Assembly (NCBI GenBank): GCA_038104845.1
Contig: JAYOBJ010000004.1
Location: forward strand, 14,129-78,128
Length of the DNA stretch: 64,000 bases
Origin: Methanobacteriota archaeon
GTDB taxonomy: Archaea; Thermoplasmatota; Poseidoniia; Poseidoniales; Poseidoniaceae
Direction: 5' to 3'
Shown: positions 1 to 64,000 of the stretch, in pieces
Position numbering within the stretch: position 1 is the stretch's first letter
How the letters are laid out: every line of letters starts with the position of its first letter
Program-made: the position numbers and the translations under genes
The notes under the pieces: generated by a model
Databases searched by the model: none
What the model saw: only the letters and a program-made list of their open reading frames with translations
What the model was told of the DNA's origin: nothing

Positions 1-8
1 AAGGTCGC

Positions 9-776
9 TTGAGGATGGAGCGCGGTTTGGTTCGTTTCGAGACGGGTGATCTGGAAGGTGCTGAGGCCGATTTGACGTGGGCCGAAACCCGATTGAACTC
101 CGTGGCCAAAGCGAGCCGGGACCACGACCTGGCGCTGCTGAACAAAGCAGCCTACCACTTGGCGTGCGGTGAAGATTTGATGGCCTTGCAGGTCTACGGC
201 GACATCTCGCGCACCGCTGGCCATGCTCACGAAACGATTGCCATCTCCCGCCTTGGTGCATCCCGCATTCGCCATCGCCTCGGGCATGCCTTCGACGCTG
301 CACGGCACGCTTGGAACGCCCACAAACATGCCATGCTGGCAGGCCAAACGCAGATGGCCATCGAAGGTGGTTCGTTGTTCCTCGACCTGGCCATTCATGC
401 ACGCACCGAGGGTGCACCCCCCATGCAAGAACAGGTGGCTGCAGCACAACCTGTGGACTTGGACGGCGACCGTCCTCAACTGCGGGTCAACGGTGACGAC
501 CTTGATGCGGTGTTTGCCTGGTGCGTGGAACACCTTGCGTCGGGGTTTGGTGGTCCAGAACGGCCGGACTTGAGGGCGATGCTCACCATTGCCCATCAAA
601 TGGGCCGCATGGATGCCTTCGACGCGCTCATGCAGCAACCCGATGAAGTCGATGACCCGATGCTGGCGGCGGTGGCACAGGCATGCGCCGAGGACGCTGC
701 TTCGACCGAACGCTGGGGGAGGCGGTTGGCGCAATTGACCTTGCTCGAGCCACCCTCATCGGACGAACAGCCGTGA
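9..776 (+). CDS. hypothetical helical protein, possibly 5'-truncated by the window edge
   Basis: Long ORF with no in-frame stop upstream of position 9; no recognised motif. Convergent with the NUDIX gene, overlapping it by about 20 nt. Confidence 0.45.
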
Positions 777-1151
777 TACATCATCGAATTCAGAAGGGTC
801 CCACTCGATGGTGGGCGGTGTTTGTGTCCACCATTGGACAGCCTCCACCTTGTTGTCGGGGACGGTCCATGCTTGACGATCGGTCACGGTCACTTCGACA
901 TGGCCCACCCATCCCGTTGGGTAATAGTCGGTGTTCCAGGCCACCAATCGTCCGGTCAGCCCGGTTTCCTCTTTCAATTCCCGCATCAACGCCACCTCAG
1001 GGTCTTCTCCGGGTTCGACGTGGCCCCCTGGCAATTCCCAGCCTCGTGTTGGATGCCGGACGAACGCCACCCTCACCCCTTCGCCAATGGGCGTGATTCG
1101 TTCGCCCACCGGCGTGACCCAGGCAAGCACGAACACCGGCGCTGCAGTCAT
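756..1151 (-). CDS. NUDIX hydrolase
   Basis: Nudix box [24 protein letters not shown] (GX5EX7REUXEEXGU pattern). Confidence 0.75.
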
Positions 1152-1155
1152 GCAC

Positions 1156-2169
1156 TCACTCCAATGCGGTCTGGATGTCCTTAAGGTAGGCTTCAGCCCA
1201 AGCCTCGCCGCTCGCCACCAAACGCCGAGCGATGAAGAACGCCTTTTGCACGTCGCCTTGCTCGACCAGGGCCCTGAGTGCCGCTTCCTCGTTGTTTCCC
1301 GACGATCCGGTGGTGTCCTGTTCGTTGTCTTCGGGTTCCGGGGAAGTCGTCGTGCTCACGCGTTCGGTCAAGGCTTCCATGGACCTCAAGAAGGCTTCAC
1401 GACTCGCCACACTTGGGCCCGACCAGGGCACTTTTTCCTCACCGTCCATGTTGGCTTTGAGACGTTCCAAGAAACGGTCACGCTCCAACGTCTGTGGGCG
1501 GAGACGTTGCACATGGTCGTAACAAATCCACGCTTGGTCGGTTTCGGACCGCCGTTCGTGAAGGCGGCCCAACGCCATCCACAGTTCGTGGTTGGTCGGT
1601 CGGTGTGCCAACACGTGTTTGGCGAGGTCAAGGAACACATCGGTCTGGCCGTGCGATCGCAGGCGTTCCAACCGTCTTGAGAACACGATGTTGGCTCGCT
1701 GGTCACGGAAATCAAGCCGACGGCATCGCTGAGCAAACTGTTCAACCGTTTCCTGGGCGGGGGTGCCGTCGCCGTGGTGAACGGTGGACCACCATGCGTC
1801 TGGATCCAACGGGTCACGGACGAACGTGGCGTGAAGCAAGGATTGTCCGACCTCGGTCAAGTCCAACCCCGCCAATTGGTCGACCTGCTCAGGGTCCCGG
1901 CCAAGCACAGAAAAGACATCTTCGAGGAGGGCATGAAGGCCGGCTTCATCGTTGTTCAAGACCTTCAACTCTGCCAGCGCATGCCAGTTGCGCTCATCGG
2001 TGAAGTCATGGAGAATCGCTTGCCGTGCGTTTTGCTCCGCCCAAGCGAGGTTTTCCGAAGCCCGCTCGGGATCGGCTTTGGCCAACCGTGCAAATTTCAT
2101 TGCCGTGGTTCGGTAGCGATTCCCAAGGTTGCGCCGTGGATGCTGCAGCAATGAACGGCTGTCGTCCAT
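1156..2169 (-). CDS. hypothetical protein, alpha-helical and TPR-like
   Basis: 337-aa ORF in tandem with the NUDIX gene (5-nt spacing); no diagnostic motif recognised. Confidence 0.5.
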
Positions 2170-2178
2170 GGCAAGCCC

Positions 2179-3450
2179 TCACTGTACCGAAATGAATCCA
2201 GACGGGTCGGCATCGGCGTCGATGGTGGCATCGTATCCAATTTTGGACGTCTTTCCATCGCTGTACCTCGATGGGTCGAGGGAACTGCCGCGCTGATTGC
2301 TCAGGATGACGGTGTCTTTGTCGGGTTGCCAACGCGTCATCATGGCCCATTCAACACGGACGGGGTCGGCGATGTCGATGTCCTCGTCCACGACGGTGAC
2401 GATTTTCATGCTCTTGTGGCCGTTGAATGCCGCATGAATGGCTTTGATGCCGTCATCGGCGTTTTGTTTCTTGATCTTCAGCACCGCCCCAAGCCAACCG
2501 CAACCACCCTCGGTCATGTGGACGTCGGTGCAGTTGACGACTTTGTTGACCGCTTCTTTGATGGTGGGTGCTCGCGGCAACCCCATCAAGGTCTTGTGCT
2601 CGGCCTCACCTGGAATCAACGCGTGGAAGATTGGGTCCTTTCGGTGCACCAAGCCATCCACCTCGATCACAGGCTCCTGGCGCACATCATCAACGGTGCC
2701 CGTGATGTCGACGTACGGTCCCTCGTCGTCGTTCTCCAACGTGATGCGTCCCCACCATACATATTCCGCATCGGCAGGGGCGTGGACGCCGTTTGGCATT
2801 TCAACAAGGTGCAACGGCGTCCCGTAAAGGCGTTCGTGGAGGGCTGCTGCGATGGTCAGCTCGTCGATGTTCTCGTTGAACGACATCGCCGCTGCGAGCA
2901 ACACGACGGGGTCGGGAGCATTGACAACGGCGACGTTGACTTCCTCGCCCGCTGCCCGGGCCTCATCCACCATCGTTCGCAGGTGGCGCGGGACCAGGCG
3001 AACGACGAGGTGATTCCCATCTCGCAAAAACTGACGGTGGAACGACACGTTGCGAACACCGTTCCGTTCAGCGATGATGATGCTGGCCGAGGAATAACGG
3101 CCTCGGTCCTGGGGCCAATGGTGTGGGATGGGGACGGTCGTCAAATCCACCGACTCGGGTTGATGCTCGAAACATGCGGCTTCCGAACGTTCGACAAGGA
3201 CCGGCGTCGAGGGGTGTTTCATGGCCCACCCCAGGGTGTCGATGTAGGCCTCTGGTTCAATGCCGATGGCGGCGCACAAGCGGTCGCGGGTGAGCATGTT
3301 GATGGCGGAGGCGTGGCCAGGGCACTCCACGATGTTCTCGAAGACCAGCATGCCGTGGCCGCTTGCTTTGGAGCGTTCCATCATCTCGTGGATGAGGCTG
3401 GTCGGGTCCGCCACACGTGTCGCTGCGCCAAGGTGGTCTCGAAACGCCAT
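2179..3450 (-). CDS. UbiD-family (prFMN-dependent) decarboxylase
   Basis: Full-length similarity to the 3-octaprenyl-4-hydroxybenzoate carboxy-lyase family (N-terminal DHLG...GMLVFENIVECPG region, C-terminal WAMMTRWQPDKD). Start set at the internal ATG (MAFRDHL); the ORF extends to a TTG at 3537. Confidence 0.8.
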   Translation of the reverse strand: MAFRDHLGAATRVADPTSLIHEMMERSKASGHGMLVFENIVECPGHASAINMLTRDRLCAAIGIEPEAYIDTLGWAMKHPSTPVLVERSEAACFEHQPESVDLTTVPIPHHWPQDRGRYSSASIIIAERNGVRNVSFHRQFLRDGNHLVVRLVPRHLRTMVDEARAAGEEVNVAVVNAPDPVVLLAAAMSFNENIDELTIAAALHERLYGTPLHLVEMPNGVHAPADAEYVWWGRITLENDDEGPYVDITGTVDDVRQEPVIEVDGLVHRKDPIFHALIPGEAEHKTLMGLPRAPTIKEAVNKVVNCTDVHMTEGGCGWLGAVLKIKKQNADDGIKAIHAAFNGHKSMKIVTVVDEDIDIADPVRVEWAMMTRWQPDKDTVILSNQRGSSLDPSRYSDGKTSKIGYDATIDADADPSGFISVQ

Positions 3451-3561
3451 GTTGCATCGTGTCGGAACCGTCAATTGAATGTTGTTCAACCAACGCACAC
3501 GGGCAGTGCCAACGTTTCCGTCTTTTTCGCCTCGCAAAGGAGTGGACTGTGAGGGATTTGA

Positions 3562-3568
3562 TTAAATA
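3562..3568 (+). promoter_or_regulatory. putative TATA box (TTAAATA) for the rps12-rps7-aEF2 operon
   Basis: AT-rich TTAAATA about 35-40 nt upstream of the rps12 start, followed by a GAGGTG Shine-Dalgarno-like element. Confidence 0.35.
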
Positions 3569-3603
3569 GGGGGGGTCAGTCGGCAACCTGCTTCAATGAG
3601 GTG

Positions 3604-4038
3604 ATGATGATGGGACGAGGACTCTTCGCCGGCGCTAAAATGGCCAAAGACCGTCAAAAATTCCGATGGTCCGACCGCCGCTACAAGAAGCGGATGCTCA
3701 AGTCCCGTGCCAAGCACGACCCGCTTGCTGGTTCGACGCAAGCCAAGGGCATCGTTGTCGAGAAGGTCGGCATCGAGGCCAAGCAACCCAACTCGGGCAT
3801 TCGAAAGGCCGTCAAGATCTCGCTCATCAAGAACGGCAACAAGCTCACGGCCTTCGCCCCCGGTGACGGCGCCATCAACTTCATCGACGAACACGATGAG
3901 GTCATGGTCGAAGGTATCGGTGGCCGCATGGGACGTTCGTACGGTGACATTCCCGGTGTCCGCTACAAGGTGATTCAAGTCAACGGCGTGTCCCTTGACG
4001 AAATGGTTCGAGGCCGAAAGGAGAAGCCCGTCCGCTGA
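3604..4038 (+). CDS. rps12: 30S ribosomal protein S12 (uS12)
   Basis: [16 protein letters not shown]...[29 protein letters not shown] is the archaeal/eukaryotic S12/S23e signature. ATG run follows a GTG at 3601. Confidence 0.95.
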
Positions 4039-4048
4039 GGTGAACATC

Positions 4049-4663
4049 ATGAGCGACGCAGAGATCATCGAAGAAGAAACCGTGAAGCCCATCGCTGGCA
4101 TCGGCACCAAGGTGTTCGGCAAGTGGGACGCTTCCGAAGTCACCTGCGCCGACCCCGGCTTGGCGCCGTACATCAACCTCACCACGGTGGGTGTCCCACA
4201 CACCGGTGGGCGCCACGCGAACGCTTGGTTCGGCAAGGCCAAACTCTCCGTCGTGGAGCGCTACATCAACAAACTCATGCGCACCGGTTCCTACACCGGT
4301 AAGAAAATGGGTGCCATGAAAGCGTTCGAAGGGGCCCTCGACAACATTGCCGAACGCTCCGGCGAAAACCCCCTCCAGGTGTTCGTTGATGCCATTTGCA
4401 ACGCCGCCCCCATGGAAGAGATCACCCGAATCAAGTTCGGTGCCGTCTCTCAACCCAAGGCCGTTGACTCCTCGCCCTCTCGCCGTCTTGACGTGGCCCT
4501 GGCCAACCTGGCCAAGGGCGCACAGCAAGGCACTCACAAGTCCAAGCGGACGCTCCAAAGCTGCATCATCAACGAACTGAACAAAGCCAGTCAGGGTGAT
4601 GTGACTTCGTACGCCGTGAGCAAGAAGGAAGAACTGGAGCGCATCGCCGCCTCTGCCCGTTGA
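4049..4663 (+). CDS. rps7: 30S ribosomal protein S7 (uS7)
   Basis: Archaeal S7/S5e-type sequence (VERYINKLMRTGSYTGKK...). Start at the internal ATG (MSDAEII), 11 nt after the rps12 stop. Confidence 0.95.
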   Translation: MSDAEIIEEETVKPIAGIGTKVFGKWDASEVTCADPGLAPYINLTTVGVPHTGGRHANAWFGKAKLSVVERYINKLMRTGSYTGKKMGAMKAFEGALDNIAERSGENPLQVFVDAICNAAPMEEITRIKFGAVSQPKAVDSSPSRRLDVALANLAKGAQQGTHKSKRTLQSCIINELNKASQGDVTSYAVSKKEELERIAASAR

Positions 4664-4788
4664 AGTTCCTTCGAACGGGTGTTTGGACGCCGAGGCGTCC
4701 ATCGTTTTGCTTCAACCGCAATGCACTCTTTGCGAGTCACTTAAGAACCCCTTTCCGGTGGGCCCAAACACACTGAACGGTGGTTAAC

Positions 4789-6996
4789 ATGGGTCGCAAA
4801 GAAGACAACATCAAGAAAGCAACCGAAGTGATGCACGTCCTCCCACAAATTCGGAATTTGTGCATCGCCGCTCACATCGATCACGGGAAGACGACCTTGT
4901 CCGACAACCTCATCGCCGGTGCCGGCATGATGTCCAACGAATTGGCCGGTGCAGCCCGTGTCCTGGACTTTGACGAGCAGGAGTCGGCTCGTGGCATCAC
5001 CATCAACGCCGCCTCCGCTTCGATGGTTCACGCCGTGGAAGGCACGGACTACCTCATCAACCTCATCGATACCCCGGGTCACGTTGACTTCGGTGGCGAC
5101 GTGACACGCGCCATGCGTGCGGTTGACGGCTGTTTCATCTTGGCCTGTGCGGTCGAGGGCCCCATGCCACAAACCGAAACCGTGGTGCGTCAAGCCTTGA
5201 AGGAGAAGGTGAAGCCGGTCTTGTTCATCAACAAGGTCGACCGCCTCATCAACGAACTTCAGGTCACTCCAGAGGACATGATGGCCCGGTTCACCGAGAC
5301 CATCAAGAAGGTCAACAAACTCATCAAGCAGTTTGCTCCTGAAAACAAGAAGAAGGAATGGCAAGTCTCCGTTCAGGACGGCACGGTCGCCTTCGGCTCC
5401 GCTTACCACAACTGGGGAATCACCGTCCCCTACATGGCTAAATCCGGCATTTCCTTCAAGGAAATTTTCGAGTACTGCAACAACGAGGACCAGCGCACCC
5501 TCGCCCAAAAGGCGCCCGTGCACGAAGTCCTGCTGGACATGGCCGTGACCAAACTCCCCGGCCCCATCGAAGCCCAGAAGTACCGCATCCCCAACATTTG
5601 GACCGGTGACCTTGAGTCCGAGATTGGCCAAGCCATGATCAACTGCAATCCCGAGGCCGAACTCGCCATGATGGTCACGAAGATTTGGATGGACCCCCAC
5701 GCCGGTGAAGTGGCTGTGGGCCGAGTCTATTCCGGTGCCATCAACCAAGGTGAATCGGTGTACGCCATTGGTGCAGCCAAGCCTGAGCGCGTTCAACAGG
5801 TCGCCATGATGGTCGGCGGCGACCGCATCACCGTCCCCAAGGTCGTCGCAGGGAACATCGCCGCCGTGACGGGCATCCGCTCCGCCGCTGCCGGTGTGAC
5901 GCTGTCCCGTGCCAAGGACTTCACCCCCTTCGAAGCCATCCGCCACTACTCGGACCCTGTGGTTACGGTGGCTGTTGAGCCCAAGAGCATGAAGGACCTG
6001 CCCAAGTTCATCGACGCGCTTCGCTCTCTGGCCAAGGCCGATGCCTCCCTTCAGGTGACCACCAACCAGGAAACCGGTGAAGCGCTGCTCGCCGGTATGG
6101 GTGAACTCCACTTGGAAATCACCGTCTACCGCATCGAGGAAGAGCAGAACATCAAGGTCAAGGTCAGCCCGCCCATCGTCGTTTACCGTGAAGGTATCCA
6201 GGGCAGCAACCGTGGCAACGCCTTCGAAGGCAAGTCCCCCAACCGTCACAACCGTTTCTTCTTCGAGATTGAGGCCCTCCCCGCTGAAGTTGTCGCTGCG
6301 CTCCGTGCCGGTGAACTCGGTGACGGTCCTGTTCGCAACTCGGATGCCAAGGAAGTGGGCAACAAGTTCGGCGAGCACGGCATGGACAAGGACGTCATGC
6401 GCAAGATCTACGCCATCAACGGCACCAACGTGCTGGTCAACGACACCAAGGGTATCCAAAACCTCCACGAGACCCGTGAACTGATCATTGAAGCGTTCAA
6501 CGAAGTGTGCGTGAAGGGCCCCATCGCAGACGAACCCGTCCAGGGCATGTTTGTCCGCTTGGTGGACGCCAAGCTCCACGAAGACGCCATCCACCGCGGT
6601 CCAGCCCAAACCATTCCGGCTGTTCGCAACGGCATCAAGGGCGCCATGCTACGAGCCCGCACCGTGTTGCTCGAGCCCATGCAGAAGGCGTTCATTTCGG
6701 TCCCCAACGATTGGTTGGGTCAAGTCACCCGTGAAGTGACGACCCGCCGTGGCATCATCGAAGACATGCCCTCGGAAGGCAGCGTCACCACTGTGGTCGG
6801 TGTCATCCCCATCGCTGAAACCTTCGGGTTCTCCAACGACATTCGCGCTGCCTCCCAAGGTCGTGCTGTGTGGAACACGGAGAACCTCGGTTTCGAAATT
6901 TTGCCACCTCAACTCTTCGACAAAGTGGTTGGTGAAATCCGGACCCGCAAGGGCTTGAAGCCAGAACCCAACCCCGAATCCTACTATGCCGAGTGA
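4789..6996 (+). CDS. fusA: translation elongation factor 2 (aEF-2)
   Basis: GTPase motifs AHIDHGKTT, DTPGH and NKVDR; full-length archaeal EF-2 architecture. Start at MGRKEDN (GTG alternative at 4780). Confidence 0.95.
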   Translation: MGRKEDNIKKATEVMHVLPQIRNLCIAAHIDHGKTTLSDNLIAGAGMMSNELAGAARVLDFDEQESARGITINAASASMVHAVEGTDYLINLIDTPGHVDFGGDVTRAMRAVDGCFILACAVEGPMPQTETVVRQALKEKVKPVLFINKVDRLINELQVTPEDMMARFTETIKKVNKLIKQFAPENKKKEWQVSVQDGTVAFGSAYHNWGITVPYMAKSGISFKEIFEYCNNEDQRTLAQKAPVHEVLLDMAVTKLPGPIEAQKYRIPNIWTGDLESEIGQAMINCNPEAELAMMVTKIWMDPHAGEVAVGRVYSGAINQGESVYAIGAAKPERVQQVAMMVGGDRITVPKVVAGNIAAVTGIRSAAAGVTLSRAKDFTPFEAIRHYSDPVVTVAVEPKSMKDLPKFIDALRSLAKADASLQVTTNQETGEALLAGMGELHLEITVYRIEEEQNIKVKVSPPIVVYREGIQGSNRGNAFEGKSPNRHNRFFFEIEALPAEVVAALRAGELGDGPVRNSDAKEVGNKFGEHGMDKDVMRKIYAINGTNVLVNDTKGIQNLHETRELIIEAFNEVCVKGPIADEPVQGMFVRLVDAKLHEDAIHRGPAQTIPAVRNGIKGAMLRARTVLLEPMQKAFISVPNDWLGQVTREVTTRRGIIEDMPSEGSVTTVVGVIPIAETFGFSNDIRAASQGRAVWNTENLGFEILPPQLFDKVVGEIRTRKGLKPEPNPESYYAE

Positions 6997-7468
6997 TCCG
7001 TTCACCGGTGTCGTGGTCGGGCTGCACGTCAACCCCAACGGCGGGGTGCCCAAGCACCCCGTGGCAACCCTTCGGGTCCATTCCGAGGGTTGCGATGGAG
7101 ACCGCCAGAACGACCGCCGTCACCACGGTGGTCCCGACCGAGCGGTTTGCCTCATGGCGGAAGAAATCTTGACGGAATTGATCGCTGACGGTCATCCCAT
7201 TCATCCGGGGTCAACGGGTGAAAACGTGCTGATCTCCGGGATTGAACCCACGGCGTATGCACCGGGCGTCCACTTGAACTTTGAAAGCGGTGTGGTGCTG
7301 GAAATCACGACGGATGCCCCCCCTTGCGCCACCATTTCTGCATCGTTCATTGACGGCAGGTTCCACGCGCTGTCCCACAAACGGCAGGTGGCCGTCACCC
7401 GCTGGTACGCTCGGGTGGTCGAGGAAGGGAACCTGTCGTTGGGTCAGTCGGTCTTGCATTCTCAATGA
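6986..7468 (+). CDS. MOSC-domain protein (YiiM-like)
   Basis: MOSC-type beta-barrel motifs (GDRQNDRRHHGGPDRAVCL...GENVLISG). Overlaps the aEF-2 stop by 11 nt. Confidence 0.7.
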   Translation: MPSDPFTGVVVGLHVNPNGGVPKHPVATLRVHSEGCDGDRQNDRRHHGGPDRAVCLMAEEILTELIADGHPIHPGSTGENVLISGIEPTAYAPGVHLNFESGVVLEITTDAPPCATISASFIDGRFHALSHKRQVAVTRWYARVVEEGNLSLGQSVLHSQ

Positions 7469-9213
7469 AGACGGGCGAGTTGGAAATCCGTGAGTTCACG
7501 CAGAGCACGCAAGGCAGGGGTTTTGGGGAGCCGGTCCAGGCATTCATGGGCTTCTTGATGAAACGCTTCGGCACGTGAGCGAGCGTAGCCGATGGAACCG
7601 AGTTCATCCAAGGCCTGAAGGGCGGACTTGAGGACCTTGGGGTCAACGTTGTCACCGTGACCCAAGGCGGCGAGCAAGCGATCCTTCGCCGGCTGATCGG
7701 TTTGAGCAAGCGCATGAATGATCATCAACGTGCGCTTCCCTTGGGCCACATCGGAGCCTGCGGGTTTCCCCAAGGTGTCCGAATCCGAGAGCACATCGAT
7801 GAGGTCGTCCATCAGTTGGAAACACAAGCCAACAGCGAGCCCCCACTGAGCCATCAAGGCAATGACATCCTCGTCGGCCCCAGAGATGCGTGCGCCGATT
7901 TCAGCGCAGGTCAGGAACATCACGGCGGTTTTCCCTTCGATCATCTGAAGGTAGTCGGCTTCGTCCACGTCGAGCCGTTCTTCAAATTCGATGTCCATTT
8001 GCTGACCCTCACTGACCCTTCGAACCATCCACGCGATTCGGTTGACAAGTGGCGCCACGTCCTCTGGTTCGAGGTTCTCAGCCTGAACCAAGCGCTCAAA
8101 CGCAATCGCCAGCATGGCGTCGCCTGCATTGATGGCGGTCGGCATCCCGTACTCGATGTGGACGGCATTGCGCCCCCTTCGAAGTTCATCGTCGTCCATG
8201 ATATCGTCGTGGACCAGCGTAAAATTGTGCACGGTTTCAATGGCTGCACCGATGTCCAACAGCCCCGAATGGGTGTCACCGACGGCTTTGGCCACCAGCC
8301 ATGGTAAGGTCGCTCTCATGCGTTTTCCACCGCCTTCGATGAGGTGCATCATGGCTCGGCCAAGTCGCTCGTGTTGCGAGGCTTTGAGGCTGGATTCAAT
8401 CCGCCACTCGACCAAGGACTTGACCTCCCTGATGGACGTGAGAAGGTCGGCACCGACGGCGTCCGGGAGCATGTGGCTGACATCACCCATGTCGTGGATG
8501 AGGTCGTCCGACAACGCCTTGCTCGCTTCCACCTCCCCACAAGCATCCCACCATGCCTCGGTCATGATCCTCGCTGCAATGCAACGGAACCAAGGCGCGA
8601 CCACTTCACCGGGGGACGGTTCCGCCAACAGCATCGCTTCAAGTTCATCGTACGTGACCCATCGGGTGTCGGCCACCTCGTTGGGGTTTGGGTTCACCTG
8701 AAGGTCGGCTTTCATCACGAGAATGTGGTCCAGTTCACGTTCAATCCACGTTTCGTTCATCCGAGCAGCGTAACGCATTTTCGTCATGAACACCATGTCC
8801 TCCATCTTCAGGTGCTCCGGGTCGACGCCCAGTTCCTGTTCCATTTTTCGCACGGCGGCTCGCTTGACACCCATGGCGTTTTCCACATCAAGTTCCCCTT
8901 TGTCGTGGAGTGGATGGGAGCAACAGGTGTTGGCCCACACGCCTGGAAAGGTAACTTTGTCCTCCGACCGTTGTTGCAACAACAGTCGGTGTTGACTGTC
9001 AAAAACGAGCAAACTGAACGCCCGGTGAAATTGACCCTGTCCGCGGTGGGCTTCCACCTTGGATACCGGGCCCAAGACATTGTCCCATTCGTCAACGGCG
9101 ATCAGCGATTCCGCCATCAACGCTGCTTGATGCCGATCGTGGCCCTCGAGCTGCGAGCGTTCTTCATCGCTCAGCACGGTGTGCGGCACATCTTGGATTC
9201 CATAGCCTCCCAT
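7462..9213 (-). CDS. idi-ggps: bifunctional type-1 isopentenyl-diphosphate isomerase / geranylgeranyl-diphosphate synthase (fusion)
   Basis: N-terminal half is eukaryote-like type-1 IDI (HRAFSLLVFDSQHRLLLQQRSEDKVTFPGVWANTCCSHPL). C-terminal half is a trans-prenyltransferase with FARM LVHDDIMDDDELRRG (Phe at -5, short-chain type) and SARM FQLMDDLIDV. Start placed at internal ATG (MGGYGIQ); the ORF extends to 9318 and would then overlap IPK. Confidence 0.85.
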   Translation of the reverse strand: MGGYGIQDVPHTVLSDEERSQLEGHDRHQAALMAESLIAVDEWDNVLGPVSKVEAHRGQGQFHRAFSLLVFDSQHRLLLQQRSEDKVTFPGVWANTCCSHPLHDKGELDVENAMGVKRAAVRKMEQELGVDPEHLKMEDMVFMTKMRYAARMNETWIERELDHILVMKADLQVNPNPNEVADTRWVTYDELEAMLLAEPSPGEVVAPWFRCIAARIMTEAWWDACGEVEASKALSDDLIHDMGDVSHMLPDAVGADLLTSIREVKSLVEWRIESSLKASQHERLGRAMMHLIEGGGKRMRATLPWLVAKAVGDTHSGLLDIGAAIETVHNFTLVHDDIMDDDELRRGRNAVHIEYGMPTAINAGDAMLAIAFERLVQAENLEPEDVAPLVNRIAWMVRRVSEGQQMDIEFEERLDVDEADYLQMIEGKTAVMFLTCAEIGARISGADEDVIALMAQWGLAVGLCFQLMDDLIDVLSDSDTLGKPAGSDVAQGKRTLMIIHALAQTDQPAKDRLLAALGHGDNVDPKVLKSALQALDELGSIGYARSRAEAFHQEAHECLDRLPKTPALRALRELTDFQLARLH

Positions 9214-9271
9214 GGTCACGCCCCCTCCAAGGTCAGCGCGGCGGCTACATGAACAGTTCCACGGCGGTCGG

Positions 9272-10087
9272 TCAACGCTCGTCCGCCAGCAACGACGTTC
9301 CCACCACACTTTTGCCAAGGCAGGCGTCTGTAAGCCGGCCGCGAACCTCGCCGTTCACCAAGATGACCTCGCAACCGTCGCGAGCCGCCTCAAACCCTCG
9401 ATGCACCTTCAAACCAATGCCACCCGTGACGTCCATGTAGGCGGCGTGTTCCCCTTCAAACGCAGTGGATGGGGTCAGCACCTCGATCAGGTCTTGCTCA
9501 AATCCATCCACCGGTGGCGAGCGCAACACGCCATCAACCCCGCCCATGGCGAACACCACACGGGTCACGCGTTCCACCTCCTTGGCCAAGCGAGCCACGA
9601 GGTCATCCCCGGACAGGATGCCGAAGTCGCGGGGCGGTTCGCACGGCACAACATCGCCGTACGTCACCACGACGATGCCGTGGGGTGCCGTTCGAAAGAC
9701 CTCCAAATCGGCGCCGAAATTCAGCCCTGTTCCGTTGACCCAGCGGTGAGGAGACCACCGCACGGCGCTGACATCGTGTGCCGTGAGGGCGTCCATGACG
9801 CGATCGTTGAGTTCCAACATGTCCTGCTGAACGGCTTTGACCGCATCACCTTGCGTCATGTTGCCGTCGGTGAATCCATCGATGTGACCTTCTGCGAGCC
9901 GGTATTGTTTCGCTTTCAAATGACCAAACGAACCCGCTCCATGAACCAAGAGCACGTCGACGCCGTTGTTGATGACGGTCCGCAGTTCTTCAGCGAGGGC
10001 ATCAATGACCTGATCATTGACGGTTTTCATGGTGGATTTGTTGGTGATCAAACCCCCTCCCCATTTCACCACCACGCACGGTCGCAT
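9272..10087 (-). CDS. ipk: isopentenyl phosphate kinase (amino-acid-kinase fold)
   Basis: VVKWGGGLITNK glycine-rich loop, LVHGAGSFGH and the overall AAK fold typical of archaeal IPK. Confidence 0.85.
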   Translation of the reverse strand: MRPCVVVKWGGGLITNKSTMKTVNDQVIDALAEELRTVINNGVDVLLVHGAGSFGHLKAKQYRLAEGHIDGFTDGNMTQGDAVKAVQQDMLELNDRVMDALTAHDVSAVRWSPHRWVNGTGLNFGADLEVFRTAPHGIVVVTYGDVVPCEPPRDFGILSGDDLVARLAKEVERVTRVVFAMGGVDGVLRSPPVDGFEQDLIEVLTPSTAFEGEHAAYMDVTGGIGLKVHRGFEAARDGCEVILVNGEVRGRLTDACLGKSVVGTSLLADER

Positions 10088-10111
10088 GGCTTGAGCAACA
10101 GGACAACGGCC

Positions 10112-10510
10112 ATGAGCCTATCGCCGTGTGGTGGGGCAAGCATTGATGTGCTTGAGCAAGAACCGGCTGCCATGGATGAACAACCCACGGTGGAGGCCTT
10201 CATGCGTCACCTGCAGGTGTGCTTGGAGGAGGCGGCCACCATTGGGGATGCCCAAGAGCGAGAGCAGCGTTGCTGGCAAATCGAAGCGGCGCTTCAAGAG
10301 GCCATTCTCTACAAGAACCGTGTGGAGCAGTTGCTGCAGCACGGTGTTGACCCGATTCACTTGGTTCAACCCGCTCCCGATGGCACGCGAGCCCCCGCCC
10401 CCCGAAAAATTGAGGCGCTCAACGGGTCACATCGGCACTGCCAGAAATGCGGTGCTGGGCTTGAAAACGATCTCGACTTCTGCCCGGCATGTGGGCACGA
10501 GAATGCGTGA
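10112..10510 (+). CDS. small zinc-ribbon protein
   Basis: C-terminal CQKCG-x11-CPACG ribbon. In the frame of ORF 9212..10510 but starting at the internal ATG after the IPK gene. Divergent from IPK. Confidence 0.5.
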   Translation: MSLSPCGGASIDVLEQEPAAMDEQPTVEAFMRHLQVCLEEAATIGDAQEREQRCWQIEAALQEAILYKNRVEQLLQHGVDPIHLVQPAPDGTRAPAPRKIEALNGSHRHCQKCGAGLENDLDFCPACGHENA

Positions 10511-10516
10511 GGCCGG

Positions 10517-11230
10517 TCACTCTTCTTCTTCTTGACGGGTCCATTCGGCGACGATTTCCGTGATGATGGGGTCGTCGGCTTCGACTTGATACAGGTATTC
10601 GCCTGGAACTTCGTCGGTCAAGAAAACGGTCTTACCGGCCCGGTAAATGACATGTCCGTCGGCGATGGCACGTGTGGTGTCGACCTCGAGGATGGTCGGT
10701 CGATGGATGCGAACGTGGCCGGCTTCCATGGCGTTGGCAATGGTTCGCGACAAGTGGACGTTTTTCCGGTCGCCAGCGGTGATGCCGTACTCCATGTAGG
10801 TCTCCACTTCATCGGCTTGGCACGGGTAGAACAGCACTTCGGGGATGTCGTCGGTCGGTAGGTCGAGGTCAAGTTCAATCGAGTGGCCATACGTGGCTCG
10901 AATCATCCCGTTCTCAACTTGGTAGCGACCTTTCTCATCAGCGTTGGCGATGGCTTCGAAGTGCCAGCCGCGCAGCCAGTGGTAGTGGCGGCGTTGGTTG
11001 CCAATGGCGTCGGAAAGCTCCCGAGCGTTCACCCATCCGTTGATGTCCATGTCCACCCCGAACTTCTCGGGTGCGTGTCGGAGCACCAACGCCAGCATCC
11101 GTCCCAAACTGTTGGCTTCTCGGTCGCTCATGATGAATTTCCCTTCATCGTTGCAGACAGCGCAGTTGGTTCCTGAAAAGTGTCCGTGGGTCCTGCATTG
11201 GCGCAGCATGGAGTGAAGGCGAGGGTCCAC
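10517..11230 (-). CDS. kptA: RNA 2'-phosphotransferase (Tpt1/KptA family)
   Basis: LGRMLALVLRHAPEKFGVDMDINGWVNAREL matches the KptA core. The ORF starts with GTG at 11230 and carries a Cys/His-rich 33-aa N-terminal extension; the start could instead be the ATG at about 11131. Confidence 0.8.
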   Translation of the reverse strand: MDPRLHSMLRQCRTHGHFSGTNCAVCNDEGKFIMSDREANSLGRMLALVLRHAPEKFGVDMDINGWVNARELSDAIGNQRRHYHWLRGWHFEAIANADEKGRYQVENGMIRATYGHSIELDLDLPTDDIPEVLFYPCQADEVETYMEYGITAGDRKNVHLSRTIANAMEAGHVRIHRPTILEVDTTRAIADGHVIYRAGKTVFLTDEVPGEYLYQVEADDPIITEIVAEWTRQEEEE

Positions 11231-11317
11231 GCCTCATGAACCCTGCGGGATGGGTTGACGCAGAAACCACGCCCTGGCAAGCGAGGGTATCAAGGACCGA
11301 AGGGTGGTGGCAACGGC

Positions 11318-12490
11318 ATGGTGAACGTGGCGATGGTCGGCGCTGGCCAAACCAAGTACGGCAATCATCCACTGGGGCTCAAAGGGATGTGGGCCGAGGC
11401 TGCTGAACAGGCCTTCGCGTCGATTGACGGTGACGTTGAACCCCAACAGGTGGACGAGGCGTTCATCGGTAGCCTGGCCTTCGGCGGGGCCCAATTGGGC
11501 AACACCGCCGCGTTGTTGACCGAGCACTCCCGAATGAAGGGCGTTCCGGTTCGCCGGGTGGAAAATGCATGCGCCTCTTCGGGTTACGCCCTTCGAGATG
11601 CCTGGATGGCCATCAAATCCGGTCAAGCGGACATCGTGGTGGCCGGTGGCATCGAGAAAATGAACGACTTAACACCCGAGCGCAAGCGGTACTGGCTCGG
11701 GGTGTCCGGTGACACGGAATGGGAACGCCTCGCTGGGTTGACCTTTCCTGGTACCTACGCCTTGATGGCACGCCGACATTTTCACGAACACGGAAGCACA
11801 CACGACGACCTCGTTCACATCAGTGTCAAAAATCATCTCCACGGGTCGATGAATGCCAAAGCACACATTCAGAAAGCGGTGGATTTCGAGAAAGCCGCCT
11901 CAGGCTTCATGGTGGCTGACCCCCTTACGCTGTACGACTGTTGCCCCACCTCGGACGGTGCTTCGTGCGTTGTGCTGGCGGCCGACCACGTCGCACGGCG
12001 ATTGACCGACACACCGGTGTGGATCAACGGGTCCGGTGCGGCCTCGGACCATCTGGCTCTCCACGACCGGCCAAGCATCACGCGACTCGCTGCCACCCAG
12101 CAAGCCGCTCGGCGAGCCTATGCCCAGGCCGGCGTGTCAGCAGGCGACATTGACCTTGCTGAGGTTCACGATTGCTTCACCATCGCCGAGTTGCTGGCCA
12201 CCGAAGACCTCGGTTTCGCAGCCGCCGGTGAAGGGGGTGTGTTCGCCCGCAACGGGGAGGGCCGCCTCAACGAGGGCGACGTCACCATCAACGCCAGTGG
12301 TGGCCTCAAATCGAAAGGTCATCCACTCGGTGCCACCGGAACCGGTCAAGCGGTCGAGGTCTTTCAACAACTTCGGCACGAGGTGGGGAACCAACGGCAA
12401 GTGCGCGACGCAGAAGTGGCCCTCACGCACAACGTGGGTGGTTCGGGTGCCACGTGTGCGGTCCATGTGTTCGGTCGGGAGGTGGCCTGA
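11318..12490 (+). CDS. thiolase (acetyl-CoA C-acetyltransferase, archaeal SCP-x-like type)
   Basis: Thiolase-fold motifs: VENACASSGYAL active-site Cys region, and C-terminal NASGGLKSKGHPLGATG, HNVGGSGAT. Start at MVNVAMVGAG. Confidence 0.85.
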   Translation: MVNVAMVGAGQTKYGNHPLGLKGMWAEAAEQAFASIDGDVEPQQVDEAFIGSLAFGGAQLGNTAALLTEHSRMKGVPVRRVENACASSGYALRDAWMAIKSGQADIVVAGGIEKMNDLTPERKRYWLGVSGDTEWERLAGLTFPGTYALMARRHFHEHGSTHDDLVHISVKNHLHGSMNAKAHIQKAVDFEKAASGFMVADPLTLYDCCPTSDGASCVVLAADHVARRLTDTPVWINGSGAASDHLALHDRPSITRLAATQQAARRAYAQAGVSAGDIDLAEVHDCFTIAELLATEDLGFAAAGEGGVFARNGEGRLNEGDVTINASGGLKSKGHPLGATGTGQAVEVFQQLRHEVGNQRQVRDAEVALTHNVGGSGATCAVHVFGREVA

Positions 12491-13308
12491 TGGACGAACA
12501 CCTTGTCTGGCAAGGTTACCTGCTCAGTCACCACGATGCGTTCACCGTGGTGCAATCGCCGTTCACGCTGACCGGCGCCCGTGTCTTTGGTGCAGACAGC
12601 GACCCAACCACCCTTGCCGTCGCTGCGTTGCTCCACCGGATCGGAACGGAACGGGTGGACTCGGTGAGCGTCCCTGAGGGCATGGACGGCCCCACCTTGG
12701 CCGCAGCATGCGGTGTGAAAGTGGCCAGCGAGGACGACCTTGATGCCTGCTCGTGGGACCTGATGCTCAGCGATGAGGCCGTGGTGGTGTTGGCCAAGCG
12801 TGGAGCGGACTTGACCATCCCCCACCTCGATGTCGAAGTGCCGGTCGATGCTCAAGAACACGCTGCTATGGAGGAGGCTTGGTCGAAGGAACTCCATCCG
12901 CAGCACGTGAGTCAAGGTGCCTTTGTGTCGGAGGCAGCGTACGTTGAGGGTGCGGGTGCTCGACTGGCCATGGAAGGTCAGCGAACCCGAGGCACCGTGG
13001 TGTGGCCGCCCCGCTTCGGCGACCACGGTTCAGCCGAGTCCACCAACGTCCACCGCACTGGCGAGGTGTTGTCGTGGACAGCGCTGAGCGCTGCGGGAGC
13101 CCCCTCGGAATTTGCGTTGCGAGCGCCGTTGTTGGGTGGCTTGGCCACGGTGTTGTTGCACTTGGAGGACGGGCCCAACGGTGTGTTCCTCCTGGTGGAC
13201 GATGAAGATCACGACATCACCATGGGGGCATCGGTGGAATTGGTCCTGCGTCGCCTTTACGCCCAAGAGGGGTTCATGCGTTACGGGCTTAAAGGTCGGC
13301 TCGTTTGA
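12490..13308 (+). CDS. thiolase-associated protein with a C-terminal DUF35-like OB-fold domain
   Basis: ATG overlaps the thiolase stop (TGATG). C-terminal 90 aa resemble the DUF35 OB-fold (GEVLSWTAL...GGLATVLLHLEDGPNGVFLLVDDEDHDITMGASVELVLRRLYAQEGFMRYGLKG) but carry no 4-Cys zinc ribbon. N-terminal 180 aa are unassigned. Confidence 0.6.
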   Translation: MDEHLVWQGYLLSHHDAFTVVQSPFTLTGARVFGADSDPTTLAVAALLHRIGTERVDSVSVPEGMDGPTLAAACGVKVASEDDLDACSWDLMLSDEAVVVLAKRGADLTIPHLDVEVPVDAQEHAAMEEAWSKELHPQHVSQGAFVSEAAYVEGAGARLAMEGQRTRGTVVWPPRFGDHGSAESTNVHRTGEVLSWTALSAAGAPSEFALRAPLLGGLATVLLHLEDGPNGVFLLVDDEDHDITMGASVELVLRRLYAQEGFMRYGLKGRLV

Positions 13309-13354
13309 TGGCATCAAAGAGTTCATAGAAAACCGTGTCACCATCACCGTTATG

Positions 13355-14368
13355 GCTGGTTTTGGCGGCATGCGCAAAGGTCGAGAAGAAGCGAAGACCA
13401 ACCTTGGTTTCACCGAAGGTGGCGATTGCCCTCGCTGCGGTGGGAACGCACAGGATTCCAGCATGGCGGGTTACTTGCAGTGCGGCTCGTGCATGCACGA
13501 ATGGGCCGATCCAAATTACGTCGAAGAGCGTCGCCGTCCCGAGCCTCCCACACATCGCCGTGATGCCGAGTTGATTGAGCAATTCAAATCCGAAATGGCA
13601 TCGGGTGAATTGGCGAATGTCTTGGGCGTGAACAAGAATTTGACGGGCGCGCAGGAGCAATCCCTCAAGCGCCTTGAAGACAAGTGGATGAGCGGGATGC
13701 AAGGTCACTACAACGCCGCCTCGGAGGAGCGGAAGCCCTTGATGATCAGTTTTGATGACGACGACAACATCGTGTCCACCGAAGTCGCGGCCATCACCAT
13801 CGTGTCCAACGGGTTTGACGGTGGTGAGGAGATTCGACTGGAATACCCCGGCCGTGGGACCGAATTTTACGCCTACAACGAGCGCAGCCCCACCGGTTGG
13901 AAGCGTGGACGGGACGCCGAGGCCACCGCCCGTTCCATCGCGAACGTCATCAACCGGTCAAGCCGTTTGGTCTATGCCAACCTGCAAGGGCACCGCATCT
14001 CGTTTGAGCTTCGCGAACATGACCTCAAGCCAGAATCCTTTGTCATCTTCGTCGACGACCCGGGCGGCACCGACATCGTCGCCGAAAAGGGGGGTGTGGT
14101 GCTGGATCACCGCGACTTCTCAACCCTCCAGGACTACCGAACGGTGGTTGAAATGGTCCTCGAGGATGGCATCATTTCCCCAAGCGAAGACCAACTGCTT
14201 TGGGCCATGCGCCAACAACTCAACATCGACGATGCCTACCACGTTCAGATGGTCATCGACATCTGCGGCGAACACACGCTGAAGGAATGCACCTCGTGCA
14301 GCGGGATGGCCGAGTTGTATCCCGAGTACGCCGCTTGGTACTGCCATGCGTGCGAAGCGTGGTGCTGA
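13355..14368 (+). CDS. hypothetical protein with N- and C-terminal zinc ribbons and a TerB-like C-terminal motif
   Basis: CPRCGG-x11-CGSC at the N-terminus and CTSCSG-x13-CHAC at the C-terminus; DGIISPSEDQLLWAMRQQL resembles TerB-type helices. Start at the internal ATG (MAGFGG). Confidence 0.55.
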   Translation, partial: AGFGGMRKGREEAKTNLGFTEGGDCPRCGGNAQDSSMAGYLQCGSCMHEWADPNYVEERRRPEPPTHRRDAELIEQFKSEMASGELANVLGVNKNLTGAQEQSLKRLEDKWMSGMQGHYNAASEERKPLMISFDDDDNIVSTEVAAITIVSNGFDGGEEIRLEYPGRGTEFYAYNERSPTGWKRGRDAEATARSIANVINRSSRLVYANLQGHRISFELREHDLKPESFVIFVDDPGGTDIVAEKGGVVLDHRDFSTLQDYRTVVEMVLEDGIISPSEDQLLWAMRQQLNIDDAYHVQMVIDICGEHTLKECTSCSGMAELYPEYAAWYCHACEAWC

Positions 14369-14486
14369 ACGCACGCAAACGACCGTTCTATAGGACCGTC
14401 CATCGGTGTTCCACATCGCTCTCCTCGCAACGTGAACGTCGATGGGTCAAGGGACCTTTCATAAAGTGAAGGGACTACGCAACCCC

Positions 14487-15512
14487 ATGGCCAACGAAAC
14501 GCTGTACATTGGAATCGATTTGGGGACGTTCCGTTCCGTGATGGTGTCGTCCGACAGCCACGAAGTCGAAGAACTGACCGTCATCGGCACCCCCAAAGAC
14601 CCCATCGCGCGCAATTTCTTGAAGCGAGATGTGCTCTTCGGCCACGAGGCCCTGAAGAACCGCTTGGCACTCAACCTGTTCCGGCCGCTTGAACTCGGTG
14701 TCATCAAGGACACGCCAGAAGACCGCGAATTCATCGCCCACTTCATCACCCACCTCATCGGCTTGGCCGACCCCGAGGAATACGACCGTGTGGTCGCCGT
14801 CATCGGTGCACCGGCCGAAGCCAGCCACGTTGACAAGACGGCCATCTTTGACGCTGCAGCGGGTTCCGTGAACTCGGCCATGATCATTTCAGAACCGTTT
14901 GCTGTCGCCTACGCCTTGGACATGATCACCCACACCCTGGTCATCGACATCGGTGCCGGCACCACGGACTTGTGCCGTGTGTACGGGACCATCCCCGGCC
15001 CTGGCGACCAGATGCACACCGGTCACGCTGGCGACTTCGTTGACAACCAACTCATCAAGGAAATCACGGCCAAATACAACGGTGCACAGGTCACCAAGGA
15101 CATGGCTCGACGCTGGAAAGAACAGTACTCCTTCGTGTCCACCGCAACGCCTGACGAGCCCGTGCTTGTCGACTTCTCAATCGAAGGCAAGGCCATGACC
15201 CTCGACATCACCGATTGCATGCAGCGTGCCTGCGAATCGATCGTTGACCCCATCGTCGAGAACGTGAAGAAGCTCATCGCCGGTTCCAACCCCGAATACC
15301 ACGACGAGTTCCGCAAGAACATGGTCCTCGCCGGTGGCGGCTCGTCCATCAAGGGCCTTGGTGCCCTCATCGAACGGCGACTCTCCGACATGGGCGATGT
15401 GAACGTTCACGTTGTGGACGACCCCGTTCGCCTCGGTGCCATGGGTGGCCTTCGGTTGGCCATGGAAGTCCCCGAGGACATGTGGAAGAACCTCACCTTG
15501 GCATCTCGCTGA
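14487..15512 (+). CDS. actin-fold ATPase, MreB/archaeal-actin-like
   Basis: Phosphate-1 LYIGIDLGTFRS, connect-1 ISEPFAVAYALD, phosphate-2 LVIDIGAGTTD, adenosine motif VLAGGGSSIKGL, plus VDDPVRLGAMGG. Start at MANETLY. Confidence 0.75.
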   Translation: MANETLYIGIDLGTFRSVMVSSDSHEVEELTVIGTPKDPIARNFLKRDVLFGHEALKNRLALNLFRPLELGVIKDTPEDREFIAHFITHLIGLADPEEYDRVVAVIGAPAEASHVDKTAIFDAAAGSVNSAMIISEPFAVAYALDMITHTLVIDIGAGTTDLCRVYGTIPGPGDQMHTGHAGDFVDNQLIKEITAKYNGAQVTKDMARRWKEQYSFVSTATPDEPVLVDFSIEGKAMTLDITDCMQRACESIVDPIVENVKKLIAGSNPEYHDEFRKNMVLAGGGSSIKGLGALIERRLSDMGDVNVHVVDDPVRLGAMGGLRLAMEVPEDMWKNLTLASR

Positions 15513-15774
15513 GAACAGAGGATTTCGTCACACAGGAAGGTGACGGGCCGCACTGGCCAGGTTGGCTTGGACGTAACGTGCACCTCCGCATCTGATGCCG
15601 AGAGCCGTGGTTTCCTCGATTCCTGTGACTTACAATTCGTCTTGAATGGTCTCATGCGCAGTTGAATCAGCACCCCTCCATTGGAAACAGACGACACACT
15701 TTCGTGCGATTGTTTGCAAGGTCGGGGAACCGCTGTTCAAGCTCGGTCAACAGTTTCGTGATGGTTGGTGATGA

Positions 15775-16434
15775 TCAGGCGTTGCCGGCTGCTTCGACTT
15801 CGGCCCAGTCCTTCATGAACCCGTCAAGACCCTTGTCGGTCAGAGGATGGCTCATCAGCTGGCGGAAGGTCTTGGCGGGCATGGTTGCCGTGTGCGCACC
15901 CAATTGGATGCACTGGAGCACGTGCGTGGGGTGGCGGATGGACGCAGCGAGCACTTTGGTGTCGAGGTCATAATTGGCCCAGGTGTTCATGATTTCAGCG
16001 ATGAGTTCCATACCGTCATGGCCGGTGTCGTCGATGCGGCCAATGAAGGGTGAGACGTAGGTGGCGCCGGCCTTGGCAGCCATGAGTGCCTGCGAGGCGG
16101 AGAAGATCAGGGTCACGTTCGTGTCCACACCCTCCTCGCTCAGAATTTTGGTGGCGGCCAAGCCAGCAGGGGTGCACGGAATTTTGATGATCACGTTCTC
16201 TGGAAGTTCGGCCTTCAAGGCTCGACCCTGCTCCACCATGCCATCGGTGTCCAAGGCGGTCACTTCGGCCGAGATAGGGCCGCTGCAAATGCCAGCGATT
16301 TCCCGCACCACTTCCTTGAAATCGCGTCCGGATTTTTTGATGAGCGACGGGTTGGTGGTCACGCCGTCGAGAATCCCCCACGAGGCAATTTCACGAATTT
16401 CATCAACGTCAGCGGTGTCCAGGAAAAATTCCAT
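15775..16434 (-). CDS. tal: transaldolase (small archaeal/FSA-type)
   Basis: [11 protein letters not shown]...GVTTNPSL...IKIPCT motifs. Confidence 0.9.
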
Positions 16435-16482
16435 GCCCAACCGTCAACGAAGCGGTTCTATGAACCCTCCCCCAGCGCGGTG

Positions 16483-17424
16483 TCATGCTTTCCTTGCGAT
16501 CGCTTCGAGGGCAGCCTTGACCACATCAGCGGGTGTCAGCCCCATGATTTCCAGCATTTCATCGGATTGAGCCGACTCACCGAAGCGGTCCTTCACGCCT
16601 ACGCGAACCAAGGGGGTGGCGCCAGTCGCCGAGAGGTGTTCGGCCACAGCGCCCCCAAGTCCACCGATGATGGAATGGTCCTCGGCCGTTACGATGGCGC
16701 CGCAGCGTTGGGCGAGGGTGTCCACCAAATTGCCATCAAGCGGCTTGATCGTGTGCATGTCAACAACGGTGGCGTGGATGCCTTGCTCGGCCAACAGGAT
16801 TCGGGCTTCGAGCGCTTGGGCGACCATGACGCCACAGGCAACGATGGCGACGTCATCCCCGTCCTCCAACACAACTCCCTTACCGATTTGGATGGTTCCC
16901 TCAGGCGCATCGTCGTACAACACCGGTGTCTTGTTTCGTGCTGTTCGCATGTACGATGGGGTGGTGGTGGACGCAAGCTGAACGGTCAGCAGGCGGGTGG
17001 AGACGTCGTCGGCAGGGTGAAGCACTGTCACGTTGGGTAAGGTGCGGTACACGGCCAAATCTTCAATTGACTGGGCCGAAGAACCGTCCGTTCCGGTGTG
17101 GGTGCCGCCATGGGAGCCGCACAAATGGACCGCAAGGTTGGGGCGGGCCACACCGTTTCGCATCTGTTCGAACGCCCGTTCCGTGAAGATGGCGAAGGTG
17201 GAGGCGAAGGGAATGTAACCGCTGGCCGCCAAACCTGCACCAACCAGGAGCATGTTTTGCTCACCGATGCCGCAGGAAACGGTGCGTTCAGGGTGGGCTT
17301 TGCGAAAGTGAAGGGACTTGGTCGACTTGCCGAGGTCGGCTTCCAACACGACCACCTTTGGGTTGGCTGCCAAATCCAACAGGGCCTGCCCGTAGCCGTC
17401 TCGCGTGGCTGCCATGCGGGTCAC
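16483..17424 (-). CDS. tktB: transketolase, C-terminal subunit
   Basis: Pyrimidine-binding and C-terminal transketolase domains (FDVGIAEQ-like GIGEQNML, GSHGGTHTGTDG). Overlaps the N-terminal subunit gene by 4 nt. Confidence 0.9.
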   Translation of the reverse strand: MTRMAATRDGYGQALLDLAANPKVVVLEADLGKSTKSLHFRKAHPERTVSCGIGEQNMLLVGAGLAASGYIPFASTFAIFTERAFEQMRNGVARPNLAVHLCGSHGGTHTGTDGSSAQSIEDLAVYRTLPNVTVLHPADDVSTRLLTVQLASTTTPSYMRTARNKTPVLYDDAPEGTIQIGKGVVLEDGDDVAIVACGVMVAQALEARILLAEQGIHATVVDMHTIKPLDGNLVDTLAQRCGAIVTAEDHSIIGGLGGAVAEHLSATGATPLVRVGVKDRFGESAQSDEMLEIMGLTPADVVKAALEAIARKA

Positions 17425-18311
17425 GCTGTCACCCCCAATTCAGCCATGGCGATGGCATACTGCTCATCGTTGGGTGCTGCTCCGTGGAAAGCAGGGTTGT
17501 CCTCCATGTACGAGACACCTTTGCCCTTGACGGTGTTGGCGATGAGGATGGATGGGCCGTTGTTGTTTGAGGCCAAGAAATTCAATCCCTCAAGGATTGA
17601 CTCCATGTCGTGACCGTCGATTTCCATGACGTTCCACCCGAACGCTCGCCACTTGGCGGGGATGTCAAACATCCGCATTTGCGCCTCGCAAAAATCGTCA
17701 TTCTGGATGCGGTTGCGGTCGAGAATGACGTTGAGGTTGCCCAATTCATGGTGGGCTGCAGCCATGGCCGCCTCCCACACCGAACCTTCCTGGATCTCAC
17801 CGTCGCCAAGCATCACGTAGGCTTGACGTTCGCTCTTGTCCATGCGTGCGGCCAGAGCGGCGCCCATGCCGAAGGAAAGACCCATGCCGAGTGAGCCAGC
17901 GGAAAAATCGACGCCGGGGCACCATTTCATGTCGACGTGGCCTTGGCAAATCCCACCCTTGACTCGGTAGGACTTGAGATCCTCAACGCTGATGAAACCC
18001 ATTTCCGCTAAGATGGCGTACATTCCGGGTGAGGCGTGACCTTTGGACAGCACAAATCGATCTCGGTCGCCCCAGTCGGGGTCATCGGGTCGAACGCGCA
18101 ACTGTGTCTTGTACAAGGCCGTCAGCAGATCGATCTCTGAAAGTGACCCGCCAGGGTGACCGGCTTGTGCACGGTGAACCATGTTGACAATGTGAACGCG
18201 GCATCGTCGTGCTGTTTCTTGGAGTTCTTCAATCGTGGTCAAACTGTCACCACCAGTCGGTCGTGAAGGGTGGCCTTTCATCCTTGTGTCCACGACTTGA
18301 GCCGTCGCCAC
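17421..18311 (-). CDS. tktA: transketolase, N-terminal (TPP-binding) subunit
   Basis: GHPGGSLS and GDGEIQEGSVWEA TPP-binding motifs. GTG start at 18311; an ATG alternative lies 10 codons in. Confidence 0.9.
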   Translation of the reverse strand: MATAQVVDTRMKGHPSRPTGGDSLTTIEELQETARRCRVHIVNMVHRAQAGHPGGSLSEIDLLTALYKTQLRVRPDDPDWGDRDRFVLSKGHASPGMYAILAEMGFISVEDLKSYRVKGGICQGHVDMKWCPGVDFSAGSLGMGLSFGMGAALAARMDKSERQAYVMLGDGEIQEGSVWEAAMAAAHHELGNLNVILDRNRIQNDDFCEAQMRMFDIPAKWRAFGWNVMEIDGHDMESILEGLNFLASNNNGPSILIANTVKGKGVSYMEDNPAFHGAAPNDEQYAIAMAELGVTA

Positions 18312-20351
18312 TCAGCGTTGGCGCGGTTTCAGGGCGTCGATGAGGTTGCGCACCGCATCGGCCGTGACCATGACGGCGTCACCAGCAAGGGTCCCGCCCT
18401 TGGGCAGCGTCCGCGTGGCCAGCCAGATGAACACGGCCACAAACCATCCGAAAAACAACAGCGAGAGGGTGTTGTTGAGGGTGACGACACCGAAGATGTC
18501 GGGAAGGTCGACCTTCATCACGATCAGCACAGCGATGAGCACGCCCATGATGGACTCACCAGCGATGAATCCTGCCCCGATGAGCACACCGCGACTTTCC
18601 ACTTCTTTGGCTGCTGCTTGCGCCCGCTCACTGGGCACATCTCGCAGCACGCCATCGGTGCGAAGGTGAGCGCTGCGCAACAGCACGTGCGAGATGACAC
18701 CGCCTGCCATGATGGGGACGGAGAGCCCGAGCGGCAGGTAGATCCCAATAGCGACGCTCATCACGGGCATCTTGAGTCGAATCAAGGTCACAGCAATCAC
18801 AGCCCCAAGGACGACCATCTGCAGGTTGAGTTCGCCCCCAAAAGCACCTTGAACAATGGCGCCGATGAGTTCGGCTTGCGGTGCGAAAAGGGCTTTGGAA
18901 CAGGTTGGGTCGGCGTCGAGCGGGTTCATTTCACAAGCCGTGAGGGAAATTCGGAACGCGTTGTGCAGCAACGAGAGCACCGGGCCGATGACGATGGCAC
19001 CGGTGACAACACCGATGATTTCGGCCACCTGTTGTCGCTTCGGCGTGGCGCCCAGCATGTGGCCGGTTTTCAGGTCCTGCATCACATCGCCGGCAATTGC
19101 AGCACTGGACGCCACGATCGCGGCGATGAGCAGGGTGGCGTACATCAAATCGGTCATCGCCATGTCGAGCAGCAGGTCGCCGACCACCCACACCAACCCC
19201 ACCGTGAACAGCAGCGTGGCGATGGTCATGCCCGACACGGGGGAGTTGGAGGAGCCAACCACGCCTGCGATGTAACCGGCGACGGCCGCAAAAAAGAACG
19301 CGACAAAGGCGAGGAAGAGCGCTCCGGCGAGGGCCAGCACCAAGGATCCGGTTGCCCACCAATAAAAGAGGAATGTCAACAACACCAACACGCCGCACAC
19401 CGCAAACACGCCCCGCATGGGCAGGTCCTGTTCAGTTCGTGGCAGTTCATTCGCATCAGCGTCCGTACGGACAAGGGCTTTGGACAGCCCCTTGATGATC
19501 GTCGTTCGCATTGACCACAGCGTGTAAACACCGCCCACCACCATGGCGCCGACGCCGACGTACCTCACTTCTGCGGCCCAAATGCCGTAGAACCCATCCA
19601 CCATTGAGTCGGTGGCCGGCCAACCGTAGATGAGGCCGTACATGGGCACCAGCAGACCGAATCCGAGGACGCCGCCAAGGAAGATGAACGAAGCGATCCG
19701 GATGCCGACGATGTAGCCGACGGACAGGAGTGCAATGGACAGGTCCATGCCCGCATACAAACGGGTGGACATGAAATTCACGGCTCCTTCCACGGTGTGG
19801 TGCGTCACTTCGAACCCTTTCACCATCAAACCGTAGATGCCACCGATGGCCAGGGCATACAGGATGGCCATGGCTCCATCACCACCTTCCTCGCCAGCCA
19901 CCAACACTTCCCTGCACGCCACGCCTTCGGGGTAGGGCAGGGCTTCTTCGACGATGAACAACCGACGCAGGGCGATCGTGAACATGGTGCCGAGCAACCC
20001 CCCGAGCATGGCGATGATCAGGGTTTCCAACCATTGGATTTCGCCCCAAATGCCCATGACCAGCAACGCAGGGACCGTGAAGATCACACCAGCAGCGAGC
20101 GATTCACCGGCGGACGCCATGGTCTGGACGGCGTTGTTTTCGAGGATGGAGACGTCCTTAAACAGTGAGCGAAGGATGATCATGGACATGACCGCAGCCG
20201 GAATGCTGGCCGAAACCGTCATGCCAGCGTACAGGCCCAAGTATGCATTGGCCGCTGTCATCAGAACGCCGAGGACGATGCCAACGATGACCACACGCAA
20301 CGTCAATTCCATGGGCGATTCGCCTGCTGGAATGTACGGTTGGCCGTCCAT
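18312..20351 (-). CDS. OPT-family oligopeptide transporter
   Basis: About 680 aa, polytopic, with conserved OPT blocks. Start at ATG (MDGQPY); a TTG 7 codons upstream at 20372 is possible. Confidence 0.8.
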   Translation of the reverse strand: MDGQPYIPAGESPMELTLRVVIVGIVLGVLMTAANAYLGLYAGMTVSASIPAAVMSMIILRSLFKDVSILENNAVQTMASAGESLAAGVIFTVPALLVMGIWGEIQWLETLIIAMLGGLLGTMFTIALRRLFIVEEALPYPEGVACREVLVAGEEGGDGAMAILYALAIGGIYGLMVKGFEVTHHTVEGAVNFMSTRLYAGMDLSIALLSVGYIVGIRIASFIFLGGVLGFGLLVPMYGLIYGWPATDSMVDGFYGIWAAEVRYVGVGAMVVGGVYTLWSMRTTIIKGLSKALVRTDADANELPRTEQDLPMRGVFAVCGVLVLLTFLFYWWATGSLVLALAGALFLAFVAFFFAAVAGYIAGVVGSSNSPVSGMTIATLLFTVGLVWVVGDLLLDMAMTDLMYATLLIAAIVASSAAIAGDVMQDLKTGHMLGATPKRQQVAEIIGVVTGAIVIGPVLSLLHNAFRISLTACEMNPLDADPTCSKALFAPQAELIGAIVQGAFGGELNLQMVVLGAVIAVTLIRLKMPVMSVAIGIYLPLGLSVPIMAGGVISHVLLRSAHLRTDGVLRDVPSERAQAAAKEVESRGVLIGAGFIAGESIMGVLIAVLIVMKVDLPDIFGVVTLNNTLSLLFFGWFVAVFIWLATRTLPKGGTLAGDAVMVTADAVRNLIDALKPRQR

Positions 20352-20490
20352 GAATCGCCCCAAACGGTCCAAGTAGGTATAGCCACCGCCGTTCGCTGTT
20401 TGACCGTTGAATTGGATGGGGTTTTGTCCATCAATCTAATATGGAGAAAGAAATTCCGACAGGGAAAGACCTCTTGGTCTTCGTGGGTGA

Positions 20491-23376
20491 TTGACCGTGG
20501 CGAACCATTGGCACAGCATGACCGCCGACGAGTGCCTGAACACCCAGGGCACTTCACCGAACGGGTTGTCGCCCGATGAGGTCCTCCAACGACGAGCTCA
20601 ATTTGGTGAGAACAAACTTGCCGAACCTGAAAAAACACCGGCGTGGCTCCGGTTCATCTCACAGTACAACGATCCGCTGAATTTCCTCCTCATAGGTGCT
20701 GCCCTGGTGGCCCTGCTCATCAATCCGGACCATCCCGGTGATGCCATCTTCATTTTCATCGTGCTGACGGCCAACGCATTTTTTGGATTTTGGCAGGAAG
20801 GTCAAGCGGAAATTGCCATGGAATCGCTCAAAAAACTGTCCATTTCACAATGCGTCGTCATCCGAGGTGACTTTGAAAACGAAGTGCCCACGGTGGATCT
20901 TGTCCCCGGTGACATCGTACGACTCGAGACCGGCCTGAACATTCCTGCCGATGTACGCATCATCGGTGACCAACAACTCAGCATCGATGAATCGGCATTG
21001 ACCGGTGAATCGTTGACGGTGTCCAAATCGGTGGGGGAATGTTCCGACGAAACCCTGCTGGCCGACCGCTTCAACATGGCGTACATGGGAACGACCGTCG
21101 CCACGGGACGCGGTTTGGGATTGGTGGTCGACACCGGGATGTCAACCGAGCTCGGACGAATCGCCAAGGACATCGCCGACGCCGAGACACCCAAGACCCC
21201 CCTTGAACTGAAACTGGAAAGTTTGGGACGTTTCCTCGGATTCATTGCCCTGGTCGTTGCCGTGTTGCTCGTTTCGTTGCAGATGATCATCGCATACGGG
21301 ACGCCAGGTGCCAACCTGCGGGACGCTGCCATTGAGCAATTCATCATCGCCATCGCCATTTTTGTCGCCATTGTTCCTGAGGGGTTGCCCATCATTCTCG
21401 TCATCACGCTCTCGCTTGGCATGCGAAACATGGCTCGCCACCGTGCCATCATCCGTCGGATGAAGGCGGTGGAGACCCTCGGTTCAACCACAGTTATTTG
21501 CTCCGACAAAACCGGAACGCTGACCAAGAATCAGATGACTGTACGCTCGTTGATGACGCTGAACGACGAATTTGGTTTCTCTGGCGAGGGGTTCAAGCCT
21601 CAGGGAGAGTTGACCCGCAATGGCGAGGCACTGGGCGATGATGAGCTCAAAGAACAGCAACAAAACCTGCTCCACCGTCTCATTGGGGCCAATTTGGCGC
21701 TCTGTCACAACTCCACCATCGCAAAAGCTGACGGGCATTGGCAAGCCATCGGTGACCCAACCGATTCAGCATGCGCCGTTGCTGGTTGGAAAATCAACGG
21801 CGACGTGAAGAAATTCTCGCACCGACACCCTCGCCTCAATGAATTCTTCTTTGATTCCACCCGAAAACGGATGAGTGTTGTCCACGAGTACGAGGGAGAG
21901 CGATGGGTGTTTTCCAAAGGCAGCCTCGGTGGTTATGAGGGGTTGGCGACCAGCAAAATCATCGGCAACATTGTGGCCCCCCTCGAACCCAGCGATTGGG
22001 CCACCGTGCTTGAACAAAACAACACGATGGGTTCGCAAGCGATGCGCGTCATCGCCATCCTGGCCAAGAAATTGGAACCCAATGCCGACGAAACGGACAT
22101 CAAGGTGGTCGAAAGCGATCTCACGTTCCTTGGGCTGGTGGGCATCATGGACCCGCCCCGTCCTGAGGTCAAAGATGCCATCGAAACCTGTCAGCGGGCT
22201 GGCATCAAAGTCAAGATGATCACCGGCGACCAAGCCATGACCGCTGCCGCCATTGGGGCTGAACTCCACATCGAATCCGGTCAACAACCTGCCATCGATG
22301 GGAACATGTTGGCCACCATGGACAGCGATGCGCTCGAAGCGGTGGCCCAGGATGTGTCCATCTATGCCCGGGTGACACCCGATCAGAAAATGAACATCGT
22401 GGCTGCGCTTCAGGCGCGAGGTGAAATTGTGGCCATGACAGGTGACGGAGTCAACGATGCACCCGCGCTTTCCCGTGCGAACATTGGCATCGCCATGGGC
22501 ATTGCTGGCACCGATGTGGCGAAGGATGCCGCCGACATGGTGCTGCAGGATGACAACTTCGCCAACATCGTTCATGCGGTGGAAGAAGGGCGTAAAATTT
22601 ACCAAAACATACGCAACTTTGTTCGTTATCAGGTGTCGACCAACGTGGCGGCCGTGGCCTTGATCATTGTGTCGACGTTCGTGTTTGGTTGGTCCCTGCC
22701 GTTGACGGCCACGCAGATTTTGGTCATCAACATTCTGATGGACGGGCCACCTGCGGTCGCCCTTGGTGTGGAAAAAGAACACGGCAACGTGATGGAACGT
22801 CCACCGCGACCGGTTGAAGAAAACCTGCCCAACGGCAAAGACATCTCACTTATTTTCTACCTCGGTGCCGTCATGGTGACCGGCACGCTGGCGGTGTTTT
22901 TCCTCGCCGGTGGCGGATTGGCACAGTGCGACATTCTGCCAACGGAAACAACCACCACAGCCTTCGACGTAGAGGCATGCAAAGCCGGCGACGAAGCGGC
23001 GATTCAGGCTTGGCAGGCGTACGCTGACGGCCATTTCGAGCATGCACAAACCATGGCGTTTGCCGTGTTCATCGTGTTCCAATTGTTCAACGTGATCAAC
23101 TGCAGGTCCAACGATCAAAGTGTTTTCGAACTCGGGTTGTTCTCCAACAAGGCCATCAACTATGCGTTGTTGATTTCGTCTGGACTGCTGCTCTTCTTTG
23201 TCCAACTCGCCGAGTCGACGATCCCCTTGACCAGCATACAAATCGGTTCGTTGCTGTCCACGACCTCGATCACGCTGAGTGATTGGGCGATTGTTGTGCT
23301 CGTCGCATCGGGTGTGTTCATCATCGAGGAATTCCGAAAGCTGTTGGTGAAATCGAATTTGTTCAGCGTACGATGA
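20491..23376 (+). CDS. P-type ATPase, type II (SERCA/PMCA-like Ca2+ or cation pump)
   Basis: DKTGTLT phosphorylation site, PEGLP (TM4), TGD, GDGVNDAPAL, and an N-terminal GLSPDEVLQRRAQFGENKL actuator lead-in. TTG start; an ATG lies 9 codons in. Confidence 0.9.
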   Translation: MTVANHWHSMTADECLNTQGTSPNGLSPDEVLQRRAQFGENKLAEPEKTPAWLRFISQYNDPLNFLLIGAALVALLINPDHPGDAIFIFIVLTANAFFGFWQEGQAEIAMESLKKLSISQCVVIRGDFENEVPTVDLVPGDIVRLETGLNIPADVRIIGDQQLSIDESALTGESLTVSKSVGECSDETLLADRFNMAYMGTTVATGRGLGLVVDTGMSTELGRIAKDIADAETPKTPLELKLESLGRFLGFIALVVAVLLVSLQMIIAYGTPGANLRDAAIEQFIIAIAIFVAIVPEGLPIILVITLSLGMRNMARHRAIIRRMKAVETLGSTTVICSDKTGTLTKNQMTVRSLMTLNDEFGFSGEGFKPQGELTRNGEALGDDELKEQQQNLLHRLIGANLALCHNSTIAKADGHWQAIGDPTDSACAVAGWKINGDVKKFSHRHPRLNEFFFDSTRKRMSVVHEYEGERWVFSKGSLGGYEGLATSKIIGNIVAPLEPSDWATVLEQNNTMGSQAMRVIAILAKKLEPNADETDIKVVESDLTFLGLVGIMDPPRPEVKDAIETCQRAGIKVKMITGDQAMTAAAIGAELHIESGQQPAIDGNMLATMDSDALEAVAQDVSIYARVTPDQKMNIVAALQARGEIVAMTGDGVNDAPALSRANIGIAMGIAGTDVAKDAADMVLQDDNFANIVHAVEEGRKIYQNIRNFVRYQVSTNVAAVALIIVSTFVFGWSLPLTATQILVINILMDGPPAVALGVEKEHGNVMERPPRPVEENLPNGKDISLIFYLGAVMVTGTLAVFFLAGGGLAQCDILPTETTTTAFDVEACKAGDEAAIQAWQAYADGHFEHAQTMAFAVFIVFQLFNVINCRSNDQSVFELGLFSNKAINYALLISSGLLLFFVQLAESTIPLTSIQIGSLLSTTSITLSDWAIVVLVASGVFIIEEFRKLLVKSNLFSVR

Positions 23377-23382
23377 ACACGG

Positions 23383-24621
23383 ATGGAAGCACACCTTCTT
23401 GAAGCGAAAGCGGAACAGACAGACATGGTTGCGAACGCGTTGGCTGGGGCTCACCCAGAGTGGCCGGTTCGGCTCGCCACATCCCTCCGTCAAGAGTCAT
23501 GGTCCACCACTCTGCAACCGATCGTTGAAAAATTAAGCCAAAACATCCCGCTTTCCGTTGATGATGGTTTGTTGTTGTACCGCCACCCCGACCTTCATGA
23601 AGTGGGCCGCCTCGCCCACCATGCTCGGCGCGCTCGGTTTGGCTTGCGCACGTTCTTCAACGCGAACGTTCACATCAACCAAACGAACGTCTGTGTGCTG
23701 GCTTGCAAGTTCTGTGCGTTTCGTCGGGGTCCAAAAGCGAAGGACGCCTATGCCATGGAGGTTCAGGAGTACATCGATGATGTGAGCCAGTACGCCGCCC
23801 ACGTTGACGAAGTTCACTCCGTCGGTGGCTTGCACCCTGACTGGGATGTCGACCACTACGTGGCCATGTTTGAAGGGGTGCGGGCCCTTCACCCCCATTT
23901 GAGCCTCAAAGCGCTCACGGCGGTGGAGATCAAACACCTCGCTCAACAATCGGACCTTTCGACCAAAGATGTTCTTCAACGACTGAAAAACGCCGGCCTC
24001 ACCTCGTTGCCGGGCGGCGGTGCGGAGATTCTCGATGACGATGTGCGTGCCCACATCTGCAACGGCAAGGAAAGCTCAGAGGAATACCTCCGAATTCATC
24101 AGGAGGCCCATGAAATCGGTCTTCCATCGAACTGCACGATGTTGTTTGGCACGGTGGAATCGCTTGAGCAGCGGTTGCATCACATGATGGCCCTGCGAGC
24201 GTTGCAATCACGTACCGGTGGGTTCCAATGTTTCGTTCCCTATCCATTCCTACCCGATGCCTCCCGTCTCCCCGAAGCACAATTGGCCACCGCCGCTGAA
24301 GTGGTTCGCACCATCGCCGTGTCCAGGCTGATGCTGAACAACATCCCCCACATCAAAGCCTACCGAATGAACATCGGTGACCATTTGGCAGAACTGGCGC
24401 TGCAATACGGCGCCGACGACATCGACGGGACGGTCCAAAAAGAATCCATCATGCACCTTGCCGGTTCAACAACGCCCTTGGATCACGACCGAAACAACCT
24501 GGCACGGTTGATTCGAGACGCCGGAGGTGAACCCATTCAACGCAACACGGTCTACACCCGTTTCGCTCCCTACGTGCCCGTGGAGGTGCCGCCACGAACA
24601 TCGTTGCCCATGGCGTCTTGA
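23383..24621 (+). CDS. mqnC/E: radical-SAM menaquinone (futalosine pathway) enzyme, MqnC/MqnE family
   Basis: CVLACKFCAF radical-SAM cluster motif in the MqnC/MqnE-type TIM-barrel context. MqnC and MqnE cannot be told apart by eye. Confidence 0.8.
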   Translation: MEAHLLEAKAEQTDMVANALAGAHPEWPVRLATSLRQESWSTTLQPIVEKLSQNIPLSVDDGLLLYRHPDLHEVGRLAHHARRARFGLRTFFNANVHINQTNVCVLACKFCAFRRGPKAKDAYAMEVQEYIDDVSQYAAHVDEVHSVGGLHPDWDVDHYVAMFEGVRALHPHLSLKALTAVEIKHLAQQSDLSTKDVLQRLKNAGLTSLPGGGAEILDDDVRAHICNGKESSEEYLRIHQEAHEIGLPSNCTMLFGTVESLEQRLHHMMALRALQSRTGGFQCFVPYPFLPDASRLPEAQLATAAEVVRTIAVSRLMLNNIPHIKAYRMNIGDHLAELALQYGADDIDGTVQKESIMHLAGSTTPLDHDRNNLARLIRDAGGEPIQRNTVYTRFAPYVPVEVPPRTSLPMAS

Positions 24622-24633
24622 GGTGAACCGTTC

Positions 24634-25425
24634 ATGTCGACTTGGTCAACGACTCTGGGCCGTGTGGCCTTCATCAACTGCGATCCTTTGTTCCACGATT
24701 TGGACGCCTCATGGAACGTCCTCGCCGCGCCACCGGCATGGTTGACCGGCCATGTGTTGCGCAGGGATTGCATCATCGCACCCGTTCCTGCCGCCGACTA
24801 CGCCAAGCATCAGGATGAATTGGTGCTCCTCCCTGACATTGGCATCGGATCGGAAGGTGAGGTGGGCAGCGTGCTGTTGTTTGGTGCCCAGCCCATCGAA
24901 TCGATGAACACCATTGCGCTGCCTTCGGACTCCGCATCGTCGGTGGCCTTGCTCAAGCACCTCTTGAAAACCCAAGGCCTTCCCATGAACTACATCACCA
25001 CCGGCCCCGATTACGAACTCATGCTGGGCCGTGCTGATGGCGCGCTGCTCATCGGTGATCGGGCGCTGGAGGTCGCCAAAGCGTTCCCCGATATGGTCCG
25101 TATGGACTTGGGTCAGGCGTGGTTGGACCGGCACGACCTGCCCATGATTTTTGGCGTCTTCGTGGCTCGAAAGGACACGCCGTTGCACCTCGTTCAAGCC
25201 GCCCATCAAGCCCTTTTGACCAACCTTGAGGGGTTTGAGTCGGATTCGGCAAAGCGTCATGCGGTGATTGAGTGGTCAATGACGCGGTCGGACCTCGCCT
25301 ACGACCGACTTGACCAGTATTACGGCGAGGTGTTCAATCGGTTGAATTCTCACCACGTGAAGGGACTCAAAACCTTCCTGCGTGAGGCGTGTGGTTTGAA
25401 GGACGAACCCGAGTTTGCATGGTGA
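24634..25425 (+). CDS. mqnA: chorismate dehydratase MqnA
   Basis: VAFINCDPLFHDL (YLN..PL-type) and periplasmic-binding-protein-like fold typical of MqnA. Confidence 0.8.
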   Translation: MSTWSTTLGRVAFINCDPLFHDLDASWNVLAAPPAWLTGHVLRRDCIIAPVPAADYAKHQDELVLLPDIGIGSEGEVGSVLLFGAQPIESMNTIALPSDSASSVALLKHLLKTQGLPMNYITTGPDYELMLGRADGALLIGDRALEVAKAFPDMVRMDLGQAWLDRHDLPMIFGVFVARKDTPLHLVQAAHQALLTNLEGFESDSAKRHAVIEWSMTRSDLAYDRLDQYYGEVFNRLNSHHVKGLKTFLREACGLKDEPEFAW

Positions 25426-25434
25426 TGGAAACGG

Positions 25435-26346
25435 TTGGTTCATGAAGGTCGGTTCGGTGGACAAATTATGGTCGTGGAACTCCCATTGGATAAGGCTGGA
25501 AACAAAATTGTTCGGATCGGTCACAGCCCAGACCCGGACGATGCGTTCATGTTTCATGCCATGACGACGGGTGCCTTCCCAACACCGGGCTACACCTTTG
25601 TTCACGAACTTCAAGACATTGAGACCTTGAACCACCGTGCCATGAATCAAGATCTCGAGGTGTCGGCCGTGTCCATTCACGCCTACCCCGACATTGCCGA
25701 ACACTATGCGCTCATGAACTGCGGCGCCTCCATGGGAGAGGGTTATGGCCCCATGATCGTGTGCAAACAGGGCGTCACGGAAACCGAAGCCCGTGCAGGC
25801 ACCATCGCCGTTCCCGGGCTCAAAACCAGTGCCTACCTCGGTTTGCGCCTGGCTTGGGGCGACTGCACGGTTGAGGTGGTGCCGTTTGACGAGATCATTC
25901 CACGCATCCTTGACGACACCTACCTTTCGGGTTTGATCATTCACGAAGGTCAACTGACGTATGTGGATCACGACTTGGATGTTCTCATTGACCTTGGGAA
26001 GTGGTGGAACAATTCGACCGACAACTGGCCCATGCCATTGGGCGGCAACGTGGTTCGCCGGGACCTTGGCGATGAAGTGATGGAAGACATCACACGTTAC
26101 ACCAAAATGAGCATCGAACACGCCATCCAATCTCCCGACAAAGCGCTTGAATTTGCCAAAGCCTGGGGGCGTGGCATCGACGACAACACCAACCGTGAAT
26201 TCGTCGGTATGTATGTGAACGACCGCACCATCGACTACCGTGATGAAGGCCGCGCTTCCATTCGAAAGTTCATCAACGACGGCCAAGCCATCGGCATGAT
26301 TCGCCCCGATTTCGATGTTCAAACCATTGACTTCATCGGCGCATGA
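25435..26346 (+). CDS. mqnD: 1,4-dihydroxy-6-naphthoate synthase MqnD
   Basis: IGHSPDPDDAFMFHAM hallmark of the MqnA/MqnD fold; length and C-terminal half fit MqnD. The true start may be the internal ATG (MVVELPL, about 25468). Confidence 0.8.
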   Translation: MVHEGRFGGQIMVVELPLDKAGNKIVRIGHSPDPDDAFMFHAMTTGAFPTPGYTFVHELQDIETLNHRAMNQDLEVSAVSIHAYPDIAEHYALMNCGASMGEGYGPMIVCKQGVTETEARAGTIAVPGLKTSAYLGLRLAWGDCTVEVVPFDEIIPRILDDTYLSGLIIHEGQLTYVDHDLDVLIDLGKWWNNSTDNWPMPLGGNVVRRDLGDEVMEDITRYTKMSIEHAIQSPDKALEFAKAWGRGIDDNTNREFVGMYVNDRTIDYRDEGRASIRKFINDGQAIGMIRPDFDVQTIDFIGA

Positions 26347-26355
26347 GGTGACGAC

Positions 26356-26841
26356 ATGGCCAACACACCGATGCCACAAGTGAGCCAATACGGATCGGTG
26401 GACCCCGCTCCACCCCAGCCGAATGGCGACGTGCAAGCTTGGCGTACTGCGCTGCTCGACGAATCCTCACCCATGTTTCAGCGCATGCGAGCGGTGTTCT
26501 CCCTGCGAAACCAGCGTACGGATGAAGCATGTCTGGCCTTGTGCGACGGATTTGTGGCATCCAGCGCCCTGCTTCGACATGAAATTGCGTACGTCCTCGG
26601 TCAAATGCAAAACAACGTTGCCCTGCCCTCCCTCATCGAGCGGCTTGAGGATGCGGACGAACACGTGATGGTGCGCCATGAAGCAGCTGAAGCCATGGGT
26701 GCCATCGGTGATGTTTCCATCGTTCCTGTGTTGAAAAAGCACGCTCAAGACCCGTTGCCCGAAGTCTCGGAATCGTGCGATGTTGCTCTTGATTTGTTGA
26801 AGTGGGTTGCCAGTGCAGAATTTGAAAACACCGATTGGTGA
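26356..26841 (+). CDS. half-size deoxyhypusine-hydroxylase-like HEAT-repeat protein (two HE motifs)
   Basis: SVDPAPP...ALLDESSPMFQRMRAVFSLRN...ALLRHEIAYVLGQMQ...HVMVRHEAAEAMGAIGD...ESCDVALDLL tracks, from memory, the C-terminal half of eukaryotic DOHH, including both His-Glu iron-ligand motifs. Confidence 0.7.
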   Translation: MANTPMPQVSQYGSVDPAPPQPNGDVQAWRTALLDESSPMFQRMRAVFSLRNQRTDEACLALCDGFVASSALLRHEIAYVLGQMQNNVALPSLIERLEDADEHVMVRHEAAEAMGAIGDVSIVPVLKKHAQDPLPEVSESCDVALDLLKWVASAEFENTDW

Positions 26842-26901
26842 AGAAACACCTCCCTCAAGTTCAAAGACTCAGGCCAGCACGGAAAAACAGGAAGGGTTTG
26901 C

Positions 26902-27111
26902 ATGCCGCACGAACACGTCCAACTCGCTCAAGCCCCCAACGGTGAACTCGGCCCTCGTTGCCACACCTGCGGCACCCGACTCACGTTTGGAAACGCCATG
27001 GTGGTGGACAAGCACTACATGTGTTGGGACCACTACGTGGAAGCCACCGGTGCCGATACGGTCACCAAGGTGTCGACCGCAGATGAACGCTTTTGGATGA
27101 AGCAGGACTAA
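26902..27111 (+). CDS. small Cys/His zinc-finger protein
   Basis: 69-aa ORF with CHTCG...CWDH. Coding status uncertain. Confidence 0.35.
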   Translation: MPHEHVQLAQAPNGELGPRCHTCGTRLTFGNAMVVDKHYMCWDHYVEATGADTVTKVSTADERFWMKQD

Positions 27112-27161
27112 TCGGACGGTTCATGTAGCCTCGTCGGACCTTTCCCGATGAGGCGGCCACA

Positions 27162-28364
27162 TTGTCGACAGGTTGGGCGAGGTTTGCGCACCGGTTCAGC
27201 CAGTACTACCGCCATGCAGACTTGTGGTCACCGCCCAGGGTTCGAACGCGAGAATGGATGTTCATCCCGTTCGGAGGTGCTCCCCCTTTGCGACACAAGG
27301 CGTTTTCGAGCGTCAACGATGTTCGCACCTTCCTCAGTGAGCGTGCCATGCACTCGTGCTTCTATTCAACAGCGTATTGGAAACGCCCCTATGAGATGAA
27401 GATGGCCGACAAAGGTTGGCAAGGTGCTGACTTAATCTTTGATCTGGACGGTGACCACCTTCCTGGTGTCACCGATCGTGATTTCCCGGCCATGCTTGAG
27501 GTGATTCAAGAACAGGCGTGGACGCTTTGGAACGATTTCCTCCAACCCGAATTTGGTTTTGATGAGCGTCACCTCCAAGTCACGTTTTCGGGTCATCGTG
27601 GGTTCCACCTTCATTACCGCGATCCCAAGTTTTTCCACCTCGATTCAGAAGCCCGCCGTGAATTGGTGGCTCACATCCGTGGCGAAGGTGTGGATGTCCA
27701 AGGGGGGCTTGCACGATTCAAGGACGCCGACGCGCAGGGCTGGACCCGTCGGCTTCGGTCAGGCATGGAAGACATGGTGGCGACCTTGACCAACATCAAC
27801 CGCGGGGTAGATGGAGCATCCACTGAACTGAGGCGTTTGGAAGCGTCGCTGAAGGAACTCCAGGAGCGGGAGGGCAAGACCTCGCAGACCACCGCAGATT
27901 CCATTCGGAAATTGGCAGCTTTGATCGACCACCCTGACCGAACCAAGCGGTTGATGGAGGGTCGGTTCGATCTGTTGTCCAATTACCAAGCGTTGTTCTT
28001 GAATTTGCTCAAATCCGATGCATCGGTGGTGCTTGGTTCTGCTGGTGAAACCGACGAAGTCGTGACCATTGACGTGCGACGTCAAATTCGTTGGCCCACC
28101 TCGCTGCATGGAAAATCAGGGATGCGAGTGACGGAGTTTCCCCTTGAACGTTTGGATCCCGACAAAACCACGGCGTTCAACCCGTTGAAAGAAGCGTTTG
28201 TTCTGGGGCTTGACGAAGAGGTGGAAGTGGAGTTCACCGTTGACGATGCCGTAGCGCAATTCGGTGACCGTCGCATTGAAACCAAAGCCGGCGACCGCAT
28301 CCGTACGCATGAATCGGGTGCCACGTTTTTGGTGATGAAAGGTTGGGCCAACATCGTGTCCTGA
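27162..28364 (+). CDS. priS: DNA primase small (catalytic) subunit PriS
   Basis: FSQYY, HSCFYSTAYW, catalytic DLIFDLDGDH and SGHRGFHLH motifs of archaeo-eukaryotic primase. TTG start is the first in-frame start after a stop. Confidence 0.8.
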   Translation: MSTGWARFAHRFSQYYRHADLWSPPRVRTREWMFIPFGGAPPLRHKAFSSVNDVRTFLSERAMHSCFYSTAYWKRPYEMKMADKGWQGADLIFDLDGDHLPGVTDRDFPAMLEVIQEQAWTLWNDFLQPEFGFDERHLQVTFSGHRGFHLHYRDPKFFHLDSEARRELVAHIRGEGVDVQGGLARFKDADAQGWTRRLRSGMEDMVATLTNINRGVDGASTELRRLEASLKELQEREGKTSQTTADSIRKLAALIDHPDRTKRLMEGRFDLLSNYQALFLNLLKSDASVVLGSAGETDEVVTIDVRRQIRWPTSLHGKSGMRVTEFPLERLDPDKTTAFNPLKEAFVLGLDEEVEVEFTVDDAVAQFGDRRIETKAGDRIRTHESGATFLVMKGWANIVS

Positions 28365-28450
28365 CATTAGACACTGAAACGACGGACCGTGACCTCGGAT
28401 GAGGGAAGGTTCAAGGCTGGCTTGCCCTCCCTCCAAACGAGGTGCGTGAG

Positions 28451-29419
28451 ATGGGGCTCCGTCGTGGCAAGAAATCCAAGAGCGCTGGGAACGACCAACC
28501 GTTGCCACCTGCGCCTCTGCCGATGCCCGGTCAGCTTCCCCCAATGCCCCTTCCTGGAGAAATGCCCGCGCCGTTGCCAGCTGCGCCAGCCCCACCCGCA
28601 GTGACCGCACCGAGTGAACCCCTTCCTCTGCCTGTGGCTCCAATGCCTGAGGCAGCACCATCCTCCCTGTCCGACAAGGTGGAATCATCGGAATACGGGG
28701 CGCTCTGGGCCAAACGCTCTGAAAAGCCGCTGCAGCAGATCTACGGCCACATTGACCGCATCAGCAATCAAGAAGCAGGCTCCCTCCTCGACCGGTACGC
28801 TGACAGGTTTGGTCATTCACTGGACCGTGAAATCATCGTGATGCGTAAGGCATCGCTTGAGGAAAAGCAGGCCGAACTTCGGGAAGCGCCAACGGTTGAA
28901 TTGATCGGCGAAGACGAACCAACAGCCGAACTCACGCCCGCTGAGGAATTGAAGGCCGTGGAGGCCGAACTTCGTCAACTCAAACCGTTGTACCAAGCAG
29001 CCAAAGCCAGCGGGGATGCCGCATCCCTGGCCGAACTCAAGCCTGTTCTTCAGGAATTGATGAATCGGCGAAAGGAGCTGAAGGGTGGTCAAGCAGCCAG
29101 TGCTCCGACCGTTGCTGAAGCCGTCCCCGAAGATGAGATGGGCGCGTTGTTCGAGCGCTTCGTTCACCTCGCCAACGATTTGCTGGGCGATCACCTCCCC
29201 GAAGCCATCGTGAACGAATTCATGAACAGCCCAGGGTTTGAACTGCTGAAGACCGTCCATGCCGCACCGACTGAAACCTCCGACAGTGTGCGTTCCGAAT
29301 TTTACGCCATGGTGGATGACCTGCTCGGGAACATGTCCGAGGCATCCATCAACGCCTTCGTGGCATCGCCAGATTTCGACATCTACCGACAAGTCGGTGA
29401 AGCATACAAAGGAGCGTGA
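28451..29419 (+). CDS. proline-rich / coiled-coil hypothetical protein
   Basis: N-terminal MGLRRGKKSK, a PxxP-rich segment (LPPAPLPMPGQLPPMPLPGEMPAPLP), then a helical region. GTG alternative at 28442. Stop overlaps the next gene. Confidence 0.5.
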   Translation: MGLRRGKKSKSAGNDQPLPPAPLPMPGQLPPMPLPGEMPAPLPAAPAPPAVTAPSEPLPLPVAPMPEAAPSSLSDKVESSEYGALWAKRSEKPLQQIYGHIDRISNQEAGSLLDRYADRFGHSLDREIIVMRKASLEEKQAELREAPTVELIGEDEPTAELTPAEELKAVEAELRQLKPLYQAAKASGDAASLAELKPVLQELMNRRKELKGGQAASAPTVAEAVPEDEMGALFERFVHLANDLLGDHLPEAIVNEFMNSPGFELLKTVHAAPTETSDSVRSEFYAMVDDLLGNMSEASINAFVASPDFDIYRQVGEAYKGA

Positions 29420-30276
29420 AAGACATGGGATTGCTCGATAAAGCAGCGGCAGCAGGTGGAAACGAAACGGCCGCGGCCAAGCCAAAGCCCGTTGAAGTGA
29501 CGACGCCCAAAACAGTTGCCAAGGCTGCGGCCAAGGCCAAACCCGTCGCTAAGGCTGCCAAGGCGGCGAAGGTCAAGGCCCCTCGGGCACGACCTGCCGG
29601 TCTTTCCGAAGACTACGAACTCGCCTCAAACATGAATCGACGCATTTCATGGTTGGTCAATTTCATCGTGAATTTCGGTGTGCTCTTTGCTGCTATTTTC
29701 ATTGCGGCGGGGGACACCGGTGTCGTCACGACCATCTTGTTCGCTGTGAGCGGTGGCATCATCATCATCAACGTGATCTTCATTCCAATGAAGTTCAGCC
29801 GAAACATTGGGCAATTTGTCTCGCGCACCAAATTTGTTCGAGGTGACGGTAAAAACCCCCTCTTTCTTCACGGAATCCTCGTGAACTCAACCGGTCTTGC
29901 CGCTCTGATCGGCGTCATCATGATTGCAACGCAATTCCAGAAATTGTCCGAAGAGGACAACACAACGGCGATCATTCTCTTCTCACTGGGTGCTGTGTTC
30001 CTCATTCTGTGGTTCATCGACCGGTTCTTGCGCAACGGCAGTGAGATGAGTCAGGGCCTCTATGACCTGCTGTTTGGTGCTTATTTGGTGAAGTACGTGC
30101 CCTCCGAAGAGGAACGCGCCACCGGCATCTGGGCCCGTCTCGAAAACATGGGGAACTTTGGTGACCAACTCCTTGAGCGCCAAGAAAAGCGCGCGGCCAA
30201 AGCAGCCGAAAAGGCCGCCAAGGCTGAAGAAAAAGCGGTTGAGAACGAAGCCTCAAGTGAAGAACCAACCGAGTGA
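29416..30276 (+). CDS. RDD-family membrane protein with Lys/Ala-rich termini
   Basis: Three TM segments and a C-terminal GLYDLLFGAYLV motif typical of the RDD family; AKAAK repeats at both ends. Confidence 0.6.
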   Translation: MKDMGLLDKAAAAGGNETAAAKPKPVEVTTPKTVAKAAAKAKPVAKAAKAAKVKAPRARPAGLSEDYELASNMNRRISWLVNFIVNFGVLFAAIFIAAGDTGVVTTILFAVSGGIIIINVIFIPMKFSRNIGQFVSRTKFVRGDGKNPLFLHGILVNSTGLAALIGVIMIATQFQKLSEEDNTTAIILFSLGAVFLILWFIDRFLRNGSEMSQGLYDLLFGAYLVKYVPSEEERATGIWARLENMGNFGDQLLERQEKRAAKAAEKAAKAEEKAVENEASSEEPTE

Positions 30277-31262
30277 ACCGCATGAGCGGAACGCCCATTC
30301 CCCCACACGGGTGTGAAATCGGTCTCTTCGCCATCCTCGGCGTGCCCCTGTCGCTTGTTTTTGGGGTAGGTGCTTTGCTTGGGGTGCTGGTCCTCTACGT
30401 TCTCTGGTTGTTGTACATCACAACCATGGCTCGCCTGTCCTTTCGTGCCCCTTCGAAGCGAAAACCGCCGATTAAAGATGCTTTCTGGCAAGCAGTGGAT
30501 GTGTCAACCCGGCTTGGTGAAATCCGCTTCTATCGGTCACCCACCCGGCCCAACGCCGACACAGCGATTCTGGTTCATGGATGGAGTTCGGGAGCAACGC
30601 GCATGACAGGCCGGGCGAAAGCGTTCAACGATGCTGGCCTCAACACCATTTTGGTGGACTTGCCGAGCCATGGGGCCTCGGCCTCGCTTCGGTATTGGTC
30701 CGCCGAAGGGTCCGTGTCCATGCTGATCGAAGGGTTGAATCGACTCAACCAACAGTCACCCGAGCATTTCGGGCAGCGATTGTTCTATTTCGGACACAGC
30801 ATGGGTGGATTCGTCGGTCTTCGTTTGAGCAAACGGCGTGGCGAATTGGACCTCGACGGGGTTTGGTCAGGATGGGTCATGGAATCCCCCATGACAGGTT
30901 ACAGCGAAATCTTTGATGAAACATGCCGCTTGCTTCGACTCCCACAGCTGTTTCGATGGTCGCTCGAAACTCGGGTGTTGAGAAAATTCCGCGCCCTCAA
31001 CCCTCAGAGCGATGTGCGGTGCTTGAGGGATGCCGACATGCCCGTTTGGGGGACCTTGACTGAACCAACGTTGTTGGTGCAAGCCGCCAACGATGAGCGG
31101 TTGGGAAATACGCATCACGAACGCCTGGTGGGCGAAATGATACGCTCCTCCTCGGTTCCGTTTGAGGCCCACATGCTCGATACATTGACCCATTCCGGGG
31201 CGCACGACCATGTTGAGCGTCACGCTCTGGTGGCATCTTGGTTGACCGCTCAAACCTCGTGA
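30273..31262 (+). CDS. membrane-anchored alpha/beta-hydrolase
   Basis: N-terminal TM helix, oxyanion region ILVHGW, and nucleophile elbow GHSMGG. Confidence 0.75.
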   Translation: MNRMSGTPIPPHGCEIGLFAILGVPLSLVFGVGALLGVLVLYVLWLLYITTMARLSFRAPSKRKPPIKDAFWQAVDVSTRLGEIRFYRSPTRPNADTAILVHGWSSGATRMTGRAKAFNDAGLNTILVDLPSHGASASLRYWSAEGSVSMLIEGLNRLNQQSPEHFGQRLFYFGHSMGGFVGLRLSKRRGELDLDGVWSGWVMESPMTGYSEIFDETCRLLRLPQLFRWSLETRVLRKFRALNPQSDVRCLRDADMPVWGTLTEPTLLVQAANDERLGNTHHERLVGEMIRSSSVPFEAHMLDTLTHSGAHDHVERHALVASWLTAQTS

Positions 31263-32341
31263 TGTTGGCCCGATGCTTGCTGCTTGGCCAGTTCCCTCAT
31301 GTCCTCAACTTCATCAAGTTCGTCAACGATTTCTTTGCCCAGCAAGGTTTCCATCACGTCTTCCATGGTAAGGATGCCTGACGTTCCTCCAAACTGGTCC
31401 TGGACCAGAGCGAATTGCTGTCGGTTCACCAAGAACACATCCAAGGCTTCTTCAATCGTGGTGCCCAAGTTGATGGTCAGGATGGGTTTCATCATGGATT
31501 TGAGGGTGGTGTCCCACTCGTCACGACTGGCTGCCATGAGGATGTCAGAACGGATGACAAGCCCCAGTACGTTGTCGATGTGATCATCGAAAACAGGGAT
31601 TCTGGAGAACCGTAGGATGGAATGTTCGTCAAGAACTTGCTTGACGGTGGCTTCTGCGTCATAGGCGCTGACCACGACACGTGGCGTCATCTCCTCATCG
31701 ACGAGGATGTCTCGAAGGCGCAACAAGTTGTGAATCACAGTTTCTTCAGATTCCTCCAGCGCCCCCTCAATCTCACCAAGGTCCGCCATCAAGGCCACAT
31801 CATCACGGGTCACCATGTTGACGTCGCCCTTGGGGAGCACCGATTTGAGCACCTGAATGGGGCCGATGAGCCAAAACAAGAACTTGGTCATGAAGGACAG
31901 GACGTAAGCGGCGGGCGTGGACAAACGCTTCCAATATGCCGTGCCAAGGGTTTTGGGGATGATTTCGGACAAGAACAGGACGGCGATGGTGAGGATGAAT
32001 GAGGCAATGGTTAACCATTCAGACCCCCAAATGTTCTGCACCTCACTCCCAACCCCTGCTGCCCCCATGGTGTGGGCGATCGTGTTGAGCGTCAAAATCG
32101 CCGTGAGTGGACGCACCGAGTCATCGTCTTTGAGATGGGCCCACATCGATGCTGTCTTCCGACCGTCCGCCTCCAGCATGGCGACGTGGGTCTGCGGCAT
32201 GGAGAGCACAATGGCTTCCAAAATTGAGCACAGAAACGACACGCCGAGGGCCAAGGAGAGGTAAAAAATGAGGAGGGTCAAATCACCGCTTCCGGTGGAT
32301 TCGCCTGCAGGTAATGTCGCAGCCATGGCGTTGTTGAGCAT
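31250..32341 (-). CDS. CNNM/CorC-family transporter (DUF21 + CBS pair + CorC_HlyC)
   Basis: DUF21 TM domain (EIIPKTLG), CBS pair, and C-terminal transporter-associated domain. Start chosen at the internal ATG; the ORF extends to 32383. Confidence 0.8.
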   Translation of the reverse strand: MLNNAMAATLPAGESTGSGDLTLLIFYLSLALGVSFLCSILEAIVLSMPQTHVAMLEADGRKTASMWAHLKDDDSVRPLTAILTLNTIAHTMGAAGVGSEVQNIWGSEWLTIASFILTIAVLFLSEIIPKTLGTAYWKRLSTPAAYVLSFMTKFLFWLIGPIQVLKSVLPKGDVNMVTRDDVALMADLGEIEGALEESEETVIHNLLRLRDILVDEEMTPRVVVSAYDAEATVKQVLDEHSILRFSRIPVFDDHIDNVLGLVIRSDILMAASRDEWDTTLKSMMKPILTINLGTTIEEALDVFLVNRQQFALVQDQFGGTSGILTMEDVMETLLGKEIVDELDEVEDMRELAKQQASGQHHEV

Positions 32342-32487
32342 AGCGTGAGCAGAACCCCTGTCCAGTTGGAACAACCACACCAAGCGATTGGGGTTCTTGA
32401 AAATGACGCTGCCGAGAACCGTGAAGAGCGTTGTTGAAATTGTGGGTGAACCTCAAGAAGGGCGTGCAGTTGGAAGGGTCGTTGAAC

Positions 32488-34740
32488 ATGCCCGATGAGC
32501 ACGTGTTGATTTGCGTGGCTTGGCCGTACGCCAACGGTCCGCTGCACTTGGGTCACGTGGCGGGGTGCTACTTGCCCCCTGACATTCATTATCGGTTTGA
32601 AGTGGCCCGAGGCAACCGTGTGTTGATGGTGTCGGGTTCGGACGAGCACGGTACGCCCATCACCGTCACGGCCGAACAGAACGGTGAATCCCCGCAGGAT
32701 GTTGTCGATCGGTTCCATGCCATCAATCGACAGGCCTTGCTTGATTTGGGCTGCGGATGGGCCAATCAAGCCGATCATCGAGGTGTGGCCTTCGGTGGTG
32801 CCCTGTTCAACCGGACCAGCGACCAGCGCCATTGCGCAAGGGTGCAGGACAATTTCAAACGCTTGTACGATGCTGGATTTTTTGAGCAGCGTTCGATGGA
32901 ACAATACTACGAACACCATCCCGACGGTGGCGGTCGTTTTCTTCCAGACCGCTACATCGAGGGCGTATGTCCGGCCTGCGACACCGACGGTGCCCGTGGT
33001 GACCAATGCGATGCGTGCGGAGCCACGTACGAAGCCGTGGAGCTGAAATCCCCGACCTCCAAAATGAACCCGTCGTACCGGGTGTCGATCCAAGAAACGG
33101 AGCATCTCTTTTACCGGTTGGATGCCTTCCAAGACCTGCTGCAATCGCATGCCGCTCAACAACATCGCCAATGGAAACCCAACGTTCGAGCGATGACCAA
33201 ACAGTGGCTCGACATGGGTTTGCGTCCACGAGCGGTGACGCGTGACCTCGCATGGGGCATTGGCGTGCCGCTTGAAGGTGAGGATTGGGCCAACAAGTGC
33301 ATTTACGTCTGGTTCGAGGCGGTTCAAGGCTACCTCACGTGTGCTCAAATTTGGGCTGAGGACCATGCCGGTGCCCACCCCGACGGTGCTGAGGCATGGC
33401 GGCGGTGGTGGTGCGTCGACGACCAAGGCAACGTGCCACGGCATCTTTACTTCCTCGGAAAGGACAACATTCCCTTCCACACCGTGATTTGGCCATCGCT
33501 GTTGCTTGGATTGAACGCCGCAGCGGGTGGGAAAACCGCCGATGATGCGCTTGCGTTGCCCGGACCCGGTGACCTGGCGCTCGAGCACAACGTGCCCGCC
33601 ATGGAATACCTCATGTTGGCCGGGGGCCAATTTTCGAAATCAAGGAAACATGCTGTGTGGCTCCCATCGTTTTTGGAGCGGTATGACCCCGATACGCTCA
33701 GGTATTACCTGAGCATCAACATGCCCGAACAGCACGACACCGATTTCAATTGGCCAGAGTTTGTTGAACGGGTGAACAGCGAACTCATCGCAGCCTACGG
33801 CAATTTTGTTCACCGCGTGCTGACCCTTGGTGCCCGACTGCCGGTGGTTGGATCCTCACCGTTCACACCGTACGACAGCCATGAAGGTATGACGGCCCAT
33901 CAAGAACACGTGGAGGGTTTGTACAACCAAGCCACGGCTTCACTCGAGGCGCACCGTTACAAGGAATCCTTGCGTCATTTGATGAGCATCGCTCAGTACG
34001 GCAATCAAATCCTGCAGGCAGCAGCACCATGGAAGCACCTGAAGGAACGCGGCCAAGGGCACGAGGTCAGCCTCGGCACCTTGGCGTTTTGCTGGCGCTT
34101 GGCTCGCACCCTTGCCATCGGCTTGCAACCCTTCCTTCCATCCAGTTCACAACGCCTCTGGTCGATGATGGGCCTTGACGGCCAGGTTGAACACCGGGGT
34201 TGGGACGAGGCCACCGATTGGTCTGCGCCACTGAACTGGTCCAGTGAACCTCCACGCCCGTTGTTTGAACGGCTTGACTTGGAGGCCATCTTGGCGGTCG
34301 AAACGGGACTGATTGAAGATGAACCACAACACGATTCGCCCGCCGTTCACGGCGTGAAAGGTGGAAAAAAATCCGGAGGAAAACACGTGAAAGAAGTTGA
34401 GGAGGGTGTGGTCCACCTGAATTTTGAAGATTTTGTCAAGGTGAAGTTGAAGGTGGGTCGAATTGCCTCGGTTGAAGACCATCCAAACGCCGACAAGCTC
34501 TACGTTGTTCGGCTGGACGACGGAACGGCTGATGGCCGAACCATCTGCGCCGGGCTGAAAGCGCACTATTCCATGGATGAATTGGCCGGAAAGTCCGTGG
34601 TGTTCGTCGCCAACCTCGCACCCCGAAAACTTCGGGGCGTGATGTCCGAGGGCATGATGCTCGCCGCTGACGATGGTGAGGGCAGCGTACGGTTGATCAC
34701 CGTGGACGGTGAGATCGCCTCGGGTTCGGACGTTCGCTGA
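32488..34740 (+). CDS. metG: methionyl-tRNA synthetase with a C-terminal EMAPII-like tRNA-binding domain
   Basis: HIGH motif as PLHLGHVAG, KMSKS variant GQFSKSRKHAVW, a Cys-rich zinc knuckle (CPACD...CDACG), and a C-terminal OB-fold (KLKVGRIASVEDHPNADKLYVV). Confidence 0.9.
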   Translation: MPDEHVLICVAWPYANGPLHLGHVAGCYLPPDIHYRFEVARGNRVLMVSGSDEHGTPITVTAEQNGESPQDVVDRFHAINRQALLDLGCGWANQADHRGVAFGGALFNRTSDQRHCARVQDNFKRLYDAGFFEQRSMEQYYEHHPDGGGRFLPDRYIEGVCPACDTDGARGDQCDACGATYEAVELKSPTSKMNPSYRVSIQETEHLFYRLDAFQDLLQSHAAQQHRQWKPNVRAMTKQWLDMGLRPRAVTRDLAWGIGVPLEGEDWANKCIYVWFEAVQGYLTCAQIWAEDHAGAHPDGAEAWRRWWCVDDQGNVPRHLYFLGKDNIPFHTVIWPSLLLGLNAAAGGKTADDALALPGPGDLALEHNVPAMEYLMLAGGQFSKSRKHAVWLPSFLERYDPDTLRYYLSINMPEQHDTDFNWPEFVERVNSELIAAYGNFVHRVLTLGARLPVVGSSPFTPYDSHEGMTAHQEHVEGLYNQATASLEAHRYKESLRHLMSIAQYGNQILQAAAPWKHLKERGQGHEVSLGTLAFCWRLARTLAIGLQPFLPSSSQRLWSMMGLDGQVEHRGWDEATDWSAPLNWSSEPPRPLFERLDLEAILAVETGLIEDEPQHDSPAVHGVKGGKKSGGKHVKEVEEGVVHLNFEDFVKVKLKVGRIASVEDHPNADKLYVVRLDDGTADGRTICAGLKAHYSMDELAGKSVVFVANLAPRKLRGVMSEGMMLAADDGEGSVRLITVDGEIASGSDVR

Positions 34741-34743
34741 CCA

Positions 34744-35373
34744 TCAAGCGCCCAGCCGCTCACGGACGGCATCCATCACCTGTCGCCCATCGGTTCGCAC
34801 CTGTTCTCGAATGCCGTCCAGTTGGTCACGCATGCTGGTGCCCATGTCGTCGGGCAAGCTGGCCAAGTTGATGTCAACGTTGAACAAAGCGCCTTTGGCG
34901 GCGGCACTGGCCAGCAATCCTGCCACCCCGACATCCGATGCGGCGTTTCCGTTGCCTTTGAGGGCAAGTTCTGGAAGCAGCCTCAGCAAGTCGGCGGCTT
35001 TTTGTGCTGTTTCGAAGGGAATCTCTGCAGCGTGCAACGTGGCCGCTCGAATCGCTGTTCGACGTGCAGCCACCTCAGTTTCATTGTTTTTTGGAAGTTT
35101 GAACGCGGCCATCACCTGGTCAAAGGCTTCACTGTCCTGTTGAGCCAAATCGCCCGAGACACGCATCAATGGAATAGCTGCGGTTTGAACACGCTCTGCG
35201 ATGGACCAGCCATCCGACCATTTCTCATTGTTGAGGGTTAAATCGGCCACCATAATGCTCAGTGCAGAGGCTTGACCGAGGGCGACCGCAGCGGCGGTAC
35301 CGCCGCCGGGCGTGGGTGAGGAAGAAGCCAGCGCAGCCAAAAAATCCCGTTGGGTCATCTCCATCCAGTTCAT
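34744..35373 (-). CDS. formimino-/methenyl-tetrahydrofolate cyclodeaminase (FtcD C-domain-like / FchA)
   Basis: FLAALASSSPTPGGGTAAAVALGQASALSIMV is the classic cyclodeaminase/cyclohydrolase signature. The start sits within a few codons of the upstream gene stop. Confidence 0.8.
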   Translation of the reverse strand: MNWMEMTQRDFLAALASSSPTPGGGTAAAVALGQASALSIMVADLTLNNEKWSDGWSIAERVQTAAIPLMRVSGDLAQQDSEAFDQVMAAFKLPKNNETEVAARRTAIRAATLHAAEIPFETAQKAADLLRLLPELALKGNGNAASDVGVAGLLASAAAKGALFNVDINLASLPDDMGTSMRDQLDGIREQVRTDGRQVMDAVRERLGA

Positions 35374-36422
35374 GCGTTCAACCCCTGAATGGCCCACTCA
35401 ATGATGCTTTCCTCGGGTTCAAACCGGTGGTGATGACGCAATCCAAGCCCGTTGATGGCCGCATTGACCAACTCGCGTTCATCGGCCGATTCGGGGAGGT
35501 AGTATCTGCCAGCAGCCAGCATGGCGTTCAGTGGAACCAGCCCAACGATTTCACTACCGGGTGTCTGCACTCCGTGGTCGCCGATGACGCTTTTCACCGT
35601 CTCATAGGCATAATGAAGCGGGCACGCTTCAACATCCAGGAGATTCATGGAAACTTGAGCGATGCCCAATTCCTCCAACGCCACCCCCATGCCCTGGACG
35701 CTCGGCAAGAGCCCTTGGGTCCTCATCCGTATTCCGGTGGGTGATTTGAGCAAACGTCCACTGGACCGCACCAGCGAACCGACTTTCTTCGCCACGGCGG
35801 CATCGCGTTCATCGACGTTGACGTTGTACGCAACAAGAATGGGCCGTGCCCCCACCGTGATGCCGCCCGAACGTGCCACCGTCTCGGACCAAGCCATGGC
35901 ACCCACATCGGGCATCATGGTGGTCGCTCCGTGGCGTTCGTTGCTCCCGTCGAACCGAGATGACAATTCCTCGTACTCGCCCTTGCGGAGGTTCGAGAGC
36001 ACCGTACGGTCCGGATGTGATGCTGCCGCACCGTACAAAAAGAGCGGGACCTCCACGGCCTCGGCAACCTGCGCCACCGTTTGACGAGCCAGTTCTGCAC
36101 ATGCCTCCATGGTGATGCCACGAAGCGGAACAAAGGGGCAGACATCAACCGCACCCAACCGAGGATGTTCGCCTTGGTGGCCCCTCATGTCGATCTCATC
36201 CACCGCAGCAAGAATCAGTGCCACCGCACCGCGTTGAACCGGTCCCGGCTCGCCTGCGAGGGTGATGACGGTTCGGTGGTAATCTCGGTCTGGTTCCACC
36301 CCAAGCACATGGCAGCCTTCAATGCCTCGTGCGGCTGAAACGATACGCCCGATCTTCTCGTCGTCTCTGCCCTCCGATATGTTGGGGACGCATTCAACCA
36401 AAACTCCTGAGTTCATGGCCAC
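35370..36422 (-). CDS. glutamate formiminotransferase (FtcD N-domain-like)
   Basis: VECVPNISEGRD N-terminal signature and formiminotransferase N-/C-subdomains. Confidence 0.85.
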   Translation of the reverse strand: MAMNSGVLVECVPNISEGRDDEKIGRIVSAARGIEGCHVLGVEPDRDYHRTVITLAGEPGPVQRGAVALILAAVDEIDMRGHQGEHPRLGAVDVCPFVPLRGITMEACAELARQTVAQVAEAVEVPLFLYGAAASHPDRTVLSNLRKGEYEELSSRFDGSNERHGATTMMPDVGAMAWSETVARSGGITVGARPILVAYNVNVDERDAAVAKKVGSLVRSSGRLLKSPTGIRMRTQGLLPSVQGMGVALEELGIAQVSMNLLDVEACPLHYAYETVKSVIGDHGVQTPGSEIVGLVPLNAMLAAGRYYLPESADERELVNAAINGLGLRHHHRFEPEESIIEWAIQGLNA

Positions 36423-36460
36423 GTGCCGGCGGCTTCAGTCAATGAACGTTGTTCAACGGT

Positions 36461-37681
36461 TCAGGAGTAAAGGCGCTCTGGACTGGTGGATGCGGTGGTT
36501 TGGGACCGCTTTTTCTCAAGGGTTGCCACGGCATCCATCATGTCCTGTTGGGTGATGGCGGACCGGCCGTCCCGAATGGCGGTCATGCCGGCCTCGACGC
36601 AGGTTGCCTTGAGTTCGGCACCAGAATACCCTCTTGTTTTCTCAACGACGCGCTGGAGGTTCAACCGCTTCGTGCTCATGGACTTCAAATGCACTTCCAG
36701 GATGGATTTCCGTGACCCATCTTCCGGGATCGGGATTTCAATCACGCGATCGAAGCGTCCGGGCCGAAGCAATGCATCGTCCAAGATGTCCGGTCGGTTG
36801 GTGGCTGCAATGATTTTGACATCCTTGAGAGCATCAAATCCATCAAGTTCAGCGAGGAGTTGCATCAACGTGCGCTGGACTTCCCGGTCACCGCTCGTGG
36901 ATCCGTCCAATCGCTTGGCACCAATGGCATCGATTTCATCGAGGAAAATGATGCTGGGCGCCTTCTCCTTGGCCAGGGAAAACAGCTCGCGGACCAGGCG
37001 CCCACCTTCCCCGATGTATTTCTGAGCCAACTCACTGCCCACCATTCGAATGAAGGTCGCATCGGTCTGGTTGGCAACGGCCTTGGCCAACAGGGTCTTG
37101 CCGCAACCGGGAGGGCCGACGAGCAGCACGCCTTTTGGCGGGGTGATGCCCACCTTTTGAAAGAGCTCAGGCTTCACAAGCGGCAATTCAATGGCTTCAC
37201 GAACAAGGGATACCTCGGTGTCCAGGCCGGCGATGTCGGCGTATGTTGTTGTGGGCTTACCAACCATTTCCGCTCCGCTCACCATGGGGTCCCATGCTTC
37301 GTGAAGGACCTCGATGACTGAGAGGCTGTCCTGATTGAGGGCGACACGAGTCCCCGGTTGGAGTTTTTCGGGATCCAAACGTTGGTTCAACGACACCTGG
37401 AACACCGTTCCGTTGGATGAGCGAACGATGGCTCGCTCATGGTCCAACACGTCTTGCAGGTGGCCGATGATGAGCGGTGGCATTTTCATGATGTTGACGT
37501 TTTCTTCGAGGCGGTCGACTTTCTTACGCAGACCTCGGATTTCTGTTTCCAACGCATTGCGTTCCGTGATCAATTGCTGCGATTCTTCCCGGAGGTCGAG
37601 CAATGAGGCTTCAAGTTGCTTGAGATCGTCCTCGGGGAGCGGGCTGACGCCAGCATCGGTCCGCTCAACATCCGTGCCCAT
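36461..37681 (-). CDS. pan: proteasome-activating nucleotidase PAN (AAA+ ATPase)
   Basis: N-terminal coiled coil, OB domain, Walker A GPPGCGKT, Walker B IIFLDEID. Start at MGTDVER; the ORF extends 32 codons upstream. Confidence 0.9.
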   Translation of the reverse strand: MGTDVERTDAGVSPLPEDDLKQLEASLLDLREESQQLITERNALETEIRGLRKKVDRLEENVNIMKMPPLIIGHLQDVLDHERAIVRSSNGTVFQVSLNQRLDPEKLQPGTRVALNQDSLSVIEVLHEAWDPMVSGAEMVGKPTTTYADIAGLDTEVSLVREAIELPLVKPELFQKVGITPPKGVLLVGPPGCGKTLLAKAVANQTDATFIRMVGSELAQKYIGEGGRLVRELFSLAKEKAPSIIFLDEIDAIGAKRLDGSTSGDREVQRTLMQLLAELDGFDALKDVKIIAATNRPDILDDALLRPGRFDRVIEIPIPEDGSRKSILEVHLKSMSTKRLNLQRVVEKTRGYSGAELKATCVEAGMTAIRDGRSAITQQDMMDAVATLEKKRSQTTASTSPERLYS

Positions 37682-37775
37682 GACCGAACCTGCCGGCGAG
37701 CATCTAAAAGAATTGACATCGCCATCGTGGTGCAGCGTCAAAGAGTTCAAAGACGGTCGTTGATGAAAATTCCCC

Positions 37776-38255
37776 ATGGGCGAATGTGAATTGTGCGGTG
37801 CCGTGAAGGTTGGAGTGCGTCAGGTGCCCATGGGGAAAACAACCGTGAGCGCTTGTTCGCGTTGCGTTGAAAAAATGAACCTTGGGCCGAAAAAGGAAGC
37901 GCCGGGGCTTGCACGAGCAAGAAACATGCGTGCAGCACCTCGTCGAGCCTCATCCACCGCCTTGATGGCTTCCGGGCCAAAGGAATTGGCCGAGGATTTC
38001 CACAAGCGAATCGCCAGCGCTCGAACGGCCCAGAACCTCTCTCAGCAGCAACTCGCCAAAAAAATGGCCGAAACCGTGAACGTGGTCAAATCGGCTGAAG
38101 CGGGCAAGCGACCGACCGACGCTGTCGTTCGCAAGTTCGAACGAATCCTGTCCATCGAACTGATGGTGGCACGCTCAGCCGAGGAAACTCGGCATGTCAC
38201 ATCCGGCCCTCAGCGCGGGATGACCTTCGGCGATTACCTCAACAATTTGGAGTGA
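37776..38255 (+). CDS. mbf1: archaeal multiprotein bridging factor 1 (zinc ribbon + HTH)
   Basis: N-terminal CELCG...CSRC ribbon and a C-terminal Cro/C1-type HTH (LSQQQLAKKMAETVNVVKSAE). Confidence 0.8.
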   Translation: MGECELCGAVKVGVRQVPMGKTTVSACSRCVEKMNLGPKKEAPGLARARNMRAAPRRASSTALMASGPKELAEDFHKRIASARTAQNLSQQQLAKKMAETVNVVKSAEAGKRPTDAVVRKFERILSIELMVARSAEETRHVTSGPQRGMTFGDYLNNLE

Positions 38256-38812
38256 AGGGTTTGGCGGTTCGTGTCCATGCCGTTTGGCTGGCGCAGGATG
38301 ACCCGAAAAAGAACACCGCCGTCCTTGCTTCAAAGCGTGGAAATCTGACCTTGCACAAGTCCCTTCGTGATGTGCCGCGTAAGGGGATCATCCTCGAACC
38401 GTTGTGCGGGAAAGTCTTCGGTCCGGAAGACCACGCGTTGCTTCTTGAACAACGGGGTTCCTTGGTCGGATTGGATTGCAGTTGGGCGCACATTGAATCC
38501 AGCGTGGACAAGGTGATGCGTCGAACACGACTCAAGCCACGCATGCTGCCCATGCTGTTGGCAGCCAACCCGGTAAATTGGGGGAAACCGGGACGTTTGA
38601 CCACAGCTGAGGCATTGGCGGCCTGCTTATACATGATGGGCGAGGATGATCAAGCACGCGAGGTGTTGGGAGCGTTCCGATGGGGTCCACGGTTCTTTGA
38701 ATTGAACCAAGAGCCCTTGGACGCCTACGCCAAAGCCACCTCCAGTGAGGAATTGGTGAACCTTCAATTCGATTTTTTTGACCTGGACCGGTCAGCATTG
38801 GAGGGTTCATGA
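38252..38812 (+). CDS. tsr3: Tsr3 (SSU rRNA aminocarboxypropyltransferase, DUF367)
   Basis: DPKKNTA...LEPLCG...GKPGRLTTAEALAACLYMMG family motifs. GTG start overlaps the mbf1 stop. Confidence 0.8.
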   Translation: MKGLAVRVHAVWLAQDDPKKNTAVLASKRGNLTLHKSLRDVPRKGIILEPLCGKVFGPEDHALLLEQRGSLVGLDCSWAHIESSVDKVMRRTRLKPRMLPMLLAANPVNWGKPGRLTTAEALAACLYMMGEDDQAREVLGAFRWGPRFFELNQEPLDAYAKATSSEELVNLQFDFFDLDRSALEGS

Positions 38813-39600
38813 TGCTTCATGAAAACCGGCCCGTTCATCGGCTGCGGGGAGGCAATCGTCGTTTGGAACACGACGCACTGGCCGATGAAACCTTGGTCAG
38901 CATCCTTCAAGCCGACCGCGTTCTGACGCGGTTGCTGGCCTCAGCCGATGACTTGCTTGCCTTGGTCGTTGGCCACATGGACTTGGAACACGGATGTCGA
39001 TTGGATCGGGATGACTTGGCATTGTTGCCACAACCCGATGGTTCGGTGAGCATTGCCATCGATGAAACCATCAACATCCCTTCCAGCGTTGCACGTGCGG
39101 ACATCGTGACCTCCTCTTGCGGTGCGTGCCACCACCCGTCCTTGGCAACGATGGTTGCGGGTCCGACGGCTGCCCTCGAGCCGGCTGAATACGCTAACAT
39201 GGACGATGTTGCCGATGCGTTTGCCATGATGGAGCACCAACAACCCGGTTTTGATGCGACAGGTGGACTTCACGCTGCAATGTTGTGGGCGCCGGATGGC
39301 ACGCACGTGGTGATGGAGGACATTGGGCGGCACAACGCCGTTGACAAAGTGTGGGGTGCATGGCGGCACAAACACGGCGATCGACGGCCGTGCATGCTGC
39401 TGTTGTCGGGCCGCCTCGGGTGGGACATCACGTCCAAAGCGGCTCAAATGGGCGTTTCAACCGTCGCCTGCCGTGGTGCCGCCTCCACGCTCGCGGCAGA
39501 TGTGGCCCGTGCACATGGGCTTCGATTGGTGACCTTTTGGAAAGCCAGCGGGGCCGTGGTGATTGGCCCGTTTGATGGGCCTATTGACGCAAAGGATTGA
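38809..39600 (+). CDS. fdhD: FdhD sulfurtransferase (formate dehydrogenase accessory protein)
   Basis: GRHNAVDKV motif and the catalytic-Cys context SSCGAC. ATGA overlap with the tsr3 stop. Confidence 0.85.
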   Translation: MMLHENRPVHRLRGGNRRLEHDALADETLVSILQADRVLTRLLASADDLLALVVGHMDLEHGCRLDRDDLALLPQPDGSVSIAIDETINIPSSVARADIVTSSCGACHHPSLATMVAGPTAALEPAEYANMDDVADAFAMMEHQQPGFDATGGLHAAMLWAPDGTHVVMEDIGRHNAVDKVWGAWRHKHGDRRPCMLLLSGRLGWDITSKAAQMGVSTVACRGAASTLAADVARAHGLRLVTFWKASGAVVIGPFDGPIDAKD

Positions 39601-41930
39601 GAACGGTTGCGCCGACCCATCGTCAGGATGGACCCATGACGCGCAACGTGAACCCAACAACCCCCCCCGACAACCATCGGCTCCGCCTCGGTGCACCCAA
39701 AGCGAAAGCTGCCGGTGTTGCCGCTGCCGTTTCATCGATGTACCACGGCATCACCAAAATGGGGGTCAACAAAACGGTCAAAACGCTGCTCACGGTGAAC
39801 CAGCATCAAGGCTTTGATTGCCCCGGGTGCGCTTGGCCTGACCCAGACCATCGGACGTCGTTCGAATTTTGCGAAAACGGTGCAAAGGCGGTCGCCGATG
39901 AATCGATGGCTGCACGGGTCGATGCTGCCTTTTTTTCCCGCTATTCTGTTCATGACTTGGCAACATGGTCGGACCATCGCCTGAACCGGGCTGGTCGGTT
40001 GGCACAGCCCATGCATCTCGCCCCGGGTTCCAATCATTATACGCCGATCGGTTGGGACGATGCCCTGGATTTAATCGCCGACCGTTTGACCTCCGTGGCT
40101 GCGTCCGAACGCGCCGTCTTCTACACCTCGGGTCGCACCAGCAACGAGGCGGCGTTTCTGTACCAAGCGATGGTGCGCGGGCTTGGAACCAACAACTTGC
40201 CCGATTGTTCAAACATGTGTCACGAGTCAAGCGGGAAGGGCTTGGGTCAAACCATTGGGATTGGGAAGGGAACGGTCAGCCTTGACGACTTCAATCACGC
40301 AGACCTGATCATGGTGATAGGACAAAACCCGGGTACGAACCACCCTCGAATGTTGACGGCCTTGAGGGATGCCAAGCATCGCGGTGCTCGGATTCTCCAT
40401 GTCAATCCACTCCCCGAAGCCGGTCTGATGGCGTTCAAGCATCCTCAGGACTACATGAAAGCTAAGTTTGCATCCACCACGCTCGCCGATCTGCACCTTC
40501 CGGTACGCATTGGCGGTGACGCTGCCCTCCTCAAGGGACTGATGAAGATCATGCTGCGCGACGGTTCACTCGATACGGGCTTCATTGAATCCATGACCAC
40601 AGGGTTTGAGGCGCTGGCCGATTCGTTGGTGAATGAAGACTGGACTGTTTTGGAGCGTGAGTCCGGTCTTTCCCGTCAGCAAATGGAAGATGCCGGCCGT
40701 TTGGTCGTGGAATCCAAAGCCACCATCGCCTGTTGGGCGATGGGCCTGACTCAACACCGCAACGGGGTCGCCGTCATTCAAGAAGTGGTGAATTTGCTGC
40801 TGATGGGTGGACATGTGGGTCGACCAGGGGCAGGATTTTGTCCTGTTCGTGGCCATTCAAACGTCCAAGGCGACCGCACGGTCGGCATCTGGGAAGCGCC
40901 TTCAGAAGCGTTCCTCCAACGTATGGAAGAGGGGCTTGGATTTACCATGCCCACCGCCCACGGGTACGACGTCGTGGGCTCAATCGAAGCGATGCTCAAC
41001 AACGATGTCGACGTGTTCGTGTGCATGGGAGGAAACTTCCTTTCGGCCACACCCGACACGAAACTCACTGCCACGGGACTTCAAAGGGTGGGCCTCACGG
41101 TTCAAATCTCCACCAAATTGAACCGGTCCCATCTGGTGACAGGCCAAGAAGCGTTGATCCTTCCTTGTTTGGGACGGACCGAGTTGGATGTGCAATCCCA
41201 AGGCGAGCAGTTTGTGACCGTGGAGAACTCCATGGGCATCGTTCACACCTCTGTGGGCGGTCTACGGCCTGCCTCCCCCCACCTCAAAAGCGAGCCGTGG
41301 ATCGTGGCCCAAATCGCTCACCGCTGCCTTCCCGAATCCCCTCTTCCATGGCTGGAGCTTGTGGGCAATTACGACCGGATACGCGATTTGATGTCCGTGA
41401 GCTTGGTTGGTTTTGACCAATACAACGAGCGGGTTCGTTTGCCCAACGGCTTTGCACTCCCCAACACCCCGCGTGACCAACGGCGTTTTGACACACCCGA
41501 TGGGAAGGCACGCTTCACGGTTCACCCACGCCCCGACCTCGAGGTTGGTGATGGCCGATACGTCTTGATGACCCTGCGAAGCCACGACCAGTACAACACC
41601 ACCATATACGGTCTGCACGATCGTTATCGAGGCATTCATGGTCACCGTCGTGTGCTCATGATGAACGCCAAGGACATGGTTGAGAGGGGTTGGAAAGCAC
41701 GAACCACCGTGAACATCACCAGTCATTTTCAGGGCGAAGAGCGTCACTCGCACGCATGGTTGCTTGTCCCGTACGAGATCCCTCGCGGCAACCTTGCAGC
41801 GTACTTCCCGGAAGCCAATGAATTGGTGCCGCTTCGATCCACGGCAGCCCTCTCCAACACGCCCACGTCCAAATGGGTGGTTGTTTCTTTGGAAGCAGCC
41901 GGTGGCGCAGCCCACGGAGAAGAAGAATGA
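39597..41930 (+). CDS. molybdopterin oxidoreductase, formate-dehydrogenase-alpha-like (YdeP/TIGR01701-type)
   Basis: N-terminal FDCPGCAWPDP Fe-S/Mo-bisPGD motif, MopB catalytic domains, and C-terminal MopB_CT. GTG start; alternative MTRNVNP at about 39636. Confidence 0.85.
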   Translation: MRTVAPTHRQDGPMTRNVNPTTPPDNHRLRLGAPKAKAAGVAAAVSSMYHGITKMGVNKTVKTLLTVNQHQGFDCPGCAWPDPDHRTSFEFCENGAKAVADESMAARVDAAFFSRYSVHDLATWSDHRLNRAGRLAQPMHLAPGSNHYTPIGWDDALDLIADRLTSVAASERAVFYTSGRTSNEAAFLYQAMVRGLGTNNLPDCSNMCHESSGKGLGQTIGIGKGTVSLDDFNHADLIMVIGQNPGTNHPRMLTALRDAKHRGARILHVNPLPEAGLMAFKHPQDYMKAKFASTTLADLHLPVRIGGDAALLKGLMKIMLRDGSLDTGFIESMTTGFEALADSLVNEDWTVLERESGLSRQQMEDAGRLVVESKATIACWAMGLTQHRNGVAVIQEVVNLLLMGGHVGRPGAGFCPVRGHSNVQGDRTVGIWEAPSEAFLQRMEEGLGFTMPTAHGYDVVGSIEAMLNNDVDVFVCMGGNFLSATPDTKLTATGLQRVGLTVQISTKLNRSHLVTGQEALILPCLGRTELDVQSQGEQFVTVENSMGIVHTSVGGLRPASPHLKSEPWIVAQIAHRCLPESPLPWLELVGNYDRIRDLMSVSLVGFDQYNERVRLPNGFALPNTPRDQRRFDTPDGKARFTVHPRPDLEVGDGRYVLMTLRSHDQYNTTIYGLHDRYRGIHGHRRVLMMNAKDMVERGWKARTTVNITSHFQGEERHSHAWLLVPYEIPRGNLAAYFPEANELVPLRSTAALSNTPTSKWVVVSLEAAGGAAHGEEE

Positions 41931-43180
41931 CGCAAACTTCCTACGTTTCGCTCGTCAGAAACAATGCGTCGTTTCGCAGGCTGTGGCTTGCTGCGGTCGT
42001 CTCCATGCTCGGCGAGTGGTTCAACACCATCGCCCTGTTTTTGCTCATCCTCACCTACACAGAGAGTGAATGGTTGCTGGGTGTGCTGTTCACGGTTCGA
42101 ATGGCTGGTTTTGCTTTGCTCCAGCCCTTCATTGGCATGATGGCTGACCGGTATTCGAGAAAGATGCTGATGGTCGCATCGAACCTCGCACAAGCGGTGC
42201 TCGCTCTGTGCTTCCTCTGGGTGAACGGACCTGAAGACATCGTTTGGATGATCGGCTTGTCAGGCGTGATGATGATTCTGCACGGCGTGTACATGACCGC
42301 TGAGCGCGCTTCCATTCCCAACGTGGTCAGCGAAGCGGATTTGGCAACAGCCAATGCGTTGGATGCAGCATCGTGGTCAACGGCCTTGTGCATTGGAGCC
42401 ATGCTTGGTGGCTTGGTGGTCTCGGCTTGGGGCACCGATGCAGCCTTCATCATCGATTCGATCACCTTCGTGTTCGGTACCGTCCTGCTCGTGAACTTGA
42501 GACTCCCGCAAACCGTGGAAGATGCACCCGAATCGGGTTGGGTCAAAACGGCCTTTGGCAACATCAAGCGTGGGTTTCAACGCATTCGTTCTGAACCGAG
42601 ACTGTACCGCATTGTTTTTGCCAAAGCATCCTGGAACATCGCAGGTGGAGGCCTTGCTGGCGTGTATCTTGTCTTGCTTGGGAACGATGTCGATGGATAC
42701 GGTGCAGCGTTTGGCTTTGGTTTGTTTTTCTTTGCGAGGGGGATCGGCACCGGTATTGGCCCCATCATCGCACGAAATCTGTTCACCGACCAAAGCCGTT
42801 GGCCCACGTTGATTGGGCAACTGATCGTGTGTTCTGGTTTGCTGTACTTCTTGGTTGGATGGTCCGTGGGCGGAGCGCTTTGGGTCACGGTGCTGCTGGT
42901 CATCCTCGCCCACAGCGCCAGCGGTGCCAATTGGGTCCTCTCCACCATCATGGTGCAGCAATGGGTGGAGGACGAAGTTCGCGGTCGGGTCTTTTCTGCA
43001 GACATGTTGGTGCTTTCCGTGGCGTTTTCCATCTCATCGAGTCTTGCTGGGTACTTGATGGAATCCGACACACTGAATGTGCAACAGGGGATCATGGTGT
43101 ATGCGGCCGTGATGATTGTATCCGGTGCTTTGTTCACCTTGTGGCGGCCGGATGTGCGCCGTCATTCCGTTGATGCTTGA
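41927..43180 (+). CDS. MFS transporter
   Basis: 12 predicted TM helices and an MFS loop motif (MADRYSRK). ATG overlaps the oxidoreductase stop. Confidence 0.8.
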   Translation: MTQTSYVSLVRNNASFRRLWLAAVVSMLGEWFNTIALFLLILTYTESEWLLGVLFTVRMAGFALLQPFIGMMADRYSRKMLMVASNLAQAVLALCFLWVNGPEDIVWMIGLSGVMMILHGVYMTAERASIPNVVSEADLATANALDAASWSTALCIGAMLGGLVVSAWGTDAAFIIDSITFVFGTVLLVNLRLPQTVEDAPESGWVKTAFGNIKRGFQRIRSEPRLYRIVFAKASWNIAGGGLAGVYLVLLGNDVDGYGAAFGFGLFFFARGIGTGIGPIIARNLFTDQSRWPTLIGQLIVCSGLLYFLVGWSVGGALWVTVLLVILAHSASGANWVLSTIMVQQWVEDEVRGRVFSADMLVLSVAFSISSSLAGYLMESDTLNVQQGIMVYAAVMIVSGALFTLWRPDVRRHSVDA

Positions 43181-45048
43181 AGGCAACGTTCGTGCGTGCA
43201 CGCAGGCGGCGTGAAGTAACGACGCTCGGCGGGATCAAAGGTGTCGAGTTGGAGGGTTGATGTTGATCCTTCCTGCACGGTGACGATGGCAGAGGTGCTG
43301 GCTGGAAGATAGTCTTCGCCGGTGGAGGCCAGCGACAGGCGGAGCGAGTGCCCCTCCGGGATTTCAGCGTCCAGCGGTAGGAATTCCATTTTGGCGTTGA
43401 TGGTCGCCAACAGGGGCAACCACGTTTGGATGGTGTCCCCTCCACCGTGGTATCTTAAATCCATGATGGCATGTCCAATGTGGATGCAATTGTCGCTTGG
43501 ACTGCAGTCCTCCAGCAGGGCATACAGTTGCCCTCCCACGGCGCTCGTGGTGACGTCAACGTGCAAGCGCGGTACACCGGCCAAATGCATCGTGGATGTG
43601 AGCGGTTCGGATTGCCATGTGGGTCCTGAGGATGCGTCGGGGAGAACGGTCAGCGAACCGTCCACGAGGGTCAATTCACGACCGAGTTCCAACGTTGTCA
43701 CCGATACATCGGCCGGTGGGTAGCGTTCCTCGAGGCGCCAGCTTCCTTGGTTGGATTGAATTTCAATCCATTGTCCAGGTTGCGGTCCAATGTTTTTCAA
43801 ATAATAATCAAACCATTCGAGCAAATCCTGCATCCAGTCAAATCGGACCATTTCAGGGAAGGCTTCACCGCCTCGGCCACCGAGGTCGGAACGGTCGTCC
43901 AGTTGCACCGGTCGGTCCGGATAATCGTGGTCCCATTGTCCAAACAGCCCTTTGGCCTCAATGCCCGCGTCGATGAGAGCGTTCATCGTGGGAACGGCCA
44001 TGTGCGGATCAACGTTCCAGTCGTGCATCCCTTGAATCAGGTAGACGCTGCCTGTGTAATGCTCCAAGACCCTGTCGAGGAAATAACGCTCTTCCCAATA
44101 GGTTCCGGCGACTTCCGAACCAAAGACATAGGCGGACACGCCGGTTCCGGGGCCGAGGATGTAATCCGGGCAGAGGTTTTGATAGTCTTCTTCATCACCG
44201 TCCAACCCGTAACTCCCGTACACGCCGTTGTGCATGATGGGTGCTCGAGCCTCGGCCGAGCCATTGCGCCACATCAACTCCTTCACGCCAATGAGGCCGG
44301 AGATGGGAACGATGGTTTTGAGATGGTCGTGCTCAGAGCCAAACATGGCCGCTTGCCACGGGGTGCTGCCGTCGTACGATTTTCCGATCAAGGCCACCGC
44401 ACCGTTGGACCATGGTTGTTCACCAAGCCAGCGTACGGCTGCATCGTTGCCGAGTTGTTCGGCCGTGCCCATCAGGTCCATGCAATGGTTCGAACGACCC
44501 GTTCCTGCCACCGATACCTGGGCGAATGCATAGCCGTGAGGGAGGAGTTGGTCGATGATCATTTGTCCCAACCAACTGCCGGGGACCTCAATGGTGGGCG
44601 TTTGCACGCTGGGTTCTTGAAAGTAGGGTCCGAATTCAGCGATGACGGGCACGGTGACGCCCTCGGGTACGTTGGGCCGCCAGACGGCAAGGCTGATGAG
44701 ACCGTTCGGAGCAGCACCGCCCTCCTCGATGGGCAACACGTATTCAACGAAGGTGTGTGTTGAATTCCATTCGTTCTCGGTCGGCAGGATGGTGTAGGGC
44801 CCGACTTCCAACGCAACGCCAAATTCTCCAGAGGTCTGGTAAGGCATGTCAGCACGCTCCCAAACGGGAACACGCACACCCCGTGCCTCATCATCGTCGT
44901 CGATCACCGTCAACACGGCGTTGTTGAGGACGGCCGAGGCGAACAAAAAAGCCAGTGCAACCGCCACCGTAGCACCAAGAATGGCATTGAATTCGGTTGA
45001 TGCTTGGCGAAGCGTTGAGCCAGCCGCCCCCTCTTCCACACGGTCCAT
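43162..45048 (-). CDS. S15-family peptidase (Xaa-Pro dipeptidyl-peptidase / CocE-NonD hydrolase) with an N-terminal TM anchor
   Basis: GKSYDG nucleophile motif, alpha/beta-hydrolase domain, and C-terminal beta-sandwich domain. Start at MDRVEEG; the ORF extends to 45114. Confidence 0.75.
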   Translation of the reverse strand: MDRVEEGAAGSTLRQASTEFNAILGATVAVALAFLFASAVLNNAVLTVIDDDDEARGVRVPVWERADMPYQTSGEFGVALEVGPYTILPTENEWNSTHTFVEYVLPIEEGGAAPNGLISLAVWRPNVPEGVTVPVIAEFGPYFQEPSVQTPTIEVPGSWLGQMIIDQLLPHGYAFAQVSVAGTGRSNHCMDLMGTAEQLGNDAAVRWLGEQPWSNGAVALIGKSYDGSTPWQAAMFGSEHDHLKTIVPISGLIGVKELMWRNGSAEARAPIMHNGVYGSYGLDGDEEDYQNLCPDYILGPGTGVSAYVFGSEVAGTYWEERYFLDRVLEHYTGSVYLIQGMHDWNVDPHMAVPTMNALIDAGIEAKGLFGQWDHDYPDRPVQLDDRSDLGGRGGEAFPEMVRFDWMQDLLEWFDYYLKNIGPQPGQWIEIQSNQGSWRLEERYPPADVSVTTLELGRELTLVDGSLTVLPDASSGPTWQSEPLTSTMHLAGVPRLHVDVTTSAVGGQLYALLEDCSPSDNCIHIGHAIMDLRYHGGGDTIQTWLPLLATINAKMEFLPLDAEIPEGHSLRLSLASTGEDYLPASTSAIVTVQEGSTSTLQLDTFDPAERRYFTPPACTHERCLQASTE

Positions 45049-45146
45049 CTGTGCACGCCTAGCGTTCCCGATTTTTGATGTTGTGGACAGAAGGCTCGTG
45101 GGCGGTTGCAACAAGCCTCAAAGGCAACCGTCGTTGAGAAGTGGCC

Positions 45147-47180
45147 ATGGCGGAGGATTGGGGGCCGCTTCGTCAAACCATTCTCGAGGGCATCCCTGAT
45201 TCCCTGCCCCCACGGCAACCTTTGGACCCAAATGTCGACCATGCCCCCGCTCGAAAACAAGTCCTCACGGCCGAAGAAAAACACCTTGCCGTGTGCAATG
45301 CATTGCGTTACTTTCCTCCGGTTCATCATCAACCGTTGTACCCCGAATTCATGGAGGAATTGGAATCCTTCGGGCGCATCTTGATGCGACGTCTTCGGCC
45401 CACAGCGCACCCCATGCGGGCCCATCCCATCGAGGCCTATCCTGCAAAGACCCAGCAAGCTGCTTCCATCATGCTGATGATTCAAAACAACCTTGACCCC
45501 GATGTTGCTCAATTCCCGCATGAATTGATCACGTACGGTGGAAACGGTTCGGTGTTTCAAAATTGGGCGCAGTACCGACTGGCCATGAAATACCTCAGTG
45601 AGATGGGTGAGGACCAAACGTTGGTGATGTATTCAGGTCACCCAATGGGCCTCTTTCCATCGTCACCTGACGCTCCGAGGGTGGTTGTCACCAACGGCAT
45701 GGTGATTCCGAACCACTCATCCCCTGCCGACTACGAACGGATGAACGCACTCGGTGTGACGCAATACGGTCAAATGACAGCAGGGTCCTACATGTACATC
45801 GGACCTCAAGGCATTGTCCATGGCACCACCATTACCCTGTTGAATGCGGCACGCATGCACCTCGGTCTTGACGACGATTCCACCTTGGCCGGCGTGACCT
45901 TCGTCACGAGCGGTTTGGGCGGGATGTCCGGCGCACAAGCCAAAGCTGCAACCATCGCTGGCGCAGCATGCATCATCGCCGAAGCCAACGCCCATGCGGC
46001 TCACAAGCGACATGAACAGGGTTGGTTGACGGATGTCACGGACGATGTTGATGAGGCGATCGATCTCATGATTGAGGCGGCGAGCACCGGTTCAACGATC
46101 TCCATCGGGTACATCGGCAACATCGTTCGACTGTGGGAGCGGTTGGTCGACCGCGAAGTCAAGGTTGACCTCGGAAGCGATCAAACCAGTCTGCACAACC
46201 CGTTTCAAGGCGGCTATTTCCCTGTGGACCGTTCGTTCGAAGAGGCGTCGGTGATGATGTCCTCCGACCCTGAGGGGTTTGAGGATGCCGTGCGAGCCAC
46301 GCTGCGAAGGCACGCAGATGCCATCAACACCATGGTTGAGCAAGGGATGTACTTCTGGGATTACGGCAACGCCTTCCTGCTTGAAGCATCACGCGCAGGT
46401 GCCGATGTGATGGCATCGGACGGCTCGTTCCGATATCCAAGCTACGTTGAAGACATCATGGGGCCGTTGTGCTTTGACTATGGGTTCGGACCCTACCGTT
46501 GGATCTGCACCAGCGGCCTCGCGTCGGATTTGGAAGAAACCGATCGCATTGCCGAATCCATCCTGGTCCAGATGCTCGCTGAAGCACCCAACGAGATTCG
46601 ACGTCAAATTCAAGACAATCTGATTTGGATTCGCCAAGCTGGGCACAATGCACTGGTGGTCGGTAGCCAGGCCCGCATTCTCTACGCCGATGACGAGGGC
46701 CGGCGACGCATCGCACAAGCCATGAACCAAGCCGTTCGGGACGGTCGGCTCCAAGGTCCGGTCGTCTTGGGCCGGGACCATCACGATGTGTCCGGTACAG
46801 ACAGCCCCTATCGAGAAACAGCCAACATTCGTGATGGGTCGATGTACACCGCCGACATGGCCGTGCAAAACGCAATTGGTGATGCGTTTCGGGGTGCCAC
46901 CTGGGTCAGTCTTCACAACGGCGGCGGGGTTGGATGGGGAGAAGTGATCAACGGTGGCTTCGGTTTACTCTTGGACGGCTCCGACGATGCATCTCGGAAA
47001 TTAAACAACATGTTGCACTGGGACGTCAACAACGGCGTGGCCCGTCGCGCCTGGGCTCGCAACCCGGGTGCGGCGTTTGCCATTCGAAGGGCCATGGAGG
47101 CCAACGACCGATTGAAGGTCACCGTGCCCCATCTCGTTGATGAGGGTGTTCTGAACGGTCCGGGGGGGCGTCCGTCGTGA
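45147..47180 (+). CDS. hutU: urocanate hydratase (long, eukaryote-like form)
   Basis: VCNALRYFP...YPEF, NAD-binding GLGGMSGAQ, and overall 676-aa architecture. Confidence 0.9.
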   Translation: MAEDWGPLRQTILEGIPDSLPPRQPLDPNVDHAPARKQVLTAEEKHLAVCNALRYFPPVHHQPLYPEFMEELESFGRILMRRLRPTAHPMRAHPIEAYPAKTQQAASIMLMIQNNLDPDVAQFPHELITYGGNGSVFQNWAQYRLAMKYLSEMGEDQTLVMYSGHPMGLFPSSPDAPRVVVTNGMVIPNHSSPADYERMNALGVTQYGQMTAGSYMYIGPQGIVHGTTITLLNAARMHLGLDDDSTLAGVTFVTSGLGGMSGAQAKAATIAGAACIIAEANAHAAHKRHEQGWLTDVTDDVDEAIDLMIEAASTGSTISIGYIGNIVRLWERLVDREVKVDLGSDQTSLHNPFQGGYFPVDRSFEEASVMMSSDPEGFEDAVRATLRRHADAINTMVEQGMYFWDYGNAFLLEASRAGADVMASDGSFRYPSYVEDIMGPLCFDYGFGPYRWICTSGLASDLEETDRIAESILVQMLAEAPNEIRRQIQDNLIWIRQAGHNALVVGSQARILYADDEGRRRIAQAMNQAVRDGRLQGPVVLGRDHHDVSGTDSPYRETANIRDGSMYTADMAVQNAIGDAFRGATWVSLHNGGGVGWGEVINGGFGLLLDGSDDASRKLNNMLHWDVNNGVARRAWARNPGAAFAIRRAMEANDRLKVTVPHLVDEGVLNGPGGRPS

Positions 47181-48730
47181 CCAACAACACGGTGCACGTC
47201 GACGGTGCAACACTGACCGTGACGGATGTGATGATGGTTGCCCATCGCCGGTCCACCGTTGCCGTTTCTGAAGATGCGTGGCCGAACATCCATGCCGCTC
47301 GGGCCGTCGTCGACCGAATTGTCGCCAACAACGAAACGGTCTACGGCATCAACACTGGCTTTGGAGCGCTGGTGCATCAGCGCATTTCTCCAGACGATCT
47401 TGCCCAACTTCAGATCAACCTGATCCGTTCGCACGCCACCGCCATTGGGCCGGCAATGTCCGTTTCCGAGGTTCGAGCGATGATGTTGATCCGTTTGAAT
47501 TCACTTTGCAAAGGGCATTCGGGTGTCAACCCGAACGCCATCCGGCAATTGGTTTTGTTCCTGAACGAGGGGCTTCACCCAGAAGTTCCACGCATCGGTA
47601 GCCTTGGTGCAAGCGGTGACCTCGCCCCCTTGTCGCATCTCGCGCTGGCGCTGATCGGTGAGGGGCGATTGCTCGGTGATGATGGCGTCACGCGCCCAAC
47701 CAAGGATGTGCTGTTTGAACGCGGCGTCTTGCCGTTGGACTTGACGGCCAAGGACGGCTTGTCCCTCATCAACGGGACCTCACAAATGTCCGCTTACATG
47801 GCAACGTCCGTCGCCCGACTCTCGGAATTGTTGTTGCTGGCCGATGTGGTGTTGGCCATGTCCATGGAGGCACGTCAGTGCAGTCTTGCGCCGTTTCGAG
47901 CGGACGTGCACGACGTCCGCCCCCATCAAGGGCAACAGAAGGTCGCCCAGCGTGTCCGGTTCATGCTTCAGGATTCGCCCATCATGGCCGATCATGCGGA
48001 TTGCGACCGCGTGCAGGACCCGTACTCCTTCCGTTGTGCCCCTCAAGTTCACGGCGCCGTCTACGAATCGTTCCTTGATTTGCAACGAACCATTGACGTG
48101 GAGTTGAACAGCACCACGGACAACCCACTGATTTTCCCGTCACCCGATCGACCTGGTTCACACGAAGTGGTGAGCCAAGGCAATTTCCACGGTGAACTTC
48201 TCGCCACACGCGCTGATCAGATGGCCTTGGCGCTGTTTGAGTTGGCATCCATCAGTGAACGCCGCATGGATCAGATGCTGGATCGTTCCCGAAGCAACCT
48301 CCCTGCTTTTTTGGCCAAGAATTCTGGATTGGAATCTGGATTGATGATCGTTCAGTACGTCGCTGGAGCATCGCTGGCGGAATTGCGCGGTCACGCCTCC
48401 CCACGTTCAGCGTTTTCCACTTCAACCTCTGCGGGTCAGGAAGACCACGTCAGTTTGGGCGCAACGGCGAACCACAACTTACTGGTGGCGACCGAGCGGT
48501 TGGCTGAAGTGTTGGCATGCGAGGCACGCATCGCATCGGAAGCGCTGACCCACCAACCCATTCAACCGGTGGGCCATGTTGCAGGATTGCTCGACTTGGT
48601 GCGTGCACGCGCCCCCCCACTGGACGGCGACCGCAGCACTTCGGACGAACTCATCGCCATCGCTCAATCCATGATGGATGGTGGATGGCTTGCTCGCCTC
48701 GAAGCTGAGCACGGCCGCCTAGCTCGATGA
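47177..48730 (+). CDS. hutH: histidine ammonia-lyase
   Basis: MIO-forming GSLGASGDLAPLSH motif. GTG start overlaps the hutU stop. Confidence 0.9.
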   Translation: MTNNTVHVDGATLTVTDVMMVAHRRSTVAVSEDAWPNIHAARAVVDRIVANNETVYGINTGFGALVHQRISPDDLAQLQINLIRSHATAIGPAMSVSEVRAMMLIRLNSLCKGHSGVNPNAIRQLVLFLNEGLHPEVPRIGSLGASGDLAPLSHLALALIGEGRLLGDDGVTRPTKDVLFERGVLPLDLTAKDGLSLINGTSQMSAYMATSVARLSELLLLADVVLAMSMEARQCSLAPFRADVHDVRPHQGQQKVAQRVRFMLQDSPIMADHADCDRVQDPYSFRCAPQVHGAVYESFLDLQRTIDVELNSTTDNPLIFPSPDRPGSHEVVSQGNFHGELLATRADQMALALFELASISERRMDQMLDRSRSNLPAFLAKNSGLESGLMIVQYVAGASLAELRGHASPRSAFSTSTSAGQEDHVSLGATANHNLLVATERLAEVLACEARIASEALTHQPIQPVGHVAGLLDLVRARAPPLDGDRSTSDELIAIAQSMMDGGWLARLEAEHGRLAR

Positions 48731-49591
48731 CGTTCGGGCAAGGACGATGGACGACGTCGCTTCCACATCGACGAGGTTGAACAACCGGTACGACCACCGT
48801 TCCAATTCCGCCACGGAAAACAAATCTGTCGAGCCGTGCATTTGAAGCAACGCTTCGGTGGCCACCCGAATGCGTTGCTCAACCGTGCTGTACAATGCAT
48901 AGGCGTCGCCGTCATTGCTCATGTTCAAGGCCGGTTCAAGTTCACTCAAATCAAACCCCATACGACGCCATTGCAACATGCGCTTGGACAACAAATTACG
49001 GTGGAAACCAACGCTCGGAAGGGACACGAGTTGAGCCAAGACCGGGGGCTGCGGTTCGGCCGAGGGGGCGTCCGTATTCTCGCTCGGCGGGGTGACTGTG
49101 TTGGCGTTGGTGCCGTCATCCGGCACGGCATCATCCGTTGCCGCTGAGGCCAGCAGCGGTGAGAGGCGCATCCAAACATTGGAGGGGAAGGTCAACGGAT
49201 CAAGCACCATGTGAACGGACAGCTGGTGTTCGTGGCTGAGGTCGGTGAGCCAGGCCAGCAGTGCAAACACCGGAACTGGACCCGCCTCGTCGAAGACAGC
49301 ATCCAATCCCTCGATGATGACCACACCCCCTGGGTGTTCGGCCGCCCATGACCCAACCGCAGTTTGGATCGCATCCACGGACGGCCGAATTGAGTCGTTG
49401 GTGTCCATGTAGGCCATCCACCGGAAGGTGGTCTTGTGTGGACTCAAATGCCGCAACAGTCTCCGAGCGGGTGAACGGCTGACGATCAACCGTGAGCGGC
49501 CGTCTTCAACGGACAAGCTGTCGTAGGTCAACATCAAGTCGTCAAAGGGGGTGATGTGAAGGGCGTGCAACGTACCTGCCCCCACCACCAT
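48719..49591 (-). CDS. DUF835-like domain protein
   Basis: DGRSRLIVSRSPARRL...FRWMAY...GGVVIIEGLDAVF...MVLDP resembles DUF835; followed by a Thr/Pro/Asp-rich linker and a C-terminal helical domain. Confidence 0.5.
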   Translation of the reverse strand: MVVGAGTLHALHITPFDDLMLTYDSLSVEDGRSRLIVSRSPARRLLRHLSPHKTTFRWMAYMDTNDSIRPSVDAIQTAVGSWAAEHPGGVVIIEGLDAVFDEAGPVPVFALLAWLTDLSHEHQLSVHMVLDPLTFPSNVWMRLSPLLASAATDDAVPDDGTNANTVTPPSENTDAPSAEPQPPVLAQLVSLPSVGFHRNLLSKRMLQWRRMGFDLSELEPALNMSNDGDAYALYSTVEQRIRVATEALLQMHGSTDLFSVAELERWSYRLFNLVDVEATSSIVLARTSSS

Positions 49592-49691
49592 GGTTCCCGT
49601 TGGACTCCACCGTCTAAAGAAATACCTCCAACAATACCACGCCCGTCAAGAATTATATCCGAAGTGGTCCTCCTCACCATTGGGTGGTCCA

Positions 49692-51506
49692 ATGGCTGGC
49701 GAAGATGACAACAAAGTGGGCATGGCCGAATGCGGTTCGTGCCGTGCCGTGATTCCCATTGATTCCAAAGCATGTCCGGAATGCAACACGTCGTTTCAGG
49801 GCGTGTCGGATGAAGCCCTGGGCGAGTGCGGTGCTTGCAAGAGTTTGGTCCCTCTCGACTCAACCCGTTGCCCAGAATGCAGTGTGCTGTTCGTGGCCGA
49901 CGATGTTGTGGATGTGTTGCGCCAGTGGGTGGCGAACACCGGCATTGACTTGAGGAAACTTTTCGACAAATTTGATGAGAATGGCGACGGTATGATCGAT
50001 TCCTCTGAGTTGCGAGAAGGACTGCTCAGCCTCAACCTTGCCGACCTCCCCCCAAGTCAGGTGGAACGTTTGGTGCAAGAAATTGACGAGGACGACAACG
50101 GCGTGATCGACCTTGATGAGTTCATTGATATCCTTTCATCGGAAGTGGATGGCACCGAAACCCAAGAAACCGAGGTTGATGTTTCCACGGACGAGGACGC
50201 CGTCGACGCAGATATAGCCAATGAAGAAACGAACGCTGGAGCCGACGAGGTTGACGATGACCCCGAAACGGACGATGATGTTGACCACGAGGATTCAGAT
50301 GACAACGCCGACGGGTTGGACGATAACCGCCAAGTGGAAGAAGACGGCTCTGCCGTGTCCGTGGACGACGACCGTGACCACGATGACGATGTTTCGGCCC
50401 ACAAAGACGTTGTTTCGCTCAAGAATCCCCTCCTTGAACTGGCCAACATGATGGATGAACTGGGCATATCGGCTCAGCGCGTGTTCAATGATCTCGACCG
50501 CGACGGCAACGGTTCCATCTCCAAGGACGAGCTCATGAAACTCCTCGGGACCGACTACGGTGAATCCATGGACATGGACACACTCGAGATGCTGATGGAG
50601 CAACTCGATGAAGACGGTGACGGTTCGGTTGACCTCGCTGAATTTTACGATTCGCTTGAAAACCTTGACGACCACGAGGAGACGGTTGAGGAAACTGAGG
50701 AGGAGGAGGATTACTTCCCAACGCCCATGCAAAAGCGCATGATGTCGAAGGTATGGAACGACTCAGTCTGGCCAATTCTTCACACCGGATTCGCTCTGAT
50801 GCTGATTTTGGTGTTGGTCAACGCCCTCGTGGGTCCAGTTGACGGCAGCGGGGGTGCTGTTGTTTACGAACCCATGCAAGGCGGTCTTTTGCCCAACGAT
50901 GTGAACCCAGGCGATGTGTTCCCCTGCGATGAAAAGTATCAGGAGGGAGGTTGTTCCAACTCGCTGACACCGTTCAGTGGGAAGGACGGAGCGTCCTCCA
51001 TGCCAAAAGGGTTCTATCTTGATGGCATTGTCTTCATGATCCTGAGCCTCATGGGGTTGACGGCGTCACTGTTCATGCACTTGGTTCGTGTGCCTGCATG
51101 GCGTGCTCGCGCACGGGCCATGCGTGAGTTTGAGGGGGACAAGGCCGATGCTGCACAAGGCGCTGAAGGCGAGAGGGAAACCGTCGATGAGGCTGAAGTG
51201 GAACCATCAGAAGAAACTGAAGAAACTTTGGATGACGACGAGGAGGTCGACGACGATGACGAAATCAATAACGACGCCCGTGACTTGGATGAAGATGTTG
51301 AGGAATTGGACGATGAAAGCGATGATGCTGAGGAAGGATCCGACGACGAAATTGATATCGGTTCCCACATTGGCTTGGTCTTCGACGATGAGGAAGTGTT
51401 CGGAACCATCGTTGAATTCGACGATGAGGAAGGGACCGTGACCATCGAAGAGGATGGCACCGGTGACTTGGTCACCGGATACCAAGATGATATGTTTCTT
51501 GAGTGA
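49692..51506 (+). CDS. acidic membrane protein with two N-terminal zinc ribbons and four EF-hand Ca2+-binding loops
   Basis: CGSC-x12-CPEC and CGAC-x12-CPEC ribbons. EF-hand loops DENGDGMIDSSE, DEDDNGVIDLDE, DRDGNGSISKDE, DEDGDGSVDLAE. Two TM helices flank a Cys-containing loop; poly-D/E tails. Confidence 0.7.
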   Translation: MAGEDDNKVGMAECGSCRAVIPIDSKACPECNTSFQGVSDEALGECGACKSLVPLDSTRCPECSVLFVADDVVDVLRQWVANTGIDLRKLFDKFDENGDGMIDSSELREGLLSLNLADLPPSQVERLVQEIDEDDNGVIDLDEFIDILSSEVDGTETQETEVDVSTDEDAVDADIANEETNAGADEVDDDPETDDDVDHEDSDDNADGLDDNRQVEEDGSAVSVDDDRDHDDDVSAHKDVVSLKNPLLELANMMDELGISAQRVFNDLDRDGNGSISKDELMKLLGTDYGESMDMDTLEMLMEQLDEDGDGSVDLAEFYDSLENLDDHEETVEETEEEEDYFPTPMQKRMMSKVWNDSVWPILHTGFALMLILVLVNALVGPVDGSGGAVVYEPMQGGLLPNDVNPGDVFPCDEKYQEGGCSNSLTPFSGKDGASSMPKGFYLDGIVFMILSLMGLTASLFMHLVRVPAWRARARAMREFEGDKADAAQGAEGERETVDEAEVEPSEETEETLDDDEEVDDDDEINNDARDLDEDVEELDDESDDAEEGSDDEIDIGSHIGLVFDDEEVFGTIVEFDDEEGTVTIEEDGTGDLVTGYQDDMFLE

Positions 51507-51886
51507 ACATGAGCCATGAAGAACGCGACCCGCTTGACGCCTTCCACGGCGTCGCATCGTGTACTGTCTGCGGTTGTTTTGCCACGAAAGGCACACTCCG
51601 TTGCCCTGAATGTGGAACGTTTCATTCCGGAGCCGTGATGGTGGAACGTGCGGCCCCCTCGGCGGAAGAACGCGTTGCTGCTCAACCATCTGCGCCCGAC
51701 CCCAGCATGTATTCCCTCGGACCTTCTTCTTCGATCGTTGAAGAAGCGTTCGAAGAATCCGATGAGGTCAAAGCCTGGACCGGTGGCAGCACTGATTTTT
51801 CATTTGAAGAGGACGATGATCCGGTGCCGCAACCCATCACCATGACGGTGGTCGAACCCGAAATCGTCGCCTCCAATGATGATTGA
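51503..51886 (+). CDS. small zinc-ribbon protein with an acidic C-terminal tail
   Basis: CTVCG-x10-CPECG ribbon; start overlaps the stop of the EF-hand gene. Confidence 0.5.
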   Translation: MNMSHEERDPLDAFHGVASCTVCGCFATKGTLRCPECGTFHSGAVMVERAAPSAEERVAAQPSAPDPSMYSLGPSSSIVEEAFEESDEVKAWTGGSTDFSFEEDDDPVPQPITMTVVEPEIVASNDD

Positions 51887-51971
51887 TTAAATGAATTTCA
51901 TTTGGCAATAATTACAGTCATTGAATTTTAGGCACTCATCTGAAAGTCAAATCAGACCGGTCTTCTGAAGA

Positions 51972-52047
51972 TGGTGGGCTCGGCCAGAATTGAACTGGCG
52001 ATCTTTGCCATGTCAAGGCAACGTCATAACCCCTAGACCACGAGCCC
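51972..52047 (-). tRNA. tRNA-Val: tRNA-Val (anticodon GAC), CCA encoded
   Basis: Reverse complement GGGCTCGTGGTCTAGGGGTTATGACGTTGCCTTGACATGGCAAAGATCGCCAGTTCAATTCTGGCCGAGCCCACCA folds into a canonical cloverleaf: 7-bp acceptor stem, anticodon loop TTGACAT (U33, GAC, A37), T-arm GCCAG/TTCAATT/CTGGC. Confidence 0.9.
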
Positions 52048-52073
52048 TAGGTAGTTGCCCCACCTGACCGTTC

Positions 52074-52080
52074 TCTTTAA
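52074..52080 (-). promoter_or_regulatory. putative TATA box (TTAAAGA on minus strand) for tRNA-Val
   Basis: Centred about 30 nt upstream of the mature tRNA 5' end, preceded by a GAATTCG BRE-like segment. Confidence 0.35.
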
Positions 52081-52104
52081 CGAATTCGGTGGCGGTCTTC
52101 CCCA

Positions 52105-52257
52105 TCAACGGATGATCTTGGAAATTTTACCAGTGCAGGACCCATTTGAGCACAATCCGGCGTAGCGCGTTCGTCCGTTCGCCATTGCGAGTTCCTTTCC
52201 TTCTCGGATTGGGCCATATGTTTTGCACTTCATGCAGTAACCCTCGATGTCCGTCAT
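52105..52257 (-). CDS. DUF5679-like small zinc-ribbon protein
   Basis: EGYCMKCKT-x22-CSNGSC matches the short CxxC...CxxC DUF5679 pattern. Start at the internal ATG (MTDIEG). Confidence 0.55.
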   Translation of the reverse strand: MTDIEGYCMKCKTYGPIREGKELAMANGRTRYAGLCSNGSCTGKISKIIR

Positions 52258-52467
52258 GATGCTCAATTTACATTCGGTTCGGTGGACGATTTGAATCCTT
52301 TGTTCATGGTTCAAATAAATCAGATGTTTTGGCCTCCGAGGGTATACGTGGGGCAGTAAAATCAGAAAAATACATGATTATTGGATTTGCACTTCAGTTC
52401 AAACGGGGGGCTGCGAGGCAGCTGATGCAACATTTCGGAAAGGGATGGATGCCCAATATCAGCAATT

Positions 52468-52491
52468 GTCGCATAACTCACATTATGCGAC
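52468..52491. repeat. perfect 9-bp inverted repeat with 6-nt spacer (GTCGCATAA-CTCACA-TTATGCGAC)
   Basis: Read directly from the sequence; lies 15 nt past the stop of the minus-strand ABM gene. Confidence 0.6.
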
Positions 52492-52505
52492 GCCACAGCC
52501 ACTGC

Positions 52506-52829
52506 CTACTGGGGCATTCTGGCGTCAAAGTCATCTTCGTCGATTTCAAACACACCAACCAACGGTGGACCGAGCATTTGCGCTTCCAAACCACCGTCCT
52601 TCACATCGATCGTCCGTTGGATTTCTTCAGCAACCCGTTGCCAAGCTTCTCTGGTCTCGAACACCGATTGGACCAGGTGCATGCTCGCTTCGCCTGGCGC
52701 TGACGCCACCCATGCAGCGATGCACCCGTCCGAACGTCGTTTCAATGCTTGGCGCGCCTTCAACATGCGGAGCATGCGTGCGTGGCATCCGTCTTTGGAA
52801 GAACACACCACCGTCTCGATCCAATACAT
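52506..52829 (-). CDS. ABM-like (antibiotic-biosynthesis-monooxygenase fold) small protein
   Basis: About 107 aa with DGC...WETREAW-type pattern typical of ferredoxin-like ABM domains. The antisense ORF 52329..52703 is judged spurious. Confidence 0.5.
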   Translation of the reverse strand: MYWIETVVCSSKDGCHARMLRMLKARQALKRRSDGCIAAWVASAPGEASMHLVQSVFETREAWQRVAEEIQRTIDVKDGGLEAQMLGPPLVGVFEIDEDDFDARMPQ

Positions 52830-52898
52830 GAATTACACCTAATGCCGTTTCAGTTAAAGATTAATGTAAAAATTCATTTATTCGTGCATGGAATCGAT

Positions 52899-54059
52899 TC
52901 AATCGATGGTGTGTTCAATCAGGTTGCCCTCCAACATGGTCGACCATACGGGGGTGTGGCTTGGCTGAAGTGCCCACGATTCCCAATGCGGACTTGCAAG
53001 GATGTTGAGGTTCGCTACGGCGCCTTCTCGGAGGACACCGTGGTCCATTCCGCTGGGATGGGGTGAGGTGGAGGCGGCCCTGCACGTGACGGCCATGAGC
53101 GCTTCCATCGGGTGCAAGCCTGCTCGCTGCACCATCAACGATCCGATGAAGGGCAAACTCAAGGTTTGGCAATTGGGGTTGAAATCGGTGGCCAATGTGA
53201 AATGGACGCCGTGCTGGATGACTTCTCGCATGTCCGGAAACGGGTCGCCCATGGCATAGGGCGTTCCGGGTAAATAGCCGGTGTTGACACCGGCCTCGGT
53301 CATGGCCATGCGCGTATCAATCGGTGTGTGGTACGCATGGTCAGCGGTTTGGACCTTGTGCTCAATCGCAAGATCGCCACCGCCACCGTCCGCGAACTCA
53401 TCAATGTGCAACCGCAAGGCGAGGCCGTGTTTTTTTCCAGCCACCAAGAGGTCAGATGTTTGATCGACCGAAAACCAGCCGGGTTCGCAAAACACGTCCA
53501 TGGAACGGGCGATTCCTTGGTCCACGACAGATGGAAGTTGCTCGCTGAGTAACGATTCGGTGTAGTCATTGATGGAAATCCCAGGAGGGGCATCGTGTGC
53601 GCCCATCCACGTGATGTCGAGGGATGGCAGTCTTTGAAGCCTGGAAAGCTCATTCATCATTTGGAGCAAGTTCAATTCAGATTCGGTCGACAATCCGTAT
53701 CCGCTTTTGGCTTCCATGTGCGTGGTGCCTGTGCGAAGGGCTTGCCGCATTCGGTTCACCCCGCGAGCCATCATTGAATCGGGCGGGGCACTCCTGGTGG
53801 CTGAAACGGTCGAGCCAATACCGCCACCAAGATGTGCAATGTCAATGTAGGATTTCCCTTCGTGCCGCCATGCCACTTCTCTTGACCGGTCGCCTGCCCA
53901 AAGCAGGTGGGTGTGGGTGTCGATGAATCCGGGCACAACCGCCCGTCCTTGGGCATCCACCATTGTATGGTCGTCGCTGCCCTCCCGGCCGTATTCATCG
54001 ATGGCTTCTGATGAAGAATAAATTCGTTCGATTACATTATTGTTTGTAACAATTGCCAT
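52899..54059 (-). CDS. hutI: imidazolonepropionase
   Basis: Amidohydrolase motifs PGFIDTHTHL, HLGGG, and DAHxH-like HIDEF. Start at the internal ATG (MAIVTNN). Confidence 0.85.
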   Translation of the reverse strand: MAIVTNNNVIERIYSSSEAIDEYGREGSDDHTMVDAQGRAVVPGFIDTHTHLLWAGDRSREVAWRHEGKSYIDIAHLGGGIGSTVSATRSAPPDSMMARGVNRMRQALRTGTTHMEAKSGYGLSTESELNLLQMMNELSRLQRLPSLDITWMGAHDAPPGISINDYTESLLSEQLPSVVDQGIARSMDVFCEPGWFSVDQTSDLLVAGKKHGLALRLHIDEFADGGGGDLAIEHKVQTADHAYHTPIDTRMAMTEAGVNTGYLPGTPYAMGDPFPDMREVIQHGVHFTLATDFNPNCQTLSLPFIGSLMVQRAGLHPMEALMAVTCRAASTSPHPSGMDHGVLREGAVANLNILASPHWESWALQPSHTPVWSTMLEGNLIEHTID

Positions 54060-54191
54060 CTCCGTGGAGTATAATTCGTCTTCATTGAGGCCTTCGTCAA
54101 GGTGAACCAACACTCCAATGTTGTGAACGATGGTGGCCACAAGGCATGACCGTTGAAGAGGGTTGAAGAACAATGGGTTGGTCCAAACACC

Positions 54192-55199
54192 ATGTCAGGA
54201 TGGACCCTTGGCATTGAAACAACTGCTCACACTCTGTCGTTTGGGTTGGTCAACGCCAACGGAGAACCGTTTCCAGCAGCTTCGGACACCCTCCGGCCCG
54301 ATGAAGGTGGCATTCACCCACGGGAAGCCGCCGACCATCACAAAGACGTCGCCGCAGAGTTGTTCGCCAACGTGTTGGACATGCACAACCTTCAGCTGGA
54401 GGACATCGGTGCCGTTGCGTATTCACAAGGGCCCGGTCTTGGACCATGTTTGCGTGTGGGTGCATCCATTGCACGCGGGATCGCCACCCGCCTCGACGTC
54501 CCGCTCATCGGCGTCAATCACTGTGTCGCACACATTGAGATTGGTCGTCAACAGTGTGGGTGCGATGACCCCGTCCTCCTGTATGTGTCGGGTGGCAACA
54601 CGCAGGTGATTGCACGCCTCAATGGACGGTACCGCGTTCTCGGCGAGACCCTCGACATCGGTATTGGTAACATGCTCGACAAATTTGCCCGGCAACAAGG
54701 CATTCCCTTCCCGGGAGGGCCAAAAATTGAGTCACTGGCCAACGCCTATCTCGAACGTTGCCCTCAACCCAGTATGGAAGGATTGGAACTGCCTTATGCC
54801 GTTCGCGGCATGGACCTGGCCTTCTCTGGATTGTTGACGGCTGCTCAGCGATTGGTGGACAACGGCCAACCGCTTGATGCAGTGTGCTGGTCTTTGCAAG
54901 AGCATGCGTTTGCCTCCTGTGTTGAGGTCGCTGAGCGGGCCATGGCTCACACTGGAAAGCATGAATTGCTCCTGGGAGGAGGGGTGGCTTGCAACGAACG
55001 AATGCGTGCCATGTCCACCATGATGGCCGAAGATCGGAACGGGTCCTCGCATGCACCGCCGAAGATGTACTGCATTGACAACGGGACCATGATCGCCATG
55101 TTGGGTGCACTTGAATTGGACAACCGAACGACCTCACTCGAGGGCAGCGCCATCGACCAATACTTGCGAACCGACCAAACACCCATCCAGTGGGCGTGA
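54192..55199 (+). CDS. kae1: Kae1 (tRNA t6A threonylcarbamoyl-adenosine transferase, KEOPS catalytic subunit)
   Basis: LGIETTAHTLSFGLV N-terminal, metal-binding HCVAHIE, YVSGGNTQ, LLLGGGVACN. Confidence 0.9.
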   Translation: MSGWTLGIETTAHTLSFGLVNANGEPFPAASDTLRPDEGGIHPREAADHHKDVAAELFANVLDMHNLQLEDIGAVAYSQGPGLGPCLRVGASIARGIATRLDVPLIGVNHCVAHIEIGRQQCGCDDPVLLYVSGGNTQVIARLNGRYRVLGETLDIGIGNMLDKFARQQGIPFPGGPKIESLANAYLERCPQPSMEGLELPYAVRGMDLAFSGLLTAAQRLVDNGQPLDAVCWSLQEHAFASCVEVAERAMAHTGKHELLLGGGVACNERMRAMSTMMAEDRNGSSHAPPKMYCIDNGTMIAMLGALELDNRTTSLEGSAIDQYLRTDQTPIQWA

Positions 55200-55236
55200 A
55201 GTGGACCCCATACCGTTTTAACAGGTCAACATACCG

Positions 55237-56124
55237 TTGCAATCGGGGGATTCATCCATCGACCGACGCAGGCCACCACGAAAGCAAGAGTTCAATCCGT
55301 TTGCAAAAGACGCTCAGCAACAGGCACGGCGTCGACGGGACGAACGCGATCGTCAGGCCGGCAGGAGGCCACCCGCCCCAACCGAGGTCCCAGAAACACC
55401 AAAGCAAGACGTGCAAGCTGACTTTTTGAGAAAGCAGGCGGAAGCAAGAGAAAAATTGGTTCAGAAGGGCGATGTCTCGGCACCTGCCGTTCAGCCCGCT
55501 GCTGTCAATCACACCGTTCGGGCAGAACAAAAACCGTCGGGCAACGACGTTGTACGGAAGCAGTCACGCGAGGATCGCCTTGCTGAACTCCGCCGCAAGT
55601 CCGAAGAACTGAAGAAAAACGCCGCTGAAACCGTCGAGGTCCACGCCGAAGCGGACACGGTCGCAGCCACCGTGGAGGCAGTGGAGAGCACCGTTTCGGT
55701 CGACCCCAAGCCGGCCGAAGAGTTGACCGACGAACCAGCGGTTCTTTCCTTGGAAGTCGGCACCGTGATGACGCCACAAAACGTGTTCAAAAAGATCGAG
55801 ACCAAGGTGAAACCCAAGGACCATCGCGGTCGGAAACGGCGGCGCTTTGACAAAACCGGTGGTGGGCGTCAAAAGGCAGAAAAACTGCTGAACCGTCAAA
55901 AATACCTTGAATACAAGTACGCCGCTAAGGACATCTTGAACAATCCCGATGTAGCAGAAGAACACCGCTCGAACGTTCTCGGCCAAATATGGGCAAAGGG
56001 TGAACGCATCGGCGTTGATGAGTCCCACGCTTTCATTGAACAAAAAGTGGAGGAATTGATCCTCACTGAAACCGTCGCAAACGAACTGCGCCAACTCGTC
56101 AACCGAATGACAACCAGGAGATGA
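55237..56124 (+). CDS. hypothetical Lys/Arg-rich protein
   Basis: Highly charged, likely nucleic-acid-binding; occupies the slot after kae1 where bud32 is often found, but shows no kinase motifs. Confidence 0.5.
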   Translation: MQSGDSSIDRRRPPRKQEFNPFAKDAQQQARRRRDERDRQAGRRPPAPTEVPETPKQDVQADFLRKQAEAREKLVQKGDVSAPAVQPAAVNHTVRAEQKPSGNDVVRKQSREDRLAELRRKSEELKKNAAETVEVHAEADTVAATVEAVESTVSVDPKPAEELTDEPAVLSLEVGTVMTPQNVFKKIETKVKPKDHRGRKRRRFDKTGGGRQKAEKLLNRQKYLEYKYAAKDILNNPDVAEEHRSNVLGQIWAKGERIGVDESHAFIEQKVEELILTETVANELRQLVNRMTTRR

Positions 56125-56128
56125 AACC

Positions 56129-56635
56129 ATGAGCAACACCATGAAAATTGAAGCCAACACCGTCGCAAGCGTCCATTACACGGGCACACTCCCTGAATCC
56201 GGGGAAGTTTTTGACTCCAGTGAGGGTCGTGATCCCTTGACCTTCCTTGTCGGGCACAACCAAATGATTCCGGGCTTCGAAGCCAATCTAATGGGCTGCT
56301 CGGTGGGCGATCGAATGGAATTCACCCTGACGGCCGACGAGGCGTACGGTCAACGCGACGATGAAGCCGTGATGCAGATCGAGCGGTCCAACTTCGCACA
56401 ACTTGAACAAGAAGCGGCCCTTGAAGTTGGAATGCAACTTGTGGCACAAATGCCCCACGGCCCTGCCCCATTCACGGTGACGACGTTGACCGATGACACG
56501 GTGACGGCCGACTTCAATCACGCGCTGGCAGGCGAGTCGCTGATGTTTGCCGTCGAAGTTGTCGACGTCCGTGAAGCCAGCGAGGAAGAACTCGCCCACG
56601 GCCACGCCCACGGACCCGGTGGTCATCATCACTGA
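56129..56635 (+). CDS. slyD: FKBP-type peptidyl-prolyl isomerase (SlyD-like) with a His-rich tail
   Basis: FKBP core (VHYTGTL...GEVFDSS) with an IF-domain insertion and C-terminal HGHAHGPGGHHH. Confidence 0.85.
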   Translation: MSNTMKIEANTVASVHYTGTLPESGEVFDSSEGRDPLTFLVGHNQMIPGFEANLMGCSVGDRMEFTLTADEAYGQRDDEAVMQIERSNFAQLEQEAALEVGMQLVAQMPHGPAPFTVTTLTDDTVTADFNHALAGESLMFAVEVVDVREASEEELAHGHAHGPGGHHH

Positions 56636-56679
56636 AGACCAACCGAGTGTTCATACACGGCCATGGTTTCAGTCGTAAC

Positions 56680-58263
56680 ATGGTCAAGGAACGGAAAGAC
56701 CGTTGGGCCACCTTGAGCGGCGTCGAACTTCCCTCGTCGGATGCTCCGGACGGTGCTGCCTGGCCCCGGTCGCCTGCGGGGACCGCCCCCTACACCCGTG
56801 GCGTCCACGCCAGCATGTACCGCAGCCGGTACTGGACCATGCGCCAATATGCAGGATTTTCGAGCGCCCGTGAGACCAACGAGCGGTTCAAACTCCTCTT
56901 GGAGCGCGGCCAAATGGGCCTCTCTGTCGCCTTTGACCTCCCCACTCAACTCGGCATGGATGCCGATGATGAACTCGCTTACGGCGAGGTGGGTAAGGTC
57001 GGAGTCTCCATATGCAGTGTTGAGGACATGAAAGTTCTCTTCGACGGCATTCCACTCGACAAGGTCAGCACCTCCATGACCATCAACGCACCCGCCATGG
57101 TGCTTCTCGCCATGTACATCGTCGCCGCTGAAGAGCAAGGTGCAGCACCATCGGCCCTTCGCGGGACCATCCAAAACGACATCCTGAAGGAGTACATCGC
57201 CCGTGGGACCTACGTGTTTCCACCGGGGCCCTCCATGCGACTGATCACCGATACATTCGCCCATTGTGCCAAGGAAGTCCCCCAGTGGAACACCATTTCA
57301 ATCTCCGGTTATCACATCCGCGAAGCAGGGTCAACCGCCGTGCAGGAATTGGGATTCACCCTTGCCAACGCCTTAGCGTATGTTGATGCAGCGATTGAAT
57401 CGGGGCTCGCCATCGATGAATTTGCGCCAAGGCTGTCCTTCTTTTTCAATTGCCACAACGATTTCTTTGAGGAAATTTCGAAATTCCGAGCCGCACGGAC
57501 GCTTTGGCATGACCTGTTGGTGGAGCGCTACGCTCCGTCCAACGAAAAAGCGCTCAAATTGAGGTTCCACACGCAGGTGGCCGGGGTGAGTTTAACGGCC
57601 CAGCAACCGCTGAACAATGTCACTCGGGTCACCATTCAAGCGCTTGCAGCTGTGCTGGGTGGGACGCAAAGCCTCCACACCAACGCCTATGACGAGGCCT
57701 TGGGTCTGCCGACGGAGGCCTCGGCGACCGTGGCGTTGCGAACTCAGCAAATCATTGCCGAAGAGTCCGGTGCAGCCGATGTCGTGGATCCCCTTGGCGG
57801 TTCGTGGTTCGTTGAGCGCCTCACCGACGAGATGTACAACCAAGTACGGACGTTGATTGAGGAGGTTGAGCAACGCGGCGGAGCACTGGCGGCCATCGAA
57901 CAAGGCTGGCCGCAGCAGCAAATTCACGCTTCGGCATACCAATATCTCAACGAAATTGAACACAACCAACGGCGGATCGTTGGCGTCAACCACGGCGTGA
58001 TGGATGAACACCAAACCATCCCTGTGATGAAAGTGGACCCTTCGCTTGGCGAGCGTCAAACGGAACGCCTTGCAGCATTGCGTGCCGCCCGCGATGCAGC
58101 ACGCGTGGCGGAGGCATTGGATGCGGTGCGCACCGCTGCTGGTTCGGACACAAACCTGTTTCCACCCGTGATCCAAGCCGTTCGTGCCCGAGCCACCCTC
58201 GGTGAAATCATCGGTGTGATGAAGGATGAATTTGGCACGTACATGGCACCAAGTGGGTTTTGA
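56680..58263 (+). CDS. mcmA: methylmalonyl-CoA mutase, large (catalytic, N-terminal) subunit
   Basis: PYTRGVHASMYRSRYWTMRQYAGF, the substrate-binding TIM barrel, and no B12-binding domain in this ORF. Confidence 0.85.
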   Translation: MVKERKDRWATLSGVELPSSDAPDGAAWPRSPAGTAPYTRGVHASMYRSRYWTMRQYAGFSSARETNERFKLLLERGQMGLSVAFDLPTQLGMDADDELAYGEVGKVGVSICSVEDMKVLFDGIPLDKVSTSMTINAPAMVLLAMYIVAAEEQGAAPSALRGTIQNDILKEYIARGTYVFPPGPSMRLITDTFAHCAKEVPQWNTISISGYHIREAGSTAVQELGFTLANALAYVDAAIESGLAIDEFAPRLSFFFNCHNDFFEEISKFRAARTLWHDLLVERYAPSNEKALKLRFHTQVAGVSLTAQQPLNNVTRVTIQALAAVLGGTQSLHTNAYDEALGLPTEASATVALRTQQIIAEESGAADVVDPLGGSWFVERLTDEMYNQVRTLIEEVEQRGGALAAIEQGWPQQQIHASAYQYLNEIEHNQRRIVGVNHGVMDEHQTIPVMKVDPSLGERQTERLAALRAARDAARVAEALDAVRTAAGSDTNLFPPVIQAVRARATLGEIIGVMKDEFGTYMAPSGF

Positions 58264-58272
58264 GGTGACAAC

Positions 58273-58698
58273 ATGACGTTTGGACCCATTCACATTGACC
58301 ACATTGGCATTGCATGCAACAACCTCGATGATGCCAGTGTGTTTTGGCACCTCATCGGTCTCACTCAGGGCGACCATGACGAAACCGTCCGTGAACAAGG
58401 CGTGACGACGCGTTTCTTCTCAACATCAAGCCCCTTCGAGGGCCGACCATCAAAAGTGGAATTGCTTGAACCGACGGGGCCCGAGACGCCGATTGGTCGA
58501 TTTCTTGAGAAGCGGGGCCCGGGTGTTCAGCAGGTGTGTTTCCGAGTGGGTGACCTCGTCGGATTGTTGGCGCACCTCAAGGCCAACGGGGTCCGCCTCA
58601 TCGATGAGGTCCCACGTACTGGGGCCGGCGGCATGCAAATCGCCTTCGTGCACCCTTCATCCACAGGCGGCGTCCTGGTGGAATTGGCCCAAGGTTAA
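58273..58698 (+). CDS. mce: methylmalonyl-CoA epimerase (VOC/glyoxalase fold)
   Basis: IDHIGIAC...GVQQVCF...HIAF metal-ligand pattern of MCE. Confidence 0.85.
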   Translation: MTFGPIHIDHIGIACNNLDDASVFWHLIGLTQGDHDETVREQGVTTRFFSTSSPFEGRPSKVELLEPTGPETPIGRFLEKRGPGVQQVCFRVGDLVGLLAHLKANGVRLIDEVPRTGAGGMQIAFVHPSSTGGVLVELAQG

Positions 58699-58737
58699 GT
58701 CGCAACGTACATAGGCGGTCAATTCAACTTCATCCCA

Positions 58738-59043
58738 ATGAGGACCTGCATCGATGAATTGCTTGCCTTGCCCCACCTCAACGGACCTCGGCTCAAGCAA
58801 GAGGTGGCGTATCTCGCCCATCGACTTGAGGAACTTCGGCTGAATCGCCACATCACCAACGATGCTTACCTCGATGCAGGTGCGGTTCAAGGGGCGATTG
58901 ATCTGGCGGCCAACATGGTTGACATGGGCGTCCCGCAACACGAGGTTCAACAAACCCTGCGTTCCACCCTGTCGCGTGCAAAGCGACTTGAAACCAAGCA
59001 CCCTGGGCTCAACTGGGCGGTTGAATCCGGCCGTGCGAGTTGA
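58738..59043 (+). CDS. hypothetical small protein
   Basis: 101-aa ORF ending 5 nt before the ABC ATPase gene; no recognised domain. Confidence 0.35.
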   Translation: MRTCIDELLALPHLNGPRLKQEVAYLAHRLEELRLNRHITNDAYLDAGAVQGAIDLAANMVDMGVPQHEVQQTLRSTLSRAKRLETKHPGLNWAVESGRAS

Positions 59044-59047
59044 CCCC

Positions 59048-59878
59048 ATGGACCACCCAATGCTTGTAGCGAACGGCGTTTCCAAGTCGTTCGGTGATGT
59101 ACAGGCCTTGATCAATGTTACATTAAGCATCGGTGAAGGAGAAATCGTTGGCTTGGTGGGTTCCAACGGCGCTGGCAAAACCACGTTGCTGCGTTTGCTC
59201 GCAGGCGTGTATCGGCCTTCCGAAGGGACGCTGGCACTCGGCGATGGGACGGATGTGGCCAAAGGTCGTCGGCGACTCGGTGTTGTCCCTGAGTCAACCG
59301 GGTTATACAGCCGGCTCACGGCTTGGGAAAACATTCGCTACCACGCCCGCTTGCACGGTGTTCCGGATGACGTGGCCTGGACCCGAACCCAGCATTATGC
59401 TCGCCTCCTGGACATGTTGCCTCATCTTGGGCGACACACGAAAGGGTTCTCCCGTGGCATGCGTCAAAAAACCGCATTGCTGCGTGCGTTGGCGCATCAC
59501 CCCAGCATGTTGTTGCTCGATGAGCCAACGGCCGGGCTGGATGTCACCAGCGCTCGAACCGTGAAGCAACTGGTGCGGTCGTTGGGTGATGAAGGAAAAA
59601 CCGTCATTTATTCCACGCACCAACTTGCGGAAGCAGAACAAGTTTGCACGCGCATCATCATCATTCACAACGGTGAGGTTCGGGCCGACGGCACACCCCA
59701 GCAGTTGCTTCAATTCACGGAAACGACGAACCTTGAGGAAGCGTATGTCGCCCTTTCCAGCGACCGCGCTCGCAGTGTGGACCAATCCGAAAAGCCGTTG
59801 TCGAGTTGGAGTCGACGATGGCGTGGTTTGTTCACGCCACGAACACCGCTGTCACCAGGGGTGAGTGAAGATGAGTGA
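59048..59878 (+). CDS. ABC transporter ATP-binding protein (ABC-2 exporter type)
   Basis: Walker A GSNGAGKTT, signature FSRGMRQK, Walker B LLLDEPTAGLD. Confidence 0.85.
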   Translation: MDHPMLVANGVSKSFGDVQALINVTLSIGEGEIVGLVGSNGAGKTTLLRLLAGVYRPSEGTLALGDGTDVAKGRRRLGVVPESTGLYSRLTAWENIRYHARLHGVPDDVAWTRTQHYARLLDMLPHLGRHTKGFSRGMRQKTALLRALAHHPSMLLLDEPTAGLDVTSARTVKQLVRSLGDEGKTVIYSTHQLAEAEQVCTRIIIIHNGEVRADGTPQQLLQFTETTNLEEAYVALSSDRARSVDQSEKPLSSWSRRWRGLFTPRTPLSPGVSEDE

Positions 59879-61088
59879 GGGCCGTCGCAGGGTGGCGACC
59901 GTTGCCAAGAAAGAACTGGTCGAATTCGTCCGGGATTGGCGCACCATTGTCGCCATTCTCGTGATTCCCGTTCTCATGTTCCCCGTGCTGTTCATCTTGT
60001 TCCCTTTGTTGCTTGAGGCGGAAGCGCAAGAGCTTGATGCCCTCGTTGTTCGGGTTGAACTCCAAGCCGACGACCCTCCCCTCATGCTTCTGGATGCGCT
60101 CGATCAAACCGGCATTGACCTGGCTGTGGTTGACCTCCCGCTGCTGCAGAATCTGACCGACGCCAACCTCGATGTTGAACGATTGCGGCAAGGTCAGTTG
60201 GACGCACTGTTGCGGGTACGTGCCAACAACAGCACATGGGAATATGCCACCCTGCACCTCTCGACATCTGAGCAAAGCAACGAAGCGAGAGCTCGTGTGA
60301 TGTCGGCGGTGGCTGAGTGGGAACGAAACGAAACAACGTTCAGGATTGAGGCCGCTGGTCTGGATGCCAACAACACCCTCAACCCGGTGGTCTGGAACGG
60401 GTCCATTGCGGACGCTGATGCTGCCAGCCGAGGTGAACAAGCGGGGCTTGCGCTTTCCCTGTTCATCCCGCTGGTTTTGGCCGTGTGGACGTTTTCATCT
60501 GCCATTCAACCGTCCATTGACATGACGGCAGGGGAACGTGAGCGTGGGACGCTCGAGGCCCTATTGGGGCTGCCGTGCACGCGGTTGGAATTGCTGCTGG
60601 GGAAATGGTTGGCCGTGGCGACCATCACCGCTGCTGGTGTGTTGCTTCAGATCGCGGGCCTGATGTTTGCCATCGGTTACCTCGCCACGTCCGACATCAT
60701 TGCCGTTCCGTCCCTCTCCTTCTCGGTCATTGGATTGCTGTGCATCGCAGTGTTGCTGTTTGCTATCACGGTTGTGGCGATTGAATTGGCACTGGCCATG
60801 CGTTCGCACAGTGTCAAAGAAGCGGGTTCTGTGCTGGGTCCTGCCGTGCTCCTGATCCTCTTCCCTGCCTTGTTCACCCAGGTCATCAACTTGGATAACA
60901 TCGAGATGTTTTGGTTTGCCATCCCTGTGGTGAACATCTTGTTGGCGCTACGGGAATTGTTGCTCAATCGCGTGGTTCTGAGCCACATCACCGTTTGGTT
61001 CCTCAGTTCTGCGGTGTACGCTATATTGGCAGCCCTCTATGCTGCACGTCAATTCAAACGCGAAGACATCGTCACGACGTTGTCTTGA
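59865..61088 (+). CDS. ABC-2-family transporter permease
   Basis: Six or more TM segments with a large first extracytoplasmic loop; 14-nt overlap with the ATPase gene. Confidence 0.7.
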   Translation: MKMSEGRRRVATVAKKELVEFVRDWRTIVAILVIPVLMFPVLFILFPLLLEAEAQELDALVVRVELQADDPPLMLLDALDQTGIDLAVVDLPLLQNLTDANLDVERLRQGQLDALLRVRANNSTWEYATLHLSTSEQSNEARARVMSAVAEWERNETTFRIEAAGLDANNTLNPVVWNGSIADADAASRGEQAGLALSLFIPLVLAVWTFSSAIQPSIDMTAGERERGTLEALLGLPCTRLELLLGKWLAVATITAAGVLLQIAGLMFAIGYLATSDIIAVPSLSFSVIGLLCIAVLLFAITVVAIELALAMRSHSVKEAGSVLGPAVLLILFPALFTQVINLDNIEMFWFAIPVVNILLALRELLLNRVVLSHITVWFLSSAVYAILAALYAARQFKREDIVTTLS

Positions 61089-62574
61089 CCAAAAATGAAT
61101 CAATGGCTTCCTTGATGATGCCAATCAGTAAATCGATCTCCTCCGATGTGATGTTGAAATGAGGTGTGAACCGAAGGGCGTTGACACCGCCGTGGATGAC
61201 GCCCAAGCCGCGTCGACGGCACCATGGTTCAACGGCATCCATCCCCACCACCGGGAAACGTGTGGGTTCCAGTTCAGCGCTGCACAGCAATCCGGTGCCT
61301 TGGACTTTGGTGATGACCTCGGGGTATTCGGCTTGCAGTGTCTTCAATTTCTCAACAAACTCTTCGCCGCGAGCCTTGATGTTGTGGCGGAGTTCCGGCG
61401 TCATCCTCTCGAGCACGGCCACAGCGGTCTCCAACGCACGAGGGTTGGTGGTCATGGTGTTTCCATAGATGCCCGTCACGTAAAGTGACGCAGCCCGTTC
61501 GTTCATACCAAGGACGGACAGTGGGTATTGCCCAGCGTTGAGCGCTTTGGACCAGGTTTCCAAATCGGGAACCACGCAATCTTCGAATCCATCGTAATCG
61601 ATCACCGACAGTGTGCCTTGTCCACGAATGCCTGCTTGAATGGAATCGACCAAAAGCAACGATCCGTGTTCCATGGTGATGGCCCGTGCTGCATCGTAAA
61701 ACTCCCGGGTAACGCACTGGCCGGGGTTGCCTTCACCCTGGACAGGTTCGATGGCCAAGAGTTCAATGAACACATTGTCACGATCGGCTTGTTCATAGGC
61801 TGCGTGGAGGGCGTTAACGTCGTTGGCTGGAATCAAAATCAGGTTGTCGCGAGATTGGAAACTGGCCAAATGCTGATCGTACTTGCTCTTGCACGAGTGC
61901 GACATCTGGGCGGGTCGATCGGTTCGTCCATGGAAGCCTTGTTCAATGGCCATGATTTTGATGTTCTTGCCTTCATGCGGACCACCGGGGCCGGTCATGC
62001 GTTGTGCGTTGACGTCGGCAATGCGCATGCTGACGGTGACGGATTCGGATCCGCTGTTCATGCAGATGAATTTCGTGAAGGGGCAATGGCCACGCGTGTG
62101 GCCCAGTTCAGTACGGAGCCGTTCTTCCAAACGTTTTTGTGAAAAGGAAGGTGTCATCACGTTGGCCATCACCCAGTTGTTCGACATGGCATGAATGATG
62201 TCGTGAGGCCCGTGTCCTGCCCCGAGCATGCCGTAGCCCCCGTTGTCGTGGACAACCGCTCCGTGAGAGGTCACCACCCAAGGGCCTCGAGCAGCGATGG
62301 CAACGTACGGATTGACGGTGGCGGGGTTGTAGAAATTCACATAGCCGGACTGCAACGATTCGATGAGTTCCATCTCGGCGCGGAACAAGGTGTCGCCGAA
62401 TTCGGATTGCAGACGTTCGAACACCTCACTGGCTTCAGAAATGGCTTGTTCAAGGAGTGGATCCAAATCCAGGAACCGTTGAATCTCTTCATCGGTCAAA
62501 CCCAACGTGGAGGCGTTGCCCGTGTTATCTCGGATTCGATGGAGTTGGCCGATGGACGGAGACAGCGTCATCAT
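61072..62574 (-). CDS. class-III PLP-dependent aminotransferase (ornithine/acetylornithine/omega-aminotransferase family)
   Basis: Fold-type-I AT-III blocks (GSES..., LLLVDSIQAGIRGQG with the PLP-binding region). Start chosen at ATGATG (MMTLSP); alternatives at 62670 and 62970 fall in an AT-rich promoter-like stretch. Confidence 0.8.
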   Translation of the reverse strand: MMTLSPSIGQLHRIRDNTGNASTLGLTDEEIQRFLDLDPLLEQAISEASEVFERLQSEFGDTLFRAEMELIESLQSGYVNFYNPATVNPYVAIAARGPWVVTSHGAVVHDNGGYGMLGAGHGPHDIIHAMSNNWVMANVMTPSFSQKRLEERLRTELGHTRGHCPFTKFICMNSGSESVTVSMRIADVNAQRMTGPGGPHEGKNIKIMAIEQGFHGRTDRPAQMSHSCKSKYDQHLASFQSRDNLILIPANDVNALHAAYEQADRDNVFIELLAIEPVQGEGNPGQCVTREFYDAARAITMEHGSLLLVDSIQAGIRGQGTLSVIDYDGFEDCVVPDLETWSKALNAGQYPLSVLGMNERAASLYVTGIYGNTMTTNPRALETAVAVLERMTPELRHNIKARGEEFVEKLKTLQAEYPEVITKVQGTGLLCSAELEPTRFPVVGMDAVEPWCRRRGLGVIHGGVNALRFTPHFNITSEEIDLLIGIIKEAIDSFLVKTTS

Positions 62575-62703
62575 GTTACACGGTCTCACGAGGCCTTCTT
62601 TGAACATTGGGACAAACGGTGCCACCTGGGTGCGTTTGCGCGAATCAAAATATTCTCTTGATATTAGCATGGTATTATGTAGGTCGTGGTGTGAGGACGC
62701 TGT

Positions 62704-62877
62704 ATGCCCAAGGTCTCGTTGGACATGCCAACCGAGCTGTTGGACGATCTGCGGATGCACGTCGGGGACAACAAAAAATTCGTGAGTTTTGCTGACGCCG
62801 TTCGAACAGCGTGCAGAAAAATGTTGGACCACCTCGATGAAGTGGATCGAAGGCACGGTCGAGGTGAGGATGCATGA
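62704..62877 (+). CDS. ribbon-helix-helix (CopG-like) small DNA-binding protein, below the ORF-track size cut-off
   Basis: 57-aa frame read by hand: MPKVSLDMPTELLDDLRMHVGDNKKFVSFADAVRTACRKMLDHLDEVDRRHGRGEDA, with an N-terminal beta-strand (KVSLDMP) followed by two helices. Its TGA overlaps the folE ATG (ATGA). Confidence 0.5.
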   Translation: MPKVSLDMPTELLDDLRMHVGDNKKFVSFADAVRTACRKMLDHLDEVDRRHGRGEDA

Positions 62878-63449
62878 CGACCAAAGATGAAGCCATGGCG
62901 GCCGTTCGGGTACTGCTGAACTACCTTGAGGGTGATGAGCACGCCACCCGCGAAGGACTGGAGGCGACACCGCGTCGGGTCATTGAATCGTGGGATGAGG
63001 TGTTTGCCGGGTATGGCCAATCGGCCAGTGCCTTGCTCGACGCCACCTTCAACGGTGAAGGCTACGATGGCATCGTGCTGTTGCGCAACATCGAGTTTCA
63101 TTCCACCTGCGAGCACCATCTACAGCCCTTCCGTGGCCGCGCCCATGTCGCCTACATACCGGTTGAGCGGATTGTGGGCATCAGTAAACTCGCTCGTCTT
63201 GTCGACATGCACGCACGTCGACTGCAAAATCAAGAGCGAATCACGAAATCCGTTGCTGATGACCTCGAGAAGCACTTGAAACCGCTTGGTGCTGCCGTGA
63301 TTTTGGAAGCCTCCCACGGTTGCATGCAGTGCAGGGGTGTGGCCAAACAGGAAGCCATCATGACCACTTCGTCCATGCGCGGCGTCTTTTTTGACAAGCG
63401 TGAGGCACGATCCGAACTGATGCAGTTGATTCAACAACCCGTCCTTTGA
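62874..63449 (+). CDS. folE: GTP cyclohydrolase I (FolE type)
   Basis: Zinc-ligand motifs CEHH and HGCMQCRG, plus the T-fold. Confidence 0.9.
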   Translation: MTTKDEAMAAVRVLLNYLEGDEHATREGLEATPRRVIESWDEVFAGYGQSASALLDATFNGEGYDGIVLLRNIEFHSTCEHHLQPFRGRAHVAYIPVERIVGISKLARLVDMHARRLQNQERITKSVADDLEKHLKPLGAAVILEASHGCMQCRGVAKQEAIMTTSSMRGVFFDKREARSELMQLIQQPVL

Positions 63450-63458
63450 GGTGAACCT

Positions 63459-64000
63459 GTGGAACCTTGCATCAGAGCCGGCGGACCGTTGGGCGACGAT
63501 CCAGCCGATTTGGCCGTTGAATACAACATCGTGGAGATTTTTCACAGCGTTCAAGGTGAAGGGTTCCACTCCGGAATCCCCCATGTGTTCGTTCGGTTCG
63601 GTCGATGCAACCTCGCCTGCGAATGGTGTGACACCGATTTTGACACCTATGAAACCATGACGGCACTTGACGTGCTCGGCGAGGTGCTCAAGTTTCCATG
63701 CCAACGGGTGATTTTTACCGGTGGAGAGCCGATGTTGAACGATCTCTGGCCTTTGCAACGGTTGCTGAAAGCCAGAGGGTACACCCTCTCGGTGGAAACG
63801 AACGGGACGGTTGCCATTCCAGATGGCCTCCTGGACTGGGTGTGCGTGTCGCCTAAGGACCAAGTCTACCCAAACTTGACCCTTCGTCAGCGGACGGGCA
63901 ACGAACTCAAATGTGTTTATGTTGGCCAACCGCTTTCCATGTACGATACGTTGGTGGATGGATTCGACCACCGTTTTCTCCAACCGTTGTACGATGAATC
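63459..64000 (+). CDS. queE: 7-carboxy-7-deazaguanine synthase QueE (radical SAM), 3'-truncated by the window edge
   Basis: Read in the same frame as folE just after its stop: VEIFHSVQGEGFHSG...FVRFGRCNLACEWCDT cluster motif, ...VIFTGGEP. GTG or TTG start. Confidence 0.85.
   Translation, partial: MEPCIRAGGPLGDDPADLAVEYNIVEIFHSVQGEGFHSGIPHVFVRFGRCNLACEWCDTDFDTYETMTALDVLGEVLKFPCQRVIFTGGEPMLNDLWPLQRLLKARGYTLSVETNGTVAIPDGLLDWVCVSPKDQVYPNLTLRQRTGNELKCVYVGQPLSMYDTLVDGFDHRFLQPLYDE

Follow-up and report, generated by a model that had tools for sequence, protein, structure and literature searches.

The locus described here raises the question of whether two consecutive steps on the way to the archaeal lipid precursor are truly encoded by one gene and, if so, how that gene arose and what is gained by joining the two activities. 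Archaeal isoprenoid lipids, as well as other prenyl compounds, are made from GGPP, and the usual archaeal IPP isomerase (IDI) is the type-2 (FMN) enzyme. An earlier note on the same DNA had described an ORF of 580-600 amino acids that joins a NUDIX-type IDI to a short-chain prenyltransferase. We analysed this ORF, which belongs to a marine archaeon of the order Poseidoniales (Marine Group II), in the window, that is, the whole 64,000-nucleotide stretch to which all positions refer, and compared it with loci from other genomes, each represented by about 20 kb of DNA. Overall, we are fairly confident that the gene encodes a bifunctional protein that takes IPP through DMAPP to GGPP, that it is co-oriented with a gene for isopentenyl phosphate kinase (IPK), and that it goes back to the replacement of a type-2 IDI followed by a single fusion.

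Gene structure and distribution of the fusion

The fused IDI1-GGPPS gene occupies positions 7462 to 9213 of the minus strand as a single unbroken frame of 583 amino acids, delimited by the ORF list, the Pfam matches and full-length homologues, and it ends with a TGA stop at 7462-7464. The longest form of the ORF (minus strand, 9318 to 7462) comprises 618 amino acids counted from an upstream TTG. The ATG at 9213 is the most probable true start, because a GGAGG sequence lies 10 nt upstream (9228-9224), a Met is present at the aligned position in 69 of 79 homologues, and residues 4-10 are conserved. Pfam places a NUDIX domain at residues 62-200 (53 bits) and a polyprenyl_synt domain at residues 282-534 (225 bits, 224.7 before rounding). 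The domain scan proposed in the earlier note thus returned a type-1 NUDIX/IDI domain, which also matches TIGR02150, and a prenyl synthase in the same frame. The motifs it had listed (TCCSHPL, a FARM of sequence DDIMDDD with Phe at −5, which is F331, and the SARM DDLID) are all present.

A scan with 594 matching candidate stretches found the same fusion in the representative genomes of at least 80 GTDB species, and related archaeal MAGs carry it at 62-98% identity. In 78 of the 80 loci, which come from different GTDB species, tblastn aligns the gene over its full length in one segment, uninterrupted by stops or frame changes, so that the break between the halves that would have spoken against the fusion is absent from 78 independent assemblies. 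Both Pfam domains also occur together in more than 120 independent clusters of proteins 583-595 amino acids long from JGI, ENA, NCBI and Logan. EF2 and IPK flank the fusion almost without exception; MOSC, Tpt1 and thiolase genes are nearby in most, with MOSC missing in a few and thiolase in one clade. Given that the same open frame stands in the same neighbourhood in 78 of 80 species-level Poseidoniales loci, the fusion is real and shared across the order and is neither an assembly nor a chance effect.

The suggestion that this is not a standard annotated architecture holds for the labels, since the pipelines name only one half ('isopentenyl-diphosphate delta-isomerase' at NCBI and 'geranylgeranyl diphosphate synthase type I' at JGI), but the architecture itself is common in public data. 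A full-text literature search retrieved no description of an IDI-GGPPS fusion in MGII/Poseidoniales, and there is none in PMC4153887, PMC7852524, PMC6461757, PMC11052028 or PMC5389931. Absence from such a search is no proof, and the fusion is apparently undescribed in the literature.

The isomerase half

The type-1 IPP isomerase domain spans residues ~26-244 (8482 to 9138, minus strand) and was delimited by its matches to TIGR02150 and human IDI1. The fusion protein passes the NCBIfam equivalog TIGR02150 for type-1 IDI with 152.2 bits (cut-off 105.8) and also passes PRK03759 with 139.7 bits (cut-off 127). Human IDI1 matches with 176 bits and 41% identity over 203 residues, in an alignment that takes in every active-site motif of the N-terminal half, and E. 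coli Idi gives only 46 bits. By these matches, the N-terminal half is a member of the long, eukaryote-like type-1 IDI subfamily. C98 and E160 are the predicted catalytic residues, and H56, H63, H100 and E158 the predicted metal ligands; these residues and the likewise conserved Y148 and W208 align with their counterparts in the human and E. coli enzymes. We checked 29 catalytic and ligand residues over both domains in 79 fused proteins of 62-98% identity, and all nine that belong to the IDI half were invariant in 79 of 79. The domain is preceded by a conserved N-terminal extension (residues 1-25, 9139 to 9213, minus strand), recognized from the alignment and its conservation profile, in which Y4, I6, D8, V9 and P10 are invariant among 25 homologues of 73-98% identity.

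The synthase half and the domain junction

The C-terminal half is a type-I short-chain trans-prenyl diphosphate synthase domain of GGPPS-like character (residues 248-583, 7465 to 8472, minus strand; PF00348). Its FARM comprises D336-D342 (8188-8208, minus strand), with F331 at position −5, and its SARM D469-D473 (7795-7809, minus strand). The DDIMD (336-340, a FARM without insertion) and DDLID (469-473) sequences are invariant among the 79 fused proteins, as is F331 five residues before the FARM, where a bulky aromatic residue restricts the chain to C20, and the 20 GGPPS ligand residues that were checked are invariant except for one D341N. The closest solved relatives are archaeal GGPPS enzymes, 5jfq (217 bits) and 1wy0 (193 bits). 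The chain-length region ETVHNFTLVHDDIMD matches the Geoglobus acetivorans GGPPS 5jfq exactly, and the region HNFTLVHDDIMD, which includes F331, is also the same in that enzyme. The half scores below the NCBIfam equivalogs (289 vs 468 for IdsA_Meth NF040698 and 262 vs 500 for GGPP_syn NF041003), so that it was filed in the broader type-I class only and its product length is judged by motif logic. On that logic, a C20 product (GGPP) would fit the identity of the chain-length region with 5jfq.

The two domains meet at residues 236-257 (D..IHDMGDVSHMLPDAVGADL, 8443 to 8508, minus strand), a junction that has no flexible linker and is nearly invariant across the 79 fused proteins. M248 is the counterpart of the start Met of stand-alone GGPPS; in the unfused loci L083 and L085, the junction aligns with the end of the IDI (...GDLT followed by the stop) and the beginning of the GGPPS (MSLPD...). 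An AlphaFold2 model built on a 25-sequence alignment reached a mean pLDDT of 69.9 and a pTM of 0.58, with residues 249-379 below 50; because of this poor quality it was not used for domain packing.

Genomic context

The IPK gene (271 amino acids, 9272 to 10,087, minus strand) contains the HGAGSFGH motif, which reads VHGAGSFGH in the translation, passes NF040647 (IPPK_Arch) with 159.1 bits against a cut-off of 120, and matches PF00696. It had been described as standing back-to-back with the fusion, which is wrong: the two genes share a strand and run in tandem, with IPK 58 nt upstream. Since the genes adjoin, the steps from IP through IPP and DMAPP to GGPP are indeed encoded within 2.6 kb. The 58 nt that separate the stop codon of IPK from the start of the fusion (9214 to 9271, minus strand) contain the GGAGG at 9228-9224, and direct reading of this spacer revealed no AT-rich TATA-like element. 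In 78 of 80 loci IPK precedes the fusion on the same strand, and the two genes probably form a head-to-tail operon in which IPK would be the first of two co-transcribed genes. As had been supposed, the window holds no type-2 IDI; six-frame phmmer searches, together with Pfam on ORFs of 325-400 amino acids, detected no type-2 IDI, second IDI or second polyprenyl synthase in it. The window also carries futalosine-pathway menaquinone genes. A UbiD gene beside the S12 gene was considered as an anhydromevalonate-phosphate decarboxylase; it reaches the generic UbiD subfamily model only and, with the menaquinone genes also present, this role is no more than a possible one.

Origin of the fusion

Three states of the locus were observed. 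In the outgroup Thermoplasmatota loci L082, L089 and L091, IPK, FMN_dh (type-2 IDI) and GGPPS are separate genes; a fourth, L090, has IPK and type-2 IDI and then reaches the contig end. Of the top 120 relatives found for the outgroup IDI2, none bears a Poseidoniales name. In a low-GC sister clade (L083-L088), IPK is followed by an IDI1 of 224-235 amino acids and a GGPPS of 332 amino acids, and these last two genes share a 4-nt stop/start overlap. This unfused IDI1 clade is diverse, with at least 12 protein clusters. The third state is the fusion. Neighbour-joining trees of EF-2 and GGPPS, built without support values and with the root assumed at L082 or L091, agree in placing the IDI2 loci outermost, the unfused IDI1 loci as sister, and the fused loci in one clade.

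The three locus states and the single fused clade suggest that the type-2 IDI was replaced in place and that the new IDI was fused once. The ancestral Thermoplasmatota operon would have encoded IPK, type-2 IDI and GGPPS, and in the Poseidoniia line the type-2 IDI would have been swapped in place for a horizontally acquired, eukaryote-like type-1 IDI, whose stop codon overlapped the GGPPS start (ATGA). A small indel at the overlap may then have united the genes, once, before the sampled fused lineages (which bear Poseidoniales names) diverged. We infer both the direction of this transfer and an outside donor for IDI1; the neighbour-joining tree of IDI is star-like within the long subfamily, so no donor of the domain can be named. 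From GC content and tree position, our guess is that the clade with 576-aa proteins might be MGIIb and the unfused low-GC clade MGIII.

Proposed function and alternative explanations

The mevalonate route yields IPP as its only C5 product. In the proposed sequence of steps, IPK would phosphorylate isopentenyl phosphate to IPP, the N-terminal IDI would convert part of the IPP to DMAPP in a metal-dependent reaction with a Cys98/Glu160 proton shuttle, and the C-terminal synthase would join one DMAPP and three IPP to GGPP (C20). As far as sequence can tell, the fusion protein therefore likely takes IPP to DMAPP to GGPP on a single polypeptide, and the fusion would set the isomerase and synthase activities at 1:1. 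Because such synthases are homodimeric, an isomerase would lie beside each elongation site; this dimeric state and any kinetic advantage of the fusion are presumptive.

Several other explanations bear on whether the gene is what it seems. That the single ORF is an artefact uniting two adjacent genes could draw on one long-read assembly, L081, in which the two halves are in different frames, as a one-base error at the junction can flip the gene call. Against this stand the continuous frame in 78 of 80 assemblies of different species and in more than 120 protein clusters and the conservation of the junction peptide at the protein level, which leave the idea a negligible chance. We rejected L081 as an unfused relative because its gene is the fused one, shifted in frame by 1 nt at TGGTGG^CC; loss of a G from the G-run in a polished long-read assembly would explain the shift, though the halves may be truly split in this one case. 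It is likewise highly improbable that the NUDIX half is a Nudix hydrolase or an inactive regulatory domain and not an isomerase. The generic Pfam NUDIX match is weak (53 bits), but the curated type-1 IDI equivalog is passed, the identity to human IDI1 extends over 203 residues, none of the IDI-specific residues (Cys, Glu-x-Glu, His, Tyr and Trp) varies, and this half fills the exact operon slot of the outgroup type-2 IDI. A more serious objection, which we still regard as unlikely, is that the C-terminal half is no dedicated GGPPS and makes FPP and GGPP jointly, or a C25 product. Bifunctional FPP/GGPP enzymes occur in some methanogens and Thermococcus, no NCBIfam equivalog cut-off is reached, the geranylfarnesyl model also gives 233 bits, the menaquinone genes in the window need prenyl donors, and a second synthase was not found within the window. 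Opposed to these points, Phe at −5 and the insertion-free FARM are invariant, the region is identical in the solved G. acetivorans GGPPS, and the best-scoring models are IdsA and GGPP_syn.

Whether the fusion does more than hold two active enzymes together is a separate matter. It may be neutral, the result of an indel at the overlapping stop and start codons of two translationally coupled genes that was retained for being harmless, with the domains exchanging DMAPP via bulk solution and no kinetic gain; we rate this as a serious possibility, if somewhat short of probable. The unfused sister clade already has an ATGA/TTGA overlap, so that a shift of one or two bases suffices for fusion, the unfused arrangement persists in that clade despite its diversity, and outside this lineage an IDI joined to a prenyl synthase is seen only as a rare singleton. 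On the other hand, few stretches of the protein are as well conserved as the junction (IHDMGD..MLP.A.GA.L), which argues for a constrained, structured joint and not for a tolerated accident, and no confirmed reversion was seen among 79 species-level fused lineages. The linker-free, conserved junction could also be read as an indirect hint of DMAPP channelling. In such a channelling dimer IPP would enter and GGPP leave, DMAPP would be kept from the cytosol, and the rigid junction would align the sites; we offer this only tentatively and think it rather doubtful. Conversion of IPP to GGPP by one bifunctional protein is the reading that we carry forward.

Significance

Marine Group II archaea, none of which has been cultured, rank among the most abundant archaea in surface ocean waters. 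The composition of their membranes is disputed, as they lack G1P dehydrogenase and carry lipid genes of bacterial type (PMC6461757, PMC7852524). That an IPK / IDI-GGPPS module occurs throughout the order and is under strong purifying selection suggests that GGPP supply is a core function, and a single, easily cloned protein provides a means of testing this supply in vitro. The locus is also a clear case of gene replacement followed by fusion in which the IDI2, IDI1 and fused stages are all still living. If channelling holds, and so does a one-time origin after in-place displacement of type-2 IDI by a eukaryote-like IDI1, the fusion would serve both as a clean rare-genomic-change marker of the Poseidoniales base and as a ready natural scaffold for terpenoid engineering.

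Comparison with known systems

The outgroup operon with IPK, type-2 IDI and GGPPS genes (L082, L089 and L091, truncated in L090) covers the same three steps in the same order as the fusion locus. L082 and L089 further share with it a small gene upstream of IPK as well as EF-2, S7, S12 and UbiD, and the GGPPS of the outgroup operon is orthologous to that of the fusion (54% identity). The outgroup differs in that its isomerase is an unrelated FMN enzyme (PF01070) and in that all three genes are separate. Human IDI1 (PDB 2icj/2dho) and E. coli Idi (PDB 1nfs) share fold and active-site residues with the isomerase half. This half also has the extended C-terminal helix and tail that mark the eukaryote-like subfamily, and it is 49% identical to the IDI of a marine gammaproteobacterium, Endozoicomonas montiporae. 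Type-1 IDIs known so far stand alone and comprise 180-290 amino acids, whereas the C-terminal tail of the archaeal domain passes straight into the prenyl synthase. The G. acetivorans enzyme 5jfq has the same FARM, chain-length region, SARM and IPP-binding residues as the fusion, but both it and the Pyrococcus horikoshii enzyme 1wy0 are stand-alone (322-342 amino acids), whereas the N-terminus of the archaeal synthase half is covalently extended by the isomerase.

Fusions of isomerases to other partners are also known. The diatom protein PtIDISQS is described as a natural IDI-squalene synthase fusion (PMC12168105, citing Fabris et al. 2014), and it resembles the archaeal protein in that a eukaryote-type IDI1 is joined to an isoprenoid-chain enzyme. 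Its host is a eukaryote, and the squalene synthase partner uses neither DMAPP nor IPP; the partner in the archaeal fusion, by contrast, directly consumes the isomerase product. A metagenome protein of 797 amino acids (P0190), whose cluster includes a protein named 'farnesyl-diphosphate farnesyltransferase', probably has the IDI-squalene synthase architecture too. Five further metagenome proteins, P0122 (557 amino acids), P0135 (556), P0210 (527), P0213 (514) and P0266 (504), are IDI-polyprenyl synthase fusions with NUDIX/IDI preceding polyprenyl_synt, the domain order of the archaeal fusion, to which they are 30-43% identical. P0135 has a FARM region like that of eukaryotic type III; P0210 and P0213 contain the short bacterial type of IDI and fall outside the long-IDI group in the IDI tree; P0266, judged by eye, seems to be of the short type as well; and P0122, at 43% identity, is equidistant from all clades. 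These five look like independent fusions. Each forms a singleton or two-member cluster, and none is a widespread lineage trait, unlike the Poseidoniales fusion. Metabolic engineers have made artificial IDI-prenyltransferase fusions for higher terpenoid yields, and the archaeal protein would be a natural, evolutionarily optimised counterpart of these constructs.

Gene structure and the domain junction

The minus-strand reading frame spans positions 9318 to 7462 of the window. Its start is most likely the ATG at 9213, giving a 583-aa protein (7462-9213), because a GGAGG sequence lies 10 nt upstream, Met occupies the aligned position in 69 of 79 homologues, and residues 4-10 are conserved in the homologue alignment. 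Pfam NUDIX (aa 62-200) and polyprenyl_synt (aa 282-534) domains fall within this one ORF, as the earlier note had proposed, and every motif that it quoted (TCCSHPL, DDIMDDD with Phe at −5, and DDLID) was found. The N-terminal half matched TIGR02150, the NCBIfam equivalog for type-1 isopentenyl diphosphate isomerase (IDI1), with 152 bits against a curated cut-off of 105.8. The top NCBIfam models for the C-terminal half were IdsA, GGPP_syn, and geranylfarnesyl-PP synthase, all below their lineage-specific cut-offs. No solved chain in the PDB covers both halves. A convergent MOSC-domain gene (6986-7468, +) overlaps at its 3′ end with the fusion gene's stop (7462-7468), an arrangement kept in most loci.

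The junction (residues 236-257, D..IHDMGDVSHMLPDAVGADL) is among the best-conserved regions of the protein. Its 'IHDMG' corresponds to the C-terminal tail of long IDI1s and its 'MLPDA' to the N-terminus 'MSLPD' of stand-alone GGPP synthase (GGPPS), and the two domains are joined with effectively no linker.

Conservation of both halves

Against human IDI1 the IDI domain gave 176 bits and 41% identity across 203 residues; E. coli Idi reached just 46 bits, and the Endozoicomonas montiporae IDI is 49% identical. These matches place the domain in the long, eukaryote-like IDI1 subfamily. The best solved relatives of the synthase domain were the archaeal GGPP synthases of Geoglobus acetivorans (5jfq, 217 bits) and Pyrococcus horikoshii (1wy0, 193 bits); the domain shares with 5jfq an identical FARM and chain-length stretch, ETVHNFTLVHDDIMD. 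We then compared 79 fused proteins with 62-98% identity to the window protein. Nine IDI residues (H56, H63, C97, C98, H100, Y148, E158, E160, and W208) were invariant in all 79, as were twenty synthase residues, with the exception of one D341N; these included K297, R298, F331, the Asp residues of the FARM and SARM, K428, Q466, K483, and K493. Judged from sequence, both halves look active.

Isopentenyl phosphate kinase (IPK; 9272-10087, −; passes NF040647) is encoded 58 nt upstream of the fusion gene, with which it probably forms an operon. IPK had been described as back-to-back with the fusion gene, but the two genes share a strand, with IPK upstream, and the order is therefore head-to-tail. 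A six-frame phmmer search of the 64-kb window found no second IDI1, no second polyprenyl synthase, and no type-2 IDI, the last as the earlier note had it. IPK would yield IPP, the IDI domain would turn part of it into DMAPP, and the synthase domain would join one DMAPP and three IPP to give GGPP. The fusion would then set the stoichiometry and proximity of the isomerase and synthase activities, and channelling of DMAPP between the domains is possible.

Distribution and origin of the fusion

Among 5.8 billion proteins searched, more than 120 clusters (583-595 aa) combine the two Pfam domains and are 73-98% identical; those with a name are labelled 'Candidatus Poseidonia sp.' or 'Thermoplasmatota archaeon'. 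When 1.84 billion representatives were searched exhaustively, the Poseidoniales family fell into a single 50%-identity cluster, and stand-alone relatives also came up. Scanning one genome for each GTDB species, we retained the 80 best loci, which include the original MG-II chromosome CM001443.1 and are all Poseidoniales or euryarchaeal MAGs except one labelled Rhodobiaceae. The match was single, unbroken, and full-length in 78 of the 80, the remaining two being cut short; the fusion proposed from one contig thus recurs in related archaeal MAGs and is not an artefact. The gene is flanked by EF-2, and in 78 of the 80 loci it is preceded by a co-oriented IPK. MOSC, Tpt1, thiolase, DUF35-like, and MreB-like genes are retained in most, MOSC being absent from a few loci and thiolase from this position in one clade. 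Nearest relatives assign the window (GC ~58-59%) to Poseidoniaceae (MGIIa).

Three locus states were observed. In L082, L089 (a 3.0-Mb contig), and L091, IPK, FMN_dh (type-2 IDI), and GGPPS are separate genes; in L090 the contig runs out after IPK and type-2 IDI. The shared neighbourhood extends in L082 and L089 to EF-2, S7, S12, UbiD, and a small gene upstream of IPK, and in L090 to the MreB-like, Tpt1, and small genes. A marine clade (L083-L088; 35-36% GC; including GCA_002720095.2 and at least 12 protein clusters) encodes IPK, IDI1 (224-235 aa), and GGPPS (332 aa); the stop of the IDI gene and the start of GGPPS overlap by 4 nt (ACATGAGT, ACTTGAGT). All other loci are fused. Neighbour-joining trees of EF-2 and the GGPPS domain agree: type-2 IDI loci are outermost, and the unfused-IDI1 clade is sister to a single clade holding every fused locus (L081, a 576-aa subclade of 40-45% GC, and a 583-585-aa subclade that includes the window). 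The simplest reading of these sequences is that an acquired IDI1 replaced type-2 IDI in place, that IDI1 and GGPPS then became translationally coupled, and that a small indel at the stop/start overlap fused them once. The 120 closest-scoring relatives of the type-2 IDI from the outgroup include none with a Poseidoniales name, consistent with loss of that enzyme.

The persistence of the unfused arrangement in the sister clade keeps credible a rival reading, that IDI and GGPPS were joined neutrally, without benefit. The fused gene of L081 (8001-9760, on a 1.9-Mb long-read contig) is called as two ORFs, the conserved junction peptide resuming in another frame after TGGTGG^CC, a 1-nt frame change. 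A G lost in the polished long-read assembly, or a systematic homopolymer error, would explain this; the 290-aa product recurs on three large contigs, and L081 may instead represent a real, recent split.

Neighbouring genes

A UbiD-family decarboxylase gene (452 aa; 2179-3537, −; TIGR00148, 307 bits) is divergent, adjoins the S12-S7-EF2 genes ~4 kb from IPK, and keeps its position in outgroup and sister loci L081-L083 and L085-L089. Its product may act in the menaquinone pathway, or may be the anhydromevalonate-phosphate decarboxylase that supplies IPK with its substrate. Between IPK and Tpt1, divergent from IPK, lies a gene (~10112/10172-10510, +) for a 112-132-aa protein with a terminal zinc ribbon (CQKC...CPAC), detected by tblastn in 73 of the 80 loci; the window protein has no Pfam or NCBIfam match, and the gene at this position in L081 and L082 has a weak DUF7575 match. 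A thiolase (PRK06064, 436 bits) and a DUF35-like OB-fold protein (weak OB_ChsH2_C match) follow at 11255-13308 (+), less than 2 kb from IPK. Such archaeal pairs work with HMG-CoA synthase, which is not adjacent here: 13112-14368 has no family match, and 14442-15512 encodes an MreB/actin-like protein. Futalosine-route menaquinone genes at 23383-25425 (+) encode an MqnE-like radical SAM enzyme (422.6 bits; cut-off 434.55) and then a VitK2_biosynth (MqnA/MqnD-type) protein, implying another prenyl diphosphate consumer in the organism. Unusually for an archaeon, the product of 49590-51506 (+), 638 aa long, combines a double zinc ribbon with several EF-hand pairs; its gene adjoins histidine-utilisation genes; the window encodes urocanase (45141-47180), histidine ammonia-lyase (47177-48730), and formiminotransferase-cyclodeaminase (34744-36422).

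Comparison with known fusions

We found no description of the Poseidoniales fusion in the literature searched, and database names refer to one half or the other. One metagenomic protein (JGI 3300072015, 3.2-kb contig) is a 557-aa IDI-GGPPS fusion with 43% identity to the window protein and a junction ~20 aa longer; its gene adjoins a response regulator and a histidine kinase, and it is equidistant from all clades studied. IDI and prenyl synthase are both well-known enzymes and fusions of consecutive enzymes are common; the Poseidoniales fusion is real, lineage-wide, and evolutionarily tidy, yet mechanistically unsurprising. From diatoms, a natural fusion of IDI with squalene synthase has been described (PMC12168105), and one cluster from our searches (P0190) is probably of this type. 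Other IDI-prenyl synthase fusions are rare, occurring only in metagenomes, singly or in pairs, with 30-43% identity; their sequence types make them look like independent fusions.

Follow-up and report, generated by a model that had tools for sequence, protein, structure and literature searches.

The gene pair at positions 11318 to 13308 of the window (the whole 64-kb stretch of DNA that was analysed) is, on balance, best explained as the Marine Group II (MGII; Poseidoniales) version of the archaeal thiolase–DUF35 module that starts the mevalonate pathway, in an operon that has lost HMG-CoA synthase (HMGCS). Its second gene encodes a DUF35-like protein (DUF35L), which would be the positional orthologue of the DUF35 scaffold subunit, with a lineage-specific 135-residue domain and a strongly conserved linker added at the N-terminus. 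The thiolase/HMGCS/DUF35 complex, a heteromeric channelling assembly with a shared CoA-binding site in which the small DUF35 protein normally connects the first two enzymes, pulls the unfavourable first step of archaeal isoprenoid-lipid synthesis forward. A scaffold in which the zinc site is lost, a unique domain gained and HMGCS unlinked would mean that the way into lipid synthesis has been re-engineered specifically in this lineage. The genes and domains considered below are the following.

7462 to 9318, minus strand: fusion of a type-1 IPP isomerase (NUDIX) with a GGPP/short-chain prenyl diphosphate synthase (IDI-GGPPS); context gene, conserved neighbour
9272 to 10087, minus strand: isopentenyl phosphate kinase (IPK); context gene, conserved neighbour in the related loci L001–L004
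11318 to 12490, plus strand: archaeal SCP2-type acetoacetyl-CoA thiolase, 390 residues (Pfam, NCBIfam, best PDB match, motifs, neighbour-joining tree)
12488 to 12492, plus strand: TGATG stop/start overlap between the thiolase and DUF35-like genes
12490 to 13308, plus strand: DUF35L, 272 residues, Poseidoniales-specific family (homologous clusters, family alignment)
12490 to 12894, plus strand: N-terminal orphan alpha/beta domain, residues 1–135 (AlphaFold model)
12895 to 12948, plus strand: linker, residues 136–153, HVSQGAYVSxAxYxE (family alignment, conservation, pLDDT)
12949 to 13047, plus strand: degenerate, Cys-free zinc-ribbon segment, residues 154–186 (hhalign to the canonical ribbon region, hmmsearch alignment to 6ESQ_E, Cys counts)
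13003 to 13014, plus strand: WPPR, residues 172–175, remnant of the canonical FPPR (hhalign and hmmsearch alignments)
13048 to 13305, plus strand: DUF35 OB-fold domain, residues 187–272 (PF01796, hhalign, Foldseek)

The upstream open reading frame begins with an ATG at 11318 and ends with a TGA at 12488–12490. Its assignment as a thiolase in the earlier note is borne out by matches to Pfam Thiolase_N and Thiolase_C_1 (1.5e-42), by a score exceeding the NCBIfam PRK06064 cut-off, and by its closest solved relative, the acetoacetyl-CoA thiolase of M. thermolithotrophicus (6ESQ_A; 2e-75). The motifs CxS, HDxF and GHx, as defined in PMC12960953, are all present, with Cys85 in CxS (NACAS, C85-A-S), HDCF at residues 284–287 and GHP at residues 334–336. 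The median identity between MGII and HMGCS-linked thiolases is 43%, compared to 57% among the HMGCS-linked enzymes themselves. In a neighbour-joining tree, the MGII thiolases occupy a long branch nested inside the HMGCS-linked clade, a position with weak support: the three outgroups were separated from everything else in 185 of 300 bootstraps, and the MGII sequences joined the outgroups in 46 of 300. As far as its sequence can tell, the MGII thiolase is most likely orthologous to the HMGCS-linked acetoacetyl-CoA thiolase, fast-evolving and catalytically intact.

DUF35L is encoded directly 3' of this SCP2-type thiolase gene and is coupled to it. The overlap that had been pointed out previously can be read from the junction itself (cc TGATG ga), where the ATG of DUF35L (12490–12492) shares the last base of the thiolase stop codon, an overlap of 1 nt. 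The corresponding overlap measures 4 nt in L003 and 11 nt in L001, and it is kept in the family down to a DUF35L only 49% identical to that of the window. Canonical thiolase–DUF35 pairs abut or overlap likewise. Among archaeal HMGCS loci, 65 of 77 from genomes and 93 of 97 from metagenomes have a thiolase following HMGCS, and where canonical loci were checked, a Cys4 DUF35 of 130–150 residues begins either at the thiolase stop or overlapping it, much like DUF35L in the window. The overlapping stop and start codons would allow DUF35L to be made in step with the thiolase, whose dimer it most likely binds, like every structurally characterised DUF35; we infer physical binding in the MGII pair from this precedent.

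The first member of the canonical operon is missing from the neighbourhood, as the earlier note had stated. No HMGCS was found in the 64-kb window by Pfam (26 open reading frames of 237–618 residues) or by tblastn with the verified HMGCS chain 6ESQ_I as query (best match only E 2.4), and none occurs in the four related loci L001–L004 (20.8 kb each), so that neither the window nor these loci carry an HMGCS gene upstream of the thiolase in the same operon. HMGCS (EC 2.3.3.10, one gene cluster) is nevertheless listed among the core genes of MGII, with 148 of 158 and 72 of 92 MAGs carrying it (Tully 2019, PMC6336850, Suppl. Data 10). Our own HMGCS searches covered proteins, with M. thermolithotrophicus and Thermoplasmata queries, as well as genomic, viral and metagenomic contigs, the last by means of a GC-biased degenerate DNA pattern; the best-scoring matches, which are those listed, all came from other archaea. 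The literature search brought up no paper on MGII that also treats HMG-CoA synthase or DUF35. The favoured model would have HMGCS, encoded elsewhere in the genome, recruited in trans, and HMGCS would thereby presumably take part with the MGII thiolase–DUF35L pair.

The conserved neighbours of the pair belong to isoprenoid synthesis. The kinase scores 159 bits with NCBIfam IPPK_Arch (cut-off 120), and the fusion protein matches Pfam NUDIX and polyprenyl_synt, exceeds the TIGR02150 cut-off and is also matched by the IdsA/GGPP_syn models. IDI-GGPPS, IPK, the thiolase and DUF35L are grouped in loci whose DUF35L is 49–54% identical to the window's. Both isoprenoid genes lie on the strand opposite to the thiolase–DUF35L pair and are therefore not co-transcribed with it; immediately upstream of the thiolase is a divergently oriented KptA gene.

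A paralogous ketothiolase/DUF35 pair with a role outside the mevalonate pathway, for instance in fatty-acid synthesis independent of ACP or in some other condensation or cleavage of acyl-CoA, would account for the missing HMGCS in the window and the four related loci and for a divergent thiolase on a long branch. Several gene clusters annotated as atoB exist in MGII, three in number (Tully 2019, PMC6336850), and the N-terminal domain would then recruit other enzymes (a reductase, a dehydratase) rather than HMGCS. We regard this alternative as rather improbable. The conserved neighbours are IPK and IDI-GGPPS, and no reductase (SDR, ketoacyl), MaoC dehydratase or enoyl reductase was found among the genes called in the 10 kb on either side in L001–L004. 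In the tree, the thiolase falls among its HMGCS-linked counterparts more frequently than with the outgroups, and it retains the HDxF motif of archaeal acetoacetyl-CoA thiolases. In addition, a non-exhaustive search encountered no Poseidoniales DUF35 of the small, canonical Cys4 kind. A use of the thiolase other than HMG-CoA formation, which the earlier note had offered as one of two options, is thus less likely, because of the positional orthology, the isoprenoid neighbourhood and the presence of HMGCS as a core MGII gene elsewhere; its other option, that the scaffolding is arranged in a divergent way, agrees in general terms with the results.

DUF35L is not a chance open reading frame, since it has homologues of equal length (265–290 residues) in approximately 279 clusters at 90% identity. 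The family is restricted to Poseidoniales. It is evidently under purifying selection: 60 columns of the family alignment are invariant among members down to 44% identity, with conservation highest in the linker and the OB fold. With canonical operon DUF35s measuring 129–152 residues, the family members exceed the small single module of approximately 130–150 residues.

The C-terminal part of DUF35L carries the relationship to DUF35, the COG1545 family that combines a PF12172 zinc ribbon with a PF01796 OB fold. A profile alignment with 24 DUF35s from HMGCS–thiolase–DUF35 operons (hhalign, 97.2%, E 3.2e-11) covers residues 154–272 and spans DUF35 positions 9–130. The only match of the family profile in a PDB search was the DUF35 chain 6ESQ_E, which also ranks first among the top 19 Foldseek matches of DUF35L, all of them thiolase-associated DUF35 chains. 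Pfam searches likewise place a PF01796 OB-fold domain in the family, with 22 of 25 members matched (best 3.5e-6); in the window protein, the OB_ChsH2_C match comprises residues 187–253 (E 8e-4; 19.7 bits, under the 27.1 cut-off). Within the OB fold, 31 of 86 columns are invariant, including the motifs AGAPSEFxxRAP, GPxGVFLxVDDE and RRxYxQxxxxRYG. By these alignments, residues 154–272 are clearly homologous to a whole canonical DUF35, ribbon segment and OB fold together. The similarity to a DUF35 OB fold proposed earlier for the last 90 residues therefore stands, but its extent does not: because the hhalign alignment takes in the former ribbon segment, the DUF35-like part amounts to approximately 119 residues.

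The absence of a Cys4 ribbon, also proposed earlier, holds for the window protein and for the homologues compared with it. Residues 154–272 of the window protein contain no cysteine, all four zinc ligands being gone; CxxC is absent from the DUF35 part in 25 of 25 diverse homologues, which thus lack the two CxxC pairs of a rubredoxin-like Cys4 ribbon, and the PF12172 zinc ribbon finds no match among family members in Pfam searches. The C-terminal 119 residues most likely keep the DUF35 architecture without binding zinc through cysteines. In the full-length structural model, the C-terminal half has low confidence.

The remainder of the protein, described in the earlier note as an unassigned N-terminal region of 180 residues, does lack an assignment but is shorter, consisting of a discrete domain of approximately 135 residues followed by the conserved linker. 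The AlphaFold model of the N-terminal domain is a compact alpha/beta structure (pLDDT 91.3, pTM 0.84), with GxDSDxTT (residues 34–41) and W89 as invariants; its helix 121–134 is possibly the equivalent of the N-terminal DUF35 segment. The domain has no match in Pfam (21 members), none among PDB sequences at E values up to 10 and no Foldseek relative in the PDB or in BFVD, the latter also yielding no viral structural relatives. An HMM scan of 1.84 billion (1.84e9) representative proteins returned 42 matches, all of them family members or fragments of at most 290 residues, and none with the domain in another architecture. An origin by duplication of DUF35 was considered, and nothing was found by hhalign against operon DUF35s. 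Along the linker (residues 135–153), 7 of 19 columns are invariant at a mean pairwise identity of 65%, and the segment is predicted to be disordered in isolation (pLDDT <50).

In the MGII module, the N-terminal addition could lend stability to a ribbon that lacks zinc, or offer the unlinked partner or partners an additional surface on which to dock. A bolder version would make the N-terminal domain and the invariant linker a new assembly module, through which a zinc-free DUF35 tethers the thiolase to partners with which it is no longer encoded, for instance the distal HMGCS or other isoprenoid enzymes like the neighbouring IDI-GGPPS or IPK. If true, one of the most abundant archaeal groups of the ocean would have its own, rewired metabolon for substrate channelling, but we consider this version unlikely.

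A remnant thiolase fold at the N-terminus, as suggested in the earlier note, fares considerably worse. The N-terminal domain would in that case be a catalytically dead vestige of the N-terminal half of HMGCS or of a thiolase fold, joined to DUF35 during rearrangement of the operon. Its predicted order of elements after the first strands (alpha-beta-alpha-beta-alpha-beta-beta) resembles that of one thiolase half, and the sole local similarity in hhalign is collinear, pairing residues 14–52 (FGADSDPTTLAVAAL) with HMGCS residues 27–65 (PSPDEDTATIAVEAA). This short similarity is non-significant, however, with hhalign probabilities of 0.6–3.5% against HMGCS as single sequence or profile (3.5% for the profile) and pairwise E values of 0.1–0.012; the full-length family profile reaches 1% against the adjacent thiolase. 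No Pfam match to the thiolase, HMGCS or KAS III families of the thiolase superfamily was seen in 21 members even at E values up to 10, and the top 50 PDB matches of the pLDDT-91 model in Foldseek include no thiolase-like or HMGCS chain (best TM-score approximately 0.3). The E-C-H-N catalytic tetrad has no counterpart in the domain, and the canonical order puts HMGCS upstream of the thiolase and hence not adjoining DUF35. Profile, Pfam, PDB and fold searches all speak against such a vestige, which we consider highly improbable. Finally, although the DUF35 protein Trf (6HTJ) is among the Foldseek matches and a missing zinc site might point to a changed function, the idea that DUF35L acts outside thiolase biology, on its own, as an OB-fold or nucleic-acid-binding factor in the manner of Sulfolobus Trf, with the overlap as a historical relic, is barely tenable, given an overlap that persists across the family and closest sequence and fold matches to thiolase-bound DUF35s, with Trf-like proteins weaker.

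For the favoured explanation, an MGII version of the mevalonate thiolase–DUF35 module, several observations count on the other side: the divergence of the thiolase, the weak tree support, the three atoB clusters, the neighbours on the opposite strand and the low-confidence half of the structural model. Thiolase/DUF35 pairs also serve other pathways, one example being the fatty-acid synthase complex of S. acidocaldarius (bioRxiv 10.1101/2024.07.05.601840). With both the enzymes and the principle of the scaffold known already, the gain is incremental, a real but moderate variation. DUF35L nevertheless would offer a natural test of which parts of a DUF35 are needed for complex formation.

Among known systems, the S. 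acidocaldarius pair KT/DUF35 (Saci_1121/1120) resembles the MGII pair in lacking an adjacent HMGCS, and its DUF35 serves as an assembly hub for further fatty-acid synthase enzymes (bioRxiv 10.1101/2024.07.05.601840). By gene context, on which rather than on sequence this comparison is based, the two differ in that the MGII neighbourhood is isoprenoid and holds no reductase, dehydratase or enoyl-reductase genes. PhlB (5M3K), MucC (9VBO/9VBT), BbsA (7PXP), ChsH2-DUF35 (6OK1) and Shy-DUF35 (9MYR), all top Foldseek matches, share the OB core with DUF35L and, like it, pair with a thiolase-like partner gene. They are, in contrast, zinc-ribbon proteins or hydratase-fused domains without the MGII N-terminal domain, and their roles lie in secondary metabolism, steroid degradation and aromatic degradation. 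A further comparison is with the M. thermolithotrophicus complex (6ESQ). Unlike that system, DUF35L has no Cys4 ribbon and carries approximately 150 extra N-terminal residues (orphan domain plus linker), the MGII operon is without HMGCS, and the partner thiolase sits on a long branch. In both, the DUF35 gene directly follows an SCP2-type thiolase gene and overlaps it, and the [FW]PPR motif, the OB fold and the C-terminal RxxxxxGxxxYGxK of the 6ESQ DUF35 all align within residues 154–272 of DUF35L, for which this subunit is the best match by sequence profile and by fold.

The thiolase gene and the gene for its 272-aa DUF35-like partner, DUF35L, lie in the window among the following features (L001 and L003 are loci around DUF35L relatives):

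2179-3537, minus strand: UbiD-family decarboxylase (TIGR00148 above cut-off)
7462-9318, minus strand: IDI-GGPPS fusion with a type-1 NUDIX IDI (TIGR02150 above cut-off); also L001 5006-6733 and L003 4942-6693
about 10180-10510, plus strand: small ORF ending in the zinc-ribbon motif CQKCG...CPACG; also L001 7700-8035
11318 (ATG) to 12488-12490 (TGA), plus strand: thiolase, 390 aa
12490 (ATG) to 13308, plus strand: DUF35L, 272 aa
13352-14368, plus strand: protein of about 338 aa with CxxC pairs at each end
14442-15512, plus strand: actin-family gene (MreB/Salactin/Volactin-like)

The earlier note's reading of the first ORF as a thiolase whose stop overlaps the start of a 272-aa ORF (TGATG) is borne out. 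The two ORFs share one base, and the first, an SCP2-type archaeal thiolase, matches Pfam Thiolase_N and Thiolase_C_1, passes the NCBIfam PRK06064 cut-off and has 6ESQ_A as its nearest solved relative among PDB sequences (E 2e-75). 6ESQ_A is the acetoacetyl-CoA thiolase from the M. thermolithotrophicus thiolase/HMGCS complex. The window thiolase retains Cys85 in CxS, HDCF at 284-287 and GHP at 334-336; CxS, HDxF and GHx-type motifs are listed as characteristic of archaeal ACATs (PMC12960953).

The family to which DUF35L belongs comprises about 279 clusters (90% identity), every one of 265-290 aa. NCBIfam gives no match for the window protein, and the Pfam OB_ChsH2_C match in the single sequence (residues 187-253) is sub-threshold. 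The profile of 25 family members has a sole PDB match, the DUF35 subunit 6ESQ_E, with profile positions 158-273 corresponding to chain residues 12-126. The top 19 Foldseek matches of the full-length model are all DUF35 chains, 6ESQ_E leading, followed by PhlB, BbsA, MucC, ChsH2-DUF35, Trf and Shy-DUF35. From directly 3' of the thiolase in canonical HMGCS-thiolase-DUF35 operons, 36 DUF35 proteins were taken, of which 24 were aligned; hhalign pairs MGII (Marine Group II, Poseidoniales) residues 154-272 with positions 9-130 of this alignment (97.2% probability, E 3.2e-11). At the level of profile comparison, residues 154-272 match essentially the whole canonical DUF35, so that the similarity proposed earlier stands but is not confined to the last 90 residues. 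The ribbon-aligned segment has WPPR in place of the canonical FPPR and contains no cysteine; none of 25 homologues has a CxxC there or matches the Pfam DUF35_N ribbon model, which agrees with the reported absence of a Cys4 ribbon. Among the compared HMGCS/thiolase loci, L063 (4799-5197) encodes, within an HMGCS-thiolase-DUF35 operon, a 131-aa canonical-size DUF35 with all four ribbon cysteines gone and YFPPR kept, an independent Cys4 loss without N-terminal extension. Its contig bears the name of a bacterium, Candidatus Puniceispirillum, but is probably archaeal and misbinned.

Four related loci were compared, each of 20.8 kb with 10 kb on either side of the gene, in which DUF35L is 49-54% identical to that of the window. 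Gene order does not vary among them (IDI-GGPPS fusion, IPK, small zinc-ribbon ORF, KptA, thiolase, DUF35L, 338-aa protein of unknown function, actin-like gene), and the thiolase and DUF35L genes have 4 or 11 nt in common. As had been noted, no HMGCS adjoins the pair: within the window, neither Pfam searches of 26 ORFs (237-618 aa) nor tblastn (best E 2.4) revealed one, and none was found in the four related loci. Among archaeal HMGCS loci, by contrast, 65 of the 77 informative ones from genomes and 93 of the 97 from metagenomes carry a thiolase directly 3' of HMGCS; where checked, a 129-152-aa Cys4 DUF35 begins at or over the thiolase stop. Taken with the nearby absence of HMGCS, this order indicates that the MGII DUF35L gene corresponds by position to DUF35, HMGCS having been lost from the operon. 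Such unlinking is not unique to MGII, since several DPANN-type MAGs (L036, L041, L045, L074) carry an archaeal-type HMGCS without a thiolase within 6 kb downstream.

The best-scoring HMGCS matches listed in protein and DNA searches included none from Poseidoniales and came from other archaea. The "MGII Core" sheet of Supplementary Data 10 in Tully 2019 (PMC6336850) lists HMG-CoA synthase (EC 2.3.3.10) as a single gene cluster, in 148/158 and 72/92 MAGs, alongside atoB (three clusters), mvaA and mevalonate kinase. This listing, together with the absence at the loci examined, indicates that MGII have an HMGCS, unlinked from this thiolase-DUF35L pair.

Several neighbours merit mention. A single ORF, conserved across Poseidoniales loci and adjoining IPK, joins type-1 IPP isomerase to a GGPP/short-chain prenyl diphosphate synthase; type-1 IDI and its fusion with a prenyl synthase seem unusual in archaea. 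The UbiD gene near the isoprenoid genes could encode the archaeal mevalonate pathway's anhydromevalonate-phosphate decarboxylase; another UbiD gene lies at the L001/L002 edge. The small zinc-ribbon ORF, conserved in related loci and flanked by IPK and KptA but on the other strand, gives a weak Pfam Zn_Ribbon_1 match in L001. The protein of about 338 aa has no Pfam or NCBIfam match; its gene always lies between DUF35L and the actin-family gene in the Poseidoniales loci compared, and the protein is possibly a partner, so far uncharacterised, of archaeal actin. Because the gaps flanking its gene are short (44 nt after DUF35L, 74 nt before the actin gene), all four genes from the thiolase onward could share one transcript.

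Of the two possibilities first suggested, a divergent scaffold arrangement is somewhat better than an even bet. DUF35L would be co-produced with the thiolase and bound to it, as, to our knowledge, every structurally known DUF35 is to its thiolase-like partner; the complex would feed acetoacetyl-CoA into the mevalonate pathway, and HMGCS would join it in trans. The other possibility, thiolase use outside HMG-CoA formation, is kept as the main rival, in the form of a paralogous module serving another acyl-CoA pathway. The S. acidocaldarius fatty-acid synthase complex is such a KT/DUF35 module outside the mevalonate pathway (bioRxiv 10.1101/2024.07.05.601840), but the isoprenoid neighbourhood and the absence of reductase or dehydratase genes nearby make this reading unlikely. 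Compared with 65 HMGCS-linked thiolases, which have a median identity of 57% among themselves, the MGII thiolase reaches a median of only 43%. A rough NJ tree, with outgroups taken from PDB (BbsB, an SCP2-thiolase, 4YZO, 7YVY), nests the MGII thiolases as a long branch within the HMGCS-linked clade, beside a Thermoplasmata sequence; the split of three outgroups from everything else appears in 185/300 bootstraps, that of MGII plus outgroups in 46/300. The tree is not decisive but favours a fast-evolving orthologue. The long branch and lower identity suggest accelerated evolution, plausibly co-evolution with the altered DUF35 partner.

Residues 1-135 of DUF35L, modelled with a 21-sequence alignment, form a compact alpha/beta domain (pLDDT 91.3, pTM 0.84). 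No member tested matches Pfam in this region, and PDB sequences give no match either, both at E up to 10; Foldseek gives nothing significant in PDB (best, chorismatase, E 0.08, TM 0.30) or BFVD, and hhalign no match to operon DUF35s. Against 1.84 billion representative proteins, its profile has 42 matches, all DUF35L family members of at most 290 aa or fragments. The most divergent members also lack Cys4 and share the same motifs, and those of these divergent clusters that have a named source come from Poseidoniaceae or an unclassified Euryarchaeota MAG. With no significant sequence, profile or structure relative outside the family, the domain is an orphan.

The proposal that this region is a remnant thiolase fold is not upheld: no thiolase-like chain occurs among the top 50 PDB Foldseek matches, and the full-length profile aligns to the adjacent thiolase with 1% hhalign probability. 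Derivation from an HMGCS remnant is likewise improbable. Against the verified 6ESQ_I HMGCS sequence or a 15-sequence HMGCS profile, only residues 14-52 align, with HMGCS 27-65, and the motif match (DSDxTTLAVAA with DEDTATIAVEAA) is collinear but reaches just 0.6-3.5% probability. A Trf-like, non-thiolase role of DUF35L is a minor reading and highly improbable.

In the preferred scaffold arrangement, the N-terminal module would either stand in structurally for the vanished zinc site or offer a further surface for docking. It is joined to the DUF35 part by a linker (about residues 135-153, HVSQGAYVSxAxYxE) that is predicted to be disordered in isolation and is conserved to about the same degree as the OB fold (65% and 67% mean pairwise identity; N-domain 47%, ribbon-like segment 39%). 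Conservation of a segment disordered in isolation is typical of partner-induced folding.

No paper describing DUF35L was found in the literature search, and protein-database source annotations read "hypothetical" or "uncharacterized OB-fold protein". DUF35 scaffolding itself is known; new is the combination, in Poseidoniales only, of a Cys-less DUF35, an orphan N-terminal domain and an HMGCS-less operon. Noteworthy to specialists if not very surprising, DUF35L is useful mainly as a natural experiment in how DUF35 scaffolds work, and as a hint that abundant marine archaea have rewired lipid-precursor synthesis in a lineage-specific way. It shares with the M. thermolithotrophicus DUF35 (6ESQ_E) a homologous ribbon region and OB fold, and differs from it in having dispensed with Cys4.

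Follow-up and report, generated by a model that had tools for sequence, protein, structure and literature searches.

The window analyzed here, a 64-kb stretch of DNA, is part of a genome of the Poseidoniales (Marine Group II), phylum Thermoplasmatota; a preliminary description of the sequence had correctly supposed an archaeal lineage. Marine Group II organisms are among the most abundant archaea of the surface ocean; to our knowledge none is in culture, and hardly anything is known of their cell biology. Our subject is two genes of the window that follow each other on the + strand: gene A, for a protein with a zinc ribbon at each end, and gene B, for an actin-fold ATPase. They lie near genes for a thiolase, an OB-fold protein, Tpt1, a transaldolase, a transketolase, and an OPT transporter and near isoprenoid genes, and the same housekeeping context surrounds the pair in relatives. 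The features of the locus are given below, with the basis of each in parentheses.

13322..13332, + strand: TATA-like box TTCATAGAAAA, with its start 30 nt 5′ of the A ATG (read from the sequence; conserved block)
13352..14368, + strand: gene A, double-zinc-ribbon protein, 338 aa, pI 4.8 (ORF, start codon, homologue length)
13424..13510, + strand: N-terminal four-Cys zinc ribbon of A, CPRCGG ... CxxC (conserved Cys, weak ribbon matches, model)
13655..13777, + strand: near-invariant segment of A, RLEDKWMSGMQGHFNxAxEERKPLMISFDDDDN (conservation; low-confidence model)
13778..14107, + strand: central alpha/beta domain of A, with motifs NGFDGGEEIRLEYPG, TARSI, and FVDDPGG (model)
14126..14266, + strand: helical hairpin of A, LEDGIISPSEDQLLWAMRQQLGIDDxxH, earlier called a TerB-like helix (invariant motif)
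14279..14365, + strand: C-terminal four-Cys zinc ribbon of A, KECTxC ... WYCxxCExWC (invariant Cys)
14386..14394, + strand: distal box TTCTATAGG, 18 nt past the A stop and 101 nt before the B ATG (conservation)
14458..14466, + strand: proximal TATA-like box TTCATAAAG, with its start 29 nt 5′ of the B ATG (conservation)
14487..15512, + strand: gene B, MamK-like actin-fold ATPase, 341 aa, starting with ATG (ORF; NCBIfam, PDB, profile, and fold rankings)
14508..14528, + strand: phosphate-1 motif of B, IGIDLGT, residues 8–14 (aligns with MamK LGVDLGT)
14883..14969, + strand: connect-1/catalytic Glu motif (ISEPFAVAY, residues 134–142) and phosphate-2 motif (VIDIGAGTTD, residues 152–161) of B (MamK alignment)
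15324..15347, + strand: adenosine-binding motif of B, LAGGGS, residues 281–286 (aligns with MamK FAGGGS)

Gene B among the actin families

Judged from its sequence, gene B encodes an intact actin-fold ATPase. The full set of actin-fold motifs that had been read earlier in this 341-aa protein is borne out by the ORF and by motif conservation. The first strand of the actin fold starts four residues after the N-terminus, and all four nucleotide motifs are invariant or near-invariant among 23 homologues: I8, G9, D11, L12, G13, and T14 of phosphate-1 are invariant, as are L281 to S286 of the adenosine motif and almost all positions of ISEPFAVAY and VIDIGAGTTD. These motifs align with those of MamK without a shift, and counterparts of the catalytic E143 (SEPF) and of D161 (VDIGAGTTD) are present. 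Identity across the order is 75–99%, and B is under strong purifying selection. The protein would bind and hydrolyze ATP and, by homology, most likely forms MamK-like filaments.

Within the actin superfamily, B is specifically MamK-like and not MreB-, Ta0583-, or crenactin-like. With PDB entries 5LJV, 5LJW, and 5JYG and the NCBIfam model NF040964 as MamK references, the model matches B at 361.5 bits (E 3.8e-108) over positions 1–331 of 335. This falls under its curated cut-off of 400 bits, yet MamK still far outscores every other family, the next being BeeR (211.3 bits), MreB (91), and salactin (57.4). PDB MamK is matched at E 6.5e-76 over residues 2–336 with only two short gaps (5LJW alignment), and identity to MamK is 39.6% over the full length. 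A profile of the B family scores 278 bits against MamK, 180 against BeeR, 64 against MreB, 29 against actin, and 24 against Hsp70, and the predicted fold of B, compared by Foldseek, is closest to MamK (E 1.6e-29, TM 0.70–0.78), then to BeeR, and then to MreB. Thus, sequence, profile, and predicted fold agree on the order MamK, BeeR, MreB, actin, Hsp70.

The public-database label "rod shape-determining protein MreB" on B is therefore misleading and is corrected by the present evidence. B lies below the NCBIfam MreB cut-offs (90.7 versus 293 bits for PRK13927; 82.3 versus 365.75 for TIGR00904), and PDB MreB chains match it at about 50–64 bits, compared with 259–278 bits for MamK chains. The sole MreB model that B passes is the broad Pfam MreB_Mbl model (88.8 versus 27), which accounts for the name "rod shape-determining protein." B also falls short of the NCBIfam cut-offs for BeeR (211.3 versus 530 bits) and for the salactin equivalog (57.4 versus 400 bits); it exceeds the gathering score of Pfam Salactin (47.4 versus 27.1) and stays under that of Pfam Volactin (30.4, cut-off 35). 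A PDB search with the B sequence alone matched no Ta0583-like protein, crenactin, or ParM within E 1e-3, and none was among the best 60 of 157 PDB chains found with the B-family profile at E up to 1.

Whether B belongs with cytomotive actins or with Hsp70 or sugar kinases had been put forward as a check on the preliminary description. Family, PDB, profile, and fold rankings all group it with the cytomotive actins. We rejected an Hsp70 identity (Pfam HSP70 16.6 bits, below cut-off; HscA/DnaK models 15–25; profile search about 22–24) and a sugar-kinase identity (no kinase family matched in Pfam or NCBIfam). The same numbers bear on the notion that B is a non-polymerizing, chaperone- or kinase-like ATPase and A its zinc-finger co-factor, as DnaJ or DjlA is to Hsp70. 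DnaJ has zinc fingers and DjlA a TerB-like domain; A, for its part, has zinc ribbons and matches TerB faintly (E 0.19). However, the Hsp70/HscA models reach 15–25 bits on B against 361 for MamK, Hsp70 comes last in the profile search, no sugar-kinase family is matched, and a J domain, a CxxCxGxG repeat, and a substrate-binding domain are all absent. We regard this explanation as extremely improbable.

Architecture and relatives of gene A

The preliminary description was right to place zinc ribbons at both ends of A, but its length of 337 aa from 13355 is one residue short: the ATG is at 13352–13354, 13355 begins codon 2, and homologues are likewise 338 aa. The ribbon cysteines (25/28/43/46 and 312/315/330/333, counted from 13355) are invariant or more than 90% conserved among 54 homologues. 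A conserved basic peptide, MAGFGxxRKGRREAxENL, precedes the N-terminal ribbon, which is modeled as three short strands (pLDDT about 80) and has weak zinc-ribbon matches to Zn_ribbon_IS1595 (E 6e-4), the reverse gyrase finger, L37ae, and TFIIB. Over the whole model, confidence is no more than moderate (mean pLDDT 69). Residues 100–140 have a pLDDT of 32–51, yet their sequence is near-invariant, and we take the segment at 13655..13777 as a candidate partner-binding segment. The central domain (pLDDT 79–90) consists of three strands, a helix, and four strands, in that order. A is acidic overall and in all segments except the first 21 residues. It has no transmembrane segment, its highest 19-residue Kyte-Doolittle mean being 0.94, and the membrane-tethering role once suggested for it loses its footing on this lack of a hydrophobic segment. 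A is thus best pictured as a probably soluble, acidic protein that runs from the N-terminal ribbon through a helical linker, the presumably flexible near-invariant segment, the alpha/beta domain, and the hairpin to the C-terminal ribbon.

The LEDGIISPSEDQ helix that had led to the TerB-like label is present and invariant, and the label itself is statistically unsupported. The Pfam TerB model (PF05099) reaches 12.4 bits against a gathering score of 24.4 and covers 30 residues, one hairpin of its 118 positions. Its E value of 0.19 is exceeded in quality by Tic110 (E 0.036) and ENT (E 0.087), and a profile of the hairpin matches the Tic110 repeat 4bm5 in PDB at E 1e-3, EMSY ENT at 0.15, and the TerB-like 2ou3 at E 1. 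The best profile match is therefore a Tic110-type helical repeat, and this repeat recurs in the unrelated proteins P0302, P0306, P0309, and P0310. P0309 (235 aa, with a hydrophobic N-terminal stretch) also contains the helix-plus-ribbon module of the A C-terminus, and P0306 has seven repeats of the C-terminal-type ribbon alone. A homologue search with the P0309 module, aimed at copies beside other actins, found nothing. A WH2-like motif considered in A (LANVLGVxKxL) was dropped, its pattern being off the WH2 consensus.

A is an orphan, order-specific protein. All 304 homologues come from Poseidoniales-type sources, and a search among 1.84 billion cluster representatives yielded one full-length cluster. 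A belongs to no Pfam or NCBIfam family; against PDB its sequence matches only L37ae-type ribbons (E 0.1), and against known folds Foldseek returned only weak, domain-level phage tail or flagellar matches with a whole-query TM of 0.2 or less. For the central domain there is no Pfam match even at E 10, and no relative of it could be detected.

Linkage and promoter-like boxes

Across Poseidoniales, A is strictly linked to B. All 78 species-representative loci with room to show the pair have A then B on the same strand, 108–164 nt apart, and the arrangement is found again in further loci (L081–L083; L084 and L085, of Thalassarchaeaceae; and L086). Conservation beside B, which had been named as a check on the pairing, thus holds in every locus able to show it. 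The order is kept in the deeper branches, where identity falls to 49% for A (L086) and to 75% for B, and the pair is intact where the upstream thiolase and OB genes are inverted, moved, or absent. The A-B module would belong to the Poseidoniales core genome. The two proteins also diverge together. Mean pairwise distances are smallest for B (0.097), followed by the thiolase (0.194) and then A (0.254); A and B distances correlate at r 0.86, with a partial r of 0.67 given the thiolase, and since the pairs are non-independent these values carry no valid p-value. On the same non-independent pairs, A correlates with the thiolase at 0.77 and B at 0.75. It is gene linkage and correlated divergence that suggest a partner role for A.

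Each gene is preceded by its own promoter-like box. Upstream of A, a comparison of 79 distinct upstream sequences shows the block caAAGcaTTcATAgAAAg conserved at a constant distance from the start codon, and TTCATARA occurs three times in the window, each time just 5′ of a gene start. Two boxes are conserved in the spacer between A and B, and the TATA-like TTCTATAG noticed there earlier is real, being one of the conserved TATA-like boxes. Of 84 A-B spacers, 80 contain the proximal form, TT[CG]ATAA[AG], which lies 29–42 nt before the ATG with one exception, inside the conserved block GGgAttcTTCATAAagT. The distal box TTCTATAGG occurs once in the window, compared with 0.06 expected, and is a near-palindrome, TTCTATAGAA, in most relatives; because 71 of the 84 spacers retain T[CT]TATAG, 10–38 nt after the A stop, the box is beyond chance. 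Since conserved TATA-like boxes precede each gene, separate transcription of A and B is plausible, and the two need not form one operon. As each has its own box of the same unusual type (TTCATARA), their amounts could differ, and their control is probably common. No RNA element was matched in the spacer (Rfam, E up to 1). Scans for sigma-70 promoters and intrinsic terminators were at chance level; these are bacterial-type signals and do not apply to an archaeon.

The boxes and the gene order can be read against a functional link as well. B could be a working MamK-like filament, for example in shape or positioning, with A functionally unrelated and adjacent only through a kept core gene order. 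Separate conserved boxes agree with this, as does the lack of similarity of A to known actin-binding proteins. Moreover, the genes for isopentenyl phosphate kinase, a small zinc-ribbon protein, and Tpt1 (the latter two upstream of A and B) are likewise syntenic across families, and adjacency may persist in a slowly rearranging core region without any functional link. However, A-then-B is the sole adjacency never broken in the loci examined, whereas the thiolase/OB pair and the downstream genes vary; the correlation of A with B exceeds that of either with the thiolase; and the two genes have the same rare TATA variant. On balance, we find an unrelated A rather unlikely.

We rejected a defense or phage origin of the locus, for which PADLOC and PHROGs gave marginal matches only, the context being core housekeeping genes.

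A predicted cytoskeletal module

We somewhat favor the view that the locus is a two-gene cytoskeletal module, made up of a MamK-type filament, B, and a lineage-specific adaptor or regulator, A. We infer that B polymerizes, that A and B make contact, and that their cellular job is to position or segregate something or to shape the cell. By analogy with MamJ, ParR, and arcadin-2, A would most likely be a dedicated filament accessory, either a cargo or site adaptor or a regulator of assembly, and its near-invariant, low-confidence segment at residues 100–140 and its zinc ribbon at each end look like the features of a binding partner. In several actin-partner systems, the partner attaches to the actin through a short, conserved peptide, as arcadin-2 does to crenactin (PMC5173319). 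The genetic coupling of an actin-like ATPase to a lineage-specific accessory protein is common to A/B and to ParM/ParR, AlfA/AlfB, crenactin/arcadin-2, and MamK/MamJ; however, A resembles none of the partners ParR, AlfB, arcadin-2, and MamJ in sequence or fold.

A larger claim, which we hold only tentatively, is that this is an unrecognized Poseidoniales cytoskeleton in which A represents a new class of actin-binding adaptor, the MamK-type actin positions or segregates a cargo, and MamK filaments are general between the domains. A might then dock on the filament through its near-invariant flexible segment or its N-terminal basic peptide, and the two zinc ribbons might hold the cargo, whether the chromosome, a membrane site, or an unknown compartment. 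On this reading, a cargo would be positioned or segregated in this way in the most abundant planktonic archaea, and MamK-type filaments would be a general positioning machine in both domains and no magnetosome speciality.

A rival reading is a chromosomal DNA segregation machine of the ParMRC or AlfAB type, with the ribbons of A binding DNA and coupling it to growing B filaments. Type II partition loci as a standard pair an actin with a small adaptor, zinc ribbons are frequent nucleic-acid binders, and the N-terminal ribbon of A is similar to the ribbons of IS1595 transposase, TFIIB, and reverse gyrase. DNA segregation was also the setting in which salactin, an archaeal actin homologue reportedly nearest to MamK among actin-fold families, was examined (PMC10746226). 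Against these points, positions 12900–15800 contain no iterons or repeat array, only short chance repeats, and the adaptor gene comes first, the reverse of parMR, alfAB, and alp7AR. In contrast to ParM/ParR-type systems, A is as large as the actin, lies upstream, has a zinc ribbon at each end, and is accompanied by no centromere-like repeat. It is also acidic, both overall (pI 4.8) and in all segments save the first 21 residues. Among 72,556 plasmids, B has no close relatives, only MreB-like ones of less than 30% identity; a PHROG partition protein matches it weakly (E 1.4e-7); and ParM was not found with B in the PDB searches by sequence or among the best 60 of 157 profile chains. A machine of this type is distinctly improbable.

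No paper describing actins or MamK homologues of Marine Group II/Poseidoniales turned up in full-text literature searches, and the MamK-like actin with its orphan partner suggests an undescribed archaeal cytoskeletal system. If the two-gene module is what it appears to be, it has two implications. First, the MamK branch of the actin superfamily would reach into Archaea and beyond magnetosomes, which bears on how prokaryotic actins were recruited to differing cargoes. Second, A would add a new kind of actin-associated protein. A near-invariant predicted filament actin and its partner offer a concrete, clonable entry into Marine Group II cell biology; as both proteins are small and, it appears, soluble, they lend themselves to assays in vitro or in heterologous hosts.

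It is useful to set B beside MamK, which assembles with ATP into filaments of two non-staggered strands, and its known relatives. B has the same length as MamK, is colinear with it throughout, and has all of its nucleotide motifs and the equivalents of E143 and D161. It differs in its archaeal host and in a score under the family cut-off, and no magnetosome genes were found in its neighborhood, so the known cargo of MamK is absent here. Its conserved neighbor, an orphan zinc-ribbon protein, has no counterpart among the known MamK partners MamJ, MamY, and McaA/B (e.g., PMC13170167). Salactin and volactin are, like B, archaeal actin homologues outside the crenactin/Asgard line, and MamK is the closest actin-fold subfamily reported for salactin (PMC10746226); B, however, matches salactin far more weakly than MamK and is without its long, charged N-terminal tail. 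The MamK-like actins of Saltatorellota and BeeR of Verrucomicrobiota (PDB 8R2N) are, like B, MamK relatives outside magnetotaxis. In heterologous hosts, the Saltatorellus protein was seen along a filament-like structure (bioRxiv 10.1101/817700), and BeeR undergoes ATP-dependent polymerization, with a reported identity to MamK of 25–30% (PMC11929497). BeeR is the second-best match to B (155–180 bits). B lacks the disordered, 30- to 50-residue N-terminal extension of BeeR and, at about 40% identity, is nearer to MamK than BeeR is reported to be; unlike BeeR and the Saltatorellota actins, it comes from an archaeon and is accompanied by a fixed partner gene.

A MamK-type actin in Poseidoniales

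Judged by its sequence, protein B, the actin-fold ATPase, is an intact MamK-type actin. Databases name it "rod shape-determining protein MreB" or "hypothetical," and the broad Pfam MreB_Mbl family matches it at 88.8 bits, with weaker matches to Salactin, Actin, Volactin, and HSP70. The NCBIfam MamK model scores 361.5 bits over positions 1–331 of 335, against 211 for BeeR, 91 for MreB, 57 for salactin, and 15–26 for FtsA, HscA, and DnaK. Since the curated MamK cut-off is 400 bits, B falls narrowly outside NCBI's definition of the family. Its top PDB sequence matches are three MamK entries (E about 1e-75); residues 2–336 align to MamK 8–341 with only two short gaps and 39.6% identity (132/333 aligned positions). 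BeeR (E 2e-44), MreB (about 1e-13), and eukaryotic actin (about 1e-5) follow. Against the PDB, a B-family profile built from 23 Poseidoniales proteins gives 278 bits for MamK, 180 for BeeR, 64 for MreB, 29 for actin, and 24 for Hsp70. Ta0583, crenactin, and ParM were absent among the matches listed in the PDB searches with either the single B sequence or the profile. B is nearer to MamK than is BeeR, whose identity to MamK its authors put at 25–30% (PMC11929497).

An AlphaFold2 model of moderate quality (mean pLDDT 73.6; subdomain IB poor) has MamK as its best fold match (E 1.6e-29, TM 0.70–0.78), then BeeR, then MreB; solved structures order the relatives of B as the sequence models do. The full set of actin-fold motifs announced in the preliminary description is indeed intact: phosphate-1, phosphate-2, adenosine, and the catalytic Glu are all conserved, including the counterparts of MamK E143 (SEPF) and of the phosphate-2 Asp D161 (VDIGAGTTD). 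Nearly all positions of the phosphate-1, catalytic, phosphate-2, and adenosine motifs are invariant within the B family. The grouping with Hsp70 that the same description had weighed is not borne out, and a chaperone-like ATPase with its co-factor, a reading that the family rankings of B exclude, is scarcely credible for the pair. B would polymerize with ATP, as do MamK, BeeR, and the MamK-like protein of Saltatorellus.

Outside magnetotactic bacteria, MamK relatives have been described in Saltatorellota (bioRxiv 10.1101/817700) and Verrucomicrobiota (PMC11929497), and the nearest relative of salactin among actin-fold families was reported to be MamK (PMC10746226). The literature searched holds no description of a Marine Group II actin or MamK homologue, nor of protein A, the product of the upstream gene. 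The locus thus pairs the MamK-type actin of an archaeal order with a probable accessory protein that has no known relatives.

Architecture of the probable accessory protein

Protein A matches no Pfam or NCBIfam family. In an exhaustive HMMER comparison with 1.84 billion cluster representatives, A has one full-length cluster; many other hits are fragments from its own family, and a few are unrelated proteins sharing just the final 80 residues. An alignment of 54 homologues (65–89% identical; residue numbers count from 13355) divides A as follows:

Part 1: conserved basic N-terminal peptide
Part 2: four-Cys zinc ribbon (C25, C28, C43, C46)
Part 3: helical linker
Part 4: residues 100–140, nearly invariant, RLEDKWMSGMQGHFN.A.EERKPLMISFDDDDN
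Part 5: central domain with motifs NGFDGGEEIRLEYPG, TARSI, and FVDDPGG
Part 6: helical hairpin bearing LEDGIISPSEDQLLW
Part 7: second four-Cys ribbon (C312, C315, C330, C333)

The zinc ribbons proposed for both ends of A are therefore present. The AlphaFold2 model (mean pLDDT 69) is confident in the ribbons, the central alpha/beta domain (79–90), and the C-terminal module; its confidence is low in residues 100–140 despite their near-invariance, a pattern that would fit a segment folding upon a partner. Foldseek of this model against the PDB returned nothing meaningful. Being acidic (pI 4.8) and lacking any hydrophobic segment, A gives no sign of a membrane anchor, and the membrane-tethering role once suggested for it finds no support. 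Conserved and soluble, the protein is restricted to the order; databases name it "hypothetical" or, because of its zinc ribbon, "ribosomal protein L37AE/L43A."

The hairpin had been likened to TerB. However, Pfam TerB matches a single hairpin with 12.4 bits (E 0.19), where its cut-off is 24.4, and the Tic110 and ENT models slightly outscore it. A profile of the A hairpin and related repeats from unrelated proteins (P0302, P0306, P0309, and P0310) finds in the PDB a Tic110 repeat (E 1e-3), the EMSY ENT domain (0.15), and a TerB-like protein (E 1). On these scores, the motif is a widespread helical-hairpin repeat, Y..a...aLEDG.I...E...L..LR..L.I.d..H, and its assignment to TerB is not established.

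The C-terminal module of A (EDG-I-S/T...E...L hairpin plus Y.RWYCxxC zinc ribbon) recurs across the unrelated architectures of these four proteins. Hairpin and WYCxxC ribbon also form the C-terminus of P0309 (235 aa, with a hydrophobic N-terminal stretch), P0306 carries seven tandem copies of the ribbon alone, and P0302 represents HTH regulators in which the hairpin is repeated in tandem. A therefore ends in a reusable module, which appears to be mobile and uncharacterized.

Linkage of the two genes

Genes A and B are co-directional, separated by 118 nt, and lie in a region of flat GC content (0.58–0.61):

7462–9318, −, NUDIX/polyprenyl-synthase fusion
9272–10087, −, isopentenyl phosphate kinase
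10190–10510, +, 106-aa protein with a C-terminal CxxC...CxxC zinc ribbon (weak DUF7575 match, E 4e-5)
11255–12490, +, thiolase
12454–13308, +, 284-aa protein with a weak ChsH2/DUF35-type OB fold, overlapping the thiolase end
13352–14368, +, gene A (ATG 13352–13354, stop codon 14366–14368; 338 aa)
14487–15512, +, gene B (ATG 14487; 341 aa)
15775–16440, −, transaldolase

The open reading frame first described for A was right, but its start at 13355 is codon 2; 338 aa is also the length of most homologues. A longer frame for B is possible from 14442; nearly all B homologues have 341 aa.

In one genome per GTDB species, we found 280 stretches with relatives of A, and the best 80 loci, all Poseidoniales-type, were fetched. 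In 78 of these 80, B lies 108–164 nt downstream of A and shares its strand; the other two stop 4 and 122 nt past A, too early to reveal B. The pair is whole beside a 65%-identical A in three loci (L081–L083), in Thalassarchaeaceae (A 54%, B 81% identical), and in L086, the most divergent B among those listed (A 49%, B 75%), where the thiolase genes are absent from the Tpt1–A interval. A–B is likewise unaltered in five loci whose thiolase/OB pair has been inverted and displaced. The co-occurrence proposed as a check thus holds: A and B were never apart in the loci examined. Best matches of both carry the names Candidatus Poseidoniales, Poseidoniaceae, Thalassarchaeaceae, or Poseidonia sp., and the GTDB species representative WTJK01000003.1 is 99% identical; the window thus belongs to a Marine Group II archaeon of the phylum Thermoplasmatota.

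Over 67 loci, the pairwise distance averages 0.097 in B, 0.194 in thiolase, and 0.254 in A. By this measure B is very strongly constrained, which is usual for filament formers. Across the same loci, the correlation of A–B distances is r 0.86 (partial r 0.67 with thiolase taken into account), against 0.77 for A–thiolase and 0.75 for B–thiolase; because the pairs are non-independent, the A–B correlation is suggestive only. A would be an accessory factor of B, and we lean toward a dedicated role for it, either as an adaptor of the B filament or as its regulator. That A is a syntenic neighbor only seems rather unlikely. Its neighbors are core housekeeping genes by Pfam and NCBIfam (EF-2, the NUDIX fusion, isopentenyl phosphate kinase, Tpt1, thiolase with its OB-fold partner, transaldolase, split transketolase, OPT transporter, and P-type ATPase), with no mobile, viral, or magnetosome-related genes among them. 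It is quite improbable that the pair segregates DNA as a ParMRC-like machine in which A would be the DNA adaptor: iterons were not found beside A–B, the gene order is reversed, B has no close relatives in the plasmid collection searched, and A is acidic.

Several features of these loci deserve mention. Isoprenoid-precursor genes cluster directly upstream of A (7462–13308). The small zinc-ribbon gene, flanked by those for isopentenyl phosphate kinase and Tpt1, belongs to the conserved upstream neighborhood, since L081, L084, and L086 each have a gene of 106–114 aa in the corresponding place. A 432-aa frame (9212–10510) contains it, mostly overlaps the opposite-strand kinase gene, and is probably spurious across that overlap. 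In Thalassarchaeaceae-type and deeper relatives, a 191–198-aa protein without a Pfam hit adjoins B convergently (− strand; L081 7109–7705, L084 5024–5599, L086 5208–5795), where the window has transaldolase. One locus (L025; NZEQ01000006.1, 26259–39269), deposited as "Verrucomicrobiales bacterium isolate ARS100," has the Poseidoniales thiolase/OB/A/B locus (A 87%, B 95% identical) and thus was probably mis-binned into a bacterial MAG. Two MAGs hold two A–B contigs each, with slightly different identities (L020/L023 in PAGK01, MED790; L006/L014 in JAYYDY01, XS_MAG49), which suggests mixed strains in bins, not true duplication.

Transcription signals

The locus carries three TATA-like boxes, all conserved:

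13322–13332, TTCATAGAAAA, starting 30 nt before the A ATG
14386–14394, TTCTATAGG, distal spacer box
14458–14466, TTCATAAAG, proximal spacer box, starting 29 nt before the B ATG

The first lies within a block conserved across the 79 distinct upstream sequences compared. The TATA-like sequence reported between the genes, TTCTATAGG, is real and conserved: T[CT]TATAG occurs in 71 of 84 A–B spacers, 10–38 nt past the A stop, usually as the palindrome TTCTATAGAA, and TTCTATAGG itself occurs once in the 64-kb window versus 0.06 expected. An equivalent of TTCATAAAG is found in 80 of 84 spacers, 29–42 nt before the ATG with one exception. Either spacer box is a candidate TATA box of B. The octamer TTCATARA has only three copies in the window, before A, B, and the transaldolase gene, so this TATA variant would mark only three promoters there; the third copy, TTCATAGA (16457–16464, −), starts 24 nt before the transaldolase start codon.

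Given the conserved spacer boxes, B very probably has a promoter of its own. A stretch of at least five Ts is present in only 19 of 84 spacers, so some read-through from A is possible, and the proposal of separate transcription stands with that reservation. In many relatives, a Shine-Dalgarno-like element, GGTGAG, also lies 6–11 nt before the ATG. Finally, the distal box, a perfect palindrome in most relatives (window 14386–14395; spacers of the homologous loci L001–L086), could be more than a plain promoter element, either a bidirectional TATA box or a dimeric-regulator site.
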